From: a virus
Taxonomy: Duplodnaviria > Caudoviricetes
Strand: one strand, 5' to 3'
IMG/VR virus record: IMGVR_UViG_3300025276_000033
Coordinates: 2,012-66,011 of that record
Length of the DNA stretch: 64,000 bases
Shown: piece by piece, positions 1-64,000 of the stretch
Layout of the letters: every line of letters starts with the position of its first letter
Numbering within the stretch: the first letter of the stretch is position 1
Notes under the pieces: generated by a model
Database searches by the model: none
What the model was told of the DNA's origin: nothing
Seen by the model: only the letters and a program-made list of their open reading frames with translations
Translations under genes and position numbers: made by a program

Positions 1-10
1 GGAAAGCATC

Positions 11-337
11 TTGAAAAGTGATGAGGTTACATTCTTAGTTGAAACTAAAAAAGCATTAGTTGAAAAACTTGATGAAGGGGAAGAATTAGAAAAATCATTT
101 GAAATGTTGAACGAAGAATTAGGTCATTTAGTAAATGAATCTAAGGAATCTAAAATAGGAAACTATATCGCATCAAGAATGAAACAAGCTAATGATGCAG
201 AAAAGAAAGGACAAGGATTATTTGGTCCTGATATTATCAAAAAGGTAGAAAAAATGGATTTAATTTCTGCTGAAGAATTAGATAATATGTTACCTGACTT
301 TATTCCAGGACCTACTATCTACGCATTATTCAAATAA
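11..337 (+). CDS. C-terminal part of a hypothetical protein running in from the window edge, possibly head-associated
   Basis: Frame is open from the edge; contains MLNEE and LVNES sites like the putative protease sites elsewhere. Confidence 0.55.
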   Translation: MKSDEVTFLVETKKALVEKLDEGEELEKSFEMLNEELGHLVNESKESKIGNYIASRMKQANDAEKKGQGLFGPDIIKKVEKMDLISAEELDNMLPDFIPGPTIYALFK

Positions 338-373
338 TAAAATAAATTGTATAAAAAATACATTTAACTAATA

Positions 374-399
374 AGGGAAACATTCAGTTTCCCTTTTTT
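374..399 (+). terminator. Rho-independent terminator
   Basis: AGGGAAAC-attca-GTTTCCCT hairpin followed by a T-run. Confidence 0.75.
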
Positions 400-411
400 A
401 AATTTAGAAAG

Positions 412-1152
412 ATGGCAAAAAGTAAAAATTACCTAAATAAGAAAGACTTATTAGAAGAAATTTACAAATCTAGAGAACAGGATGAATTGACTAATAGATG
501 TACTAAAATGTTAATGTTGCTTGCCCAAAAAACAATTAGAAAACTTTATTACAAATGTGAAGATGATAAGCAACATGCGTTATCGGAAGCATATTTTGAC
601 CTTGCTAAAAATTGGAGAAAATTTGATCCAGACTTTGCTCGTTTTCATGGCTATGCTGATTTAAAACGGGGAGATGAAATAAGAGTTAATCCAGAAAAAG
701 GTTCTCCTAGAACTGCAGCCGCAACCGTAGTAGAAAACTATCCGATTGACTTATTGATTGCAGAGGTAGAACAGGATTTGAAATCTAATAAATTAAAGTT
801 GATTGAAACCGAATACATACTCGAAACTAAACAACTAAGAGTTCTAAGAAAATCAACTAAAGATGAAATATCAAAAGGAGATTCCGAACAACACGAATAC
901 TTTTTAGATGCATCAAAATATAATGTAATTAAATTAGATTTCATTGTTAAAAAGAATCTAAGAGATGTTGCAATGTTTGACAAAGAACAAATAATAATTA
1001 AAGACCCAAATCCATTTTCATTTTTTACTTCATCTTGTATAAACGGATATGCAAAAGGATGGAAAAGATTATATCCTAAAAAATCAAAAGGATTGTTACT
1101 TAGTATAGATTCTGGATACAACACAGACGGTGATGGAATGCATTCATTATAA
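412..1152 (+). CDS. T4 gp55-like late-transcription sigma factor with a large internal insertion
   Basis: YLNKKDL...WRKFDPD and NPFSFFT motifs resemble gp55-family YVNNKE...NFDPEK-NPFAYFT; lies next to head genes. Confidence 0.7.
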   Translation: MAKSKNYLNKKDLLEEIYKSREQDELTNRCTKMLMLLAQKTIRKLYYKCEDDKQHALSEAYFDLAKNWRKFDPDFARFHGYADLKRGDEIRVNPEKGSPRTAAATVVENYPIDLLIAEVEQDLKSNKLKLIETEYILETKQLRVLRKSTKDEISKGDSEQHEYFLDASKYNVIKLDFIVKKNLRDVAMFDKEQIIIKDPNPFSFFTSSCINGYAKGWKRLYPKKSKGLLLSIDSGYNTDGDGMHSL

Positions 1153-1196
1153 GTTACAGGACTTATAAACAATCATTATAAGGTCTGAACCTTATT

Positions 1197-1228
1197 AACC
1201 ACTATTATTAATTTAATAGTGGTTTTTT
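1197..1228 (+). terminator. Rho-independent terminator
   Basis: AACCACTATTA...TAATAGTGGTT hairpin followed by a T-run. Confidence 0.75.
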
Positions 1229-1247
1229 GTGTCTATTAAATAACTAT

Positions 1248-1724
1248 ATGAGTATAAAGAACTTAAAACCAACAAGAAACGCTAGAACAAAACAGGGATA
1301 TTTTAACATATCTGAATCCGTTAAGTATATTGGTGCTGTTAAAAAAGTTATTTATCGTTCATCTTGGGAACAAAGATTTTGCATTTGGTGTGAAAGAAGT
1401 CCACAAGTTGAAAAATGGGCATCGGAATCTGTTGCAATAAAATATCATTGTCCTATTGAAAATAGAATAAAAAATTACTATCCAGACTTTTTAGTAAAAT
1501 TATCTAGTGGTAAAACTTGGTTAGTAGAAGTAAAACCGGCACAAGAATATAAGCAACCACCGGCAAAACCAAAAAGAAAAACAAAGAAAGCTTTGACTAG
1601 TTATGAGTATTTGATGAAACACTACTTAGTAAATAAGTCAAAGTTTAAATCAGCAATTGCTTTTTGTAAAACAAAAGACTGGGTGTTTTTTGTTGCGGAT
1701 GAAAATTGGTTCAAGAATAAATGA
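1248..1724 (+). CDS. Head completion nuclease (T4 gp4 / TnsA-like)
   Basis: IYRSSWE, WASE, YYPDF and LVEVKP motifs; start moved to ATG 1248, after TTAAATA. Confidence 0.85.
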   Translation: MSIKNLKPTRNARTKQGYFNISESVKYIGAVKKVIYRSSWEQRFCIWCERSPQVEKWASESVAIKYHCPIENRIKNYYPDFLVKLSSGKTWLVEVKPAQEYKQPPAKPKRKTKKALTSYEYLMKHYLVNKSKFKSAIAFCKTKDWVFFVADENWFKNK

Positions 1725-2329
1725 TAATAGAAGATATAAAGAATATAAAAGCAAAAAAAGGTTTAAAGGTTGCAGAAGATGAATCGTATGATTGGTTTAA
1801 AAAAGCAAAAGGTAATCCTATGGACCCGACTGTTGTTTTTTGTGAAAATCAAATGATGCAAGTTGGTAAAATAAATCAATTCAAGTATAATCCTAAAGGA
1901 AAAAAAACCTTAGACTATTACGATAAAAGTCCCTTGGTCCTGAGTTTAGGAATTATACAAAGAAAAAAAATGAAATATGAATTAGGATTAAATTTAAACT
2001 TTATTCCTGCACCATATAAATGGTATATTTTAGAAACTATTCAAAAAACATACAGTGGATTTTTTCAAAGACAAAAGGATGGTAGAGCATCAAACAACGC
2101 ACTAAAGCAACCACAAATAATGTACAGATATGCAGTAGTAAAGGCTTTACTTTCTAAGTACGGATTTGAATTTGCAATAAGAACTTACATACCCAGTAGA
2201 AAATCGAAAGTATTTTGTATAAATTATAACAGTTGGGTAGACTGTGCTTTTTTATCAATCGAAAAGTTCGAAGGTATATCATATAGTCAAATGATTAAAG
2301 AATATATAAAATCAAAGAATTCTAAGTAA
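1721..2329 (+). CDS. DNA end protector (T4 gp2-like)
   Basis: FKYNPKGKKTLDYYDKSPLVL and GLNLNFIP motifs; follows gp4. Confidence 0.75.
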   Translation: MIIEDIKNIKAKKGLKVAEDESYDWFKKAKGNPMDPTVVFCENQMMQVGKINQFKYNPKGKKTLDYYDKSPLVLSLGIIQRKKMKYELGLNLNFIPAPYKWYILETIQKTYSGFFQRQKDGRASNNALKQPQIMYRYAVVKALLSKYGFEFAIRTYIPSRKSKVFCINYNSWVDCAFLSIEKFEGISYSQMIKEYIKSKNSK

Positions 2330-2356
2330 TTAAATAATATAACAAAAGAAAACGAT

Positions 2357-3973
2357 ATGGCATCTATATTTAATAGAAATGAAGTGAATAGTACTAATCC
2401 AAATGTTAATAATAAAACATTTAGAAATACTACACTTAGAAAATTATCAGGAAGAGGTTACGATTTTAAGGATAGTGTTATATCTAATTCCGAAGCAATA
2501 GGTTCTATTGAAAACGAAATCGGTTGGCAAGATAACAACAATATGTTACGTTATGGTTATGATAACAACAACATGGATCAGTTGTATGATTTTTCTTATT
2601 CAGACATTTATTCTAAAAAGAATATTCCATTTTTTGACGAAAGTTATCCGGGAAGAATAGAGCAACTTAGAAAGTATGCAATGCAAGATGAAATCGAAAT
2701 GGTTCTTGATACATTAACGGATGAAATTGTTGTTTATAATACTGATAGATATTTTGCACAAGTTGATTTTGAATCTGATCCAAATATGAAAGAAGAATTT
2801 TCTGAAATCATAAAAGAAAACCTAAATGATAATTTCAAGAAAATTTATAATCTATTCGGTTTCAAGAATGAAAATACAGCTTGGCATTTTGTTAAGAAAT
2901 TTTTAATTGATGGATACCTAGCATACGAAATTATTTGGGATAATTCAAATACTAATATTATAGGATTTAAAGAATTAGATCCAATATCATTAACACCTAA
3001 AATTTACGAAGATGGTACTAGGGGATGGGTTCAATATCCACTAGATGCTGTAAAGAAAAGAGAATTGACTGACGCACAAGTTATATTTTTATCTTATTCT
3101 GCAATTAACAACGAAAATAGAGTTTCTTATACTGAAAGATTGATACGTTCTTTTAACTTATTAAGAATTATGGAACAATCTAGAATTATTTGGGCTGTTG
3201 TAAATTCATCATATAAAACTAAGTTCGTTATACCGGTTGGTGGAAAATCTAAACAAATGGCAAAACAAACTCTTGGTTCTTTGATGCAATCATATAGAGA
3301 AAATGTAGATTTTGATAATGAATCCGGAGAACTAAAAATAAACGGTAAATCAATGATGCCGTTTTCAAAAGAATATTGGATTCCCGAAGGTGACCAGGGA
3401 ACACCTCAAATTGAAAGTATAGGAAATGAAGGTCCTGATTTATCAGATACTGAATCTTTAAAATATTTCGTTGATAAATTGATTCAAGTTTCAAAAGTTC
3501 CTAGAAATAGATTTATAAAAGACGAATCGCCTACATTCGAATCTTCGGCAGAAGGATATACAAGAGAAGAAATTTATTTCAGTAGATTTGTTGATAGATT
3601 AAGAGGTAAAATACAAGAAATACTTATTAGACCCGTAGTTTTACAAACTAAAAGAGATATCAAAGAATTGGCAGATGACCCATTGTTCGAATCTAAAGTA
3701 AATTTATCATGGTCAAGATATGATATATTTGAAAAATTAAAAGAAACTGAATTGCTACAAAGTGAATTAGACTTAATTAGTACAGCAAAAGATTCTTTAA
3801 TTGATTTTGATGCTGAAGGAAACGAAGTCAGATTTTTTAGTTCTGAATTCTTAGTTAGAAAATTCCTTACAACATTATCTGAATCTGACTTAAAACTTAA
3901 TAGAAAGTTAAAAGCTAAAGAAGATAAACAAATGGAAGAAGGGCAAGAAGATGCCGAAGATGTAGATTTTTAA
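2357..3973 (+). CDS. Portal protein (T4 gp20-like)
   Basis: FLIDGYLAY, ELDP, NLLRIMEQSRIIW, KEYWIP, LKYFVDKL...KVP and TREEIYFSRFVDRLR motifs; 538 aa. Confidence 0.92.
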   Translation: MASIFNRNEVNSTNPNVNNKTFRNTTLRKLSGRGYDFKDSVISNSEAIGSIENEIGWQDNNNMLRYGYDNNNMDQLYDFSYSDIYSKKNIPFFDESYPGRIEQLRKYAMQDEIEMVLDTLTDEIVVYNTDRYFAQVDFESDPNMKEEFSEIIKENLNDNFKKIYNLFGFKNENTAWHFVKKFLIDGYLAYEIIWDNSNTNIIGFKELDPISLTPKIYEDGTRGWVQYPLDAVKKRELTDAQVIFLSYSAINNENRVSYTERLIRSFNLLRIMEQSRIIWAVVNSSYKTKFVIPVGGKSKQMAKQTLGSLMQSYRENVDFDNESGELKINGKSMMPFSKEYWIPEGDQGTPQIESIGNEGPDLSDTESLKYFVDKLIQVSKVPRNRFIKDESPTFESSAEGYTREEIYFSRFVDRLRGKIQEILIRPVVLQTKRDIKELADDPLFESKVNLSWSRYDIFEKLKETELLQSELDLISTAKDSLIDFDAEGNEVRFFSSEFLVRKFLTTLSESDLKLNRKLKAKEDKQMEEGQEDAEDVDF

Positions 3974-4031
3974 AAAGTTAAAAATAAATTTGATTAAATA
4001 ATATAAATTATAACAAAATTAATTAAAGAAA

Positions 4032-5663
4032 ATGAAAGATTACTTATTAATAGAAAAATCAAAATTTTCAGTAAAACCTATCGCCAATGCCTCCGATAAC
4101 GACAAATATGTTTTAGAAGGTGTATTTACAGAATTCGATTCTGAAAATAGAAATGGTAGAGTTTATACTAGAAAAGAATTTCAACCACATTTTGACGCAT
4201 TAAAAAAAGTTGTAGAAAGTGGAACAGCTGTTGGAGAATTAGACCATCCAAAACAATTTGAAACTACATTGAGAAATGTATCTCATAAAATTGAAGAAAT
4301 TTGGATGGATGAAGAAAACAATAGAGTAATGGGAAAAATCAAATTATTAGATACCGATGCTGGTAAACAAGCAAAGGCAATCGTTGATGCTGGAATTCCT
4401 TTACACATATCATCAAGAGCTGCCGGAACTGTTACAGAAGATAAATCTGTAAAGATTCATAAACTATTTACATATGATTTAGTTGATACACCAGGTTTTG
4501 CAAATGCAAGATTGAGTAGTGTAAATGAATCATTCGGAATGCTAAATGAAAATACAGAATTAGATGTATTTAGTGATTTTGCAATCTATGAAATAGGTAA
4601 ACAAATAAAGCAAGATATTAAAGAGTTAAATAATAAAAATAAGAACGTAGAAACAATGGATTATCTAAAAGAAAGCGAATTCAACAAATACACAGATTTC
4701 ACAAAAGAAGCAATAGAAGGTGTTAAATCCGAAATTGCAGACATGAAAGAAATTCAAGAAAGTATTATTGAACAAAACGATGGTATCGTAGAAGAATACA
4801 GCAATGCTGAATTCAAACAAAAATTTGAATCTGTAAATCAAAAATTATCAGCAATCGAAAAATGGGCTGACCACGTAAAAGAAGAATTTGATTCTGTTAA
4901 AGAAAGTTCGGATTCATCTTTACAAGAAAAGTATGATAAATTAGAAGCAAAATTTGAATCAATGGTTAATTGGTCTGAACATGTAACTGAAACTGTTAGT
5001 GCAATAGAAGATTGGTCACAACATACAACAGACACTGTTAATGGTGTAGAATCTTGGTCAAAGCATGTAACTGAAACTGTAAGTGCGTTAGAAGATTGGT
5101 CAGACCATGCAACGGATACTGTTTCTGGTGTAGAATCTTGGTCTAATCACGTAACTGAATCTGTTAGTTCAATCGAAAATTGGACTGAACATGTAACTGA
5201 GTCTGTATCAATGTTAGAAAATTCTGATACGAAAGAATTAAGTAAAGGAAATGAAAAAATCAACGAATCAAAAATCGAAGATTTTAAAGAAAGTATATAT
5301 AATAAACTAGAGAATATCTTAGAAGCTAAGGAGCAAAGAGCAACTGACAACAACTCTCTAAACGAATCACAAACCGTAGATTTAAACGAAGGTAAAGAAG
5401 AAGCGCCATTATGGATGCAACTTATACCTACAAAGTATAAAGAAACTTATAGTGATTTACAAGAAGGCGAAAAGTTAAGAATTAAAAAAAGAGCTTCACT
5501 TTTCAATTTCGTTAATGAATCGGCAATCAAGTCATTTTGGAACAATGAGTTCACAAAAGAAAATTTGATTAAAGAGGAAAAAAAGGAAAATGTTGAAAAC
5601 CCATCTCAAAGTCAACTTACGGAAGCAAGACTTGCTAAGTTAAGAGGATTTAGAATGATTTAA
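4032..5663 (+). CDS. Prohead protease (gp21-like) fused to a scaffold-like (gp22-like) coiled coil
   Basis: LEGVF, NRNGRVY, GELDHP, VSHKI, ISSRAAG and YDLVDTPGF in the N-terminus; acidic coiled-coil C-terminus; lies between portal and capsid. Confidence 0.9.
   Translation: MKDYLLIEKSKFSVKPIANASDNDKYVLEGVFTEFDSENRNGRVYTRKEFQPHFDALKKVVESGTAVGELDHPKQFETTLRNVSHKIEEIWMDEENNRVMGKIKLLDTDAGKQAKAIVDAGIPLHISSRAAGTVTEDKSVKIHKLFTYDLVDTPGFANARLSSVNESFGMLNENTELDVFSDFAIYEIGKQIKQDIKELNNKNKNVETMDYLKESEFNKYTDFTKEAIEGVKSEIADMKEIQESIIEQNDGIVEEYSNAEFKQKFESVNQKLSAIEKWADHVKEEFDSVKESSDSSLQEKYDKLEAKFESMVNWSEHVTETVSAIEDWSQHTTDTVNGVESWSKHVTETVSALEDWSDHATDTVSGVESWSNHVTESVSSIENWTEHVTESVSMLENSDTKELSKGNEKINESKIEDFKESIYNKLENILEAKEQRATDNNSLNESQTVDLNEGKEEAPLWMQLIPTKYKETYSDLQEGEKLRIKKRASLFNFVNESAIKSFWNNEFTKENLIKEEKKENVENPSQSQLTEARLAKLRGFRMI
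4971..5222 (+). repeat. Six tandem 42-bp (14-aa) coding repeats, WSxHxTxTVxxxEx
   Basis: Trp codons at 4971, 5013, 5055, 5097, 5139 and 5181, exactly 42 nt apart. Confidence 0.9.
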
Positions 5664-5700
5664 AATATTTGAATTTAAAAACAAAAAAAATGTTGTTAAA

Positions 5701-7404
5701 ATGAACAAACATCAATTATTAGAAAACTGGAGTCCAGTTATCGAACAAACAATTGGAACGGGTGTAGACAAATCTAAAAAAGAATTAGTTGCTACAATCT
5801 GTCAATTACAAGAAAACTACGAAGCAAGACTTGGTGGTGGATTAAATGAAAATAACTTTTACGCACAACCTGGTTCTGTAAATGGTATGGGAGCGGTATC
5901 TTTACCGAATGTATCAACTGGAGCTCAAGGTTCTGGAGATGTACCTTATTCTCTATTACCATTAGCAATTCAAGTTGCTGCACAAACAATTGGATTGGAA
6001 TTAGTTCCAACTATTCCAATGAATTCACCAGTAGGAATGTTATCTTATATGGATTTCGTTTACGGTGGAGGTAAGAATGGATATGCTGCAATAGCTGACC
6101 CATATGCTACTGGAACTGATGGTAAATCACCTAATTCTCCACTTTACGTTAAATTTAAAGCTGTAGATGTTACTGCGGGTGCTATTGTTGATGGTGCTAC
6201 GTTTACTTTTGTAAATGCAAATGGAAATGGAGTTGTTGAAGCATTGTTATTTACGGTTCTTGGAAAATCAAGAATTGATGGATATGTAATTGCTAAAGTG
6301 CCGGAAAAATTAACCGGAACTAATACAATTGCAGCTATAATTCCTGCAGTTACGGCAACGGGAGCGGGAACAGTAATTGTTGGTACAAACCCTGGAACAG
6401 TAGGAGCTGCTGGAACTTTTAACATTGAATCTAAAGCAGAATTAGTTAAAGGTTTAGAAGACCACATCGTTGATTTCTCATCTAACCAAGGTGTTTCTGA
6501 ATATGGTGAAGTTACTAAAATGACTAGACAACAAGGTGAAGCTATTCAATCTAATACTGGAAACCTTCAATTATTCTCTAAAGCTATTGAAGCAAAAACG
6601 GTTCAAGCCGCTGCTGCAGTAACAAGAGAGCAATTAATGGATTTAAAACAATTCGGTATTGATGCGGTTGCACAAGCAAACCAATTCTTAGCTAACGAAA
6701 TGACACAAGTTATCAATAAAGATATTCTTAGTAACATTTTCACACTAGGAAAAACAAACCACGTAAACATTGAAGCTGTTTCTGGTAGAAACTATCACTT
6801 GTCTTTAACAAGTAACGTTGGAACTGATACTATTGCTGTATTAGGTGCTGTTACTGGAAATTCTTGGTGGAATTATTTCGCAGGAATGGGTGTTGTAAAT
6901 CGCGTTGATGTATCTAATTTAGGTGCTGAAAACTTAGGAACAAGACAAAGACGTTTAATGTCTAGAATGCTTGCATCTTCTAACATTATCTCTGTAAGAG
7001 GTAGAAGAGGACCCGCTACATTTGCAGTTTGTTCTGGAGGTGTTGCAACTGGATTCCAAGATTGTGCTGGATTCGTTCCTTACCCAATCGCTAACACTAT
7101 CAATCAAGTTCCTGGAGCATTGTATCCATTAGGAACATTAGCTGGTATTGCAATTTATGTTGACCCGAATATGACTTGGGAAGATGGTAGAATTGCATTA
7201 GGTAGAAAAGGAGACGGTAATACACCTGGTCTTGTATTCATGCCTTATGTTATGGCTGATACTGTTGAAACAATTGCAGAAGGAACTATGGCTCCTAAAA
7301 TGCAAATGAAGTCTAGATATGCTATTGTTCAAGCTGGACATCACCCAGAAACAATGTACCTTACAATAGGGTGTGTTAATTCTGTTGATGGTGGATGGTC
7401 TTAA
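5701..7404 (+). CDS. Major capsid protein (T4 gp23-like)
   Basis: LENWSPV, PMNSPVG, EQLMDLK...GIDA, EMTQVINKDIL, GTLAGIAIYVDP, FMPYV and MKSRYA motifs. Confidence 0.93.
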   Translation: MNKHQLLENWSPVIEQTIGTGVDKSKKELVATICQLQENYEARLGGGLNENNFYAQPGSVNGMGAVSLPNVSTGAQGSGDVPYSLLPLAIQVAAQTIGLELVPTIPMNSPVGMLSYMDFVYGGGKNGYAAIADPYATGTDGKSPNSPLYVKFKAVDVTAGAIVDGATFTFVNANGNGVVEALLFTVLGKSRIDGYVIAKVPEKLTGTNTIAAIIPAVTATGAGTVIVGTNPGTVGAAGTFNIESKAELVKGLEDHIVDFSSNQGVSEYGEVTKMTRQQGEAIQSNTGNLQLFSKAIEAKTVQAAAAVTREQLMDLKQFGIDAVAQANQFLANEMTQVINKDILSNIFTLGKTNHVNIEAVSGRNYHLSLTSNVGTDTIAVLGAVTGNSWWNYFAGMGVVNRVDVSNLGAENLGTRQRRLMSRMLASSNIISVRGRRGPATFAVCSGGVATGFQDCAGFVPYPIANTINQVPGALYPLGTLAGIAIYVDPNMTWEDGRIALGRKGDGNTPGLVFMPYVMADTVETIAEGTMAPKMQMKSRYAIVQAGHHPETMYLTIGCVNSVDGGWS

Positions 7405-7425
7405 TAGTCTAACTATATTAATATT

Positions 7426-7457
7426 AAAAAGGGAATCAGAAATGGTTCCCTTTTTTT
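7426..7457 (+). terminator. Rho-independent terminator after the capsid gene
   Basis: AAAAAGGGAA...TTCCC followed by a T-run. Confidence 0.8.
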
Positions 7458-7488
7458 ATGATTAAATATTAAAAGAAATAACATTAAA

Positions 7489-8838
7489 ATGGAAATAATG
7501 CAAAATGCTAATTTAACAAATCAAGATACTAATTTTTTACAAGCATACTTAAATCATTTATCAGAAGAACAAAGAAAAGCATTTGTTGCTACTTATATGT
7601 ACATCTTGAATGTAGGAAATGGTGATGCTCAATTTGAATCACAAAACTTTGAATCATTATTAGAAGCAGAAGAATTATCTACATATGCATTAAATGAAGA
7701 ACTTGTAACTAATGTTATTAATTTTCTAAAGGGTAAAAAGAACATAAGAAAATACTACAAAGGTCTTGAGAAAGCCGCAAAGAGTTTTGTTGCTGCATCC
7801 AATAAAATTGAAAATTTAGATAGAGATAAAAGGGCTCAATTCAGAAAATCCGAATTAGCTAAGTATGATGCTCAAATAAAAGCACTAGACCAAATTAAAA
7901 AACAATTAGAAGATTTTAAAAAAGATTCACCTATTCTACAAAAAGTAGATTCCTTTGCTAATAATTCATACAAAATAAAACTTTTTTTGATGGGCAAAAA
8001 AGCCGATGTTAGTTTATCAAAACTTAAAGGATATGAAGATGATATTGAGAAAATAAAAAGAGACCAAAGTACTTTAGAGGCTGATGTAAAGAAAGCAAAT
8101 AAAGAGGCTGAGGAAAAGGAGAAAAAAAGATTAGAAGCAGAAAAAGCCGGCAATGAAGCGACAGGACCATCCGATGCTACGAAAAATGCAACTGAAAAGG
8201 TAAAAGAACTAAAAGTTGTTCCTGAAAACGAAACCCCAGAGCAAAAAACTGCAAGAGAAGAAAAATTGAAAACAGCAGAAACAGCAGAAAAAGAAGCAAT
8301 AGAAAAAGATAAAGCAGACGCAAAAGAAAAGAAAGAAAAAGAAGAAAAAGAAAAGGAAGAAAAAGAGGGTGCAGGAGCAACTGCTGGAACCGGAGCAACT
8401 GCTGGAACCGAAGAAAAAACCCCAGAAAAAACTGAAACAGAAACCCCTCCAGAAAAAACGGAAGTCGAAAAAACGGAAACCGAAACTGCAACCGTAAAGG
8501 CCGAAACTGAAAAAACGGAAGCTGAAACTAAACAGATTGAAGCAGATGTCGATAAAGCAAAAGCAGAAGCTGATGCAAAAGAAGCCAAAAACGCAAATGT
8601 CCAAAAACAGATAGATGATTTAAAATCAAAAAAGAATAAGATAAAATTAGAATCTATAAAAGACCGAAAGGAAGGTAAAGATTATGAAAAAATGATTGAT
8701 GACCTTTCTAATCAAATAGCCGGTCTTGAAAAGAAACTTAAAGAAAATAATACATTACCACTATCGTTTTTCTATGATTTAGAAAACATTAACGAACAAC
8801 TAACATGCTTAGAAAACTCAATAGGAGAAAGACTGTAA
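7489..8838 (+). CDS. Highly charged low-complexity protein, probably head/core-associated
   Basis: TTAAATA upstream; ALNEE and FES sites; E/K/A-rich; GATAGT x2 and EKTE repeats. Confidence 0.7.
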   Translation: MEIMQNANLTNQDTNFLQAYLNHLSEEQRKAFVATYMYILNVGNGDAQFESQNFESLLEAEELSTYALNEELVTNVINFLKGKKNIRKYYKGLEKAAKSFVAASNKIENLDRDKRAQFRKSELAKYDAQIKALDQIKKQLEDFKKDSPILQKVDSFANNSYKIKLFLMGKKADVSLSKLKGYEDDIEKIKRDQSTLEADVKKANKEAEEKEKKRLEAEKAGNEATGPSDATKNATEKVKELKVVPENETPEQKTAREEKLKTAETAEKEAIEKDKADAKEKKEKEEKEKEEKEGAGATAGTGATAGTEEKTPEKTETETPPEKTEVEKTETETATVKAETEKTEAETKQIEADVDKAKAEADAKEAKNANVQKQIDDLKSKKNKIKLESIKDRKEGKDYEKMIDDLSNQIAGLEKKLKENNTLPLSFFYDLENINEQLTCLENSIGERL

Positions 8839-9446
8839 GAAAAGGATTTAGTTCTGATGAACTATATCAAAGAATATTACTAGATAAGGCAAGTTTTCAA
8901 GAAAAAAAGGTATTTGTAAACAATAAATTTGCAAGAAAATATTTTGATGACGATTTACTCTGTAATATGTTAATTCAAAAGGATAAATTTTTAATGAACA
9001 AACTAACAGGGTATCAAACTAAAAGATTGATGCCCTTTTATCCTAGTTATATCCCACTAATAGATGCAAATATAGTATTATCTAAAGATGAGTACTATTG
9101 GACTGCAAATACTATCAAATATAATTGCATAAGATGTAATGAACCTACCATTTCTTTTTTAGGAGATTTTAAATTAAAAAATGTTCTTTGTGGAAAATGT
9201 GTTGAGGACCACTATATCAATAAGAAAGGTGCATTTGATAAAAGATTGCACGACCACGAATTTTCTAAATTTAAACAAGATTTCTATATTATAAACAAAG
9301 AACATCAAAAAAAGTTATTTTCTAAACTAATCAAAAGAGAAAAATCTTTGTATAAAAATGACAAAACTATTGATAGTGGATTGAAAGCCAGCTATACAGC
9401 AAAATTAAGAAATATAGAAAATGTTTTCAATTCTATTGTAACATAA
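8805..9446 (+). CDS. Hypothetical protein with two CxxC pairs
   Basis: CIRC...CGKC; start uncertain. Confidence 0.6.
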   Translation: MLRKLNRRKTVRKGFSSDELYQRILLDKASFQEKKVFVNNKFARKYFDDDLLCNMLIQKDKFLMNKLTGYQTKRLMPFYPSYIPLIDANIVLSKDEYYWTANTIKYNCIRCNEPTISFLGDFKLKNVLCGKCVEDHYINKKGAFDKRLHDHEFSKFKQDFYIINKEHQKKLFSKLIKREKSLYKNDKTIDSGLKASYTAKLRNIENVFNSIVT

Positions 9447-10095
9447 GTTTAAGTACGTAGGGTATCGTAATGCCTTTAGAATTCAATGCCATATCTGTTT
9501 TAATTTCTATAAGATTATTTACATTATCATCTACATATTTCAATTCAGAATGAAAAGAACCATTGTATTGCACTTTCCCTTTTTTTGATACAACGTAGTG
9601 TTCAATGATAGAACAATTACACATTTCTATGTATATATGCAAACTCTTTCTTCCGTCTCTTATTTCTTTGCGAACAATTTTTATGTAATCTTTAAGAAAT
9701 GTTATTGCTGTTTGTAATTCAAAATACTTAGTTCTAAGTTTTTTTACACTTCTTTCTACAATAGTATCTAATTCTTTTAATTCTATGACAGTTCCGTGTA
9801 GTTCATAGATGTAATCAAAAAGTTTTTCACTTTCTTTGTCTTTGTTTACAATTTCGTAAGTAGATATAAAAGATTCTAAATCCTTGTATCTTTTTTCTAA
9901 TGTTTCGTATTCTTGAAACAAAAACCCTTTTTTTACGTTAATATCAATTCTTTTTAGATATGCAAGTAATTTCCAATGTTTATGTTCTATATCAATAGGT
10001 TCTTGTACAAACCAAGTATTAGGAAATACATTAGGTACGTAGTTATTATCTTTTATTGTAATTTTTTGTGTATCTATAAAATATTCTGATGCCAT
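9433..10095 (-). CDS. Hypothetical protein
   Basis: Long ORF; likely ATG at 10095 (MASEYF); minus-strand TTAAATA near 10134. Confidence 0.65.
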   Translation of the reverse strand: MASEYFIDTQKITIKDNNYVPNVFPNTWFVQEPIDIEHKHWKLLAYLKRIDINVKKGFLFQEYETLEKRYKDLESFISTYEIVNKDKESEKLFDYIYELHGTVIELKELDTIVERSVKKLRTKYFELQTAITFLKDYIKIVRKEIRDGRKSLHIYIEMCNCSIIEHYVVSKKGKVQYNGSFHSELKYVDDNVNNLIEIKTDMALNSKGITIPYVLKLMLQ

Positions 10096-10141
10096 TTTGT
10101 TTTTAATTAGTGTATAATCTTTATGATATAAAATATTTAAT

Positions 10142-11095
10142 ATGAGTATAAAAAACAACATTTGGGTAGAAAAGTATAGACCATCTACATTAGAGGAATT
10201 AATTATTCCTGAAAGAGTTTATAAAAAGTTTGAAGGGGGTAAATTAAACAATCATGTACTATTGCACGGTAGTCCAGGATTAGGTAAAACTAGTTTAGGT
10301 AAAATTATTTCTAAGGATGCTGTTAGTTTAGAGATCAACTGTTCACTTGATACAAGTGTAGATAGTGTTAGAACTAAAATAACAGAATTCTGTTCTAATA
10401 TTTCAATATTGCACGGAAAGAAAGCACAAAAGGTTGTTTTGTTAGATGAGTTCGATGGTGTGTCTGAGCAGTATATGAAAGCGATGCGAGCTGTAATTGA
10501 AACTTTCGCAGGAACAACTAGATTTATTGCAACGTGTAATTACATTCAAAAAATACCTGACAATATTCAATCAAGGTTTGATGTAATAAACTTTGACTTT
10601 CCAAAAGAAGAAGAACGCGATTTGATGAAAAAATATCTAATGCGTTTCAATCATATATGCAAACAGGAAGGAATGTCTGTTGAACCTAAAGTTATGGGTG
10701 CAATCGTTAAAAAACATTTTCCAGATTTAAGGAGTACGATTACTTTCTTACAGGGAATGTACGAAGAAGGTAAGAAAACTATTACCTTAGAAGATTTAAA
10801 ATCATTTACTGGCGAAAACAAAGAACTATTCGAGCATTTAATCAACTCTGGTGAATCTTTTATAGACCTTTATACATTTGCATATAAGAACTACGTTAAC
10901 AACGAAGACAACGTATTTGCATCACTGGGAAAAGATTTCATTGATTTTTTGATTGGCAAAGGTGCTGAATCAAATAAAATAGGTAATATAATTGTAGAGG
11001 TTGCCGACTACACTTATAAATCAAATTTTGTAATTGATAAATTTGTTACGTTATCGGCTTGTTTACAAAAAATTAAAAAAATAGTCAATGAATAA
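10142..11095 (+). CDS. Clamp loader large subunit (gp44/RFC-like AAA+)
   Basis: WVEKYRP, GSPGLGKT, LLDEFD, FIATCN, IQSRF and FPDLR motifs. Confidence 0.92.
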   Translation: MSIKNNIWVEKYRPSTLEELIIPERVYKKFEGGKLNNHVLLHGSPGLGKTSLGKIISKDAVSLEINCSLDTSVDSVRTKITEFCSNISILHGKKAQKVVLLDEFDGVSEQYMKAMRAVIETFAGTTRFIATCNYIQKIPDNIQSRFDVINFDFPKEEERDLMKKYLMRFNHICKQEGMSVEPKVMGAIVKKHFPDLRSTITFLQGMYEEGKKTITLEDLKSFTGENKELFEHLINSGESFIDLYTFAYKNYVNNEDNVFASLGKDFIDFLIGKGAESNKIGNIIVEVADYTYKSNFVIDKFVTLSACLQKIKKIVNE

Positions 11096-12281
11096 ATTTA
11101 CTCTAGTAATTGATGGAAATTACCTATTATATTCTACACTAAGTGTTATGAAGTTATTTTCTAAGAATAATGAAATGTTCTTGAAAGGTAACAACGAAGA
11201 AACTCTTAGAAAAGATACTAACTTTTTATTAGAAAAGTTAACGCAAATTTATGCAAAGGATATTAGAAGTCTAGGTCCAATCATAGATGATGTTATATTT
11301 ACAATAGATGATTCTAATTCTTGGCGAAAAGACTTGTATCTTACTAAAGATTACAAAGGAATTGAAAAAGGTTTAGAATACAAAGGTAACAGAAAAAAAG
11401 ATAAAAGTATTGATTTTTCTAATATCTTTACCGTATTTGATTCCTTTGTTAAAGGATTAGCAATTAGTTGTAATCTAAACTTTAAAGCTATTCCAGGATG
11501 CGAAGCTGATGATTTAATTTTTGTGCATTGTAGTTACTTGAATAGTCAAGGTAAAAGTACTATAATCTATTCTGGTGATGGTGATCTAAAACAATGCGTA
11601 GGATTCGACAAAAGTAAAAATACGTTCACTATTCAATATCAAAAACAAAACAGAAAAATTTGGATTGATAGGGCTACAGCGTTATACTTAAAAGAAAATC
11701 AAAAAACTTATGCTGTTGATTGCTTACGTTCAGTTGTTAACAATACAAGTTCTAAGTTATCAGTAGTTGATCCGTTTGAAATAGTTATTGAAAAAGTTTT
11801 AGGTGGTGATATATCTGATAATATAGTTCCTATCATAAGCGAATCTAGACAATATGGCCCTAAAGCCAAAAAAGCTGGTCAATGGTTCAACACAGGGATT
11901 GCCGATGCAACTATAAAAAACATAAAGAAAGAAATTGATTTTTCTAAATTCAATGTAGAAGATTTGTTTCGTACAGATTTCAAAAGAAAACTAGCAAGTT
12001 CTGCTATTAGGAATTTCAAATCTCAAAACAAGTATTCTATCGAAGATGTTCAAAATAATGTAGATGTTAATATAAATCTTGTACTATTACACAAAGATAC
12101 GATTCCATCTTATTTATACGATGATATCTTTAATTGGTCAGAAGAAACTTACAAAAAGAAAAAATGCGAAGTACAAAAACAATTTAACTATAAACAGCTT
12201 TTAATGTCTATGAAACTATATGACAAGAAAGCACATGACAATTCAAGTAGTGCAAGCATCTTTAAAGAATTAGGATTATGA
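11088..12281 (+). CDS. 5'-3' exonuclease / T4-type RNase H (FEN family)
   Basis: IDGN, SWRK, YKGNR, EADD, SGDGDLKQ and GDISDNI motifs. Confidence 0.88.
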   Translation: MNKFTLVIDGNYLLYSTLSVMKLFSKNNEMFLKGNNEETLRKDTNFLLEKLTQIYAKDIRSLGPIIDDVIFTIDDSNSWRKDLYLTKDYKGIEKGLEYKGNRKKDKSIDFSNIFTVFDSFVKGLAISCNLNFKAIPGCEADDLIFVHCSYLNSQGKSTIIYSGDGDLKQCVGFDKSKNTFTIQYQKQNRKIWIDRATALYLKENQKTYAVDCLRSVVNNTSSKLSVVDPFEIVIEKVLGGDISDNIVPIISESRQYGPKAKKAGQWFNTGIADATIKNIKKEIDFSKFNVEDLFRTDFKRKLASSAIRNFKSQNKYSIEDVQNNVDVNINLVLLHKDTIPSYLYDDIFNWSEETYKKKKCEVQKQFNYKQLLMSMKLYDKKAHDNSSSASIFKELGL

Positions 12282-12721
12282 TAGTAAAATCACCGTTTGA
12301 TATAATAGGACAATTAGGAAAAAAACAATTTGATGACATTTCTAATATGGATAAGAAAAGACATGCTTTCATTGTCAATAGAATGTTATCAAGAGCATTA
12401 CCAGAAGTTTCTTTCAATATGACGCATATGAAAGTGTGTCCTGAAAGCACTGTTGATTTTTGGAATCAAGCATTTCTTGATATGAATAAGTCCGGACAAG
12501 GTATGAGAATGTTAGGTTATATCAGGAGAGTTCTAAGAGTTTCAATGGCCGGAGCAAAGAAAAAAACAAAAAGTAAAGTTGATAAAGAAGTTTCAAAAAG
12601 TTTTATGCAAATAAGTAAAATAGGAACAAAAGAATTCGATGTTTTGGTTCATTACTATGAAAAAGATTTGATTAAATATCTAAAGAAGTTTTCTAAAATG
12701 TTGGAAACTACGAAAGTATAG
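12278..12721 (+). CDS. Possible clamp loader small subunit (gp62-like)
   Basis: SPFDII...FIVNRMLS resembles gp62 (FD...FxxNRxLS); size and context fit. Confidence 0.45.
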   Translation: MIVKSPFDIIGQLGKKQFDDISNMDKKRHAFIVNRMLSRALPEVSFNMTHMKVCPESTVDFWNQAFLDMNKSGQGMRMLGYIRRVLRVSMAGAKKKTKSKVDKEVSKSFMQISKIGTKEFDVLVHYYEKDLIKYLKKFSKMLETTKV

Positions 12722-12723
12722 AT

Positions 12724-13362
12724 ATGAATATTAAAGAAAAATTTTGGGTAGGAACTTTTATTAGTTTATGGGTACTTGTTAGTACAGTAAGTACAATTCA
12801 TAGTATAGAATTCTTTGAATTGTCAAATAACTTATTCCTGTCTTGGTGTCTAGCAATTGGATTCGAAATAGGTGCAATGGCTTCATTAGGTGGGATTATA
12901 GTTTCTAAAGGAAATAAAACTCTTATATGGGCATTGTTTATATTACTAACAACATTTCAAATACATGGTAATATGTATTGGGCATGGTCGCATAGTAATG
13001 ATATAACTGAATGGACAAAACTTTTCGATATGGTTGATGAAGACCCGAATTTTACAAGAAGGGTTTTTGCATTTGTTAGTGGTGGAATATTACCTTTGGT
13101 TTCGTTAGGTTTCATTAAATCGTTAATGGACTACCTTGCGCCTAAAGAAGAAGTTCCGGTAACAGAAGAAACAGAAATTCATATGAATAATGTAACAGAA
13201 GATACAAAAATTCCTACGAATGATGAAAAAGCAGATGCTATACTTCAATCCTTTAGAAAAAAGAGAAACCCCAATGAATTAAATAATAAGAAGAATCCTA
13301 GCAAATTAGAAGATGTTATTGATAGCGCTGAAAAAGTTGTTAATTCAATAGGAGAAAAATAA
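12724..13362 (+). CDS. Multi-pass membrane protein
   Basis: About 4 hydrophobic helices followed by a charged tail. Confidence 0.7.
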   Translation: MNIKEKFWVGTFISLWVLVSTVSTIHSIEFFELSNNLFLSWCLAIGFEIGAMASLGGIIVSKGNKTLIWALFILLTTFQIHGNMYWAWSHSNDITEWTKLFDMVDEDPNFTRRVFAFVSGGILPLVSLGFIKSLMDYLAPKEEVPVTEETEIHMNNVTEDTKIPTNDEKADAILQSFRKKRNPNELNNKKNPSKLEDVIDSAEKVVNSIGEK

Positions 13363-13372
13363 TATAAGTTAA

Positions 13373-14437
13373 ATGTCAAGTACTAAAAAATGCATAATTA
13401 AAATAGATGAAAATGGACCTAGTATAGTATCCAATGGTGATACTGTGGCAAGTGATTTAAGATTAACACTAAAAGATTATTTACCTAGTGTTACTAATTG
13501 GACAACTTGGAATGGTTCTATGAAAAAAGGTGATGAAATAACAATAACTACCCCTTATAAATTTATTGCTGTTAGAGCAAGAAATAGCAATACAAGTACT
13601 GGTAGTACAATTAAAGCAACTAATGGATCTATTGATTTAACAAGTGCTTGTTTACCAGCAAATAATTCATTAGCAAGTAATTGTGGATGCAGTGCGGGTT
13701 CAACTGGAGCAACCGGAGTGTTATTAGATTTTGAAATGAATCAATTTACATCTTATACTCTTGATACTAAAACAATTTATTCCGACAATGCACTTTTATT
13801 CGATTGTTCACATGGACCAACGGCAACTGGTGTTACGGGATGGGCTGGTTGTACTTGTGTAGATGTTGCTAGTTGTGGTGGAACAGGAGCAACTTCAGCT
13901 GCAATAGGAATAACAGGAGCAACTGGAACTTGTACCGTTGGTGGTGCAACAGCAGTAGCAAAAGGAGTTTATGAATATTCTTTTACTGGATATCTTGAAA
14001 ACAACAACTTGATAATTAAGTCAAGTGCTGCAGACAATGAATACAAATGTAAGTTAGATTATTACGCATATACAAAAGTAGATAATGAATACGTATTGTT
14101 TATTTTTAATAATACACTCGGAAAATGGGTTATTGCTAAATTAGATAAGAAAATAAGTGAGATTGTAAAAAATAAAACTGCGTATAATATCATTGAACTA
14201 ATAGAGTGGTCTGAAACAAATTATATTTATAAGAATAGTAATGTTTCAATGCCCTCCGCAAAAGGATATACGAGCACTAACATAAATTCTTTTACTGGAA
14301 CGGTATCAGAATTAGATAGTAATATGCCCGTTACCTTTAAGATGAATAGTTTATTTATAATGGAATCAGCTAACTTTAAAGGTAAGATTACAGCAAAAGT
14401 AAATAATCTAGATGTCAACATAATGTTAGCAATTTAA
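13373..14437 (+). CDS. Hypothetical virion-like protein with a Cys/Gly/Thr-rich GATG-repeat region
   Basis: GSTGATG, GGTGATS and GITGATG with 8 nearby Cys. Confidence 0.6.
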   Translation: MSSTKKCIIKIDENGPSIVSNGDTVASDLRLTLKDYLPSVTNWTTWNGSMKKGDEITITTPYKFIAVRARNSNTSTGSTIKATNGSIDLTSACLPANNSLASNCGCSAGSTGATGVLLDFEMNQFTSYTLDTKTIYSDNALLFDCSHGPTATGVTGWAGCTCVDVASCGGTGATSAAIGITGATGTCTVGGATAVAKGVYEYSFTGYLENNNLIIKSSAADNEYKCKLDYYAYTKVDNEYVLFIFNNTLGKWVIAKLDKKISEIVKNKTAYNIIELIEWSETNYIYKNSNVSMPSAKGYTSTNINSFTGTVSELDSNMPVTFKMNSLFIMESANFKGKITAKVNNLDVNIMLAI

Positions 14438-14462
14438 TTTTTAATTTTTAATACATATACAA

Positions 14463-14699
14463 ATGAGTGAAGCAAAACAAGAAACAGGAGTTTCAAATTT
14501 AAACCAAGCAATTTCTGTGCTTATGCAAGCAGCAGAACAAGGTAGAAGAGCTGGGATTTTCGAATGGGAAGATTTAGATTACATTTCTCAATCTCTAAAA
14601 CTCTTAAATGCTTATGCAAAAGAGCAAGAGGGACCAACTCAGGGTTCCGAACCAGCAACAGAATCAAATGATGTTATTTTAGAACCTACTAAAGACTAG
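14463..14699 (+). CDS. Hypothetical protein
   Basis: ORF with normal operon spacing. Confidence 0.6.
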   Translation: MSEAKQETGVSNLNQAISVLMQAAEQGRRAGIFEWEDLDYISQSLKLLNAYAKEQEGPTQGSEPATESNDVILEPTKD

Positions 14700-14702
14700 T
14701 AG

Positions 14703-15929
14703 ATGACTGAAACTAAAATAGTATTAACTATGATAGTAAAAGATGAGGAGCACGTAATTGAACGTGCTCTGAATTCTTGCTATAAAATGATTGATTCTTA
14801 TTGCATAGTAGATACTGGTTCAACCGACAAAACAAAAGAAATCATAAAGACATTTTTCGATTCTAAAGGAATTGATGGGAAAATAGTTGACTTTGAGTTT
14901 ACTAACTTTGAGGAATGTAGAAATAAAAGTATTGAACAGGCAAAGGATTTAGGTAACTATGGATTTTGGATGGATGCTGATGAAGAACTTAAATTAGATA
15001 AAACTTTCAATAAGCAAATTCTAAATGTATTCATAAATACTAACAAACCTGACCAGATGCTTATACAATGCGAATATGGTGGTATGAAATATCAACGTGC
15101 TCAATTTTATAGGTTCGATAATGATTATTATTGGTATGGTCCTGTACATGAAGTTTTACAATCTAACAATCATTCTAAAAATGTCAAATTCGATTTAGGG
15201 CATATGTTCATTACGCCAGATGGAAATTCTTGGCAAGCAGAAGATATTGCTGTAAAATATGAAGACCATGCAAAAATTCTTTTAAAGTATCAAGAAGATA
15301 ACGATTGGAAAGACCCAAGATGGACTTTTTACTTGGCACAATCTTATAGAGATGCTGCAAATATCGTTCTTTCAAAAAATGATAAAGATGAACGAGGTTT
15401 AAAGTTGTGTAGAAAATCAATTCAATATTATACTGAAAGAACTAAAATAAATACACATTTTATAGAAGAAATATATTATTCGCAATTAATGATTGCTCGT
15501 TTGAGTTATCATATAAACACACAAGAATTTATATTTCAACATTTACTTAAATGCGAAGAACTTAATGTATCAAATCGAGTAGAACATATATTCAACATGT
15601 CATCTTTCTTACAATCAAGCAATCTACACAAAAATGCATTGGTGTATTTAAAATTGGCATTAAAGTATTTAAAAGAAGGTTTAAAAGGAGAATTGTTTAT
15701 AGAACCCTTTGCTTATGATTGGGGAATTTATGATATGTACGGAGTTTCTTTGTACTATACTGGAGATAAAGAAAACGCATTAAAATATTTTAAACACGCA
15801 TTAAAAAAAGCAAAAAATGGAAACACAGGAGCTACTGACCTTAAAAGAATGTCAAATAACGTTGAATCCACTGAACATGAATTACAACGACTTAACAGTA
15901 AAAATGGAAAAGGAAGTATCACAATCTGA
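14703..15929 (+). CDS. GT2 glycosyltransferase with TPR repeats (SunS-like architecture)
   Basis: MIVKDEE, VDTGSTD, MDADE, GPVHE and FYLAQSYRD motifs; TPR-like C-terminus. Confidence 0.85.
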   Translation: MTETKIVLTMIVKDEEHVIERALNSCYKMIDSYCIVDTGSTDKTKEIIKTFFDSKGIDGKIVDFEFTNFEECRNKSIEQAKDLGNYGFWMDADEELKLDKTFNKQILNVFINTNKPDQMLIQCEYGGMKYQRAQFYRFDNDYYWYGPVHEVLQSNNHSKNVKFDLGHMFITPDGNSWQAEDIAVKYEDHAKILLKYQEDNDWKDPRWTFYLAQSYRDAANIVLSKNDKDERGLKLCRKSIQYYTERTKINTHFIEEIYYSQLMIARLSYHINTQEFIFQHLLKCEELNVSNRVEHIFNMSSFLQSSNLHKNALVYLKLALKYLKEGLKGELFIEPFAYDWGIYDMYGVSLYYTGDKENALKYFKHALKKAKNGNTGATDLKRMSNNVESTEHELQRLNSKNGKGSITI

Positions 15930-16104
15930 TGACATCTTAGTTTTTACTTTTGATGGCAATACAATAGAATTAATTAAAAGTAAATTTCCTATTTATGGTA
16001 GAAATAGTGGTGTCAAAGACCTGGACGTAAAGATAAACGGGTTTGAGAAATTATTAAATACATTAACAATAGAAGACAATCGTCTTAGTATGACATTTTA
16101 CTAA
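15904..16104 (+). CDS. Hypothetical protein
   Basis: Likely start ATG 15904; TAATG coupling to the next gene. Confidence 0.5.
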   Translation: MEKEVSQSDDILVFTFDGNTIELIKSKFPIYGRNSGVKDLDVKINGFEKLLNTLTIEDNRLSMTFY

Positions 16105-16454
16105 TGGATAAGAAAAAAATAACATATTTTGATACAACTAAAAAGTTACTGAAAAACTTAGAAAATTGTACGAATAAAGATATTGATAGTGAATTTGTAA
16201 AAGAATCCTTAAAAACACTAATAAATATAATTCAAACACAAAATTCTTTTTTAGAATACTTAGTAGAACTTGATGAAAATATGGAATTAGTTTCTGACGA
16301 TACTCAAATAATAAAAGGTATGGTTTGTTACATAAGGGGCCGAAAGAAATTCGGTAAAATTATAAACATAGATACTGACCGTAATATATATTCATTGAGA
16401 GTTTTAGGTACAGAAGAAATGTTAAATGTAACTAAAACAGACTTTAATACATAG
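16104..16454 (+). CDS. Hypothetical protein with an SH3-like C-terminus
   Basis: KGMVCYI...GKIINID pattern. Confidence 0.55.
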   Translation: MDKKKITYFDTTKKLLKNLENCTNKDIDSEFVKESLKTLINIIQTQNSFLEYLVELDENMELVSDDTQIIKGMVCYIRGRKKFGKIINIDTDRNIYSLRVLGTEEMLNVTKTDFNT

Positions 16455-16483
16455 ATTAAATAAAATATATTAATTTTTATAAC

Positions 16484-17497
16484 ATGAGCGATAACAACGA
16501 TTTAACACCAGAAGAAAAAGCTTTGCGTGGATTAGATAATGAACCTAAACAAAGTTCAGAAAATGAACAAGGTATGGCAGATTTAGAAAATGCCGTAAAA
16601 GAAGAACCTAAAATAAAATCATTAGGTAAAGTAGAAAGGGTAGATTATACTAAAGAATCTGTTGAACAAACGGATTTAAAACACGGATTCTTTTCAGTAG
16701 ATATCACTGAGTTCCCATCTAAAGGTAGATTTTATCCTAGAGGAACTAAAGTAAGAATCAAGTCTGCGACAGTCAAAGACATCAGAACATTTTCAGCACT
16801 TGATGAAGAAAACCCATATGAAGTTGATGAAGCATTAGTAGATTTACTTAGTAATTGTGTGCGTGTTTCATTTCCTACTAAAGTTGCATCTTGGAAAGAT
16901 ATCTTAGAAGAAGATAGATTAAATCTTATTTTAAGTATTAGACAACTTACCTTTGCAGAAGGAGAAAATAAAATATCCTTCAAAGTTAAATGTGAATCTT
17001 GCAATACAGAAAATGATATGGAAATTATCAACGAAAACTTTCAAAAGAGAGCGCTCAATGAAAAGATTGCTAAATACTATTCAGACGAAACTAGGCGCTT
17101 TGATGTTGAAACTAAAACCTATGGTATCATTAATATGAAACCACCGACAATCGGTATTATGAGAGTAATAAACAAATACATCAAATCTTTGCAAGAAAAG
17201 AAAGAAAATCTTAAATCTTACTTACCTTTCTTAAAGACTGTTCCGTATATGGTAGAAGAATGGAGAGGGTTTTCGATTGATGATATGAGTAATTATAGAA
17301 TGGAATTCATACGATGGGATGAAAAGAAATTTTTAACTTTTACCAAGTTAGTCGAATTAGCTGCAGTTTCAGTAAAAGAAAAAATGCTGAAACCTTGTAC
17401 TAAATGCGGTGACCCAATAGAAGCCAATATAGAATTACCTACTGGAATCAAAGGTTTATTCATAGAAGAAGGTATCTTAGATGATGAATTAATATAA
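16484..17497 (+). CDS. Baseplate hub / tail assembly protein (gp26-like)
   Basis: FPSKGRFY, EDR..L...IRQLT, CESC, MKPPT and CTKCG motifs; upstream of the tape measure. Confidence 0.7.
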   Translation: MSDNNDLTPEEKALRGLDNEPKQSSENEQGMADLENAVKEEPKIKSLGKVERVDYTKESVEQTDLKHGFFSVDITEFPSKGRFYPRGTKVRIKSATVKDIRTFSALDEENPYEVDEALVDLLSNCVRVSFPTKVASWKDILEEDRLNLILSIRQLTFAEGENKISFKVKCESCNTENDMEIINENFQKRALNEKIAKYYSDETRRFDVETKTYGIINMKPPTIGIMRVINKYIKSLQEKKENLKSYLPFLKTVPYMVEEWRGFSIDDMSNYRMEFIRWDEKKFLTFTKLVELAAVSVKEKMLKPCTKCGDPIEANIELPTGIKGLFIEEGILDDELI

Positions 17498-17513
17498 AAT
17501 AAAAGAATACTAC

Positions 17514-17542
17514 AAAGGCAACCGTTTGGTTGCCTTTTTTTT
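17514..17542 (+). terminator. Rho-independent terminator
   Basis: AAAGGCAACC-gttt-GGTTGCCTTT followed by a T-run. Confidence 0.85.
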
Positions 17543-17544
17543 GG

Positions 17545-17576
17545 TTAAATAAGAAAAGAAACAGTACAATATGAAA
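17545..17576 (+). promoter_or_regulatory. Late promoter TTAAATA plus leader; identical 32-bp copy at 18014-18045
   Basis: TTAAATAAGAAAAGAAACAGTACAATATGAAA occurs twice. Confidence 0.8.
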
Positions 17577-18017
17577 TCATTAAACGAATTCTTAAACGAA
17601 AGTTATTCGGGTCCTGAATCAATTAACTTTAAAAAAGAACTTGAATTAGGTTCTGACAATGTTTATGTAACATACAAATATAAAGGAAAAGTAGAAACGA
17701 TTTCAGTTCAAAGTAAACCATTAAAGTCATACCCAGAATGGGCAATAAAAAATGACAAAAAAATGTATAAAATTATAAATAAAAACGTAAAGGGAGTAAC
17801 TTTTAAAGAATCGGAAACATCTGGAATTGTAAGTCTTTTTTTAAAAGGAGAATTTGATATAACATTTGATGATTCATTATTGCATGGTAGTGGTAAAAAT
17901 AATAATTTGATGCTCTTAAGCGGTTTAGACGATTTTAATTCAGATTTAGTAATTAGATGTTCAACAGATTACTTAAAGTATGGTGATGTTACTTATCACG
18001 ATGATCCAGCAAATTAA
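17571..18017 (+). CDS. LNEFLNE-tagged putative internal head protein
   Basis: N-terminus MKSLNEFLNES. Confidence 0.7.
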   Translation: MKSLNEFLNESYSGPESINFKKELELGSDNVYVTYKYKGKVETISVQSKPLKSYPEWAIKNDKKMYKIINKNVKGVTFKESETSGIVSLFLKGEFDITFDDSLLHGSGKNNNLMLLSGLDDFNSDLVIRCSTDYLKYGDVTYHDDPAN

Positions 18018-18039
18018 ATAAGAAAAGAAACAGTACAAT

Positions 18040-18897
18040 ATGAAACACTTAAATGAATTTTTAAACGAAGCAAAGGATGTAGGACACTACGAAAGGATAG
18101 GAAATCAAACTATTGTTGATAGCAATTTTGTAAATTACAGTAAAGGATGCCTTCCGGATTCTGAATTAGTACATTTAGGTATGGGAGATTTTCAATTAAA
18201 AACACCTAAAGGTAATATAACTTTTAATCGTTCTGGTAAAATAGTAGGAATCGGTCAAGACTTTGTAGGTAGACCACATAGAGCAACTGATGACAAAGGT
18301 GGTAAAGTTCTTGAAGAATTAATAAAGGTGATGACTAAAAAGAAAAAAGCTGTATTAAGTATGGCCGGATTGGATGAATCTAAAAAACCAGTTACTGATA
18401 AATATGGTTGGCACATAAAACCTTTTTTCAAAGAAGGAGAAAAAGTATTGTATTATGGTGAACCAGCAGAAATATCGCGAGTACGTGATGATGGTAACAA
18501 AGTTACTTATGATGTGAAATATACTAATCAAAGAGGGTTTCAATCATTTGTTAACAATAAATCGGGCGAAATAAAAAAATTGAATGAAATAAATCAATAC
18601 ACAGGAGAAGCTGAAAAATCAGAAAAGTATTGGGATACTAAATTCAAGAAAGCAATTAAATTGTTTCCTACCTGGGCTGATGAAAAGGTTGATATAACAA
18701 ACGAAATTAGACAAGTTTATAACGAAAGAATATTAGATGTTACTAAAGGAGACAAAGGATATGTTGAACCGATTAGTAGATATGAGGGAGATGTTGAAAT
18801 TTATATTGAAATGTCAACTGACCTTTGGAATAAAATGAAAGGTGATGTTATTGCAAAAGAATATGCACTTGAAGATTATGTTCGTTGGCTTAAATAA
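18040..18897 (+). CDS. LNEFLNE-tagged putative internal head polyprotein
   Basis: MKHLNEFLNEA; internal LDES and LNEI sites. Confidence 0.7.
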   Translation: MKHLNEFLNEAKDVGHYERIGNQTIVDSNFVNYSKGCLPDSELVHLGMGDFQLKTPKGNITFNRSGKIVGIGQDFVGRPHRATDDKGGKVLEELIKVMTKKKKAVLSMAGLDESKKPVTDKYGWHIKPFFKEGEKVLYYGEPAEISRVRDDGNKVTYDVKYTNQRGFQSFVNNKSGEIKKLNEINQYTGEAEKSEKYWDTKFKKAIKLFPTWADEKVDITNEIRQVYNERILDVTKGDKGYVEPISRYEGDVEIYIEMSTDLWNKMKGDVIAKEYALEDYVRWLK

Positions 18898-18911
18898 AAT
18901 TAGATAAAATT

Positions 18912-19427
18912 ATGAAATCATTAAACGAATTTTTAAACGAAGCAAAGAACTATGGTACTAAAGTTGGTAATCTTAGTAAAAAAGACTTGGAATCTACTGA
19001 GGCACTTAGGGATGCACTACAAAGTAAAACCAAAAAAGGCATTGTAGATGATTACGAAGAAGGAAAAACTATGTTCGGTCAAGTATATCCATCTAGAGTT
19101 TCTATCTTTACTTATGGTTCATCACCTGATGATAGGGATGGTAGCAAAAAACTAGTAGAACTATTTGCAAAAGATGGTAAACTTTATCTATATGGATTCA
19201 GAGCAATAAGAGGTAATAAAATTAATGATGAAGCATTTAATGGTAGACTAAGAAACGAAACACCAGGTGGACTTTCTGGTACTGCTGATTACTTTGGAAC
19301 AGATAATAAAGGAATACAAATTACAACAAAACAATTAAATCAACTTTTAGGTATGATTGAAGCACAAGCAAGTGCCGAAGGACAAGCATTTGCAGACTTC
19401 TATAAAGATTGGAAAAATCCAGATTAA
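18912..19427 (+). CDS. LNEFLNE-tagged putative internal head protein
   Basis: MKSLNEFLNEA; TTAAATA at 18890. Confidence 0.7.
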   Translation: MKSLNEFLNEAKNYGTKVGNLSKKDLESTEALRDALQSKTKKGIVDDYEEGKTMFGQVYPSRVSIFTYGSSPDDRDGSKKLVELFAKDGKLYLYGFRAIRGNKINDEAFNGRLRNETPGGLSGTADYFGTDNKGIQITTKQLNQLLGMIEAQASAEGQAFADFYKDWKNPD

Positions 19428-19430
19428 GAT

Positions 19431-19703
19431 ATGAAACATTTAAACGAATTTTTAAACGAAGGTAAAGGTAACCACGATGAAATAGAATCTTTTCTAAAAA
19501 CAATCTTTAAGAAAGTTAGTAAAACTACAAATAGTGGAGTTACAGATTTTTATGGAGATGTTCCAATAAATAAAATGCCAAATTGGTCAGGTCCTCTAAA
19601 AGTTGTTGTTGGTCGTGATGGACTTTCTTCAATTGAAGGTATGGAAGATGAGGTATTTGATAAGGATGCTCTATTCAAAGAACTTACACAAATTACTAAG
19701 TAA
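19431..19703 (+). CDS. LNEFLNE-tagged putative internal head protein
   Basis: MKHLNEFLNEG. Confidence 0.7.
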   Translation: MKHLNEFLNEGKGNHDEIESFLKTIFKKVSKTTNSGVTDFYGDVPINKMPNWSGPLKVVVGRDGLSSIEGMEDEVFDKDALFKELTQITK

Positions 19704-19726
19704 AATAAAATACATACAATATTAAG

Positions 19727-19756
19727 AAAGACTATCATTTTTGATAGTCTTTTTTT
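19727..19756 (+). terminator. Rho-independent terminator
   Basis: AAAGACTATCA-tttt-TGATAGTCTTT followed by a T-run. Confidence 0.8.
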
Positions 19757-19785
19757 ATGATTAAATATAGTACTAAACTTAGTAT

Positions 19786-20118
19786 ATGTCAAGAACACCA
19801 ACTGTTAGATTAAAGATGAAAGATATCTTTAAGTCAATGAAAGTTGATTTGCGGTCTTTTTATAAAAATAGAGTATATGTTCAACATCACTTACATATAC
19901 AACCATCTGAAATAGATGTTCTTTGTTATTACGAATATCAATGGATGTTAAAAGACCTTGTTGATATGTTAAAAGAACAAAATGGTGACAAATCTGGTGG
20001 TCAAGACCAAGCAAATGACCAAATGGAGAAAATGAAATCCCAAGCAAGTAAATACAGTAAAGGGTTTGGTGGCAGTAGTACGCCTAAAATGGGCAATTTC
20101 AAAATGCCTAAGTTGTAA
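19786..20118 (+). CDS. Baseplate hub / tail assembly chaperone (gp51-like)
   Basis: HLHIQPSEIDVLCYYEYQW motif; immediately before the tape measure. Confidence 0.55.
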   Translation: MSRTPTVRLKMKDIFKSMKVDLRSFYKNRVYVQHHLHIQPSEIDVLCYYEYQWMLKDLVDMLKEQNGDKSGGQDQANDQMEKMKSQASKYSKGFGGSSTPKMGNFKMPKL

Positions 20119-20135
20119 AATATATTAATTTAGAA

Positions 20136-22649
20136 ATGGGTGAAAACTTAGTTGCTGGAATATTAAAGAATATAGAAACATTGGCTAATGTCAATGCAAA
20201 TCAAAACGTAGCAATCCTTACGGGCATTAAGAAAACCAATACCCTTTTATCTGACCAAATAGGTAAAGAATTATCAAAACAAACTAAATTATTAGAATCT
20301 ATACTAGGAGCTTTTGCTAAAGGTAATACTAGTAATTCATTTTCAGTATTCGGTTCTTCGGGAACTGCCTCGTTTTCTAAAATGTTTAAGAAAAAGGGAG
20401 GAAAGGCATTACAAAAAATGGCACTTGGAATGGACAAGTTTGCAGATGCTACTAAGAAATTTGTAGAAGCTGTAAATCAATTAGACGAAAAGAAGTTTAA
20501 AGCATTTACTTCGCTTTTCGATATGGGTAAGAAAATAATATTATTTTCATTAGCAATATTACTAGCTGGCCCATTATTGGCAATAGGTATGGTTACAACA
20601 TTACCTTTTTTAATTGCATGGGTTTTCTTTTTTAGATGGCTTGGAACAATGACAAAAGATTTGAAAAAAGGTGCAAAATCATTAATGTTTCTTTCAATAG
20701 CAATATTAGTAACGGTTTTGGCTATTGCACTTGCGTCATTACTTTTAAGTAAAATCGGGTTTTCATCGGTCTTGCTGGTAATAGGGGTTATTTTAGTTGT
20801 TGCATTTGTTTTTAGTATGATATCATCAGTTGACAAAAGTGCAAAATCGGGTGCAAAAAGTATGATATTTTTAGCATTAACGGTAGGAATCGTAATTGGA
20901 TTAATTGTTCTTTCTAAATTTATTATGGACCAAATTACAATGGGGGCAGTTTTATTAGTCTTTGGGATATTAGTAGGTGTTGCATTAGTATTTATGTTAA
21001 TAGGATTAGTTGAATCAAAAACCAGCAAAGGTGCAAAGAGTATGATATTTTTAGCAATAGCAACTGCAATAATAGTAGGTATTTTATTTTTCATAACAAC
21101 TATTTCTTTAAAAAGATTTGCAGCGGCAGCTTTTATGTTAGGAATTGTTCTGATAGGATTATCAATTGTATTTGTAATTGCTGGTGTACTTAAAAATGAA
21201 ATAATGAAAGGTGCCTTAGCAATGTTTTTAGTTTCTATTGTTGTTGCCATAATAACATTTTCTTTAGTTAAATTGCAAGAATCAAACATTACTTGGAAAA
21301 CCATAGGAATATTATCAGCATTTATTGTTGGGATGGGTGTTGCTTTCGGGGCTGCTGGTTTAATTGCCCCATTTATACTTGCAGGTGCTGCCGCCTTACT
21401 ATTGGTTGGTGGTGCTGTATGGGTATTTACGGATTCATTAGTTAAATTTGCTGGAATTGATTGGACACAAGAAAAATCTGACCTTTTGGGTCAAGCCATT
21501 GTAACATTGGTAACTGCCGTAAAAGATGCATTTAGTGATTTCGGGTTTTCTGATTTTATAAAAGTTGCTGCTGGTATAGCACTACTTACCGGTTTAGGTA
21601 ACGCACTTTCAGCATTTGCAGAAGGTATAGGTTCTTTTGCAAATTTGGAACTAAGTGAAGTCGTAAAAGAAGGAGAAGGTGCCGATGCAACATATACAGT
21701 AAAAACTAAAGGTGCGATAAATCCAGCACAAATTAGTTCTAATATAGCATTATTGTTGCAAGAAGTAACTAAACCTCTAAAAGATTTTGGAGCGGCAAAT
21801 GGGGCAGGCGATTGGTTTGCTGATAACTCATTGGGAATTGGTATTGGATTATTAGGTAAACTTGGAAATGCACTAGGTTCTTTTGCATTAGGTATGTCGT
21901 TTTTCGGTATGATGAAAACTGTCGAATTTGACGAAAAAGGAAAAATCATACCGGGAACAGAAAAAGGAATTAATGTTGCAGCTATTGGAACAGGAATATC
22001 ATCAATGCTTAATGCATTAACGGGACCACTTACAACATTAGGAGATAATGATGATATTGAAGATGGTATAGAATATTTAGGAACATTAGCTTCTCCTATG
22101 GAAAGTTTTGCAAATGCAATATCTACCTTTAGTAAAGTAAAAATAGATGGTGCAAAACTTAAAGCTTCTTTTACGACACCATTGACTACGATTATTGAAA
22201 CATTAACAAGCGCCAATTTTAAATCAATGGATGAAGATAGGGTAGAAACTCTTTTTGAAGGAATTGAATCTTTTGCTGAATCGGCTGCCGAAATGAAAAA
22301 TCCTAAAGGTATTGGCGAGATGTTTGTTGATATAAAAGAATCTATTAATGGAATGAACTTAAAGAAATTGACTAAGTTAAATTCTTTAGCAGAAAACCTA
22401 GCTAAATTTGCAGATTCTATGGATGGCAATTTTAGTGACTTAGAAAATGTTTTAGAAAAACTAAAAGAAGCAATTGCAGAAATGAACGGAATCGAAGTAG
22501 GTTCTACAAGCACACCAGCCGCACAATCAACCACACAAGTTCAAGAAAAAATGGACTTAGGTCCACTATTGTCAGAATTAGAAGAAGTTACAAATACATT
22601 GCGTGGAGGAATAGATGTTAATGTTAATAACAATAGTATTTTCAATTAG
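20136..22649 (+). CDS. Tape-measure-like protein with many hydrophobic repeats
   Basis: 837 aa, Ala/Gly-rich helical; repeated GAKS(L/M)xFL followed by hydrophobic segments; tail context. Confidence 0.7.
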   Translation: MGENLVAGILKNIETLANVNANQNVAILTGIKKTNTLLSDQIGKELSKQTKLLESILGAFAKGNTSNSFSVFGSSGTASFSKMFKKKGGKALQKMALGMDKFADATKKFVEAVNQLDEKKFKAFTSLFDMGKKIILFSLAILLAGPLLAIGMVTTLPFLIAWVFFFRWLGTMTKDLKKGAKSLMFLSIAILVTVLAIALASLLLSKIGFSSVLLVIGVILVVAFVFSMISSVDKSAKSGAKSMIFLALTVGIVIGLIVLSKFIMDQITMGAVLLVFGILVGVALVFMLIGLVESKTSKGAKSMIFLAIATAIIVGILFFITTISLKRFAAAAFMLGIVLIGLSIVFVIAGVLKNEIMKGALAMFLVSIVVAIITFSLVKLQESNITWKTIGILSAFIVGMGVAFGAAGLIAPFILAGAAALLLVGGAVWVFTDSLVKFAGIDWTQEKSDLLGQAIVTLVTAVKDAFSDFGFSDFIKVAAGIALLTGLGNALSAFAEGIGSFANLELSEVVKEGEGADATYTVKTKGAINPAQISSNIALLLQEVTKPLKDFGAANGAGDWFADNSLGIGIGLLGKLGNALGSFALGMSFFGMMKTVEFDEKGKIIPGTEKGINVAAIGTGISSMLNALTGPLTTLGDNDDIEDGIEYLGTLASPMESFANAISTFSKVKIDGAKLKASFTTPLTTIIETLTSANFKSMDEDRVETLFEGIESFAESAAEMKNPKGIGEMFVDIKESINGMNLKKLTKLNSLAENLAKFADSMDGNFSDLENVLEKLKEAIAEMNGIEVGSTSTPAAQSTTQVQEKMDLGPLLSELEEVTNTLRGGIDVNVNNNSIFN

Positions 22650-22681
22650 GTTAAATATCATAGAAGATAATTTTTTATGTT

Positions 22682-23482
22682 ATGAAAACAAAGAATTTCA
22701 GCGAAGAAGATACAGAAATTCTCTTAGAATATTCTGATGCAAAGACTAAATCAAAACCTATGGAAAAAGAAAATAAAGATAGTGGTATCAAAACCTTTAA
22801 AAACAATATTGCAGTATCTAAGTTTAAATGTAAAACTAAAAATCAAAGTGAAATAGTAAAATCTATTAGTAACAAAAATACTACTATTACTATTGTACAT
22901 GGTAAACCTGGAACAGGAAAAACATATTCGGCTATTCAAGGAGCTCTAAAAGCATTTAAGACCGGTTCATACGATAAAATATACTTATGTAAATCTGTAA
23001 AGACATTAGATAACAAATCGGAAGATATTGGATTTCTAAAAGGTACAATGGAAGATAAGATTGCACCCTTTTTGTTTTCGTTTGATTTCAACTTTAAACA
23101 AATAATTAATCCTGGAACTTATGAAATGGCAAGACAATCTCAAGTCATTGAATTTTTACCACTTGCTTACATACGAGGTATAGGATTGAATAATTGTGTT
23201 ATAATCTTAGATGAAGCACAAAACATAAATAATGCAATATTAAGAACTGTATTATCTAGGATAGGACAAAATTGTAAATTAATTATCTTGGGAGATACAC
23301 AACAAAAAGATAGTTCATCAGGACAAACTTCTGGATTAGAATTTTTAATTGAAAATTTTCAAGACATAGATGGTTTTCACGTAGTTAAAATGACTAAAGA
23401 AGATCAAAGTAGAGCAGACATCATAAATAAAATAGAAGACCGTTACGATGAATTAGAATCGAACGGTAAAAGAGTTGCATAG
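22682..23482 (+). CDS. phoH: PhoH-family ATPase
   Basis: GKPGTGKT, IGFLKG, LAYIRG, ILDEAQN and GDTQQKD motifs. Confidence 0.9.
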   Translation: MKTKNFSEEDTEILLEYSDAKTKSKPMEKENKDSGIKTFKNNIAVSKFKCKTKNQSEIVKSISNKNTTITIVHGKPGTGKTYSAIQGALKAFKTGSYDKIYLCKSVKTLDNKSEDIGFLKGTMEDKIAPFLFSFDFNFKQIINPGTYEMARQSQVIEFLPLAYIRGIGLNNCVIILDEAQNINNAILRTVLSRIGQNCKLIILGDTQQKDSSSGQTSGLEFLIENFQDIDGFHVVKMTKEDQSRADIINKIEDRYDELESNGKRVA

Positions 23483-23504
23483 AAATAATTCATATACGTT
23501 AAAC

Positions 23505-23538
23505 AAAAAAAGGGAACTAAATTAATAGTTCCCTTTTC
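23505..23538. terminator. Bidirectional terminator between convergent phoH and tail tube
   Basis: A-run, GGGAACTA...TAGTTCCC, T-run. Confidence 0.85.
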
Positions 23539-23554
23539 TTTTTACTTTATTTTA

Positions 23555-24109
23555 CTATACTTGACTTTCTGTGAAATAATCACTTCTAAAAGTAACTTCC
23601 ATTTCTAATGGGTCACCAGATGAATAATCTAATGCCAACTCAGGAATATCTCCATTTACAAAACAATCATGGAAAGTTCTTTGCCAATGAATATCACCTA
23701 CTCTATTGTACATAGTAACTATAATTTTTGCATCGGAATAGTCCTTTTTAAGACCCATTTCTCCGGTCAAAGGATTATAACCTAATCTTTTCCAATCTCT
23801 AAGAGTTTTATAAACATACATTTCATTGTCATCATTTAAGTTCAATGAAAATGCAATTGCTAAATCAACAATTGTATTTGTCGGAGCTGTACTTAAAAAT
23901 GAACGCTTTGCTGTTTTAAATTCTTGTTCAACAGCTTCTTGTCCCATTTCTGTTGTAAGACCTCCAATAGTTCTAACATGTTCTAATAACAATTCACCGC
24001 CACCTACACCTGGTGGTGGTAATATAGTAACTTCAAATAAGTTACCGGCAACAAATTCCCATTTGTTTACGGATGCCTTTGAATTTTTATAGTGTGGTAA
24101 ACTTGCCAT
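23555..24109 (-). CDS. Tail tube protein (gp19-like)
   Basis: NLFEVTI, YNPLTGEMGLKKDY, LDYSS and VTFRSDYF motifs; downstream of the sheath. Confidence 0.85.
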   Translation of the reverse strand: MASLPHYKNSKASVNKWEFVAGNLFEVTILPPPGVGGGELLLEHVRTIGGLTTEMGQEAVEQEFKTAKRSFLSTAPTNTIVDLAIAFSLNLNDDNEMYVYKTLRDWKRLGYNPLTGEMGLKKDYSDAKIIVTMYNRVGDIHWQRTFHDCFVNGDIPELALDYSSGDPLEMEVTFRSDYFTESQV

Positions 24110-24185
24110 ATTATATAATTTTTTTTATCTTTTTTTAAAGATATAGAGAACAATTTTAAGTTCTCTATATCTTATTTAATCATTT

Positions 24186-27100
24186 TTATTGTACTGAAAA
24201 TTCTCCCAATGCAATTGCTCCTGTTTTAAGGATAGTAACTCTTTGTACAAGTTTACCTAAACCTCTAACTGGTTCCAATGCAATATCAATAATACCCATA
24301 TCGTTATCAATAACTTCACTAGTATTATTTACTGTGTTCATAACCGTTTGATAATCGAAAAGACCACCATCGTTTAATATTTGACTTAGGAAACCATCAA
24401 CTAAAGTTTTGATTTCTAGTCTATTTTGAACGGTATTGAATTCCCATCTATAACTTTTAAGAATTTGCTCAACAGTTTCTTCTATGTATATCAACAATTC
24501 TCTTACGTGAATGCTTGATAGTGCAGATTTTATGTTTTGTTGTGCCGTTTGGTTAGCATTGATTACGTTTCCGAAACCTCTGTTTGGTACAATAACATTC
24601 AATCCGAAAGGTTCTACTGAATCTAATCCGGTTCTATCATAAATGTATTCTACACCTACAACATTATTTCCAGATACTACACCTCTTCTTGGTCCTGCAA
24701 TTATAGAGTAAGGTTTATCACTTCTATATTTTGCCATAAAGTTATTAGAAATATACGCAGCTGGCGGAACCAATTTAGTACTTGGCCCTTCTCTCAATAC
24801 TAAGTACGGATGATAGAAACCACAGTAGTTAGAACCTTGATTTAAACTTGGTAACGAAAATGTGTTACTTGGGTTCAATGCTTGGTTACCACCGGTACCA
24901 ACAAATCTTGGGTCATAATCAGCTCTACTATCAAATTTGAACAATGGATTCGTTGAATCATCAAGTTCTTTAACAGAAGGTGCATTTAAAATTGCAAATG
25001 CAAATTGTCTGTTTTTACACAATGACGATAAAATGTTTTTAGAATTAGGTTCAATCACACCATCAAAAGTATCAACAATATATCTAAAGGTAATTGCTTC
25101 TTTATCTGACAATGCTCCATATAATCCTGTGCTAGTCAAAGTTGATAAAATTGCATTTTGTGTGGCAGTAGTTCCATCAGGAATTTGCGCTGCTCTCATT
25201 GTAAATCCGTCTAATCCTTGAACATTATAATTTGTAACAAAGTTTGCAACTGATTTATATCTTTCAACTGTTACATTATTTGTACCGAAATAAACCGGGT
25301 CAAGTGTTTTAACCGTTACAACATTAGTAGTTGTATTTTCTTTTACAGACAATATTCTAGTATATCTAGTGTTTCCGGTTCTAGCATCAACTTTAGTTTT
25401 AGTTGAACCAACTGTAAATCCTCTTACTAAGAAATCTTCCGGTGTAATTTGGCCAAGTGCATAAGTAGTACTTAGGTAAGTAAACTCATAATCGTTAACT
25501 TTAGTTACCGTAAAAGATGCATTAATGGCTCCCGCTTTTGACTTAATCTTCATTGGGGTTGCTATTGTAGCTGCATTGGTCGTTGGGGTCAATTTATAGT
25601 AAGTTATATTATGTGAAAGTATATTTGAACCTAATAAAGTACTTAAATCTACACTACCATTATCAACTTTCGATACTATACTAAATGTATCATATACATC
25701 AGTATCGTATTCAACATCATCACCACTTGAAAGAGTACCAGAATCATAATCTTCTCCAGCATCTGTAGTTTTTGTAAAGATGTATGTACCACCTAATATA
25801 CTTTGAATTCCAACATCTGGATTACCTTTTACAGATTCATCAGCACCAGCGGAAACTTCGAAATACATAGAATTTGCGGCTTCGTCTTTTGCATATATTT
25901 GAATCTCTACTCTATCAAATAATATATTAACGGTTTTTACAAGTGCGTAAGTTGTTGTTGTTCCTGTACAACTCATAAACGAAACATTCGCTTTAATAGA
26001 ATTTGCATAAGCCAACCAAGCTGCCGATTTTGCTGCTGCATCAGCACCAGTAAATGGACTTGTTCCAACAGGAGCTTCTGATGCTGTTGCACCAGGATTA
26101 TAAATTACTATTGTATCGTATTGATTTGCAGCTAAACCAGCATCAGCATCTGTTACTTTAAATAGTGCTGTTGTAGCCGAACCATCAGTTGCTTCTACGT
26201 TTCCTAAAAATGTTTTTTCTCCTACCGAATATAATTCAGTAGCATAGCTTAAACTTTCTGTAACACCTCCCAAGTATGAAAGATAATCAATTTTGTTTAA
26301 GTTAGATGTACCTTCAATTGTACCACCTAGTAAATCAATGACATTACCGGATAACATAGTTGAACCATCAAACAAGTCCTCATCAACAGAACAGAAAAGT
26401 CCAGTAAATGATGTTTCTAAGTTAACTAAATCTTGAATGAATAAATCATTTCCTTCAGCATCTTGGAAATTAGGAATTAATACACCTATGTATTCCCCTA
26501 AAGAAACTACACTAGGACTATCTAAAAATGCTACAAGACCATCGCTCGTATTTCCAGCAGTATCTTTATATACCTTTTTAATTCCGTTAGAATCGAAATA
26601 ATCTCCCAATATTGGGTCTACTGACAATTTTTCGAAATCAGTATAATCTCCTTTTATAATATTAACTCTAATACAATAATCATTAATGTAATCAGAACCA
26701 TCTATAAATTCAGGAACATCAGCTTCACCGTACCAATCGTTTGCTGTTGTATCAAGACCTTGAATTCTATCTTGAGTTACAATAACAGAAAATGTCTTTC
26801 TTCCAACATTCGAAAAGTTCAATAATTCTTTTGTATACCCTTCTTGTGCTTCAATATTTTTTAATGCCTTTTCAGTATCTAACTTAAAGAACTTAGATGT
26901 ATTGAAATTTCCAGAAAGAGGAGCATATCCCGTTTTTTGGTTTTTGTCTTTTGCTGATGTAGAAAAACTAATAAATTCAGTCTTATCTAAAGTATCATTT
27001 AATTTTAACAAGTTCAATGCTATAATTGGTGAATCCAATAACATTTCTTGAGCACTTAGGTGAAAGTAAGAACCTTTCTTTTCTAATTGCTTATCTCTTT

Positions 27101-27287
27101 TACCGTACACATCCTGAAAGAATGAAAAATCCTGGCAAAATACAGGAGTATTGAACGGTCCAACTTTACTAAATCCAATAATCATTCTTATTGTAGAAGT
27201 AGTAGTTGTTACTATTTGTGATTTGTCGAATTCAAATGTGTATATTCCACTTGATTTGATATTCGATAAATAAACTGGTAAACTCAT
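24186..27287 (-). CDS. Tail sheath protein (gp18-like)
   Basis: SSGIYTFEFDKS, GFSKVGPFNTP, VPPA, AGPRRG, IHVRELLIYIE and EFN motifs; 1033 aa. Confidence 0.92.
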   Translation of the reverse strand: MSLPVYLSNIKSSGIYTFEFDKSQIVTTTTSTIRMIIGFSKVGPFNTPVFCQDFSFFQDVYGKRDKQLEKKGSYFHLSAQEMLLDSPIIALNLLKLNDTLDKTEFISFSTSAKDKNQKTGYAPLSGNFNTSKFFKLDTEKALKNIEAQEGYTKELLNFSNVGRKTFSVIVTQDRIQGLDTTANDWYGEADVPEFIDGSDYINDYCIRVNIIKGDYTDFEKLSVDPILGDYFDSNGIKKVYKDTAGNTSDGLVAFLDSPSVVSLGEYIGVLIPNFQDAEGNDLFIQDLVNLETSFTGLFCSVDEDLFDGSTMLSGNVIDLLGGTIEGTSNLNKIDYLSYLGGVTESLSYATELYSVGEKTFLGNVEATDGSATTALFKVTDADAGLAANQYDTIVIYNPGATASEAPVGTSPFTGADAAAKSAAWLAYANSIKANVSFMSCTGTTTTYALVKTVNILFDRVEIQIYAKDEAANSMYFEVSAGADESVKGNPDVGIQSILGGTYIFTKTTDAGEDYDSGTLSSGDDVEYDTDVYDTFSIVSKVDNGSVDLSTLLGSNILSHNITYYKLTPTTNAATIATPMKIKSKAGAINASFTVTKVNDYEFTYLSTTYALGQITPEDFLVRGFTVGSTKTKVDARTGNTRYTRILSVKENTTTNVVTVKTLDPVYFGTNNVTVERYKSVANFVTNYNVQGLDGFTMRAAQIPDGTTATQNAILSTLTSTGLYGALSDKEAITFRYIVDTFDGVIEPNSKNILSSLCKNRQFAFAILNAPSVKELDDSTNPLFKFDSRADYDPRFVGTGGNQALNPSNTFSLPSLNQGSNYCGFYHPYLVLREGPSTKLVPPAAYISNNFMAKYRSDKPYSIIAGPRRGVVSGNNVVGVEYIYDRTGLDSVEPFGLNVIVPNRGFGNVINANQTAQQNIKSALSSIHVRELLIYIEETVEQILKSYRWEFNTVQNRLEIKTLVDGFLSQILNDGGLFDYQTVMNTVNNTSEVIDNDMGIIDIALEPVRGLGKLVQRVTILKTGAIALGEFSVQ

Positions 27288-27359
27288 AATTTATACTTAT
27301 TTTACTATATTTAATCAACGAAAATTATTAAAAGAAAAATAAAGTTTTTTTAATTTTAC

Positions 27360-27388
27360 TTGCAATTGTCATTTTTTATGCGTATCTT
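27360..27388 (+). promoter_or_regulatory. Early-type promoter TTGCAA-N17-TATCTT
   Basis: One of 10 copies with an exact 17-nt spacer. Confidence 0.75.
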
Positions 27389-27564
27389 AGATGAAGGTCT
27401 GGTACATGTTTAAAAAAAATTAAAAAAAGATTGATTTTAATAAAATAAAACTGACTAGTACTGCATTTAATAATTAGTAGATTTCTGAGGGGTAATATAT
27501 ACTATTAAGGAACTATGAATAGTAAAAACAAAAAAGTAAAAACCAAGTAAAAAAAGTAGAAAGT

Positions 27565-28170
27565 ATGGCAAGAGTTAACATCAAACAATTAGGGATTCAA
27601 TTTAAAGAAACGAGATCAGAAAAGAAATTCAAATTACTTTTTGATACATTGAAACCATCGGTAATAAACTATTACAAAAAATTCGACAATCCTGTTCAAG
27701 TATTAGAAGATGCTTTTAATGAAGCAATGATTTCTATATGGAATGATATCCATAAAATAGATGTAGAAAAGTACAGTATAAGTACTATGATTTATTTGAA
27801 AGTAAAACAGAATATCATCAGATACTATAAAAGCGTAGGAGGTCAATTTAGCAAATATGATATTGACGACCCAATTGTAAGTAATATGGTAATTTCAGAT
27901 AAGAACATTTCTGAAGATTCTTATACATATGACCTACAAGAAGAATTCATAAAAAATGAAAGTATAAATACACTTTGGGATAGTATAAAAACCTTATTAG
28001 ATAATGAAACTAGCTACAATATGCTACACGATAAATATTGTAATCAAATGAAAACAAAAGAAATTGCAAAAAAGTATGATACTAAATTGCAAAATGTTTT
28101 AAATAGAATTTTTAACGCAAAGAAAAAGTTACAACTTAACGAAAACTTATACCATGAATTTATCAAATAA
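27565..28170 (+). CDS. Sigma70/ECF-like sigma factor
   Basis: Region 2 (EDAFNEAMISIW...YSISTMIY) and region 4 HTH (KEIAKKY...VLNRIFNAKKKL). Confidence 0.8.
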   Translation: MARVNIKQLGIQFKETRSEKKFKLLFDTLKPSVINYYKKFDNPVQVLEDAFNEAMISIWNDIHKIDVEKYSISTMIYLKVKQNIIRYYKSVGGQFSKYDIDDPIVSNMVISDKNISEDSYTYDLQEEFIKNESINTLWDSIKTLLDNETSYNMLHDKYCNQMKTKEIAKKYDTKLQNVLNRIFNAKKKLQLNENLYHEFIK

Positions 28171-28657
28171 AATTTCTAATTTTATCTTTAATATTGACTA
28201 TTGGCAAGAATACAAAGAACATTCTAAAATAAAAGAAGTTCTTTCAGAATTCTTTGTTAAAGAAGATGCTGAATTACAAAAAGCATTTACAAACAATTTC
28301 GATTATCCTGATAATATGATACAAGCTCCAGTCAGACTTGAAAGTAAAACGGGAGATGTGTATTATACATTAAATTTCAAATCCAAAGAATTGTTTCAAA
28401 ACGATGGCACAAAAGAAAAAGCACTTTCTAATAGTTTAGCTCTGTTAGATAAACATCTACCATTAGGTATTACTTCATTTGTAGAACCGCAAGCACCTAT
28501 TCACATACCGGATACATTTACCTTATTGTGTTACATAAAAATTCAAAATGAAGATGTAACAACTAATAGAACGGTTTGGAATGTAGTAGGTACAATCTGT
28601 AAACCTTTGGTACTTGCATCAATTATTTTATCTGTAATAAAATATTTGTGTTTCTAA
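28154..28657 (+). CDS. Hypothetical protein with a C-terminal TM segment
   Basis: ORF; hydrophobic tail. Confidence 0.6.
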   Translation: MNLSNKISNFIFNIDYWQEYKEHSKIKEVLSEFFVKEDAELQKAFTNNFDYPDNMIQAPVRLESKTGDVYYTLNFKSKELFQNDGTKEKALSNSLALLDKHLPLGITSFVEPQAPIHIPDTFTLLCYIKIQNEDVTTNRTVWNVVGTICKPLVLASIILSVIKYLCF

Positions 28658-28687
28658 TTACCTTTAATAGTAAAGATATATTAAATT

Positions 28688-29194
28688 ATGAAAGAAGTAA
28701 AACTTAATCCTATTAATGAGGATGATTTAGAAGACAAAAGAAATGTTGTTTCTGAAAATTGCTTTACCGAATTAGACATAGCTGCGAAAGCTTGGTTGAT
28801 GTGTTTTGGTGAAGATGCTGTTTATGAAGAAATTTCATTGTTGCGTTCTACGTTTGCTTATATGTTAGGCAATCACGAAAACGAACATTCTCTATCTAAT
28901 GTAGATATTGATAATTTTAGTATTCCAGAATCTCCGTTTAAAAATGAAGACGATGTTTGGGTTGACAAACTTTATGATTTGAAAACCGAAGATTCGTTAC
29001 ATTACATAATGAATATTTTAATGAATTCTAGAGAAGGATTTAATGAATTAATTAAAAGTGAATATTTCAAAGAACTGAAAGAAAATTTGATATTAGATTC
29101 AAACGCATTACTTTACAACATTAGTATCACATTTGATAGATGTGTGTTATTGATAAACAATAAATATAGTATATTAATTTTAAATTTAAAATAA
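28688..29194 (+). CDS. Hypothetical protein
   Basis: ORF. Confidence 0.6.
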   Translation: MKEVKLNPINEDDLEDKRNVVSENCFTELDIAAKAWLMCFGEDAVYEEISLLRSTFAYMLGNHENEHSLSNVDIDNFSIPESPFKNEDDVWVDKLYDLKTEDSLHYIMNILMNSREGFNELIKSEYFKELKENLILDSNALLYNISITFDRCVLLINNKYSILILNLK

Positions 29195-29200
29195 ACAATT

Positions 29201-29725
29201 ATGGGAAAAGTTAAAACCTTAGAAGCACCAGTTGCTGAAGAAAAAGTACAAAGAGTATTAGGTGCAGATATCGAAACTTCTACTTTTGAAAAACTTGGTG
29301 AAACATTTGAAGCAATTCAAAAAGAGTATGATGAAAAGACATATGAACTTTCGTTGTCGCAAGGTTCTATTGCATTATTAACAATGGAAATTTTACCTAA
29401 AGTAGAATGGGTAGGACAACAAGCTTGGGACATTTCTGCAGCTCAAAAATTAGTTTCTGAATTAAAACCAGAGTCTGTTGCTAATGTTACTAAAGAATCA
29501 ATCAGAGCATTGTTTCAATTTGTTGCAACCAATAAATATGTTGGGGTTGACCAAGTATCTCAAGTTTCTGACTTGTTAACATCGCTTGCTGAAATTATTC
29601 AAAATCAAATTGGAAAAGACGAGCAAACATTAAGAGATGCTGGTTTCGAATTGCAAGCAGCAGAAATGGGTATTACTCCAGAAACTGCTATGCAAGAAGC
29701 AATGGCAGCTGAGCAAGCTAAATAA
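29201..29725 (+). CDS. Hypothetical protein
   Basis: ORF; helical and acidic. Confidence 0.65.
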   Translation: MGKVKTLEAPVAEEKVQRVLGADIETSTFEKLGETFEAIQKEYDEKTYELSLSQGSIALLTMEILPKVEWVGQQAWDISAAQKLVSELKPESVANVTKESIRALFQFVATNKYVGVDQVSQVSDLLTSLAEIIQNQIGKDEQTLRDAGFELQAAEMGITPETAMQEAMAAEQAK

Positions 29726-29733
29726 TTAAAATT

Positions 29734-30072
29734 ATGAAAAGGTTTTTAGAAAAACTACCTTTAATAACTTTTATCCTTTTGAGTTGTACGTTTTTATATA
29801 CGTGCAACTCAAATAGGAATTCTAGTAAAGCTATTAAAGAAAATAAGAAATTGACTTTAGAAGTTGATTCCTTAAAGACTGAAATTAAAGTTTTAGCTGA
29901 CAGTACTATTATGTTAAGTGAATTTCAATTACTGTTAGAACTAGAAGGTTATAAAATTTCAAAAAGAAATCTGTATTATAATAATGCGATCATTAGAACT
30001 AAAGAAAGACCTGATGATATAATGCACGAATATGATATAGAAATTGAAAAACTAACAAAAAAACTAAAGTAA
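29734..30072 (+). CDS. Membrane-anchored coiled-coil protein, possible spanin or lysis accessory
   Basis: N-terminal TM/lipoprotein-like segment plus coiled coil, abutting the amidase. Confidence 0.5.
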   Translation: MKRFLEKLPLITFILLSCTFLYTCNSNRNSSKAIKENKKLTLEVDSLKTEIKVLADSTIMLSEFQLLLELEGYKISKRNLYYNNAIIRTKERPDDIMHEYDIEIEKLTKKLK

Positions 30073-30741
30073 ATGTCGCAAATTACATTTTTATTAGATG
30101 CAGGTCATGGTGGAATAGTTGATGGGAAATATACAACAGCACCAAATTTTGATAAAAACAATAAGTCAACTTGGAAAAAAAGTTGGTATCATCCAGAAGA
30201 AGATATATCATTCTACGAAGGAGTTTTTAACAGAGAGGTAATTAAATTAGTAAAAAATATAATGTCTATAAGAGGTATGTCTTATTTAGATATTGTTAAT
30301 TCAGAAAACGATGTGTCTTTAAAAGAAAGAGTTGCAATGGCAAATGCATATCACAAAAAAGACAAAGATTGTGTATATTTTTCAATGCACGGAAATGCAT
30401 CTGGTGTTGGAAAAGCACATGGTATAGAAATCTTTACTAGCAAAGGTCAAACTAAAAGTGATGAACTTGCAACAATGGTTTTCAATTCTATTGTAGATTT
30501 CTTTCCTGATGAAAAGTACAGAATGGACAAATGGTCTGATGGTGATGTTGATAAAGAAGCAAACTATTACGTATTGAAAAATACATCTATGCCGGCAATG
30601 TTATTAGAAATGTGGTTCTTTGATAATTTATCTGACTGTAAAAAAATGATAGACATTGGAACTCAACATCAAGTTGCAAAAGCAATAGTCAATGGGTTTG
30701 CTAGGATTCAAGAATCGGCAGACAAAAACAATATTACATGA
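30073..30741 (+). CDS. N-acetylmuramoyl-L-alanine amidase (Amidase_3), putative endolysin
   Basis: LDAGHGG, EGVFN, SMHGNA, YYVLKNT and PAMLLE motifs. Confidence 0.9.
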   Translation: MSQITFLLDAGHGGIVDGKYTTAPNFDKNNKSTWKKSWYHPEEDISFYEGVFNREVIKLVKNIMSIRGMSYLDIVNSENDVSLKERVAMANAYHKKDKDCVYFSMHGNASGVGKAHGIEIFTSKGQTKSDELATMVFNSIVDFFPDEKYRMDKWSDGDVDKEANYYVLKNTSMPAMLLEMWFFDNLSDCKKMIDIGTQHQVAKAIVNGFARIQESADKNNIT

Positions 30742-31061
30742 TATCCTTTGCAGACGAAATTCTAAGTACTATAAAATTGTCTTGTTTAGATGACATCGAA
30801 AAAACAGAACATAGAATAAAAAACTATGCGATGTCATTTAACGGATTATTAAAAACTTTCAGTGCTTATAAAGAACACGATGAACTTTTCGAATTCTTAT
30901 ATGAAATATCAAAAGAATTTGACATGTCAGAGGATGCTGTATATTATTTATATATGATAAGTAAGTATGAACCGGATGGCGAAATATCAAAAGACTTTAA
31001 CGAAAAATTTGCGATACACATTATATTATATGACGAAGAAAACCTAAACGATTGGGGATAG
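30738..31061 (+). CDS. Hypothetical protein
   Basis: ATGA overlap with the amidase. Confidence 0.55.
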   Translation: MISFADEILSTIKLSCLDDIEKTEHRIKNYAMSFNGLLKTFSAYKEHDELFEFLYEISKEFDMSEDAVYYLYMISKYEPDGEISKDFNEKFAIHIILYDEENLNDWG

Positions 31062-31097
31062 TTAAAAATTAATACGAATATTTAAAAATAGAACAAA

Positions 31098-31355
31098 ATG
31101 AGTGATACTTGGAATATAGTACAAAAAGGAGACACTAAGTTAGTGTGGAAAGATTTCGATGAAACTAACATAAACGAAATCAAAGAAATGGAAAACGAGG
31201 TAAACTGTGAACCTTATTTTTGTAAAATAACAAATTCTGTTGTTTTCAAAACAACTTCAAAAACCATTAGAATGTTAAAGGGTCCTGAGTATTCCCAATT
31301 GGAATTGATCTCTAGATACCTAACAACCGAAACCAAACTATATGACTTAGTATAG
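31098..31355 (+). CDS. Hypothetical protein
   Basis: ORF. Confidence 0.55.
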   Translation: MSDTWNIVQKGDTKLVWKDFDETNINEIKEMENEVNCEPYFCKITNSVVFKTTSKTIRMLKGPEYSQLELISRYLTTETKLYDLV

Positions 31356-31361
31356 TTATTT

Positions 31362-31390
31362 AAAGAGCAACATCCAGTTGCTCTTTTTTT
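31362..31390 (+). terminator. Rho-independent terminator
   Basis: AAAGAGCAAC-atcca-GTTGCTCTTT followed by a T-run. Confidence 0.8.
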
Positions 31391-31469
31391 GCTTTAACAT
31401 TAAAATATTTTTACAATAAAAGAACTTTAATATATAGAAAGTTATTAATAATATTACACATCTAAAAAA

Positions 31470-32282
31470 ATGAAAAAAGACGTAAGAGAAATACTTGTTA
31501 AGTTGTACGAAACAACAAAAGCACCTATAACATTTTTTGATATCGAATCAACAGGGATTGATAAAATAACTGATGAAGTTATAGAATTGTACATATGCAA
31601 ATATGATGGTAAAGAATTTATAGAAAATGATTCGTACTATAATAGTAATGTTCCAGTAAGAGAAGAGGCATTAGAAAAACACGGAATCACAAATGAATCA
31701 TTAGTAGGATATCCTTACTTTAGTGAAAAAGCAAAGTCTATTTATGAGAACTATTTTTCTAAAGGTACTATTCTTTGTGGGTACTGTTCTAATAGATTTG
31801 ACATTCCTTTTATTATCGAAAAATTTCTACAAGCAAAGATACCTAGTTCTGTAAATATTTTACAAAACAAAAGGATTGATGTGTACGATATATACAGACA
31901 ATTATATCCTAATACCTTAGAGGGTGTTCATTCCAGAGTTGTTGGTGGTGATATGGGCAAAGCACACGAAGCAAAAAGTGATGTTACTGCAACTATTGAA
32001 ATACTAGACAAGTTGATAGAAACTAAAGGTGATTATGAATTGATATCATCTTCGGATACTATTGATACAGATAATTTTTTCAGAAGAGAAGATAAAGATG
32101 TATTTTTTGCAAAAGGTAAATTGAAAGATGAAAACATATTGAAAATGGATTCTAAAGAATCGCTAGGATTTTTAAAGTGGATGACCAGGACTAAATCAAT
32201 TTCTATTCATAGCAGAACTATTGCAAATAGATTAATCGAAAAAATAGAAGAAAGTCTTATCGAGAAATCTATAACTTTTTAA
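31470..32282 (+). CDS. DEDDh 3'-5' exonuclease (DnaQ-like)
   Basis: FFDIESTG, HGIT, NRFDIPF and AHEAKSDV motifs. Confidence 0.88.
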   Translation: MKKDVREILVKLYETTKAPITFFDIESTGIDKITDEVIELYICKYDGKEFIENDSYYNSNVPVREEALEKHGITNESLVGYPYFSEKAKSIYENYFSKGTILCGYCSNRFDIPFIIEKFLQAKIPSSVNILQNKRIDVYDIYRQLYPNTLEGVHSRVVGGDMGKAHEAKSDVTATIEILDKLIETKGDYELISSSDTIDTDNFFRREDKDVFFAKGKLKDENILKMDSKESLGFLKWMTRTKSISIHSRTIANRLIEKIEESLIEKSITF

Positions 32283-32620
32283 TGAAATATCTTTTATATT
32301 TTTTATTACTGATATTGACTGATGTCATTATCTGGTTTCAAGGAGTTTCTCCGATTAGATTTGCATCTTTTTTATCTAAGTACACTTTCGTAGTTTATCT
32401 TGTAGGATTAGGTGCCAGTATTTTTTTCGTAGAAGCAACAAAAGCCGGAGCAATTATTTTTGATAGTGCCTGGACCTTGCGTTTCATTGGATTTAGTGTT
32501 AACACTATTGTTTTTGGAATACTTACACATTTTTTCATAGGTGCAGATTTTAGCCCCAAGACATTAGTTTGTCTGGGGCTAAGTTTAGTTATAGTTTTAG
32601 TGCAATGTTTCTGGAAATAG
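32282..32620 (+). CDS. Small 4-TM membrane protein (DMT/SMR-like size)
   Basis: Four hydrophobic segments in 112 aa. Confidence 0.6.
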   Translation: MKYLLYFLLLILTDVIIWFQGVSPIRFASFLSKYTFVVYLVGLGASIFFVEATKAGAIIFDSAWTLRFIGFSVNTIVFGILTHFFIGADFSPKTLVCLGLSLVIVLVQCFWK

Positions 32621-32651
32621 ATGAGTTAAATAAGGAAACAAATAGTAAATT

Positions 32652-34046
32652 ATGAAAGGATTAGATATTTTTAGAAAAGAACTAAAAGGAATAAATGAAA
32701 GTGCGTCTGTCAAAGATTTAGCATTAGTAATGCCAGGTGATATTGCAATTGATAAAAAAGGTAACGGATTCAAAGTTATTGATTCCGGTGTTTTGGATTG
32801 GTCGGACCCGGAACTTGTTGAAATATTTACAAATCATGACAAGAATATCAAAAAGAAATTTAGTAAATTCAGTGACATAGGAGTTATTGTTATCAACAAA
32901 AATGGAAAATCATCGGTTGAAGATTCTGACGATTACAAAGTTTATGAAAGTGAACTAAACGAAAAAATATCTGAAAAGGATTTTGAAAATATTAGAACTG
33001 GAGATATAGCAATTTCTAAAAAAGGAGAAATTTTAAAAGTACTTGCAGCAGGACCACTTTGGCACGAAGACCCAAACGATGGTATCAATTATACAGACAT
33101 GGCAAAATATGACAAGAATGTTAACAATAAAATTGTTGATGGTGAACTTGTTATTGCTGTTGAAGATATGAAAGGTAGAACTTCTGTTGTAGTTTATGAT
33201 GCTGATGCTGGCGCGATAATTTACGAAAATGAAGTTTTTGAATTAAACGAAAAACTTATCACATTCGGAGGTAAAGCATATCCTAAATTTGGAAATGCAG
33301 TTTTACTTGCTGGTGGTGCTGGTTCTGGTAAAGGTTTCGTAAAAGATAACCTTATGGGAATCGAAGGTCAAGTTTATGATGTTGATGAAGTTAAAGCATT
33401 GGCATTAAAATCTGATATGATTAAGAAAATGGCAATGAAAGCAACAGGAAAAGATATTTCAAAATTCAATTTGAAAAATCCTAATGATGTTAGTGCTTTA
33501 CATACAATCTTAGATGAAGAATTAAATGTAATTGATAAAAGAAAACTTGCAAGATATGCTGGTATTTTAATGGCACCGGCAGATAGAAAACCAAATCTTA
33601 TTTTTGATGTTACATTAAAGAACTTAAACAAATTAAGAAGTATTTCAGCTGACATAGAATCTTTAGGATACAAAAAAATAAATACACATCTTGTTTGGGT
33701 TATCAATTCTTACAATGTTGCAATAAATCAAAATAAAGAAAGAAGTAGACAAGTTCCAGAAGAAATTTTAATGGATACTCATAGAGGCGCTGCACAAACA
33801 GCAAAAGATATTCTTGATATGGGTAAAGACATTAAAAAATATTTAGATGGTGATGTTTGGTATGCATTCAACAAAAGAGGTGTTGATTCTACAATAGCTA
33901 AATCTGGTAAAGGAGGGTCTTATATTAAAGATGCTAATTACATTAAAGTAAAAGAAGCTGGAAAAGGTATTGATGCTAAAAAAGTAACTGCCGATGTTAA
34001 GAAGAAAATTGCTGGATATGTTCCACCAAGTAATTATTGGGGATAA
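32652..34046 (+). CDS. P-loop kinase (zeta-toxin/AAA_33-like) preceded by two repeated small domains and xNE sites
   Basis: LLAGGAGSGKG, DVDE, LIFDVT and RSRQVP motifs; GDIAI(D/S)KKG repeated; TTAAATA upstream. Confidence 0.75.
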   Translation: MKGLDIFRKELKGINESASVKDLALVMPGDIAIDKKGNGFKVIDSGVLDWSDPELVEIFTNHDKNIKKKFSKFSDIGVIVINKNGKSSVEDSDDYKVYESELNEKISEKDFENIRTGDIAISKKGEILKVLAAGPLWHEDPNDGINYTDMAKYDKNVNNKIVDGELVIAVEDMKGRTSVVVYDADAGAIIYENEVFELNEKLITFGGKAYPKFGNAVLLAGGAGSGKGFVKDNLMGIEGQVYDVDEVKALALKSDMIKKMAMKATGKDISKFNLKNPNDVSALHTILDEELNVIDKRKLARYAGILMAPADRKPNLIFDVTLKNLNKLRSISADIESLGYKKINTHLVWVINSYNVAINQNKERSRQVPEEILMDTHRGAAQTAKDILDMGKDIKKYLDGDVWYAFNKRGVDSTIAKSGKGGSYIKDANYIKVKEAGKGIDAKKVTADVKKKIAGYVPPSNYWG

Positions 34047-34061
34047 AAATAAACACATGAT

Positions 34062-34340
34062 TTGAAAAGTCTTAAAGAACACAGTGAAGAACATAATCTT
34101 CTTAAACAAAAGTCGATACAAAATATAATAAATGCCTTAGGTGATAAACATAAATCTATTTTAGAAAATGTTACAAGGGATGAAACTTATTTTTGGGCAG
34201 TCCATGCAGATTTATATGATATGTTAAATAAAGCATCGAATCCTGTAAAGTTTGCAAAAGATTTGTATAAAAAGATAACAGACAAAAGAAGAATATCAGC
34301 ATTAGAATATTTTTTAGATATGTTTAAAAATAAAAAATAA
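34062..34340 (+). CDS. Hypothetical protein with a degenerate tag (KSLKEHSEE)
   Basis: TTG start; lies within the tagged cluster. Confidence 0.5.
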   Translation: MKSLKEHSEEHNLLKQKSIQNIINALGDKHKSILENVTRDETYFWAVHADLYDMLNKASNPVKFAKDLYKKITDKRRISALEYFLDMFKNKK

Positions 34341-34347
34341 AAAAGAT

Positions 34348-34659
34348 ATGAAACCTTTAAATGAATTTTTTAATAGGAAAAAGGAAGGCGAAATGATAAC
34401 CAATTTCAAGGATTTGAAAAAAGGTATGTCTGTGCAATTAGATTATCCTAAATTTCCTCTTTATAGTTCACAGTATAGTGTAAAAGATAAAGGTACTTTG
34501 AAATCACTTTTTGATAAATACGACCCTATTAATATACGAATAGAATTAGATAATGGTGAAAAAGTAGATTGGAAAGCAAATGCATTTGCAACTAATAATA
34601 TTACTGGTGAAACATTTGTGTTTGTATTTGATGAATGTGAAAATATAGAAATATTTTAA
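34348..34659 (+). CDS. Tagged putative internal protein (MKPLNEFFN), SH3-like
   Basis: Tag; KDLKKGMSV pattern. Confidence 0.65.
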   Translation: MKPLNEFFNRKKEGEMITNFKDLKKGMSVQLDYPKFPLYSSQYSVKDKGTLKSLFDKYDPINIRIELDNGEKVDWKANAFATNNITGETFVFVFDECENIEIF

Positions 34660-34680
34660 AAAAATAAAAATAAAAAAGAT

Positions 34681-34959
34681 ATGAAACCATTAAACGAATT
34701 TCTTAACGAAGGAAAATACCAAAAAGTTTGGCAAACAGAAAAATATATAAATGCTGATGGTATTGAATTAGTAGGTGATAAACACGCTAGTCCAGCTGAC
34801 CAAGTATATCAAATTAATAAAAATAAAAAACAAGTAGGTTCATTTAGTTTTGATAGAGAAACTGATGGTTATTGGTTGTCAGCACCGTCTTTAGGATTTG
34901 AACAAGAATCTTTTGATACTATTGATGGCATAATCAAATTTGTAAAAAAGAATCTGTAA
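34681..34959 (+). CDS. LNEFLNE-tagged putative internal head protein
   Basis: MKPLNEFLNEG. Confidence 0.7.
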   Translation: MKPLNEFLNEGKYQKVWQTEKYINADGIELVGDKHASPADQVYQINKNKKQVGSFSFDRETDGYWLSAPSLGFEQESFDTIDGIIKFVKKNL

Positions 34960-34964
34960 CAAGT

Positions 34965-35291
34965 ATGAAAGCTTTAAATGAATTTCTTAACGAAGGAAAA
35001 AAACTGTCGATAGATTATAATATAGACCCAGAAAAGAATTGGTCAGCTATTTCTGATATACTTATGGGTATTAAAGATAAAAAATCAGCTAAAGAATTTA
35101 TTGATGAATATGAAAATTATGTAAAGAACATTTACAAAGATGAAAAAATGGTGCAATATGGTAATTTAGTTTATGCTGCAATTGAATCTATTTGGCACAA
35201 TATTGACGAATGGGAAGGTACAGAAGATGCATATCCATTATCAAGTGATGTTTGGCAAAAGATTGTATCCAAAAAAACAGATAATTTATAA
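34965..35291 (+). CDS. LNEFLNE-tagged putative internal head protein
   Basis: MKALNEFLNEG. Confidence 0.7.
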   Translation: MKALNEFLNEGKKLSIDYNIDPEKNWSAISDILMGIKDKKSAKEFIDEYENYVKNIYKDEKMVQYGNLVYAAIESIWHNIDEWEGTEDAYPLSSDVWQKIVSKKTDNL

Positions 35292-35405
35292 GTATTTTGA
35301 TAGTAAAAATTTCACTGGTAATTATAGCTTTAATTATTGTTACCTGTACAACTCGTAAATCTGAAAGAGAACGAAAGAAAAAAGAAAACTTAAACAAATA
35401 AATTT

Positions 35406-35437
35406 AAAGGGAACTAAAATATTAGTTCCCTTTTTTT
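35406..35437 (+). terminator. Rho-independent terminator
   Basis: AAAGGGAACTAA-aata-TTAGTTCCC followed by a T-run. Confidence 0.85.
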
Positions 35438-35469
35438 GTTTTAATATGTATAACTAAAAAAGATAAAAC

Positions 35470-36036
35470 ATGAGTACAGAAGGATTACCGTTACCTATGG
35501 AAAGAACACTAATGTTTAATAAACAAGTTGACCAACTTACAATAGGAAATATTACTAAAAAGATTTTAGATATTAATGCTGACGATGCATACCTAAAGAA
35601 ATTATACAAAATCAATGGTTTGAAATATAATAAACCACCTATTGAAATTTTTATAGATTCTTACGGTGGATATGTTTATCAAATCCTCGGATTGGTTTCA
35701 GTAATGCAAAATTCAAAAACCCCTATTCATACAATATGTACAGGAGCCGCAATGAGTTGTGGATTTATTATGCTTATTTGTGGTCACAAAAGATTTGCAC
35801 ATAAACATTCAACACCTTTGTATCATCAAGTTTCTGGTGGGACTGTTGGAACAGTTAAAGAAATGAAAGAAAAGGTTGAGCAATCTTCTAAACTACAAGA
35901 TAAATTAGAACAACTAACTTTAGAAAATACTAACATTACTAAGAAACAACTAAAGAAAGTTTACAAAAGAAAATTAGATTGGTATTTAGAATCTAATGAG
36001 GCATTAGAGTTAGGAGTAGTTGATGAAATAATCTAA
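35470..36036 (+). CDS. ClpP-like protease
   Basis: IDSYGG, GAAMSCG, YHQ and EALELGVVDEI motifs. Confidence 0.85.
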   Translation: MSTEGLPLPMERTLMFNKQVDQLTIGNITKKILDINADDAYLKKLYKINGLKYNKPPIEIFIDSYGGYVYQILGLVSVMQNSKTPIHTICTGAAMSCGFIMLICGHKRFAHKHSTPLYHQVSGGTVGTVKEMKEKVEQSSKLQDKLEQLTLENTNITKKQLKKVYKRKLDWYLESNEALELGVVDEII

Positions 36037-36042
36037 GAGCAT

Positions 36043-37065
36043 ATGAGTTTAAATAAAACAGATAAAGTATATCATGACCTTTTAAAAGATATCCTAAAAA
36101 ATGGTCACGATAAAGGAGATCGAACCGGCACAGGAACAAAGTCTGTATTCGGTAGGCAAATTCGTTTTGATATGAAAGATGGATTTCCACTATTAACGAC
36201 CAAGAAACTACATACAAAATCTATCATCCACGAATTGATATGGTTTTTAAGTGGCGATACTAATATAGAATACTTGCAAGAAAATAGGGTTTCTATTTGG
36301 GATGAATGGGCAGACCCGATGGGTGACCTCGGTCCTGTGTATGGAAAACAATGGGTTGATTGGTCAGGAAAAACTCAAATGGGATTGAGTGCAAAAAAGA
36401 ATGCTGAAGGATATTATGAATACGTTAAAAGTAAAACAACCGGCATCAATCAAATTAAAAATTTAATTAATTCGTTGGTATGTTCTCCAGATTCTCGTAG
36501 AATTATGGTAAGTGCTTGGAATGTTGGAGAAATCGGACAAATGGCATTACCACCTTGTCATTATGGATTTCAAGTTTGGACTAGAGAGTTGAGTGAAATT
36601 GAAAGATTTGAAATTTCTCTTAAAAGTGGGGACACACCAAAGGGTTGGGGGACAATATCTTGGGTACGAGATAAAGAATGGAATCCTAATAATGAAACTG
36701 TGATAGAGGTTATGAATAGGTTAAACATACCTAGAAGAGAAATCTCTCTAATGTGGAATCAAAGAAGTGTTGATACTGGATTAGGATTACCTTTTAATAT
36801 TGCAAGTTACGGTTTATTACTTGAAATGATTGCACAACAAACTAATATGATTGCTGGTGAATTGATTGGTAACTTAGGAGATGTTCATATATATGACAAT
36901 CATATAGAACAAATTCAAGAACAATTGACCAGAGAATCTAAAACAGATGTTTTACCTAAATTAAAGTTAAACAAAGTTGATACTATATTCGATTATAAAT
37001 TTGAAGATTTTGAAATAGTAGATTACGATGCACACTCAACAATCAAAATGCCAATAGCAGTTTAA
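36043..37065 (+). CDS. thyA: Thymidylate synthase
   Basis: DRTGTGT, FPLLTTKK, LGPVYG, SRR, ALPPCH, QRSVD, GLPFNIASY and HIY motifs. Confidence 0.95.
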   Translation: MSLNKTDKVYHDLLKDILKNGHDKGDRTGTGTKSVFGRQIRFDMKDGFPLLTTKKLHTKSIIHELIWFLSGDTNIEYLQENRVSIWDEWADPMGDLGPVYGKQWVDWSGKTQMGLSAKKNAEGYYEYVKSKTTGINQIKNLINSLVCSPDSRRIMVSAWNVGEIGQMALPPCHYGFQVWTRELSEIERFEISLKSGDTPKGWGTISWVRDKEWNPNNETVIEVMNRLNIPRREISLMWNQRSVDTGLGLPFNIASYGLLLEMIAQQTNMIAGELIGNLGDVHIYDNHIEQIQEQLTRESKTDVLPKLKLNKVDTIFDYKFEDFEIVDYDAHSTIKMPIAV

Positions 37066-37066
37066 T

Positions 37067-37336
37067 ATGAAAAAATTTCAAGATTGCAATAGAATAGTAA
37101 AGATATGGAGGTACAGATGGTACCTCTATATTCCTTTTAAATTTATAAGACAATATGCATTACTAAAGTTCGAAGACATTGTTTCAAACGAACAGGAATT
37201 CAAAATAAATGCAAAAACTCTGTGGTCTCTTTTGGTGGGTTGTGCTCAATATGATATGAAATGGTACTATACATCGGATGAAGTTGAAGATGTTTTTAAA
37301 TCAAGAATAAAAACCAAGTTAGATAAAAGAAAATGA
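37067..37336 (+). CDS. Hypothetical protein
   Basis: ORF in operon. Confidence 0.55.
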   Translation: MKKFQDCNRIVKIWRYRWYLYIPFKFIRQYALLKFEDIVSNEQEFKINAKTLWSLLVGCAQYDMKWYYTSDEVEDVFKSRIKTKLDKRK

Positions 37337-37839
37337 GAATAAATACCCTTATTGATAAGTTGTGCGTAAAAGACGAATTAGACAAAGAGGATTTAGTAAT
37401 AATAAATTCCTTACTGAAAGAAAAATATTCGGAATCTAAAAAATATAATTCAAAAGTATTAATAGATTCTATTTCTTTGATCCATCAGTCGATCACTAAA
37501 AAAAGTAATATTGTTTATATTTCTGCAGACTATAAAGATTGTATTGAGGTTAAAAACAAAATACTAGAATTGATAACAAATTCTAAGATACCCAAGAAAA
37601 AAACTTTAATTTCTAAAAAAAGAATTTCTGTACCTTTGTGTAAAGATAAAATAGTATTTTCTAATGGTAGTAAAATAATGTTTATTCCTGTCAGAGTTAC
37701 ATTACCAGGAGTTGAAATGGATTGGTTGCTTATAAATGATATTAAAATGATAGACCCGGATAAATATACAAAATTATTTATGAATGGATATTCTACCCTA
37801 AAATCTTCTAGTAATGTCAAATTAACACTTTCTCCTTAA
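37333..37839 (+). CDS. Hypothetical protein with a terminase-ATPase-like fragment
   Basis: IVFSNGSKI...GVEMDWLLIND. Confidence 0.5.
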   Translation: MRINTLIDKLCVKDELDKEDLVIINSLLKEKYSESKKYNSKVLIDSISLIHQSITKKSNIVYISADYKDCIEVKNKILELITNSKIPKKKTLISKKRISVPLCKDKIVFSNGSKIMFIPVRVTLPGVEMDWLLINDIKMIDPDKYTKLFMNGYSTLKSSSNVKLTLSP

Positions 37840-37864
37840 TTAAATATTAAAACTAACATTACAA

Positions 37865-38851
37865 ATGAAAGATTATAGACAATTCTTATTCGAATCAGCA
37901 TCAAAAAATAAAAAAATTCAATGGATTAAGAATGCTCCGGTATCATCTTCTGTTGAAAGTAAAGTTCTTAAAGGATTGATTGAAGATTCTACTGACAATT
38001 TCTATGAAACATATTTTACTGCCGATAACGATGTTCCGGTTCTATCAAATGAAAAACCTATACTGTTATATTATGCCGACAAAGAAAGAGAAATAGGAGA
38101 TAAATATCTTTCTGAAAATGACATAACACAAGATGATGTTTACAACAGGACTGAGGAAATGGTCAAGAGTATGCAAAAGAAAGATTGGCACGAACTTCTT
38201 GGTGATAAGGATTGGTTACCGAAAACTTTGACATCTACTAAAGGAATTGATACTTTAGAATTTCCTATAATTGCAAAACCGAGCGAAGGGCATTCTGGAA
38301 TAGGAATTATGAAATTCGACAATATAGAAGATTGTCAAAAAGAATTGAACAAGAAAGATTGTAAACTCGATGTGTTCAGTGAAATGATAAAAGACATTGA
38401 TACTGAATATAGATTTATTTTTGTAAAAGATAAATTATTCTTAGTACATGAAAGAATCCCAATAGAATCTGAAAACAAAACAATATTAACTAAAGACCCA
38501 GACGAAAGTTTAAAGTTTTTGTATGTTGAGCAAGATTTAGAAAACGAAAACTACGATGTTGCAAAAATAGTTAAAGAATTTAGAAAAGATATTGACTTAG
38601 ATTTTTATGCATTGGATATTATGTTGGATAAGAACGGAAAATACTGGATTATAGAATCAAATAGTGCAATTGGTATGGGTGGAAACACTCTTGCAAGAAC
38701 ATACGAAGCAATTTGTAAAGATTACTATGGTAGTATTCCTGACGATAAAAAAGAATTGATTGAAAGAATTTGTGGGGACTACTATACTGAAATAAACAAG
38801 ATGTATCCAAAAGAAATAAAAAAGTCAAAAAATCCTAAAATATATAAATAA
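37865..38851 (+). CDS. ATP-grasp (RimK-like) ligase with a tag-like N-terminus
   Basis: LPKT, FPIIAKPSEGHSGIGI, EYR, ALDIM and IIESNS motifs; MKDYRQFLFES; TTAAATA upstream. Confidence 0.8.
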   Translation: MKDYRQFLFESASKNKKIQWIKNAPVSSSVESKVLKGLIEDSTDNFYETYFTADNDVPVLSNEKPILLYYADKEREIGDKYLSENDITQDDVYNRTEEMVKSMQKKDWHELLGDKDWLPKTLTSTKGIDTLEFPIIAKPSEGHSGIGIMKFDNIEDCQKELNKKDCKLDVFSEMIKDIDTEYRFIFVKDKLFLVHERIPIESENKTILTKDPDESLKFLYVEQDLENENYDVAKIVKEFRKDIDLDFYALDIMLDKNGKYWIIESNSAIGMGGNTLARTYEAICKDYYGSIPDDKKELIERICGDYYTEINKMYPKEIKKSKNPKIYK

Positions 38852-38854
38852 AAG

Positions 38855-38883
38855 TTGCAAAAGTCATTTGAATTTTGTATATT
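38855..38883 (+). promoter_or_regulatory. Early-type promoter TTGCAA-N17-TATATT
   Basis: Repeated motif. Confidence 0.65.
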
Positions 38884-38895
38884 AAATAATGAACT

Positions 38896-39090
38896 ATGAA
38901 AGAAAAAGAAATAGTTGAAAAACTGAATGAAAAATATAAAGGAAAATTTATATTTGAAGTTACCGATGACGGTAGTGATATCGTAGGATTTGTTGATGAC
39001 AACACATTTAATAATGTGATTGCAGTTATCGAACCTACCGTATCAGAAATGAATAAATTAATATCACATATATCAAGTTCTAAAACATAA
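38896..39090 (+). CDS. Hypothetical protein
   Basis: ORF behind the promoter. Confidence 0.55.
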   Translation: MKEKEIVEKLNEKYKGKFIFEVTDDGSDIVGFVDDNTFNNVIAVIEPTVSEMNKLISHISSSKT

Positions 39091-39099
39091 ATTTAAAAT

Positions 39100-39693
39100 A
39101 TGATAAGACATAAAAGTTTATTCAAAACAAGTTTTTTTATCCTTTTAAATACAATCATAATTTTAACAATGTGTTCATCTAGTTGTGAACAACCAAGAAA
39201 AACAAAAAGTGTATGTTTCGACAATTGCATTGAAGATTCTGTTACAACCGAAAAAAACTTAGATGCATTTTTACATCTATTGGCATTTAGAGAATCTACT
39301 AATAACTGGAAAGTTATAAATAGGTTCGGTTATATGGGAAAATATCAATTAGGAAAACTTGCACTTACTGATGTAGGTATGGATTCTATTACAGTAAAAA
39401 AGTTTAGAAAAAATAGAAATTCTTTTCCAGAACACTTACAAGATATTGCAATAAAAAAATACATAAAAAAGAACAAGTGGTATCTTAGAAGATACATCAA
39501 GAAATATAACAACAAAACAATCAAAGGAATAAAGGTAACAGAAAGTGGTATAATTGGTGCAGCGCATTTAGTAGGACAAAGAAGTGTCAAACAATGGTTA
39601 AGAAAAAACGGTAAAATTAAAAAAGTAGATGGGAACGGTGTTAATTTAGAATCCTACCTTATATTATTTTCTGGTTATAATTTATCAAAATAG
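39100..39693 (+). CDS. Lysozyme-fold peptidoglycan hydrolase with an N-terminal TM/lipoprotein signal
   Basis: AFRESTNN, NRFGYMGKYQ and AAHLVG motifs. Confidence 0.75.
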   Translation: MIRHKSLFKTSFFILLNTIIILTMCSSSCEQPRKTKSVCFDNCIEDSVTTEKNLDAFLHLLAFRESTNNWKVINRFGYMGKYQLGKLALTDVGMDSITVKKFRKNRNSFPEHLQDIAIKKYIKKNKWYLRRYIKKYNNKTIKGIKVTESGIIGAAHLVGQRSVKQWLRKNGKIKKVDGNGVNLESYLILFSGYNLSK

Positions 39694-39695
39694 AA

Positions 39696-39977
39696 ATGTC
39701 TGAAAACAAAACCCCAGCTGAAATATTAAAAGATACAAAAACGGTTATAGTTGAATATGAAAAACGCATACTATCAAGAAAACCTTTTGCTGCATCAGTA
39801 GAATTTTTCAATGGCAATGATGAACCAATTATTGGCATTAGAATAAGTGCATTAGAAGTTGATATCATATTAAACTACATCATAAAAAATCACGATGAAA
39901 TTATGGTATACGATACAAACCTATCTAATATATTAATACCATCTACACAAAAACTATATGAATTAATATTAGATTAA
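39696..39977 (+). CDS. Hypothetical protein
   Basis: ORF. Confidence 0.5.
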   Translation: MSENKTPAEILKDTKTVIVEYEKRILSRKPFAASVEFFNGNDEPIIGIRISALEVDIILNYIIKNHDEIMVYDTNLSNILIPSTQKLYELILD

Positions 39978-39999
39978 ATAAACAAATAAAGATTAAGAA

Positions 40000-40878
40000 A
40001 TGAAGAACGTAAAAGACTATAACAATTTACTAAACGAAGGAAAAAACGACAAGAAAATTAAAGAACTTGAAAAGGAAATCAAGTCTTTAAAAGATGAAAA
40101 CGAAGAAGGGTTTGAAACTGAGATCAAAGAATTAGAATTTGAGTTAGGTGAATTGAAAGAATCAGAGAATTTTGCTGATAATCCTTCGATGAACGAATCT
40201 AAAGTATTAACTGGTGAAGAAGTTGCAAAAGCACTAAGAAAACTTGACCAGAAATATGATGGTGTTGTGAGTAAAGACTTCATTATAAAAGTAAAAAGAT
40301 TAAAAAGGGTTACTAAAGAGACTCTAGAAAAAATGGGAGCTAAAGGAAAAATTCTGGATGATATATTTGATTTATTAAAAGAAGGAAAAGAGGATTTTGC
40401 TGGATGGGTTGCAATCTACAATAACAATAGAATTGAAATTGATAAATCAGAAGCAGACGGTATATATCAAGCAAAACAAATTGCAATTAAAAAATTAAAA
40501 GTTCCTAAATCAAAAGTAGGTTTACTTGCAATTGCTCCAGGTTATAATGAATCAATGCACGAAGGTAAAAATGATAAAATGCAGAAATCTATTGATGCAT
40601 TAGAAAAAGATGCTCGTAAATTACTTGCTCCGATAGAGGTTGCTGATTTTATTTCTCGTCTTGACAAACTAAGACAATTCATAAAAGGTAATCTTGTTTT
40701 AGAAGATGAAGTTAATGAAGGTAAAAATGATTACAGTGCTAGATTTGGCAAAACCGATATTACTATCAAAAATGGTCACAAGTTAACAGACGAAGATTCT
40801 TTGTATGATATGTATGAAAAAATAGGTAAAGTTATCAAAGATTCTGGATTAGACTTAGGTTCAGTAATTATAAAATAA
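40000..40878 (+). CDS. Tagged putative internal head polyprotein
   Basis: MKNVKDYNNLLNEG; internal MNES, LKEGK, YNES, MHEGKND and VNEGKND; TTAAATA upstream. Confidence 0.65.
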   Translation: MKNVKDYNNLLNEGKNDKKIKELEKEIKSLKDENEEGFETEIKELEFELGELKESENFADNPSMNESKVLTGEEVAKALRKLDQKYDGVVSKDFIIKVKRLKRVTKETLEKMGAKGKILDDIFDLLKEGKEDFAGWVAIYNNNRIEIDKSEADGIYQAKQIAIKKLKVPKSKVGLLAIAPGYNESMHEGKNDKMQKSIDALEKDARKLLAPIEVADFISRLDKLRQFIKGNLVLEDEVNEGKNDYSARFGKTDITIKNGHKLTDEDSLYDMYEKIGKVIKDSGLDLGSVIIK

Positions 40879-40900
40879 TAACAAATAAATCATATTAATT

Positions 40901-40932
40901 AAAAAGGACTAAAATATTTTGGTCCTTTTTTT
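40901..40932 (+). terminator. Rho-independent terminator
   Basis: AAAAAGGAC...GTCC followed by a T-run. Confidence 0.8.
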
Positions 40933-40955
40933 GTTTTAATAGTAAAGATTACTAT

Positions 40956-41339
40956 ATGAAAAAATACACAGACGCTGTTAGCGAATTTCACAAAACATTT
41001 AAAGTAGAACAAAACGAATCACCTACTTTAATCTCAGAAGAGGATTGGATTCTTAGACATAAATTAATGAAAGAAGAAAATCAAGAATATATTGATGCCT
41101 GTGCAACAAATGATTTAGTAGAAGTTGCCGATGCATTAGGAGATCAACTTTATATTCTTTGTGGTACAATTCTAAAACACGGAATGCAACATAAGATTGA
41201 AGAAATTTTCGATGAAATACAAAAAAGTAATTTATCAAAATTAGACGATAAAGGAAATCCTATATATCGTGGTGATGGTAAAATATTAAAAGGAGTAAAC
41301 TATTTCGAACCAAACATTAAAAATATTTTAGATGTATAA
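40956..41339 (+). CDS. MazG-like / PRA-PH NTP pyrophosphohydrolase
   Basis: EFHKTF, LMKEENQEY, EVADALGDQLY, SNLSK and DGKILKG motifs. Confidence 0.85.
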   Translation: MKKYTDAVSEFHKTFKVEQNESPTLISEEDWILRHKLMKEENQEYIDACATNDLVEVADALGDQLYILCGTILKHGMQHKIEEIFDEIQKSNLSKLDDKGNPIYRGDGKILKGVNYFEPNIKNILDV

Positions 41340-42372
41340 AGAACTATTAAAATTTTCAGAAGAAAATCCTATCAGAGTAACTATGTGTGAAAAGACTTCA
41401 TTAAGTTATGCATACACGTTTAACGACAATTCAGTTATATATTATGAATTAGATGGTAATGTAGATGTTTACAATGATTTAATTTTACCTAACGCAAATG
41501 AGTACAATAATATTGATGATGCAATTCATTCAGAATCTGCAGTACACGATGAGAATCCGTATGTCTTTTCTAATATTGATAATTCAGTATCTAAGGAAGT
41601 GTCGGCAAATAAGTTTATAAAAGCTGTTTCTGCATTTAACAAATTCTACGATGAAAATAATATTCATAAAGAATATAGAGGTATTCACATAAAGGAGGGA
41701 AAAATGTTTGCTACAAATGCATTCGTTATGCGAATCGTAGAAACAACTGTATTTGATAAAGATATTAATATGGTCATAGATTTCAAACCAGTTGTAGAGT
41801 ATATGGACATTGATACTAATAAAATAAAAACAACAGGAAAATCTCTTTGGGATACTAAGAAAACTAAAAATGAAAATGTTAAACTATCTACTTACACTAA
41901 AGATGGTGATGATGTTTTACATATAGAATATAAAGGACTTACTTTTATTAATCATAGTTTGTGTAAATCAGAATTAGACTTTTCGTTTATTGAAAACGCA
42001 TCTAAAAATTTAGATTCTAGTATCAAAGTTCACAAGAAACAATTATACAAAGCTGTTAATAATATACTCGGAACTTCAATCAAAAATTCTAACAAGGTTA
42101 AAAATGCATTAGTCTTTGAACAAGCTGATGGAAAAACATTATCAATTTATCCTTACATTAAATTTACAGAAGGAGTAGGTGACCACGTTGAATATGTAAA
42201 TGCACAATCTAATGTAAAAAATAAGATGATAACAAACGGAGAAAATCTATTGAACATCTTGAAAAGTATTCCTGACGAAGTTGTAGAAATGAAATACAAT
42301 AAAGAAAGTAGTATTTCAAAAATTTCATCAACCAAGTCTAAAGAAGATTACTATGCTATTTTCAATGTATAG
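41332..42372 (+). CDS. DNA polymerase III beta-clamp-like protein
   Basis: GIHIKEGKMFATNAF and NGENLLNILKSIPDEVVEM resemble DnaN segments; 346 aa. Confidence 0.5.
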   Translation: MYKELLKFSEENPIRVTMCEKTSLSYAYTFNDNSVIYYELDGNVDVYNDLILPNANEYNNIDDAIHSESAVHDENPYVFSNIDNSVSKEVSANKFIKAVSAFNKFYDENNIHKEYRGIHIKEGKMFATNAFVMRIVETTVFDKDINMVIDFKPVVEYMDIDTNKIKTTGKSLWDTKKTKNENVKLSTYTKDGDDVLHIEYKGLTFINHSLCKSELDFSFIENASKNLDSSIKVHKKQLYKAVNNILGTSIKNSNKVKNALVFEQADGKTLSIYPYIKFTEGVGDHVEYVNAQSNVKNKMITNGENLLNILKSIPDEVVEMKYNKESSISKISSTKSKEDYYAIFNV

Positions 42373-42405
42373 AGTATTAAATAGTTTATAAAATAACATA
42401 CATAT

Positions 42406-42714
42406 ATGAAAGCATTAAGTGAATTTCTAAACGAATCAAAATCATTTACTTCAAATCCTAATATTAAAGAACTTGAAAAGGGATTGACTGTGCGTATCAC
42501 AAACAACAAGAAAAACATTAGTGGTCCTGGAACGTTTACCTTTGGTAGTGCTTCTAAAATCGGTAAGATTGTAAGTATAGATAAAAACGAAGTTACTGTT
42601 GAAATTAACAAAAAAACAATAACCGTAACAGCTGTTGGTAGTAATGGTAATATGGGTGGTGATTTTGAAATAGTTAATGAATCAATGTATAATTATATGT
42701 ATCCTTTTTTATAA
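42406..42714 (+). CDS. Tagged putative internal protein (MKALSEFLNES), SH3-like
   Basis: Tag; TTAAATA at 42377. Confidence 0.7.
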   Translation: MKALSEFLNESKSFTSNPNIKELEKGLTVRITNNKKNISGPGTFTFGSASKIGKIVSIDKNEVTVEINKKTITVTAVGSNGNMGGDFEIVNESMYNYMYPFL

Positions 42715-42752
42715 TAAAGAATATTTATTGATATTATTTTTACAATTTAATT

Positions 42753-43241
42753 ATGAACATTTATATTATACACCATTCAAGTGATTTTTATAAAATAGGT
42801 AAAGCTAATAATATTAACTCTAGATTAAGACACTTACAAACATCTTGTCCTATTCCATTAAAGGTTATAGCTTTTCTACCTTGTTGCGATTCTGGTATTT
42901 TATCAGCTGAAGATATATCTTATATATCAGAAAGTAAATTACACAAAGAATATCAAAAATTTAATACTACTAATGAATGGTTCAAATTAGATAAAGAATT
43001 AGTTGAAGAAATTATAAACAAATATGGATTTATAAAAGGAAAAGGTAATAAATTAGATATTGAACTTCCTAAAAAGAAAGGTAGAAAGAAAGGTTCGATT
43101 AAGTCAGATGAAAAATTCTTAGATGAAAATAAATATATTATTGATTGTCTTAAAAAAGGTTTGAGTGTTAGAGATACTATGTCATTAACAAATAAGTCAT
43201 CACACTCTGTTCAAAAAGTAAGAAAGATGATACTTTCGTAG
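42753..43241 (+). CDS. GIY-YIG T5orf172/MUG113-family protein with a C-terminal HTH
   Basis: YKIGKANNINSRLRHLQTSCP, ESKLH and NEWF motifs; GRKKGS...HTH tail. Confidence 0.8.
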   Translation: MNIYIIHHSSDFYKIGKANNINSRLRHLQTSCPIPLKVIAFLPCCDSGILSAEDISYISESKLHKEYQKFNTTNEWFKLDKELVEEIINKYGFIKGKGNKLDIELPKKKGRKKGSIKSDEKFLDENKYIIDCLKKGLSVRDTMSLTNKSSHSVQKVRKMILS

Positions 43242-43255
43242 TGATTAAATAGTAT

Positions 43256-44020
43256 ATGATAATATACAAAACTACTAATTTACTTAATGATAAGTTCTAT
43301 ATAGGACAAGACAAAAACGACAATCCTAATTATCTTGGTTCTGGAAAATGCCTAAAGAGAGCAATCGAAAAATATGGTATTGATAACTTTAAAAAAGAAA
43401 CTTTAGAATCTGTTCAAACAAAAGATGAACTAAATGAAAGAGAAATTTTTTGGATTGAAAAAACAAATGCAATGAAATTAGGATACAATATAGCAAGTGG
43501 TGGTCAAGGTGGAAATCTTGGTCCTGCTGTTGCTGAAAGAAAATCTAAATCACTTAAAGAATTTCATAACAAAAACCCTAATGCATACGCCGGAAAGAAT
43601 AATAGTCGATATGATGATACAAAATATGAATTCTACAATATAGAAACCGAAGAGGTTTTAATATCAAGTAAATTTGAATTGGCTCAAAAATTGAATAGTA
43701 AAAGTAAGAGTTCTCCTATTAACAGCGTAATAGTTGGTAGAAGAAAACGATATAAGAATTGGATTTTATTAGAAAATAAAGAAAAATATACACTTGAATA
43801 TTTTAAAATTCAAAATTTTAAAAATAATACAAATTACATTAGTGATTATATTGAAATTATTAACATAAAAACTGGTATAGTATTTAAAGGTGAAATGTCT
43901 GCAGCAAGATTAAGTCATCCAGAAATACAAACTAATGGATTGCAAAAATTATTAAATAAAAAAATCAAGAAACATTTCAATTGGTCTTTATTAAATAGAG
44001 AAGATGAAAAAGATAAGTAG
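43256..44020 (+). CDS. Free-standing GIY-YIG homing endonuclease (Seg-like)
   Basis: IIYKTTN...FYIGQ, YLGSG, AIEKYG, ERE..WI and GYNI motifs. Confidence 0.85.
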   Translation: MIIYKTTNLLNDKFYIGQDKNDNPNYLGSGKCLKRAIEKYGIDNFKKETLESVQTKDELNEREIFWIEKTNAMKLGYNIASGGQGGNLGPAVAERKSKSLKEFHNKNPNAYAGKNNSRYDDTKYEFYNIETEEVLISSKFELAQKLNSKSKSSPINSVIVGRRKRYKNWILLENKEKYTLEYFKIQNFKNNTNYISDYIEIINIKTGIVFKGEMSAARLSHPEIQTNGLQKLLNKKIKKHFNWSLLNREDEKDK

Positions 44021-44615
44021 TTATATTACAGAAATAAAAAATTATCCTTTCTTAGACCCTAAGAAAAGAAACTCTATGAACGTATTTGATATTGATGAGA
44101 CCCTGGTCGTAAGCAAAGCAGTAATTAAAGTTCACGATACTAAGACAGGAGAAACTTTTGAACTTACACCACAAGAATTTAACGAATACAATTCGAAACC
44201 GCATCACAAACAAGATTACAGTGATTTTGCATCCTTAGATATTTTAAAAGCTGGTAAGTTGATAGATTGGGTAGTCGATATTCTTAAAGGAACTTTGAAA
44301 AAAAGAAAAGCAGTTGGAATCATTACAGCAAGAGGAGATCAACAGTTAATAAAAGATTTCCTCTTGCATCATGGTATTAATATAAATAAAGATTTCATCT
44401 TTGCAATCAATGATCCAAAACACGGATTGAAAGGAACTATACCAGAAAAGAAAAAAGAAGCATTTACAAGGTTGATTGATTTAGGATTTAATGACTTTAG
44501 ATTTTTTGATGATTCAAAAGAAAACATAGACTTTGCAAAAGAATTGGCAAAGGAAAATCCGAATATAAAAATGGACGCAAAATATATCAAGCAGAAGTGG
44601 ATTCCAAAATTATAA
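44004..44615 (+). CDS. HAD-superfamily phosphatase
   Basis: FDIDETL, IITARG and FFDD motifs; tag-like MKKISSYITE start. Confidence 0.8.
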   Translation: MKKISSYITEIKNYPFLDPKKRNSMNVFDIDETLVVSKAVIKVHDTKTGETFELTPQEFNEYNSKPHHKQDYSDFASLDILKAGKLIDWVVDILKGTLKKRKAVGIITARGDQQLIKDFLLHHGININKDFIFAINDPKHGLKGTIPEKKKEAFTRLIDLGFNDFRFFDDSKENIDFAKELAKENPNIKMDAKYIKQKWIPKL

Positions 44616-44708
44616 TTTTTTTTAATAAAATAAAAATCCCTAAAAATCCCTTTAACATAAGAATATAGAAATTAATTTCATTTATTTTAAAAATAAGTGC
44701 GCTAAAAG

Positions 44709-44843
44709 TTGCAATTGTCATTCTTTATGCGTATCTTGTATTTGTTGGTGAGGGTGTAATAATCCTAACAACAGTTGTTCTTTAAAAATAATTTAAAAAT
44801 AAGTGCCTTAAAAGTTGCAATTGTCAATTTAATTCGGTATCTT
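44709..44843 (+). promoter_or_regulatory. Two tandem early-type promoters (44709-44737 and 44815-44843)
   Basis: AAAAGTTGCAATTGTCA...GTATCTTGTATTTGTTGGTGAGGG direct repeat. Confidence 0.8.
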
Positions 44844-44910
44844 GTATTTGTTGGTGAGGGCATCAACATTTAATCTTAATTCATTTATAACCTAAAAAAA
44901 GGAAAAAATT

Positions 44911-45975
44911 ATGAGCGAAAAATTTAACAATTTCAAAGAAGAAGTACTTTCAAAGAGAATTGGAAGGAAGCAAGTTTCACTTTCTGAAATCAGATTACTT
45001 ACTGATTCGGCAATTGAAATCAATGGTTTAACATTGGCATTAGCGCCAGCAGGATTTACATCACTGTTGAAAATTGTAGGAATTTCTAAACAACTTAGAA
45101 AGAACCTTATTAAGCAATATGGTGACTCTTTTGCCGACAATTTAGTATCTACATTAGGAAGAGCAATGGGTTCTTCTAAAGGTAACGTAACGTTGTTAAT
45201 CGACATGCGTAAAAAAAGAGTTGTGAATATTGTTTCAAGTTCTGAAACGATGATTGCAAACGAAAGTTACTTGAACCAAGTCGAAAAAATAATTGACAAG
45301 TCTAACTTGGAAATTGATTCGATGGTCGTAAGAGATAACGGTGGTTTTACAGTTTCAACAGTAGGAGACAATTCAGAATGGGGACTTACTGGCAAAATAT
45401 CTTCTGAAAGTTTCAAGTTCGGTTTGAACTTTGATAACGACCCCGTAAAAGGAACAAGATTGATGCCTTACAACCAACGATTGGTTTGTACAAACGGAAT
45501 GATTGGTCAAGGATTTGTTGGAGTTCATCAACTTGTTAACACTAAAGATTCTTGGGATACTTTTTATAGCAAAATCGGCGTTCTTGAAAAAGACAACTTT
45601 AGACCGATAGAATTTAGTTCAACTTTGAGTTCTGTTATGAGTGCCGATGCTTCACTTTCTGAACTAACTCAAGCAAGAAACTTGATGAGAGCAAACTCTA
45701 AAGTAGGTGATTTAGAAATCGAAAGATTTGCACCGATTGATTCAACTCAAGATGCATACAAAAAGAAAGGTGTTTTAGTCGATGAACTTAACAAAGACCA
45801 AAAACAAAATGCCAGAACTGATGTTTCGTATTGGGAATTGATTAACGGAATTACTGACTTTGCAAGTCATAACTACGGACACGAAGTTTCTAATCCAGAT
45901 ACACTTCAAAGATTCGCTGGTAAGTTATTCGTTAAGAAACCCGACCTTTCTAACTTAGTTCTTAGTCCTTTCTAA
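44911..45975 (+). CDS. DUF932-like protein
   Basis: RLVCTNGM motif; WELINGIT..ASH C-terminus. Confidence 0.65.
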   Translation: MSEKFNNFKEEVLSKRIGRKQVSLSEIRLLTDSAIEINGLTLALAPAGFTSLLKIVGISKQLRKNLIKQYGDSFADNLVSTLGRAMGSSKGNVTLLIDMRKKRVVNIVSSSETMIANESYLNQVEKIIDKSNLEIDSMVVRDNGGFTVSTVGDNSEWGLTGKISSESFKFGLNFDNDPVKGTRLMPYNQRLVCTNGMIGQGFVGVHQLVNTKDSWDTFYSKIGVLEKDNFRPIEFSSTLSSVMSADASLSELTQARNLMRANSKVGDLEIERFAPIDSTQDAYKKKGVLVDELNKDQKQNARTDVSYWELINGITDFASHNYGHEVSNPDTLQRFAGKLFVKKPDLSNLVLSPF

Positions 45976-45997
45976 TCTAAGTAGTGTGAATATTAAG

Positions 45998-46024
45998 ATA
46001 AGGGGATTTTCCCCTTATTTTTTT
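45998..46024 (+). terminator. Rho-independent terminator
   Basis: ATAAGGGGA...TCCCCTTAT followed by a T-run. Confidence 0.75.
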
Positions 46025-46081
46025 CTTAAAATCAAGTCATTTTTCAATTAACTAAGTTAAATAACAAAACAAATATACCCT

Positions 46082-46504
46082 ATGGCAAATAAAAAGATTT
46101 TACACGTAGATATGGATGGCGTAGTTGCCGATTACCTAAACGCAGAATACAATAAACTATTCAAAGACTACAAAGACAAAGGATTCTTTCGTGGCCTACC
46201 AGAAATGGAAGGAATGCGAGATGCATTGACAAAGTTAGAACAAAAATACGATATTTTTTTCTTGACAACTGCACCTTGGTCTTCTCCAAGAGCTTGGAGA
46301 GAAAAACGAGAATGGGTAGAAGATAAATTTGGAGATCAATTCAAAAAGAAAATTATAATGACGCATCGAAAAGACATGATTTACGGTGATTATTTAATTG
46401 ATGATAGAACAGCAAACGGAGCTGCTCAATTTAAAGGTGAGCATATTCATTTTGGAACTAATAAGTTTCCAGATTGGGCAAGTGTAGTAAAATATCTACT
46501 GTAA
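46082..46504 (+). CDS. 5'(3')-deoxyribonucleotidase (NT5C, HAD family)
   Basis: VDMDGVVAD, TAPW, EKREWV, THRKD and LIDDR motifs. Confidence 0.9.
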   Translation: MANKKILHVDMDGVVADYLNAEYNKLFKDYKDKGFFRGLPEMEGMRDALTKLEQKYDIFFLTTAPWSSPRAWREKREWVEDKFGDQFKKKIIMTHRKDMIYGDYLIDDRTANGAAQFKGEHIHFGTNKFPDWASVVKYLL

Positions 46505-46547
46505 GCTATCAATTAAATACACTACAACCAAAATCATCTACCTAGAC

Positions 46548-46763
46548 ATGCAAAACTTAGAAAATCTAACAAAAGAAAAACTAAAGTTAGAAGAAGTAAT
46601 CGAAATCCTAACAATAGAAGGAACAACTAGAAAATATATTGAAAGATACGAAAATCAATTGTATCAAGTCAAAAATGCAATTCAAATATATTCTATTGCT
46701 AAACAAGAAAAAATAGAAAAATCTTGCGGCAAAGAGAATTGTGATTGTAGATGTAAAAAATAA
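46548..46763 (+). CDS. Hypothetical protein
   Basis: ORF with a Cys-rich tail. Confidence 0.5.
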   Translation: MQNLENLTKEKLKLEEVIEILTIEGTTRKYIERYENQLYQVKNAIQIYSIAKQEKIEKSCGKENCDCRCKK

Positions 46764-46802
46764 ATTTTAGTTTCACTTTAACAAAAAATAATACTTAAAA
46801 TT

Positions 46803-46837
46803 AAACCTATCTGATGAAATATTTGGATAGGTTTTTT
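46803..46837 (+). terminator. Rho-independent terminator
   Basis: AAACCTATC...GATAGGTTT followed by a T-run. Confidence 0.65.
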
Positions 46838-46862
46838 CATTTAATAATAAAGAGAATACTAC

Positions 46863-47858
46863 ATGAATGAATACAAATTTCCGTATGAATGGACACTAAA
46901 AGATGCAGTCTTTACAAAAGATAAAGGTAAAGTTTTCAGTTGTTTTGCTTGTGGTGGTGGTTCTACTATGGGATATAAGTTAGCAGGATTTGATGTTTTA
47001 GGATGCAATGAGATTGATCCGAAAATGATTGAAGCTTACAGAACAAACCATAAACCTAAATATAGTTTTTTAGAACCTATCCAGGATTTCAAAAGTAAAA
47101 AGGATTTACCAAAAGAACTTTTCAATTTAGATATCTTAGATGGTAGTCCACCTTGTAGTAGTTTTTCTATGGCCGGACTGAGAGAAAAAGCGTGGGGTAA
47201 ACAGAAAAAATTTAGAGAAGGACAAGCTCTTCAAATATTAGATACTTTATTTTTCGATTTTATTGACCTTGCAGAAAGATTACAACCTAAAGTAGTTATC
47301 GGAGAAAACGTAAAAGGATTGTTACTAGGTAATGCAAAGAGTTATGTTGAAAAGATTTATAAGGCATTTGATAAGGCCGGTTTTATCTGTCAACACTTTT
47401 TACTAAAGGGGTCTGATATGGGCGTTCCGCAAGGAAGAGAGCGAGTTTTCTTTGTATGTCTTAGAAAAGATTTAGCAAAAAGATTTATTAAAATAAATAA
47501 TCTATTTGAAGAAAAACCTTATCTAAATTTAGATTTCAACGAAAAACCTATTCTTTCTAAGGAAGTTGTTACTAGAGGAAAACCAATAAGTAATAAAACA
47601 AGTTACCTTGAATCTAGATATGGTGACATTCTGTTTAATCCGGATAAAGTTTTCAATACTATATGTACAAGAAATAGATATTTCTATGATTTAAAACATT
47701 ATGTATCTGATGAAACATATTTGAAAGCTGGAACTTATCCTATGGATTATGACTTTGTAAAAACACAACCTTTATACTTAACAGGAATGTCTGTACCACC
47801 AGTAATGACTGCACAAGTTGTTAGTAGAGTTTATGAACAATGGTTATCAAAAATATAA
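46863..47858 (+). CDS. C5-cytosine DNA methyltransferase, family A copy 1
   Basis: FACGGG (I), GSPPCSSFS (IV), ENV (VI), PQGRERV (VIII) and GMSVPP (X). Confidence 0.92.
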   Translation: MNEYKFPYEWTLKDAVFTKDKGKVFSCFACGGGSTMGYKLAGFDVLGCNEIDPKMIEAYRTNHKPKYSFLEPIQDFKSKKDLPKELFNLDILDGSPPCSSFSMAGLREKAWGKQKKFREGQALQILDTLFFDFIDLAERLQPKVVIGENVKGLLLGNAKSYVEKIYKAFDKAGFICQHFLLKGSDMGVPQGRERVFFVCLRKDLAKRFIKINNLFEEKPYLNLDFNEKPILSKEVVTRGKPISNKTSYLESRYGDILFNPDKVFNTICTRNRYFYDLKHYVSDETYLKAGTYPMDYDFVKTQPLYLTGMSVPPVMTAQVVSRVYEQWLSKI

Positions 47859-47859
47859 T

Positions 47860-48921
47860 ATGAAAGAACCTAAGTACAATTACGAATGGACCATAAAAGA
47901 TGCAACATTTACAAAAGATAAAGGAAAAGTATTTTCTTGCTTTGCTTGTGGAGGTGGTTCTACTATGGGTTACAAGTTGTCCGGATTTGATGTTTTGGGT
48001 TGTAACGAAATAGACCCCAAAATGATTGAAGCTTACAGAGCAAATCATAAACCTAAATATAGTTTTTTAGAACCTATTCAAGATTTTAAAAATAGAAAAG
48101 ATTTACCTGAGGACCTATACAATTTAGATATCTTAGATGGGTCACCACCTTGTAGTAGTTTTTCTATGTCAGGATTGAGAGAAAAAGCATGGGGAAAGCA
48201 AAAGAAATTTAGAGAAGGTCAATCCTTGCAAGTTCTTGATACCCTATTTTTTGATTTTATTGACCTTGCAGAAAGATTACAACCTAAAGTTGTAGTTGCT
48301 GAAAATGTCAAAGGATTATTAATGGGTAATGCAAAAGAATATGTTGAAAAGATTTACAAGGCATTTGATAAGGCAGGTTTCGTTTGTCAACATTTCCTTT
48401 TGAATAGTGCTAGGATGGAAGTTCCACAAAGAAGAGAACGAGTTTTCTTTATTTGTCTTAGAAAAGATTTAGCAAAATCCTTTGCACATCAAAAAGATAT
48501 GTTTACAATTATCCCAAAACTTTCTTTGAACTTTAATTGTAAAACAATACCTTTCAAACTTATTGAAGACAATTCTGATTTGAATATAAAAGACGATACT
48601 AAAATTTCTACGTTTTGGGATTTAGTAGATGTCGGACAACAGTTTTCTAGGGCACATCCAAAAGGTAGTTTTTTTAATGATAATAAAACACACCCAGATA
48701 AACCAATAACAACAATCACTGCCGATACAGGACACGGAAGTTGGCATTATTCTATCAAAAGAAGATTGAATGATTTAGAAATAATACGAGCTGGTACATA
48801 TCCTTTAGATTATAATTTTTGTAGGAATAGACCAAAATACTTAATAGGTATGAGTGTTCCACCTATTATGACAGCACAAATTGCAGATAAAATTTACGAC
48901 CAATGGTTATCAAAGATATGA
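47860..48921 (+). CDS. C5-cytosine DNA methyltransferase, family A copy 2
   Basis: Same motifs; start set to ATG 47860 by alignment with paralogs. Confidence 0.92.
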   Translation: MKEPKYNYEWTIKDATFTKDKGKVFSCFACGGGSTMGYKLSGFDVLGCNEIDPKMIEAYRANHKPKYSFLEPIQDFKNRKDLPEDLYNLDILDGSPPCSSFSMSGLREKAWGKQKKFREGQSLQVLDTLFFDFIDLAERLQPKVVVAENVKGLLMGNAKEYVEKIYKAFDKAGFVCQHFLLNSARMEVPQRRERVFFICLRKDLAKSFAHQKDMFTIIPKLSLNFNCKTIPFKLIEDNSDLNIKDDTKISTFWDLVDVGQQFSRAHPKGSFFNDNKTHPDKPITTITADTGHGSWHYSIKRRLNDLEIIRAGTYPLDYNFCRNRPKYLIGMSVPPIMTAQIADKIYDQWLSKI

Positions 48922-49985
48922 AAGAACATAAATATAATTACGAATGGACTTTAAAAGATGCCGTCTTTACAAAAGATAGAGGTAAAGTATTTTCTTGTTT
49001 TGCTTGTGGGGGTGGTTCTACTATGGGATATAAACTTTCTGGTTTCGATGTTTTAGGATGCAATGAAATTGATCCAAGAATGATTGAAGCTTACAGAACA
49101 AACCACAAACCGAAATATAGTTTTTTAGAATCAATAACAACTTTCAAAGACCGCAAAGATTTACCTGAGGACTTGTACAATTTAGATATCTTAGATGGTA
49201 GTCCACCTTGTAGTAGTTTTAGTATGGCAGGTGTTCGTGAAAAAGCATGGGGAAAGCAAAAGAAATTTAGAGAAGGACAATCTTTACAAGTCTTAGATAC
49301 TCTATTTTTCGATTTCATTGATTTAGCAAAAGAACTCAAACCTAAAGTTGTGATTGCTGAAAATGTCAAAGGATTATTAATGGGTAATGCAAAAGAATAT
49401 GTTGAAAAGATTTATAAAGCATTCGATGAAGCCGGATATTATTGTCAACATTTTCTTTTGAACAGTTCTAAGATGTCTGTTCCACAAAGAAGAGAACGAG
49501 TTTTCTTTATTTGTCTTAGAAAAGATTTATCAAAACCTTTTATGGATCAAAAGGATTTGTTCAATAACAAACCTAAGATTAATTTAGATTTCAACGAACC
49601 TGGAATTCTTTTTGAAGAAATATATGATGGATTAGGAAAACCTATTACTGAATATAAAATGAAAGCATTTGAATGTAGGCAACCTAATGATAATGGTATT
49701 GCTGATAGTAAACGACACGCTGGAATGAAAGTTTCTGATTACAATTGTGTCTATGTTAAACACGATAAAGTAATGCCAACAATCACAGGAAAAGCTGAAC
49801 ACGCAATGTTGTTGTATAACGAACCTATAAAACCAAGTAATACCGAATTGAGAAAAGGTGGAACTTATCCTATGGATTATGAATTTAGTAATATCGGATA
49901 TTTGATTGGAATGAGTGTACCTCCTGTTATGACGGCACAAGTTGCAGATAGAATTTACGACCAATGGTTATCAAAAATAAAATAG
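48918..49985 (+). CDS. C5-cytosine DNA methyltransferase, family A copy 3
   Basis: Same motifs; ATGA overlap with copy 2. Confidence 0.92.
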   Translation: MKEHKYNYEWTLKDAVFTKDRGKVFSCFACGGGSTMGYKLSGFDVLGCNEIDPRMIEAYRTNHKPKYSFLESITTFKDRKDLPEDLYNLDILDGSPPCSSFSMAGVREKAWGKQKKFREGQSLQVLDTLFFDFIDLAKELKPKVVIAENVKGLLMGNAKEYVEKIYKAFDEAGYYCQHFLLNSSKMSVPQRRERVFFICLRKDLSKPFMDQKDLFNNKPKINLDFNEPGILFEEIYDGLGKPITEYKMKAFECRQPNDNGIADSKRHAGMKVSDYNCVYVKHDKVMPTITGKAEHAMLLYNEPIKPSNTELRKGGTYPMDYEFSNIGYLIGMSVPPVMTAQVADRIYDQWLSKIK

Positions 49986-49993
49986 AATAAAAT

Positions 49994-50812
49994 ATGAATG
50001 TACTAAGTTTATTTGATGGTATGAGTTGTGGGCAAATTGCTCTAAACAAATTAGAAATAAAATATGATAGATATTTTGCTTGTGAGATAGATAAGTTTGC
50101 AATACAAGTTGCACAACACAATTATCCATTGACTGAGCAATTAGGAAGTGTTACAGATTTAGATACTTCTGAATTACCTAAGATTGATTTATTGATAGGT
50201 GGAAGTCCTTGTCAAAGTTTTAGTAATTTAGGAAACGGAAAAGGATTTGATGGTAAGAGTGGTTTGTTTTGGGAATATGTTAGGATACTAAAAGAAACTA
50301 AACCAAAATATTTTCTTCTTGAAAATGTTGTAATGAAGAAGGAATGGCAAGCAATTATTACAGAAGCAATGGGAGTTGAACCTATAAAAATGAATAGTAG
50401 AAATGTTTCTGCACAAAACAGACCCCGTTTATTTTGGACTAATATTCCAATTACACAACCTAAAGATTTAGAAATATTTGTAAAAGATATTGTAGATACG
50501 GAAGTTGAAGATAAATATTACTTGTCTGATTTAGCAATTGCAAAAGTTCAAAGAAGTAAATTCGGTAGAGAATATGCAACATTAGATACCGAAAAGGTAA
50601 GAACATTAACGGCTGGATATTATAAGATTCCTGGAGATGGTGTTTATTTTCAAGACCATAAAGGTAAACGAAGATATACACCAACAGAATGTGAAAGACT
50701 ACAAACTGTTCCAGAAGGATATACAGAAATTTGTAGCAATTCTCAAAGATGGAAAATGTTAGGTAATGGTTGGACTGTTGATTTGATTGCCCATATATTT
50801 AAAGGAATATAA
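49994..50812 (+). CDS. C5-cytosine DNA methyltransferase, family B copy 1
   Basis: LSLFDGMSCG, GGSPCQ, ENV, QNRPR, ECERLQ and GNGWTV motifs. Confidence 0.92.
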   Translation: MNVLSLFDGMSCGQIALNKLEIKYDRYFACEIDKFAIQVAQHNYPLTEQLGSVTDLDTSELPKIDLLIGGSPCQSFSNLGNGKGFDGKSGLFWEYVRILKETKPKYFLLENVVMKKEWQAIITEAMGVEPIKMNSRNVSAQNRPRLFWTNIPITQPKDLEIFVKDIVDTEVEDKYYLSDLAIAKVQRSKFGREYATLDTEKVRTLTAGYYKIPGDGVYFQDHKGKRRYTPTECERLQTVPEGYTEICSNSQRWKMLGNGWTVDLIAHIFKGI

Positions 50813-50814
50813 TT

Positions 50815-51744
50815 ATGAATGTACTAAGTTTATTTGATGGTATGAGTTGTGGACAAATTGCCCTAAACAAAGTCGGAATAAAGTACGATAAATATTTTGC
50901 AAGTGAAATAGATAAGTATCCTATTCAAGTAACGCAAAGTAATTATCCTGATACTATTCAATTAGGTGATGTAAAAAATATTAAAGGAATTGATTTACCT
51001 AAAATTGATTTGTTGTTTGGTGGAAGTCCTTGTCAGGGATTTAGTAAAGAAGGTAAACGATTAAATTTTGAGGACCCAAGAAGTAAGTTGTTTTTTGAAT
51101 TTGTTAGAATACTTAAAGAAGTAAAACCTAAATATTTTCTTCTTGAAAATGTTAAGATGAATAAAGAAAGTCAAAATATAATATCTAAATATTTAGGAGT
51201 TGATCCGGTGCCGATAAATTCTAATACGCATTCTGCACAAAATCGACCAAGATTATATTGGACCAATATTCCTTTTGACTTAAATGTAGAAACGAAAGAT
51301 TCTTTTAAATTTAGAAATATAGTTCAAAAAGATGTTGATAAAAAATACAACCTGGACTTAAATAAATTGACCGAAAAATTCATTAAAGATAATATAGGGT
51401 TAAGGAACGTAACATTTACTGAAAAAAGAACTGAAGAAGCAAAAAGATTAAGAAAGGAATATTTTTTGAAATATGGAAAAGACTATACCCCTCGAAGATC
51501 AAAAGAACTTTTTCCAAGAACTGATGATAAATCTAATTGTTTAACAGCAACATTTTCAAATAAAGAACATTTAGTTATTGATAGTAACGGAACATTTAGA
51601 AAACTAACACCGATAGAATTTGAAAGATTGCAAACGATTCCTGACAATTATACTAATTTTGTTTCGGACAATCAAAGATATAGAATGATAGGTAATGGTT
51701 GGACTGTTGATGTTATTGCAAACATATTTAAAAATATAAAGTAG
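50815..51744 (+). CDS. C5-cytosine DNA methyltransferase, family B copy 2
   Basis: Same motifs as B1 with a longer variable region. Confidence 0.92.
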   Translation: MNVLSLFDGMSCGQIALNKVGIKYDKYFASEIDKYPIQVTQSNYPDTIQLGDVKNIKGIDLPKIDLLFGGSPCQGFSKEGKRLNFEDPRSKLFFEFVRILKEVKPKYFLLENVKMNKESQNIISKYLGVDPVPINSNTHSAQNRPRLYWTNIPFDLNVETKDSFKFRNIVQKDVDKKYNLDLNKLTEKFIKDNIGLRNVTFTEKRTEEAKRLRKEYFLKYGKDYTPRRSKELFPRTDDKSNCLTATFSNKEHLVIDSNGTFRKLTPIEFERLQTIPDNYTNFVSDNQRYRMIGNGWTVDVIANIFKNIK

Positions 51745-51745
51745 A

Positions 51746-52813
51746 ATGCATAGATATAATTACGATTGGAATTTAGAAAATATAAACTTTACAAAAGACC
51801 AAGGCAATGTTTTCAGTTGCTTTGCTTGTGGAGGTGGTTCTACTATGGGATACAAGTTAGCAGGATTTAATGTTTTAGGGTGTAACGAAATAGATCCAAA
51901 AATGATTAGTGCATATCGCAAGAATCATAAACCTAAATATAGTTTTTTAGAACCTATCCAGGATTTTAAAAATCGAAAAGATTTGCCAGAAGAATTGTAC
52001 AATCTTGATATCTTAGACGGTTCACCACCTTGTAGTAGTTTTAGTATTTCTGGCAACAGGGGAAAGGACTGGGGAAAGCAAAAGAAATTTAGAGAAGGAC
52101 AAGCTCTTCAAGTTCTTGATACCTTGTTTTTCGATTTCATTGATCTCGCTGAAGAATTGCAACCTAAAGTAGTAGTATCCGAAAATGTCAAAGGACTGTT
52201 ATTAGGTGATGCAAAAGATTATGTCGAAAAGATTTACAAGGCATTTGATAAGGCCGGATATTATTGTCAACATAAATTATTAAATGCAAAAACAATGGGT
52301 GTTCCTCAGAATAGAGAACGAGTATTTTTTGTATGTCTTAGAAAAGACCTTGCTAATAAATTACTAAATCAAAAAGATTTATTCAATGTTAAACCATATA
52401 TCAATTTAGATTTTAACGAAACAAATATTCTTTGGGAAAATATAATTGATGAAGACGATAACAATATGGATTTATCGCCATTAGATGCTGACCTTTGGGA
52501 CAAAAAAAGACCTGGAGATACAGACCTATCTGATATAAGTATAAGAGAAAGAAATATCTTATCAAGATTCAATGCAAAGTTTTTATACAAACATAAATGT
52601 GCGAACACTATTACTGGTGGAGAGCAATGCGTTTTGTATGACAAAAAAAGAAAACGAAATCACAAAGAACTTATTCAATGTTCAAGTTTTCCAAGTGATT
52701 ATGACTTTGAAAAAAACAAACCAAGTTATATGATGGGAATGTCTGTACCTCCAATAATGATTGCACAAATAGTTGATAGAATTAACACATTTTGGCTAAG
52801 AAAGTTGCTCTAA
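51746..52813 (+). CDS. C5-cytosine DNA methyltransferase, family A copy 4
   Basis: FACGGG, PPCSSFS, ENV, PQNRERV and GMSVPP motifs. Confidence 0.92.
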   Translation: MHRYNYDWNLENINFTKDQGNVFSCFACGGGSTMGYKLAGFNVLGCNEIDPKMISAYRKNHKPKYSFLEPIQDFKNRKDLPEELYNLDILDGSPPCSSFSISGNRGKDWGKQKKFREGQALQVLDTLFFDFIDLAEELQPKVVVSENVKGLLLGDAKDYVEKIYKAFDKAGYYCQHKLLNAKTMGVPQNRERVFFVCLRKDLANKLLNQKDLFNVKPYINLDFNETNILWENIIDEDDNNMDLSPLDADLWDKKRPGDTDLSDISIRERNILSRFNAKFLYKHKCANTITGGEQCVLYDKKRKRNHKELIQCSSFPSDYDFEKNKPSYMMGMSVPPIMIAQIVDRINTFWLRKLL

Positions 52814-52816
52814 AAG

Positions 52817-52845
52817 TTGCAATTGTCAAATTTTTTTCGTATATT
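52817..52845 (+). promoter_or_regulatory. Early-type promoter TTGCAA-N17-TATATT
   Basis: Repeated motif. Confidence 0.75.
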
Positions 52846-52906
52846 ATAGAAGTCAGTTAAGGTGTGTTATCGAGATTGACACTAATTATTAACTAAAAAT
52901 AAAACG

Positions 52907-53152
52907 ATGAAAGATTTAAAACTAGAAAGGTATTTGCGAGAATACAGCGACCCTGATGTGGTCGCAACACTTGAAATTGAACTGTATGTTAAAAAAGATG
53001 CTGGTGAAAACAAGGTGATTAAATTACCTTTAAGTGCTGAAAGTTCTGATATTACATTCAAAGAATTAGAAGATAGTGTGTCAGAATACTACAAAGAAAA
53101 ATACGATACTGAAGAAGTATACGGATATGATTACAAAATTATAGAAAAATAA
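52907..53152 (+). CDS. Hypothetical early protein
   Basis: ORF behind the promoter. Confidence 0.6.
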   Translation: MKDLKLERYLREYSDPDVVATLEIELYVKKDAGENKVIKLPLSAESSDITFKELEDSVSEYYKEKYDTEEVYGYDYKIIEK

Positions 53153-53164
53153 AAAACAAAAGTT

Positions 53165-53392
53165 ATGAAAAGTGATAATAAAATTACATCGAAAGTCCCC
53201 AAAGAATTGATTCCAGCTAATAGAACTTTTTTAATTGAAGAAGATGACATGTGTGTTCATATCATAAAAACCGGATTCAGTCAAAGAAAAAATTATCTAG
53301 TTGTTTTTGAAGATGCGTATCAACAGAGATTAGGAGAAACTGAAATGATGTCAGAATTAGATATCAAAAATAAATTCGGAATAATACTGTAA
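53165..53392 (+). CDS. Hypothetical protein
   Basis: ORF. Confidence 0.55.
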   Translation: MKSDNKITSKVPKELIPANRTFLIEEDDMCVHIIKTGFSQRKNYLVVFEDAYQQRLGETEMMSELDIKNKFGIIL

Positions 53393-53405
53393 ACTTCATA
53401 GAGCA

Positions 53406-53618
53406 ATGGAAGACAAGGAAAATATAAAAGAACTATTAATTAAGTTTTGTATAGTAACAAACTTTGGTGCTTGTGATGTAGAAAAATGGGTCAAAGAAAA
53501 TGGCGTAAAAAGAAAACATAGAGATACTGTAATTGATATTGAATATTTAGTAGAAATGTTTTTATTGCAACACGAAATTGATTTATTGAATGGTAAATTA
53601 AAACAATACCTAAAATAA
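53406..53618 (+). CDS. Hypothetical protein
   Basis: ORF. Confidence 0.5.
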   Translation: MEDKENIKELLIKFCIVTNFGACDVEKWVKENGVKRKHRDTVIDIEYLVEMFLLQHEIDLLNGKLKQYLK

Positions 53619-53630
53619 GTAACTCAAAAG

Positions 53631-53659
53631 TTGCAATTGTCAATTTAATTCGGTATCTT
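53631..53659 (+). promoter_or_regulatory. Early-type promoter TTGCAA-N17-TATCTT
   Basis: Spacer identical to the 44815 copy. Confidence 0.75.
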
Positions 53660-53710
53660 ATATTTGTTGATGAAGTCATCGACATATTGTTTAACCTTTA
53701 AAATACTAAA

Positions 53711-53914
53711 ATGAATACAAAAGAAAAATTATTATTAGAAAAACTTATTGATTTGGCTTTTTCTGGTTCAACTTCTGTTCTTGCTGAATGTCTTCGAGAG
53801 ATCGAAATTTGGGAAGGAGGTTGGGTTTCAAAAAATCCTTTAGATGGTTACTTTGAAGTAAGTGCTGATAATGGAATCTTAGAATTGTCACCAGATTTAG
53901 AACCTATAAAATAA
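53711..53914 (+). CDS. Hypothetical protein
   Basis: ORF behind the promoter. Confidence 0.55.
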   Translation: MNTKEKLLLEKLIDLAFSGSTSVLAECLREIEIWEGGWVSKNPLDGYFEVSADNGILELSPDLEPIK

Positions 53915-53920
53915 AAAGAT

Positions 53921-54136
53921 ATGACCGAAACTAAAATAATAAAAAACAATATGGAATTAGGAACAATACTTTTTTTAATATTTTTAGTGCTAAAATTAAC
54001 TGACAATATTGATTGGTCTTGGTGGTGGGTCACTTCTCCATTATGGATACCGATTCTGTTTGTGTTAGCATTAGGTGGCATAGGAATTGTAATTGTAATT
54101 TTAAGTGTAATCCTATCAGCAATATTTGATAGGTAA
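53921..54136 (+). CDS. Small membrane protein (LKL...IDWSWWWVTSPLWI type)
   Basis: Motif I recall from common small phage TM proteins. Confidence 0.65.
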   Translation: MTETKIIKNNMELGTILFLIFLVLKLTDNIDWSWWWVTSPLWIPILFVLALGGIGIVIVILSVILSAIFDR

Positions 54137-54148
54137 CAAACGGATGTT

Positions 54149-54304
54149 ATGAAAAAGGAATCTCGCATTAAGAAAATGTTAAAGAACTCTCAAAGAGAAC
54201 AAAGAAAAGAACAAGGGTTTTTTGATGGTAGGTTTATGCCAAGAGTTGAAGTCCCTAAAAAACGATATTCCAGAAAGAAAAAACATTTGAAATTAATTGA
54301 ATAA
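54149..54304 (+). CDS. Small basic protein of 51 aa, not in the ORF track
   Basis: MKKESRIKKMLKNSQREQRKEQGFFDGRFMPRVEVPKKRYSRKKKHLKLIE. Confidence 0.55.
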   Translation: MKKESRIKKMLKNSQREQRKEQGFFDGRFMPRVEVPKKRYSRKKKHLKLIE

Positions 54305-54401
54305 TATGGCGGTTCTGTGGCAAAACTATGGAACTAATTGCGTATATTGTAATAGATGGTGAGGGTAGTACCTTTATCACGTTTAACTAAAAACTTTTAA
54401 A

Positions 54402-54692
54402 ATGAGAAAGATAACACGAGAATCAATTGATGCGTTTAATTCAAACGTAACCTTTTCAAAAGCAAATACTACGGTTACGGTTTCTGATACTACAACGGTC
54501 TTACTACTGCACGGAAACTCTATTGCATACAAAGATATAGCAACAGGAAAAGTCGAAATCACAAATTGTGGTTGGGATACAACTACAACAAAAGAAAGAT
54601 TGAACGGTCTTGATGAAGTAGAAATACGACAAAGACAAGGACAATGGTATCTTAATGGTAACATTTGGGATGGGAATTTAATTCAAATCTAA
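54402..54692 (+). CDS. Conserved-looking phage hypothetical protein
   Basis: LHGNSIA...GW.TTTTKERLN motif. Confidence 0.65.
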   Translation: MRKITRESIDAFNSNVTFSKANTTVTVSDTTTVLLLHGNSIAYKDIATGKVEITNCGWDTTTTKERLNGLDEVEIRQRQGQWYLNGNIWDGNLIQI

Positions 54693-54715
54693 AAGTTCTA
54701 TAAAAATTAAAATTT

Positions 54716-54742
54716 AAAGGCAATCATTTGATTGTCTTTTTT
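54716..54742 (+). terminator. Rho-independent terminator
   Basis: AAAGGCAATCA...TGATTGTCTTT followed by a T-run. Confidence 0.75.
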
Positions 54743-54769
54743 GATTAAATACTAAAAGAAAATACTAGG

Positions 54770-55111
54770 ATGAGATCATTAAACGAATTTTTAAACGAAT
54801 CAGAATTAACAGAATCTAAAAGAGAAATAGGAAAATATTATAATGCTGCCAGAAAAGCAAGAGCTACAGATTTAACACAAGTAGATTCTGATTATGGTGA
54901 CTTAGTAAAATTAAGTGGTACTAAACAAAACCATACTAGAAAGAATGCTGGTGCATCATTTAACTTTATAGGTGCAGATGGAGATTGGGTAGAAATATAC
55001 TATGACGAAAAACAAGAAAAGGTTTTGATGGCGAAAAATACTGGCATCGTTAATCCAGATTTTCATACTAAAGGTAGCATTTCTATTGAAGATATGTTAA
55101 AATTAATATAA
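54770..55111 (+). CDS. LNEFLNE-tagged putative internal head protein
   Basis: MRSLNEFLNESELTES; TTAAATA at 54745. Confidence 0.7.
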   Translation: MRSLNEFLNESELTESKREIGKYYNAARKARATDLTQVDSDYGDLVKLSGTKQNHTRKNAGASFNFIGADGDWVEIYYDEKQEKVLMAKNTGIVNPDFHTKGSISIEDMLKLI

Positions 55112-55170
55112 TCATTTTACGATAAAATATATTCCATTATTACGGTATTAAATAAGAGAAACCCCATACA

Positions 55171-55347
55171 ATGACCGATTATGCACACTACGATGATTTT
55201 TTAGAATCAGTATTAGAAATTGCAAAAATAGAATACGAAATTTCAAAAGAAGAAATAGATTACAACGATGAACACTTTTTACAATGCTATCAAGAAGGAA
55301 CAAGCGCAGGACATGCTGTTTTTCTTTTGTCAAGTACTTGTTTATAA
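55171..55347 (+). CDS. Small acidic hypothetical protein of 58 aa, not in the ORF track
   Basis: MTDYAHYDDFLES...; TTAAATA upstream. Confidence 0.4.
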   Translation: MTDYAHYDDFLESVLEIAKIEYEISKEEIDYNDEHFLQCYQEGTSAGHAVFLLSSTCL

Positions 55348-55364
55348 AATATAAATAAATTACT

Positions 55365-55589
55365 ATGAATCATTGGACCGCACAATATTTGATAGACGAA
55401 AAAATGTTCTACTTAGTTGAACATAGAATAGAAGGAGTAGAAGGAGAACACTTTTTTGAAAATCTTGATGATTACAAAGAAGGTGTTATTGCATTAGCAT
55501 TGCTTAGTAAAGAAAAGAATTTACCTTTCGATATTACATTTAGAGATACCTTTTGTTTAGTATCTGATATTAATATAACCCCCTTATAA
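55365..55589 (+). CDS. Hypothetical protein
   Basis: ORF. Confidence 0.5.
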   Translation: MNHWTAQYLIDEKMFYLVEHRIEGVEGEHFFENLDDYKEGVIALALLSKEKNLPFDITFRDTFCLVSDINITPL

Positions 55590-55599
55590 AAAATAGATT

Positions 55600-55854
55600 A
55601 TGAAAAATGCAAGTATTACCATATTCAAAGATGGTGAAAATATTTTTAATTATGTTTCTGATGCAATTCCTAATGTAGGCGATTTCATAGAAATTCCAAT
55701 CACCTATGATGTTGTTTTAGGACAGGACAGATTCGAAAGTAAAAAATCTAAATTTCCTGGAAAGTTTTATGTTATTGAAAGAACATTTATTTGTAACAAA
55801 AATCAAGTTGCACTATCTGTGGTTTATGACGAACCAAAAGAATTTTTACTTTAG
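55600..55854 (+). CDS. Hypothetical protein
   Basis: ORF. Confidence 0.55.
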   Translation: MKNASITIFKDGENIFNYVSDAIPNVGDFIEIPITYDVVLGQDRFESKKSKFPGKFYVIERTFICNKNQVALSVVYDEPKEFLL

Positions 55855-55856
55855 TC

Positions 55857-56177
55857 ATGAAACAAATTACATTTGAAAAGGATTTAAAATCCGAATGGTA
55901 CGTAGTTTTACCTAATTGGCCTTTTGATAAAGATAGATTAAAGGTAGATGATGCTGCAAGTGTTTTTTGTGATATTCTGGCAAAGGATAAAAACAAGGTA
56001 ACTGTAAACATTGATGAAAAACCATTTAAAGGATATCAATATAATTTAACTTTTGTGCATCACGAAGGTGGGGGTGGAGATTACCATTTCAATTGTGGTT
56101 GTTATGATTATCCGGTTTGGTTAGGAAACAAATTCGAATTTATTTTTGGTCATTTACCTGACAATGTTTATTTATAA
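55857..56177 (+). CDS. Hypothetical protein
   Basis: WYVVLPNW...VWL...FGHLP pattern. Confidence 0.6.
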   Translation: MKQITFEKDLKSEWYVVLPNWPFDKDRLKVDDAASVFCDILAKDKNKVTVNIDEKPFKGYQYNLTFVHHEGGGGDYHFNCGCYDYPVWLGNKFEFIFGHLPDNVYL

Positions 56178-56204
56178 ATAATTTAAAAATAAGTAGTCTA
56201 AAAG

Positions 56205-56233
56205 TTGCAATTGTCACTGGGATTGCGTATCTT
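56205..56233 (+). promoter_or_regulatory. Early-type promoter TTGCAA-N17-TATCTT
   Basis: Repeated motif; downstream leader shared with 54357-54388. Confidence 0.75.
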
Positions 56234-56288
56234 GTCTTTGTTGGTGAGGGTAGTACCCCTATCGCGTTTAACTTTTAAAACTACAAAA

Positions 56289-56789
56289 ATGAATTACGAA
56301 GAAGAAAAACAAATTACTGAGGAATACAAAGAGTTGTATTCTGAACCATTAAAAAAATTAAAAGAAAGAGTACAAGGCATTTTTCCAAATGCAAAGTTTT
56401 CTGCTGAAGTCTATGTCGGTTTCGGAAATCCAACTTTATCGACAAGTTTTTATCTGATATCGGAAAAAGAAGATCAGTCTCATAACATTGTAGATAACGA
56501 TCCAGTTGCTACAAAGTTTATTGCACATTTACCGAAAATTCATCCTACTAAAGATACTAAGTTCAAATTAGAATTGCTGCGAGGTGGATTATACTTAGAA
56601 CCATCAGAAGGTTCTTACCTTGCAATGGAAAGATTGAAATTACCTTTCAGAAAAAGTACTGACGTTATTGAAAAACAAGTTGATAAGTTAGTTAAGTACT
56701 TTGAAGGTGTAGGAAAAGCTATCATTGAAAACAAAGATGTTATTTACAAAAAAGACATCAAAGATAAGTATTTAGAAATTTCAATTTAA
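56289..56789 (+). CDS. Hypothetical early protein
   Basis: Start set to ATG 56289, since the track's upstream extension lies in the promoter. Confidence 0.65.
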   Translation: MNYEEEKQITEEYKELYSEPLKKLKERVQGIFPNAKFSAEVYVGFGNPTLSTSFYLISEKEDQSHNIVDNDPVATKFIAHLPKIHPTKDTKFKLELLRGGLYLEPSEGSYLAMERLKLPFRKSTDVIEKQVDKLVKYFEGVGKAIIENKDVIYKKDIKDKYLEISI

Positions 56790-56879
56790 TTTAAAAAAAT
56801 TCACTTTAATAAAATATTTTAGTGAATTTTTGTATTATATATATAAGAAAAACAAAATACGTTCTTAGAAATATTGAAA

Positions 56880-57495
56880 AAATAAGAACCCAAGTTGCCG
56901 GGTTCTTTCTCAAAAGTATAGTTTTTTAAACGAGTTGAACTATACATCTCATTCGAGATATAGGCAAAACATTGGTAATTCAGTACCCTATGTAGTTAGG
57001 GGAGCAGGTTACACTATAATGGATAGGACATTGCTTTGACAGAAGTTTAAAACTATCAGTGTTGAAAACAAAGAGGTATTGCTGTTCGGAATATCGTAGT
57101 TGTTTTTAAAATTAGGGATTTGAGTGATTATCCTAACAAAACGAAAATGTTACAAAACCCATCAAAAGGTTCTGGACAAACAATTTAATTCATTTTAATT
57201 TGTAAACACTTATGGTATGCATTGAAGTGCCTAATCATTTGTTAGAAATAACAAGTGGTCCCGAAAGGGGTAGATGAATAGCAATTCCAGTTGTTTGAAA
57301 TTTACACTTAAAGATTTAGTACAGGCATGTATGTAAATTTGAGAGTAGAAAATGTATATCTTATTCTGTTACGGTACAGTCCAAAATCGTAGGGTAAATT
57401 GATTGAAGGTTCTTAACAAACCGTGTGCTAACTATTTTAAAAAAACGAATAGGTCAATCAAATTCAATAATCGAGTAGTGCTAGAGATTATTTTT
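56880..57495 (+). ncRNA. Candidate large structured ncRNA (ROOL/GOLLD class)
   Basis: No ORF of 60 aa or more; many helices, GAAA tetraloops and long-range crossing pairings; abuts the tRNA; ends approximate. Confidence 0.6.
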
Positions 57496-57499
57496 ATTT

Positions 57500-57576
57500 G
57501 CCGATGTAGCTCAGTTGGCTAGAGCAGCTGATTTGTAATCAGCAGGTCGTGGGTTCGAGTCCCTCCATCGGCTCCA
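57500..57576 (+). tRNA. tRNA-Thr(UGU) with encoded CCA
   Basis: Acceptor GCCGATG/CATCGGC, D-arm AGCTCAGTTGGCTAGAGC, anticodon arm CTGAT-TTGTAA-TCAG, T-loop GTTCGAG, 3' TCCA. Confidence 0.95.
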
Positions 57577-57596
57577 TATAATGTAAATTTTTATAG

Positions 57597-57797
57597 ATGA
57601 ATATAACACAAGAAGCTACAGATCAATCTTCAAAATCTGCAATATTAAAACTAACAAACTTTTCAAACTTTCAACTTCCAAAACCTTCAATCGGTTCTTA
57701 TGACATAGGTGGTACTAGAATTAGCCTTACAAAAAAACCTAATAAGTTTCATAGATTGATGGTAAAAATATTTTTAGGTTGGACCTGGAAAGATTAA
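57597..57797 (+). CDS. Hypothetical protein
   Basis: KKPN.FHR....FLGW.W motif seen in small phage proteins. Confidence 0.55.
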   Translation: MNITQEATDQSSKSAILKLTNFSNFQLPKPSIGSYDIGGTRISLTKKPNKFHRLMVKIFLGWTWKD

Positions 57798-57819
57798 ATA
57801 ACAAAACAAATAACTAAAA

Positions 57820-58221
57820 ATGAAATCAATAAACGAATTTATAAACGAAGGACTTAAAGATAAATTTTTAAATCTTTTCAAGAAAAAAGATAAAGATGAA
57901 AGAATAGTAAATCGTTCAGTAGTGGGAACCTATGAAGTAACTAAATCATTTCATAATGGATTTAAAGATTACTTTGATGTTGGAGATAAAATTTCTATTG
58001 ATTATGAGGTTAAATATCCAAATAGAAAGGATAAAAAATATGAACACTATGTTATTTATCATATGCCAATAAAGGGAGAGGACTTAAATATGGAAATTTT
58101 CAATGCAAATAACCAAGAAAACTACGACAGTGTATTATCAAATCTAAAAAAGATTTCAAATAAACCAGACACATCATTGACGAATAGACATTTTGGATTA
58201 TCACAAAATTACTATACATGA
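57820..58221 (+). CDS. Tagged putative internal head protein (MKSINEFINEG)
   Basis: Tag; TTAAATA at 57794 overlapping the upstream stop. Confidence 0.7.
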   Translation: MKSINEFINEGLKDKFLNLFKKKDKDERIVNRSVVGTYEVTKSFHNGFKDYFDVGDKISIDYEVKYPNRKDKKYEHYVIYHMPIKGEDLNMEIFNANNQENYDSVLSNLKKISNKPDTSLTNRHFGLSQNYYT

Positions 58222-58245
58222 TACAAATTAATTGAAATTATATTA

Positions 58246-58283
58246 AAGGAATACTTGCAAAAGTGTTCCTTTTTTCGTATATT
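58246..58283 (+). promoter_or_regulatory. Terminator hairpin overlapping an early-type promoter (TTGCAA 58255, TATATT 58278)
   Basis: AAGGAATACTT...AAGTGTTCCTT plus T-run, with the -35 element spanning the loop. Confidence 0.65.
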
Positions 58284-58308
58284 ACTAATCTAATCTAAAA
58301 GAGATACT

Positions 58309-59226
58309 ATGAATTTAGGATACGCATGTATAAATCAAACACTTTCAAAAGATAAGATTACATCTAACAGGGGCATGATTAAAAGAACCTTTATTGCAAA
58401 AGGAATGCCTTACTGTTCTGAACTTGCTTTGCAAAATGTCAGAGACCTTTTCAAAATAGTTCAATGGAACACAAGAAACAAAATCAAAGTTTTCAGAATG
58501 TCTTCGAATATATTTCCGTGGATGTCCGAATACGAATTGACCGATTTACAAGATTGGCCAAAGATTGAAAACATTCTAAAAGCAATAGGTAAACACGCAA
58601 ACGAAAATGATGTTCGTTTATCTTTTCATCCAGGACCGTTCAATATTCTTTGTTCACCAAAAATAGAAGTTGTTGAAAAGACTATCAAAGAACTTGACCA
58701 ACATTGTTTCATTCTCGATACTATGGGATTAGAAATTTCAAGAAAGCACAAAGTCAATATTCATATCGGAGGTGCATATGGCGACAAAGATTCTGCAATG
58801 AATAGATGGATCGACAATTTCAAAAGACTATCCGACAGTGCTAAAAAAAGATTGACTATTGAAAATGATGACAAACTTTCAATGTATGCAGTAGAAGATT
58901 TACTTTATGTTTCTAAAAAAACAAATGTTCCTATTGTGTTCGATTTTCATCATCACGATTGTCATCCTGGAATATTGACAAAAGAACAAGCATTGAAAAG
59001 TGCATTAGAAACTTGGCCAAAAGATATTATTCCAATGACACATTACAGTTCATCAAGAAAGATATACGAAGATTCTACTGTAAAGAATGTTGCACATGCA
59101 GATTACTTGTATGAGCCAATTCCTTTTACAGACAAATATGTTTTTGATGTAGTCTTAGAAACTAAAGCAAAGGAACTTGCAAGAATTAAATACCTTAAAG
59201 AATTTACATTATATGAAACCACTTAA
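58309..59226 (+). CDS. uvsE: UV damage endonuclease (UvsE/UvdE)
   Basis: LGYACIN, FRMSS, RLSFHPG, IHIGG, IENDD, FDFHHH, HYSSS and HADY motifs. Confidence 0.92.
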   Translation: MNLGYACINQTLSKDKITSNRGMIKRTFIAKGMPYCSELALQNVRDLFKIVQWNTRNKIKVFRMSSNIFPWMSEYELTDLQDWPKIENILKAIGKHANENDVRLSFHPGPFNILCSPKIEVVEKTIKELDQHCFILDTMGLEISRKHKVNIHIGGAYGDKDSAMNRWIDNFKRLSDSAKKRLTIENDDKLSMYAVEDLLYVSKKTNVPIVFDFHHHDCHPGILTKEQALKSALETWPKDIIPMTHYSSSRKIYEDSTVKNVAHADYLYEPIPFTDKYVFDVVLETKAKELARIKYLKEFTLYETT

Positions 59227-59686
59227 CGAATTTTTAAATGACGAAAAACAATATACTAAGTTAAACGAAGGTAAGATGCATACTATTGTAAGTGAATTGG
59301 CAACCGAATTTAAAGCTGAAGTTAAAACTAATCAATATGATTGGGCATTAGAACCTTTTATGACAAATAAAGTTTGGACTAAGATGAATGGTAGAAAATA
59401 TAAAGAACCAGGAAAATTTCGTGTTAACATATATAGAAATGATGATAAAGAAACCGTTGATGAGAAACGACAAGTACAAAATAATTTTTGGCCTTGGTTG
59501 ATAAAACAATCAGGAGTTAAATCTATGGGCGAAGTTAGTGGAGAATTCGAGGGTGCTGGTTATAGTGAAGCTGTAGAATATAAAGGTGTTGTATTTATTA
59601 AAAGAAAAGACACAGATAAATATACAATAACAGAATACTTTTCTAAAGGTAGATTTAAAAATTCTGGAATGTGGAATCAAAAATAA
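59213..59686 (+). CDS. Tagged putative internal head protein (MKPLNEFLND...KLNEG)
   Basis: ATG 59213; TTAAATA at 59186 inside the end of uvsE. Confidence 0.7.
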   Translation: MKPLNEFLNDEKQYTKLNEGKMHTIVSELATEFKAEVKTNQYDWALEPFMTNKVWTKMNGRKYKEPGKFRVNIYRNDDKETVDEKRQVQNNFWPWLIKQSGVKSMGEVSGEFEGAGYSEAVEYKGVVFIKRKDTDKYTITEYFSKGRFKNSGMWNQK

Positions 59687-59699
59687 AGATATAAAAATT

Positions 59700-64000: not shown

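What the first reader, a model, noticed from the sequence alone, without database searches (positions are those of the whole stretch)
56880..57495. About 620 nt of ornate, pseudoknotted non-coding RNA candidate directly upstream of tRNA-Thr
Seen: the largest ORF-free gap in the window is full of pairings. Local helices: AAGAACCC 56884/GGGTTCTT 56900; GTATAGTT 56916/AACTATAC 56938; ATCTC/GAGAT; CCCTA/TAGGG; GAAAACAA 57064/TTGTTTTT 57100; TTGTTA-GAAA-TAACAA 57239; CCC-GAAA-GGG 57260; AAATTTACA 57298/TGTAAATTT 57332; TTGATTGA 57399/TCAATCAA 57454. Long-range: ATTGCTGTTC 57078 (inside a hairpin loop) pairs with GAATAGCAAT 57276. CTGGA 57172 and CAAACAA 57177 pair with TCCAG 57286 and TTGTTTG 57291 in crossing order. 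The G-U pairs and GAAA loops favour the + strand. Known: ROOL (about 600 nt) and GOLLD (about 800 nt) RNAs are large phage- and tRNA-associated ncRNAs of unknown function. Inference: a member of these or a new class.
Basis: partly seen in the sequence, partly recalled or inferred. Interest (0 to 1): 0.85.

Follow-up and report, generated by a model that had tools for sequence, protein, structure and literature searches.

The report
Abundant large RNA of marine phage
An uncultured marine phage of the giant-phage type has a conserved stretch of about 590 bases that codes for no protein but appears as a discrete, plentiful RNA in ocean RNA surveys; it fits no catalogued RNA family, and its fold and function are still unproven.

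Summary
The gap is real. 56790-57596 is the largest ORF-free stretch in the window, at 807 nt against 277 nt for the next. It sits in a 30% GC marine myovirus fragment whose capsid protein is distantly related to Lak megaphages.

No Rfam 15 family matches except tRNA-Thr, so ROOL, GOLLD, introns, RNase P and tmRNA are all negative.

Four marine metatranscriptomes each hold one contig of 579-628 nt. Each starts at 56900-56902 and ends at 57480, 57487 or 57529, while all DNA contigs run on.

Four metagenome homologs are 94-99.9% identical. The RNA diverges 4.8-5.9% with no codon periodicity and has 1-2 nt indels. Third codon positions of most neighbouring genes diverge 13-19%. Two homologs lack the tRNA.

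The + strand folds better than shuffles (z -3.1); the - strand does not. Against other windows of this phage the fold is only -1.7 SD. The homologs are too alike to prove a fold, and they do not support the proposed pseudoknot.

Verdict: a real, selected, abundant phage ncRNA of a new class. Whether it is ornate is unproven.

The parts
56792..56834 (+). Hairpin plus T-run just after the stop of ORF 56205-56789; probably the terminator of the upstream gene
   Evidence: Inverted repeat I1, arms 56792-56811/56815-56834, 85% complementary. Unchanged in all 5 sequences. The analogous hairpin plus T-run lies before ORF 61519.
56828..56863 (+). Conserved A/T-rich motif containing TATATAAGAAA, shared with 61461-61514; a candidate promoter of unknown type (inferred)
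   Evidence: Window 56810-56863 matches window 61461-61514 at 80%. The only two exact copies of the 11-mer in the window are at 56840 and 61491. The upstream region 56790-56901 diverges only 3.6% among homologs.
56884..56907 (+). Invariant 8-bp hairpin AAGAACCC/GGGTTCTT; the RNA contigs begin inside its 3' arm
   Evidence: Sequence. Invariant in 5 of 5 sequences. RNA-library contigs start at 56900 or 56902.
56902..57487 (+). Body of the non-coding RNA, about 586 nt, as delimited by contigs of RNA libraries
   Evidence: Contigs 56902-57529 (X15), 56902-57487 (X16), 56900-57487 (X17) and 56902-57480 (X19). Homologs L034, L035, L036 and L038. Divergence 0.048-0.059 without codon periodicity. No Rfam match.
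57211..57269 (+). Fully conserved block holding a TATGG...CCTAA element that resembles a tetraloop receptor (resemblance recalled), then two adjacent GAAA-capped hairpins
   Evidence: Sequence. Hairpin pair probabilities 0.99 and 0.96. Only one column in this block varies among the 5 sequences. The TATGG-N5-30-CCTAA pattern occurs 7 times in the window against 2.4 expected, so it is only a weak hint.
57180..57203 (+). Hairpin whose U:U mismatch is removed by matched one-base deletions on both arms in L034, L035 and L038
   Evidence: Alignment: ACAATTTAA/TTAATTTGT in the window, ACAGTTAA/TTAATTGT in the three variants.
57488..57499 (+). U-rich spacer between the RNA's 3' end and the tRNA
   Evidence: Sequence. 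A U-rich tract is also present at the same place in the homologs without the tRNA.
57500..57576 (+). tRNA-Thr(TGT); a facultative neighbour, co-assembled with the RNA in one RNA library
   Evidence: ARAGORN and Rfam, 71.8 bits. Present in L036; absent from L034 and L038. The X15 contig runs 56902-57529.

Best explanation
56902-57487 (+) is the gene of a stand-alone RNA of about 586 nt that codes for no protein. It belongs to an uncultured marine myovirus with giant-phage affinities.

Shown:
- RNA libraries hold it as a discrete molecule whose ends coincide with the borders of the ORF-free gap.
- It evolves more slowly than the third codon positions of most neighbouring genes (UvdE in L038 has a lower total divergence), with no codon pattern and with frame-breaking indels.
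- It keeps its place when the neighbouring tRNA is absent.
- Only its + strand folds better than shuffled sequence.

Inferred:
- Transcription starts in the conserved 110 nt upstream.
- The 5' end at 56900-56902 is either a start site for an unrecognised promoter type or a cut inside the invariant hairpin 56884-56907.
- Where tRNA-Thr follows, some transcripts run into it. RNase P cleavage plus 3' trimming would then leave the end at 57486/57487. Where the tRNA is absent, the U-rich tract at the same place would end the transcript.
- The mature RNA is a compact bundle of short hairpins that accumulates during infection. It acts in trans, like the other abundant large phage RNAs (ROOL, GOLLD, the ICP1 RNA, the phage K RNAs). 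My best guess is that it is a folded particle or scaffold that binds a component of the translation apparatus. It is not a cis-regulator.

That it is a real, selected RNA I put at about 0.85. The trans-acting particle role I put at about 0.35.
For: 1. Transcript.
- Six RNA-seq runs from 4 studies hold 0.68-0.77 of the sampled words of 56800-57600. Fourteen DNA runs hold 0.90-0.97. The RNA part is 586-628 of those 801 nt.
- I laid 4 of the 6 RNA runs, one per study. Each gives one contig covering 56902-57529 (depth 18.4), 56902-57487 (166.3), 56900-57487 (166) or 56902-57480 (145), with 1-2 differing letters.
- Contigs from several studies begin at one place where all five DNA contigs run on. 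The tool rates this as a weak hint.
- In X16 and X17 the contig carries 21 extra letters beyond 57487. X17's are printed as a loose end, and I recognise them, from memory, as Illumina adapter. That means fragments really end there.

2. Selection.
- RNA divergence from the window is 0.059 (L034), 0.059 (L038) and 0.048 (L035), flat over the three phases.
- Third codon positions of the flanking genes diverge 0.065-0.258, mostly 0.13-0.19.
- Indels of 1, 1 and 2 nt lie inside the RNA.
- The longest stop-to-stop frame is 46 aa in the window, and the frames differ between homologs.

3. Strand.
- Fold z is -3.1 on + against -0.96 on -; for 56880-57495 it is -4.19 against -1.75.
- Among transitions at Watson-Crick pairs of the window's own MFE, 10 give G.U on the + strand and 4 would do so on the - strand.
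- All neighbouring genes and the tRNA are on +.
- The X15 contig joins the RNA to the first 30 nt of the tRNA.

4. Independence from the tRNA. L034 and L038 keep the RNA at 94% identity, and it is followed directly by the homolog of ORF 57597.

5. Local structure.
- Of 13 substituted columns in short-range pairs of the window's MFE, 10 keep the pair, 1 is mixed and 2 break it.
- Hairpin loops at 56951-54 and 57160-67 change while their stems stay the same.
- Matched deletions remove a U:U mismatch in hairpin 57180-57203.

6. Kind. ROOL and GOLLD are phage RNAs often found near tRNA islands, and ROOL can be as abundant as 16S rRNA (10.1101/2024.12.08.627333, passages). ICP1's most abundant transcript is an ORF-less RNA of about 800 nt (PMC7567579, passages). 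Phage K has abundant lncRNAs beside tRNA genes (PMC9241854, passage).
Against: - No covariation proof. The five sequences form essentially two lineages.
- RNAalifold finds 1 pair of 183 with changes on both sides.
- The 118 pairs common to all single-sequence folds have none, and that set is circular by construction.
- Variable columns are not depleted in paired columns of the window's MFE: 28 of 47 variable columns, against 354 of 597 columns paired.
- Of 10 substituted long-range pairs, 6 break.
- The window MFE and the alignment consensus disagree on most long-range helices.
- Folding energy is only -1.7 SD against other windows of this phage.
- Contigs cannot give strand, level or exact ends. 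The runs were chosen because they hold this stretch. X16 and X17 share several contigs with identical depths and may be one data set.
- The 3' end is not uniform: 57480, 57487 or 57529.
- No recognisable promoter lies before 56900 (and my reading).
- No relative outside one narrow phage lineage was found.
- Nothing in hand bears directly on function.
Confidence: 0.55

Rival explanations
1. A stable by-product. The stretch would be the leader or spacer of a strongly promoted tRNA-Thr or downstream transcript. It would survive because it is hairpin-rich, and would have no function of its own.
For: One RNA contig joins it to the tRNA. No function has been shown. Folding is only moderately unusual for this phage. 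No covariation.
Against: It is retained at 94% identity where the tRNA is absent. It diverges more slowly than the third codon positions of most flanking genes, and has invariant blocks of 50-80 nt.
Confidence: 0.15
2. A cis-acting leader, that is a long 5' UTR or riboswitch-like element, controlling ORF 57597-57797 and the genes after it.
For: In L034 and L038 the RNA ends about 35 nt before the start codon of the ORF 57597 homolog. A U-rich tract at its end could be a regulated terminator.
Against: In the window and in L036 a tRNA gene lies between the RNA and that ORF. The RNA contigs of three of the four runs end at 57480-57487 rather than running on. About 590 nt is far longer than known leaders. 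No Rfam cis-regulatory family matches.
Confidence: 0.08
3. The selected object is DNA, for example a replication origin, a packaging site or a cluster of protein-binding sites. On this view transcription is incidental or serves priming.
For: A/T-rich non-coding DNA with many inverted repeats. Conservation alone cannot tell DNA from RNA.
Against: A discrete RNA-library contig with sharp common borders. Folding is strand-asymmetric, and substitutions lean towards G.U on the + strand at 10 to 4. Cumulative GC skew runs on unchanged through the region.
Confidence: 0.06
4. A very divergent member of ROOL or GOLLD that the Rfam models miss.
For: The context is the same: phage, next to a tRNA, abundant. 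The length is close to ROOL's mean of 581 nt (PMC5737381, passages).
Against: Neither family appears even at E<=10 with permissive filters on 1 kb, nor in the four homologs at gathering score. It is shorter than GOLLD, which exceeds 800 nt.
Confidence: 0.03
5. The transcript is made from the - strand.
For: Contigs carry no strand. The - strand has a terminator-like hairpin plus T-run at 56907-56884.
Against: The - strand folds no better than shuffles: z -0.96, with 23 of 120 shuffles as good. The contigs stop at 56900-56902, inside that hairpin rather than after it. No - strand genes lie nearby. Substitutions lean the other way.
Confidence: 0.03
6. It encodes one or more small proteins.
For: ORFs of 34 and 39 aa with TTG starts exist on the + strand.
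Against: Divergence shows no codon periodicity. A 1-nt insertion in L034 and L038 falls inside ORF 56935-57039. The other ORF runs into the tRNA, which is absent from two homologs. The open frames differ between homologs.
Confidence: 0.02

Closest known systems
ROOL RNA (Rumen-Originating, Ornate, Large)
   Same: Encoded by phages and prophages, often near tRNAs. Mean length 581 nt against about 586 nt here. Can be very abundant. Function unknown (PMC5737381 and 10.1101/2024.12.08.627333, passages).
   Different: No match to the Rfam model at any threshold tried. [quoted passage not shown] The hosts known for ROOL are not marine Bacteroidota-type phages.
GOLLD RNA
   Same: A large phage-borne RNA near tRNAs. 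Marine examples exist downstream of a tRNA. It accumulates during lysis.
   Different: No Rfam match. GOLLD usually exceeds 800 nt and has a universally conserved 3' region. Here the tRNA lies downstream of the RNA and is facultative.
The unclassified abundant ncRNA of about 800 nt in Vibrio phage ICP1, and the lncRNAs of Staphylococcus phage K
   Same: ORF-less gaps in lytic phages that give the most abundant, or very abundant, transcripts with no assigned family or function. The phage K RNAs lie beside tRNA genes (PMC7567579 and PMC9241854, passages).
   Different: No sequence similarity. A blastn search of 50,697 phage records matched only the tRNA part of the query. The hosts and phage lineages differ.
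Stable RNAs C and D of the phage T4 tRNA cluster
   Same: Non-tRNA stable RNAs co-transcribed with phage tRNAs and released by tRNA-processing enzymes.
   Different: They are much shorter, about 120-140 nt as I recall. The RNA here persists without the tRNA.

Membership tests
ROOL RNA (Rfam) | Match to the family's covariance model at its gathering score | tested here: not met
   cmscan of the whole window at gathering score returns only tRNA. A 1-kb scan at E<=10 with permissive filters has no ROOL row. The four homologous loci return only tRNA.
ROOL RNA (Rfam) | [quoted passage not shown] | tested here: inconclusive
   The folds disagree on long-range helices. Only 1 of 183 pairs has a two-sided change. 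The one pseudoknot that could be tested is not supported.
ROOL RNA (Rfam) | Phage or prophage context, often near tRNAs; length near 581 nt | tested here: met
   Portal, protease, major head and sheath genes lie in the window. tRNA-Thr is 12 nt downstream. The contigs are 579-628 nt. The tRNA is absent from 2 of the 3 homologs that run past the RNA.
GOLLD RNA (Rfam) | Match to the covariance model, including the universally conserved 3' region | tested here: not met
   No GOLLD row.
GOLLD RNA (Rfam) | Length commonly above 800 nt | tested here: not met
   About 586 nt by contig borders. The whole ORF-free gap, including the tRNA, is 807 nt.
Group I / group II introns | Match to the intron models and insertion within a host gene, with exons on both sides | tested here: not met
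   No intron family at E<=10. Upstream is a terminated ORF and intergenic DNA, and downstream is an intact tRNA of 71.8 bits. No joints appear in the RNA contigs (table 5).
tmRNA, RNase P RNA, 6S RNA, SRP RNA | Match to the Rfam models or an ARAGORN tmRNA call | tested here: not met
   ARAGORN finds only tRNA-Thr. Rfam finds nothing.
Kind: abundant large phage-encoded ncRNA (no single family) | An ORF-free phage locus of 500 nt or more that yields a discrete transcript | tested here: met
   (no ORF). (one contig per RNA library with common borders; contigs only, so level and strand are not measured).
Kind: abundant large phage-encoded ncRNA (no single family) | A conserved higher-order structure supported by covariation | tested here: inconclusive
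   Only 4 distinct sequences at 94% identity or more.

The most novel reading that the evidence does not exclude
This would be the founding member of a new class of large phage RNAs. On this reading a huge phage of marine Bacteroidota-type hosts makes it in such amounts that it is assembled on its own from ocean metatranscriptomes of several years and studies. It would fold, by way of its GAAA loops and the receptor-like element in its invariant core, into a compact and possibly multimeric particle like the ROOL and GOLLD cages. That particle would capture a host translation component during infection.
Probability: 0.15. Interest if true: 0.85.

Novelty: new variant of a known kind. Interest (0 to 1): 0.6.

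Why it matters
Large bacterial and phage RNAs of unknown function are rare, and ROOL and GOLLD turned out to build RNA-only cages. This case has three useful properties. It comes with expression evidence from natural communities. It comes from a phage group, marine giant-type phages of probably Bacteroidota hosts, where no such RNA is described. And it is short enough, at about 586 nt, to transcribe and examine by probing or cryo-EM. If its fold is confirmed, it adds an independent class that can test whether abundant large RNAs are a general phage strategy and what they bind. It also shows that metatranscriptome assemblies can pick such RNAs out when comparative data are too thin for covariation.

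Tried and rejected
- Rfam. Nothing except tRNA in the whole window at gathering score, in 1 kb at E<=10, or in the four homologous loci. The rows at E 2.9-8.8 (HPnc0580, RybB, wcaG) are at chance level.
- GenBank phages by blastn. 697 records matched, all through the tRNA part; 0 covered 80% or more of the query.
- Relatives of the phage. Eight records found through the major head protein (45-87% identity) and one through the upstream protein (71%; there other genes follow, with no RNA and no tRNA). blastn of the RNA against these 9 records gave a best E of 0.0117, and that place lies inside a 270-aa ORF.
- 14 viral loci that share a 37-mer of the tRNA. nhmmer found none and the best blastn E was 0.19.
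- 80 viral loci around UvdE homologs (847,545 nt). nhmmer found none at E<=10; blastn found only an 18-nt A/T-rich match.
- The downstream 133-aa protein has no relative in viral contigs.
- Exact-pattern scans of viral contigs with four RNA stretches gave 0 hits each (one search used the tRNA).
- An 18-mer in genome contigs gave 9 stretches. None extends beyond the seed.
- The metagenome scan gave 8 stretches: 4 true homologs and 4 chance matches.
- Covariance model R1 (57201-57348, 45 pairs) was run against 18 viral records. The best E was 0.42. L034, L035, L036 and L038 were not held and were not searched.
- Cover of the flanks in the RNA runs. Outside 56738-57805 only short pieces at depth 2-3.7 were laid, some with 0-1 differences and some with 8-12. 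Most bins had no cover.
- The 5'/3' terminal helix that both folds predict. I rejected it as evidence because ends of folded RNAs tend to meet anyway, the two folds pair different bases, and the GAGA to GGTT change in three homologs breaks one version.
- TATGG...CCTAA as a tetraloop receptor. There are 7 matches in the window against 2.4 expected, so it is only a weak hint.
- Internal direct repeats are short and not colinear. I did not pursue them.
- No T9SS or other family was found for ORF 61804, so that host clue fell away.
- Literature. Four searches listed no paper describing this RNA or any large ncRNA of marine huge phages. I read only passages of four papers. Supplements are closed and may hold ROOL and GOLLD alignments that I could not compare.
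Full report
**Setting**

The window is 64 kb of a 66,011-base IMG/VR virus record. The record is classed linear, and CheckV puts its completeness at 28%. GC content is 26-34%. PHROGs names portal, head maturation protease, major head protein and tail sheath genes. The major head protein is nearest to a 462-kb uncultured phage (43.5% identity over 98% of its length) and to the Prevotella Lak megaphages (33%). Only 3 of 62 + strand ORFs of 100 aa or more have a Shine-Dalgarno-like 4-mer in positions -20 to -4, against a background of 0.09, and these leaders are 55% A. As I recall, that pattern fits Bacteroidota-type translation starts. It is a host hint, not a proof. The runs that hold the stretch are marine.

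**The observation**

56790-57596 is the largest stretch without an ORF of 50 aa or more on either strand: 807 nt, against 277 nt for the next. tRNA-Thr(TGT) lies at 57500-57576 on +. The listed helices are all in the sequence, and most recur in the MFE fold with high pair probabilities.

The + strand folds better than dinucleotide shuffles and the - strand does not:

| Stretch | + strand | - strand |
|---|---|---|
| 56880-57495 | z -4.19, 0 of 20 shuffles as good | z -1.75, 2 of 20 |
| 56902-57487 | z -3.1, 1 of 120 | z -0.96, 23 of 120 |

A stricter control compares the stretch with 217 other 586-nt windows of the same phage after regression on GC. That puts it at only -1.7 SD. Windows overlapping the stretch rank 1st and 8th of the 217 by residual. 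The fold signal is therefore real but moderate.

**Known families**

Rfam 15 gives nothing except the tRNA. This holds for the whole window at gathering scores, for 1 kb at E<=10 with permissive filters, and for the four homologous loci. ARAGORN finds no tmRNA. ROOL, GOLLD, group I and II introns, RNase P, 6S and the marine motifs of Rfam are therefore not met.

**Expression**

The stretch 56800-57600 is held by 20 of the 24 listed public runs, from 12 studies.
- 14 runs are DNA-type. One may be the source sample, which leaves 13 runs in 7 studies. They hold 0.90-0.97 of the sampled words.
- 6 runs are metatranscriptomes from 4 studies. They hold only 0.68-0.77 of the words, which is the share expected if they hold the RNA part alone.

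I laid one RNA run from each of the 4 studies on 53000-61000 at 85% likeness. Each holds a single contig over the gap:

| Run | Contig on the window | Depth |
|---|---|---|
| X15 | 56902-57529 | 18.4 |
| X16 | 56902-57487 | 166.3 |
| X17 | 56900-57487 | 166 |
| X19 | 56902-57480 | 145 |

Each contig has 1-2 letters that differ from the window. All five DNA contigs (the window, L034, L035, L036, L038) run on through 56900. The tool rates a common stop of RNA contigs from several studies as a weak hint.

In X16 and X17 the contig carries 21 further letters beyond 57487. X17's are printed as a loose end, and I recognise them, from memory, as Illumina adapter. That means fragments end at 57486/57487. 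No joints were reported, so there is no sign of a circular or spliced form.

Caveats:
- Contigs give no strand, level or exact ends.
- The runs were found through this very stretch.
- X16 and X17 share contigs with identical depths and may be one data set.
- The lack of cover on the flanks is reported under Tried and rejected, as the tool requires.

**Homologs and selection**

One scan of metagenome contigs with an 18-mer gave 8 stretches, of which 4 are homologs: L036 (99.9% identity), L035 (95.3%), L034 (94.1%) and L038 (94.0%).

| Locus | RNA divergence from the window | By phase |
|---|---|---|
| L034 | 0.059 | 0.057 / 0.067 / 0.052 |
| L038 | 0.059 | 0.067 / 0.062 / 0.046 |
| L035 | 0.048 | 0.052 / 0.047 / 0.046 |

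By comparison, third codon positions of the flanking genes diverge 0.065-0.258, mostly 0.13-0.19, and their totals are 0.039-0.182. The 112 nt upstream of the RNA diverge 0.036.

Indels of 1, 1 and 2 nt lie inside the RNA. The longest stop-to-stop frame is 46 aa in the window, and the frames differ between homologs. Long blocks of the RNA never vary, for example 56955-57037, 57039-57098 and 57201-57250. The stretch is therefore non-coding and under purifying selection.

**The tRNA is facultative**

L036 has tRNA-Thr. L034 and L038 do not: there the RNA's U-rich end is followed after about 35 nt by the start of the ORF 57597 homolog. The L035 contig ends at the RNA's 3' end. In another relative, L003, the homolog of the upstream protein (71% identity) is followed by unrelated genes, with neither RNA nor tRNA.

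**Structure from comparison**

- 47 of 597 columns vary.
- 28 of those fall in paired columns of the window's own MFE, where 354 of 597 columns are paired. There is no depletion.
- I set aside the 5 columns of the hairpin with indels, which leaves 23 substituted paired columns.
- Of the 13 in short-range pairs, 10 keep the pair, 1 is mixed and 2 break it.
- Of the 10 in long-range pairs, 4 keep it and 6 break it.
- Loops of the hairpins at 56946-59 and 57156-71 change while their stems stay the same.
- In hairpin 57180-57203, three homologs lose one base on each arm, which removes a U:U mismatch.
- RNAalifold finds 183 pairs, and one of them (57111/57471, A-U against G-C) has changes on both sides. 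That helix competes with a different pairing of 57111-57132 found in all single-sequence folds.
- The 118 pairs common to all five single folds show no two-sided change, and that set is circular by construction.
The local hairpin 57280-85/57290-95 keeps both pairs.

Conclusion: a set of local hairpins is plausible and mildly supported. The higher-order fold is open. 'Ornate' and 'pseudoknotted' are unproven.

**Strand**

The + strand is favoured by five observations:
- the fold asymmetry;
- the 10 to 4 lean of transitions towards G.U on +;
- the orientation of every neighbouring gene;
- the X15 contig that runs into the tRNA;
- the contigs stopping inside, not after, the only terminator-like site on the - strand.

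**How it probably works**

This part is inferred. A hairpin plus T-run ends the upstream gene. After it comes a conserved A/T-rich motif that recurs before ORF 61519. I take this motif as a candidate promoter of a type the sigma-70 scan does not recognise. The 5' end at 56900-56902 is either the start site or a cut in the invariant hairpin 56884-56907. The 3' end at 57486/57487 would arise by ending in the U-rich tract, or, where the tRNA follows, by RNase P cleavage and trimming.

The RNA then accumulates. By kind it sits with ROOL and GOLLD, which are phage RNAs near tRNA islands. ROOL is as abundant as 16S rRNA in one strain, and both form cages. It also sits with the unclassified abundant RNAs of ICP1 and phage K. 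I therefore commit to a trans-acting folded RNA particle that binds a translation-related partner, with about 0.35 confidence in that part and about 0.85 that it is a real, selected RNA.

**Reach of the family**

No relative was found outside this lineage. The searches covered GenBank phages, 9 related viral records, 14 loci sharing the tRNA 37-mer, 80 UvdE loci, 18 viral records with a covariance model, exact scans of viral contigs and an 18-mer scan of 185,579 species' genomes. All of these are limited to near-identity or to small samples, so absence is not shown.

**Novelty and score**

Four literature searches listed no description of this RNA. It is a new class within a known kind, the large abundant phage ncRNAs. 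I score interest at 0.6. The expression and selection evidence make it worth bench work, but the fold, the breadth of the family and the function are all open.

Noticed in passing
window 57376: All four RNA-library contigs read G where the window and the four metagenome DNA homologs read A. The change would turn a U-A pair of either candidate helix into U.G. It could be a strain allele or an RNA-level change. The tool warns that a DNA run from the same sample is needed to tell.
   Followed up: partly
window 57488-57596; L034 12835-12880; L038 about 8265-8310: tRNA-Thr(TGT) is present after the RNA in the window and in L036, but absent from L034 and L038 at the same place. This is a presence/absence polymorphism of a phage tRNA gene. 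The L035 contig breaks exactly there.
   Followed up: partly
window 46863-52813: Six consecutive genes all match Pfam PF00145, C-5 cytosine DNA methylase (E 1e-40 to 1e-50). They cross-match each other at 73-84% DNA identity. This is a tandem array of paralogous methyltransferases.
   Followed up: partly
window 44683-44867, 53612-53728, 54337-54404, 56186-56309, 63924-64000 and others: Short DNA segments of about 60-120 nt recur at 75-87% identity at or before gene starts. Many small ORFs share an N-terminus of the type M-K/R-x-L/I-N-E-F-L/I-N-E (54770, 57820, 59177, 59700, 60892, 61224). This looks like a paralogous small-protein family or a shared start module.
   Followed up: no
window 56810-56863 and 61461-61514: A 54-nt intergenic module is shared at 80% identity. 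It consists of a hairpin plus T-run followed by a motif that includes TATATAAGAAA. The window's only two exact copies of that 11-mer are in these two places. It is possibly a terminator-promoter cassette.
   Followed up: partly
window, starts of 62 + strand ORFs: Shine-Dalgarno-like 4-mers occur before only 3 of 62 ORFs, against a background of 0.09, and the leaders are 55% A. Together with the head protein's kinship to Lak megaphages, this points to a Bacteroidota-type host.
   Followed up: partly
window 58309-59226: A phage-borne UV-damage endonuclease (Pfam UvdE, E 7.7e-63). 280 viral stretches encode relatives.
   Followed up: no
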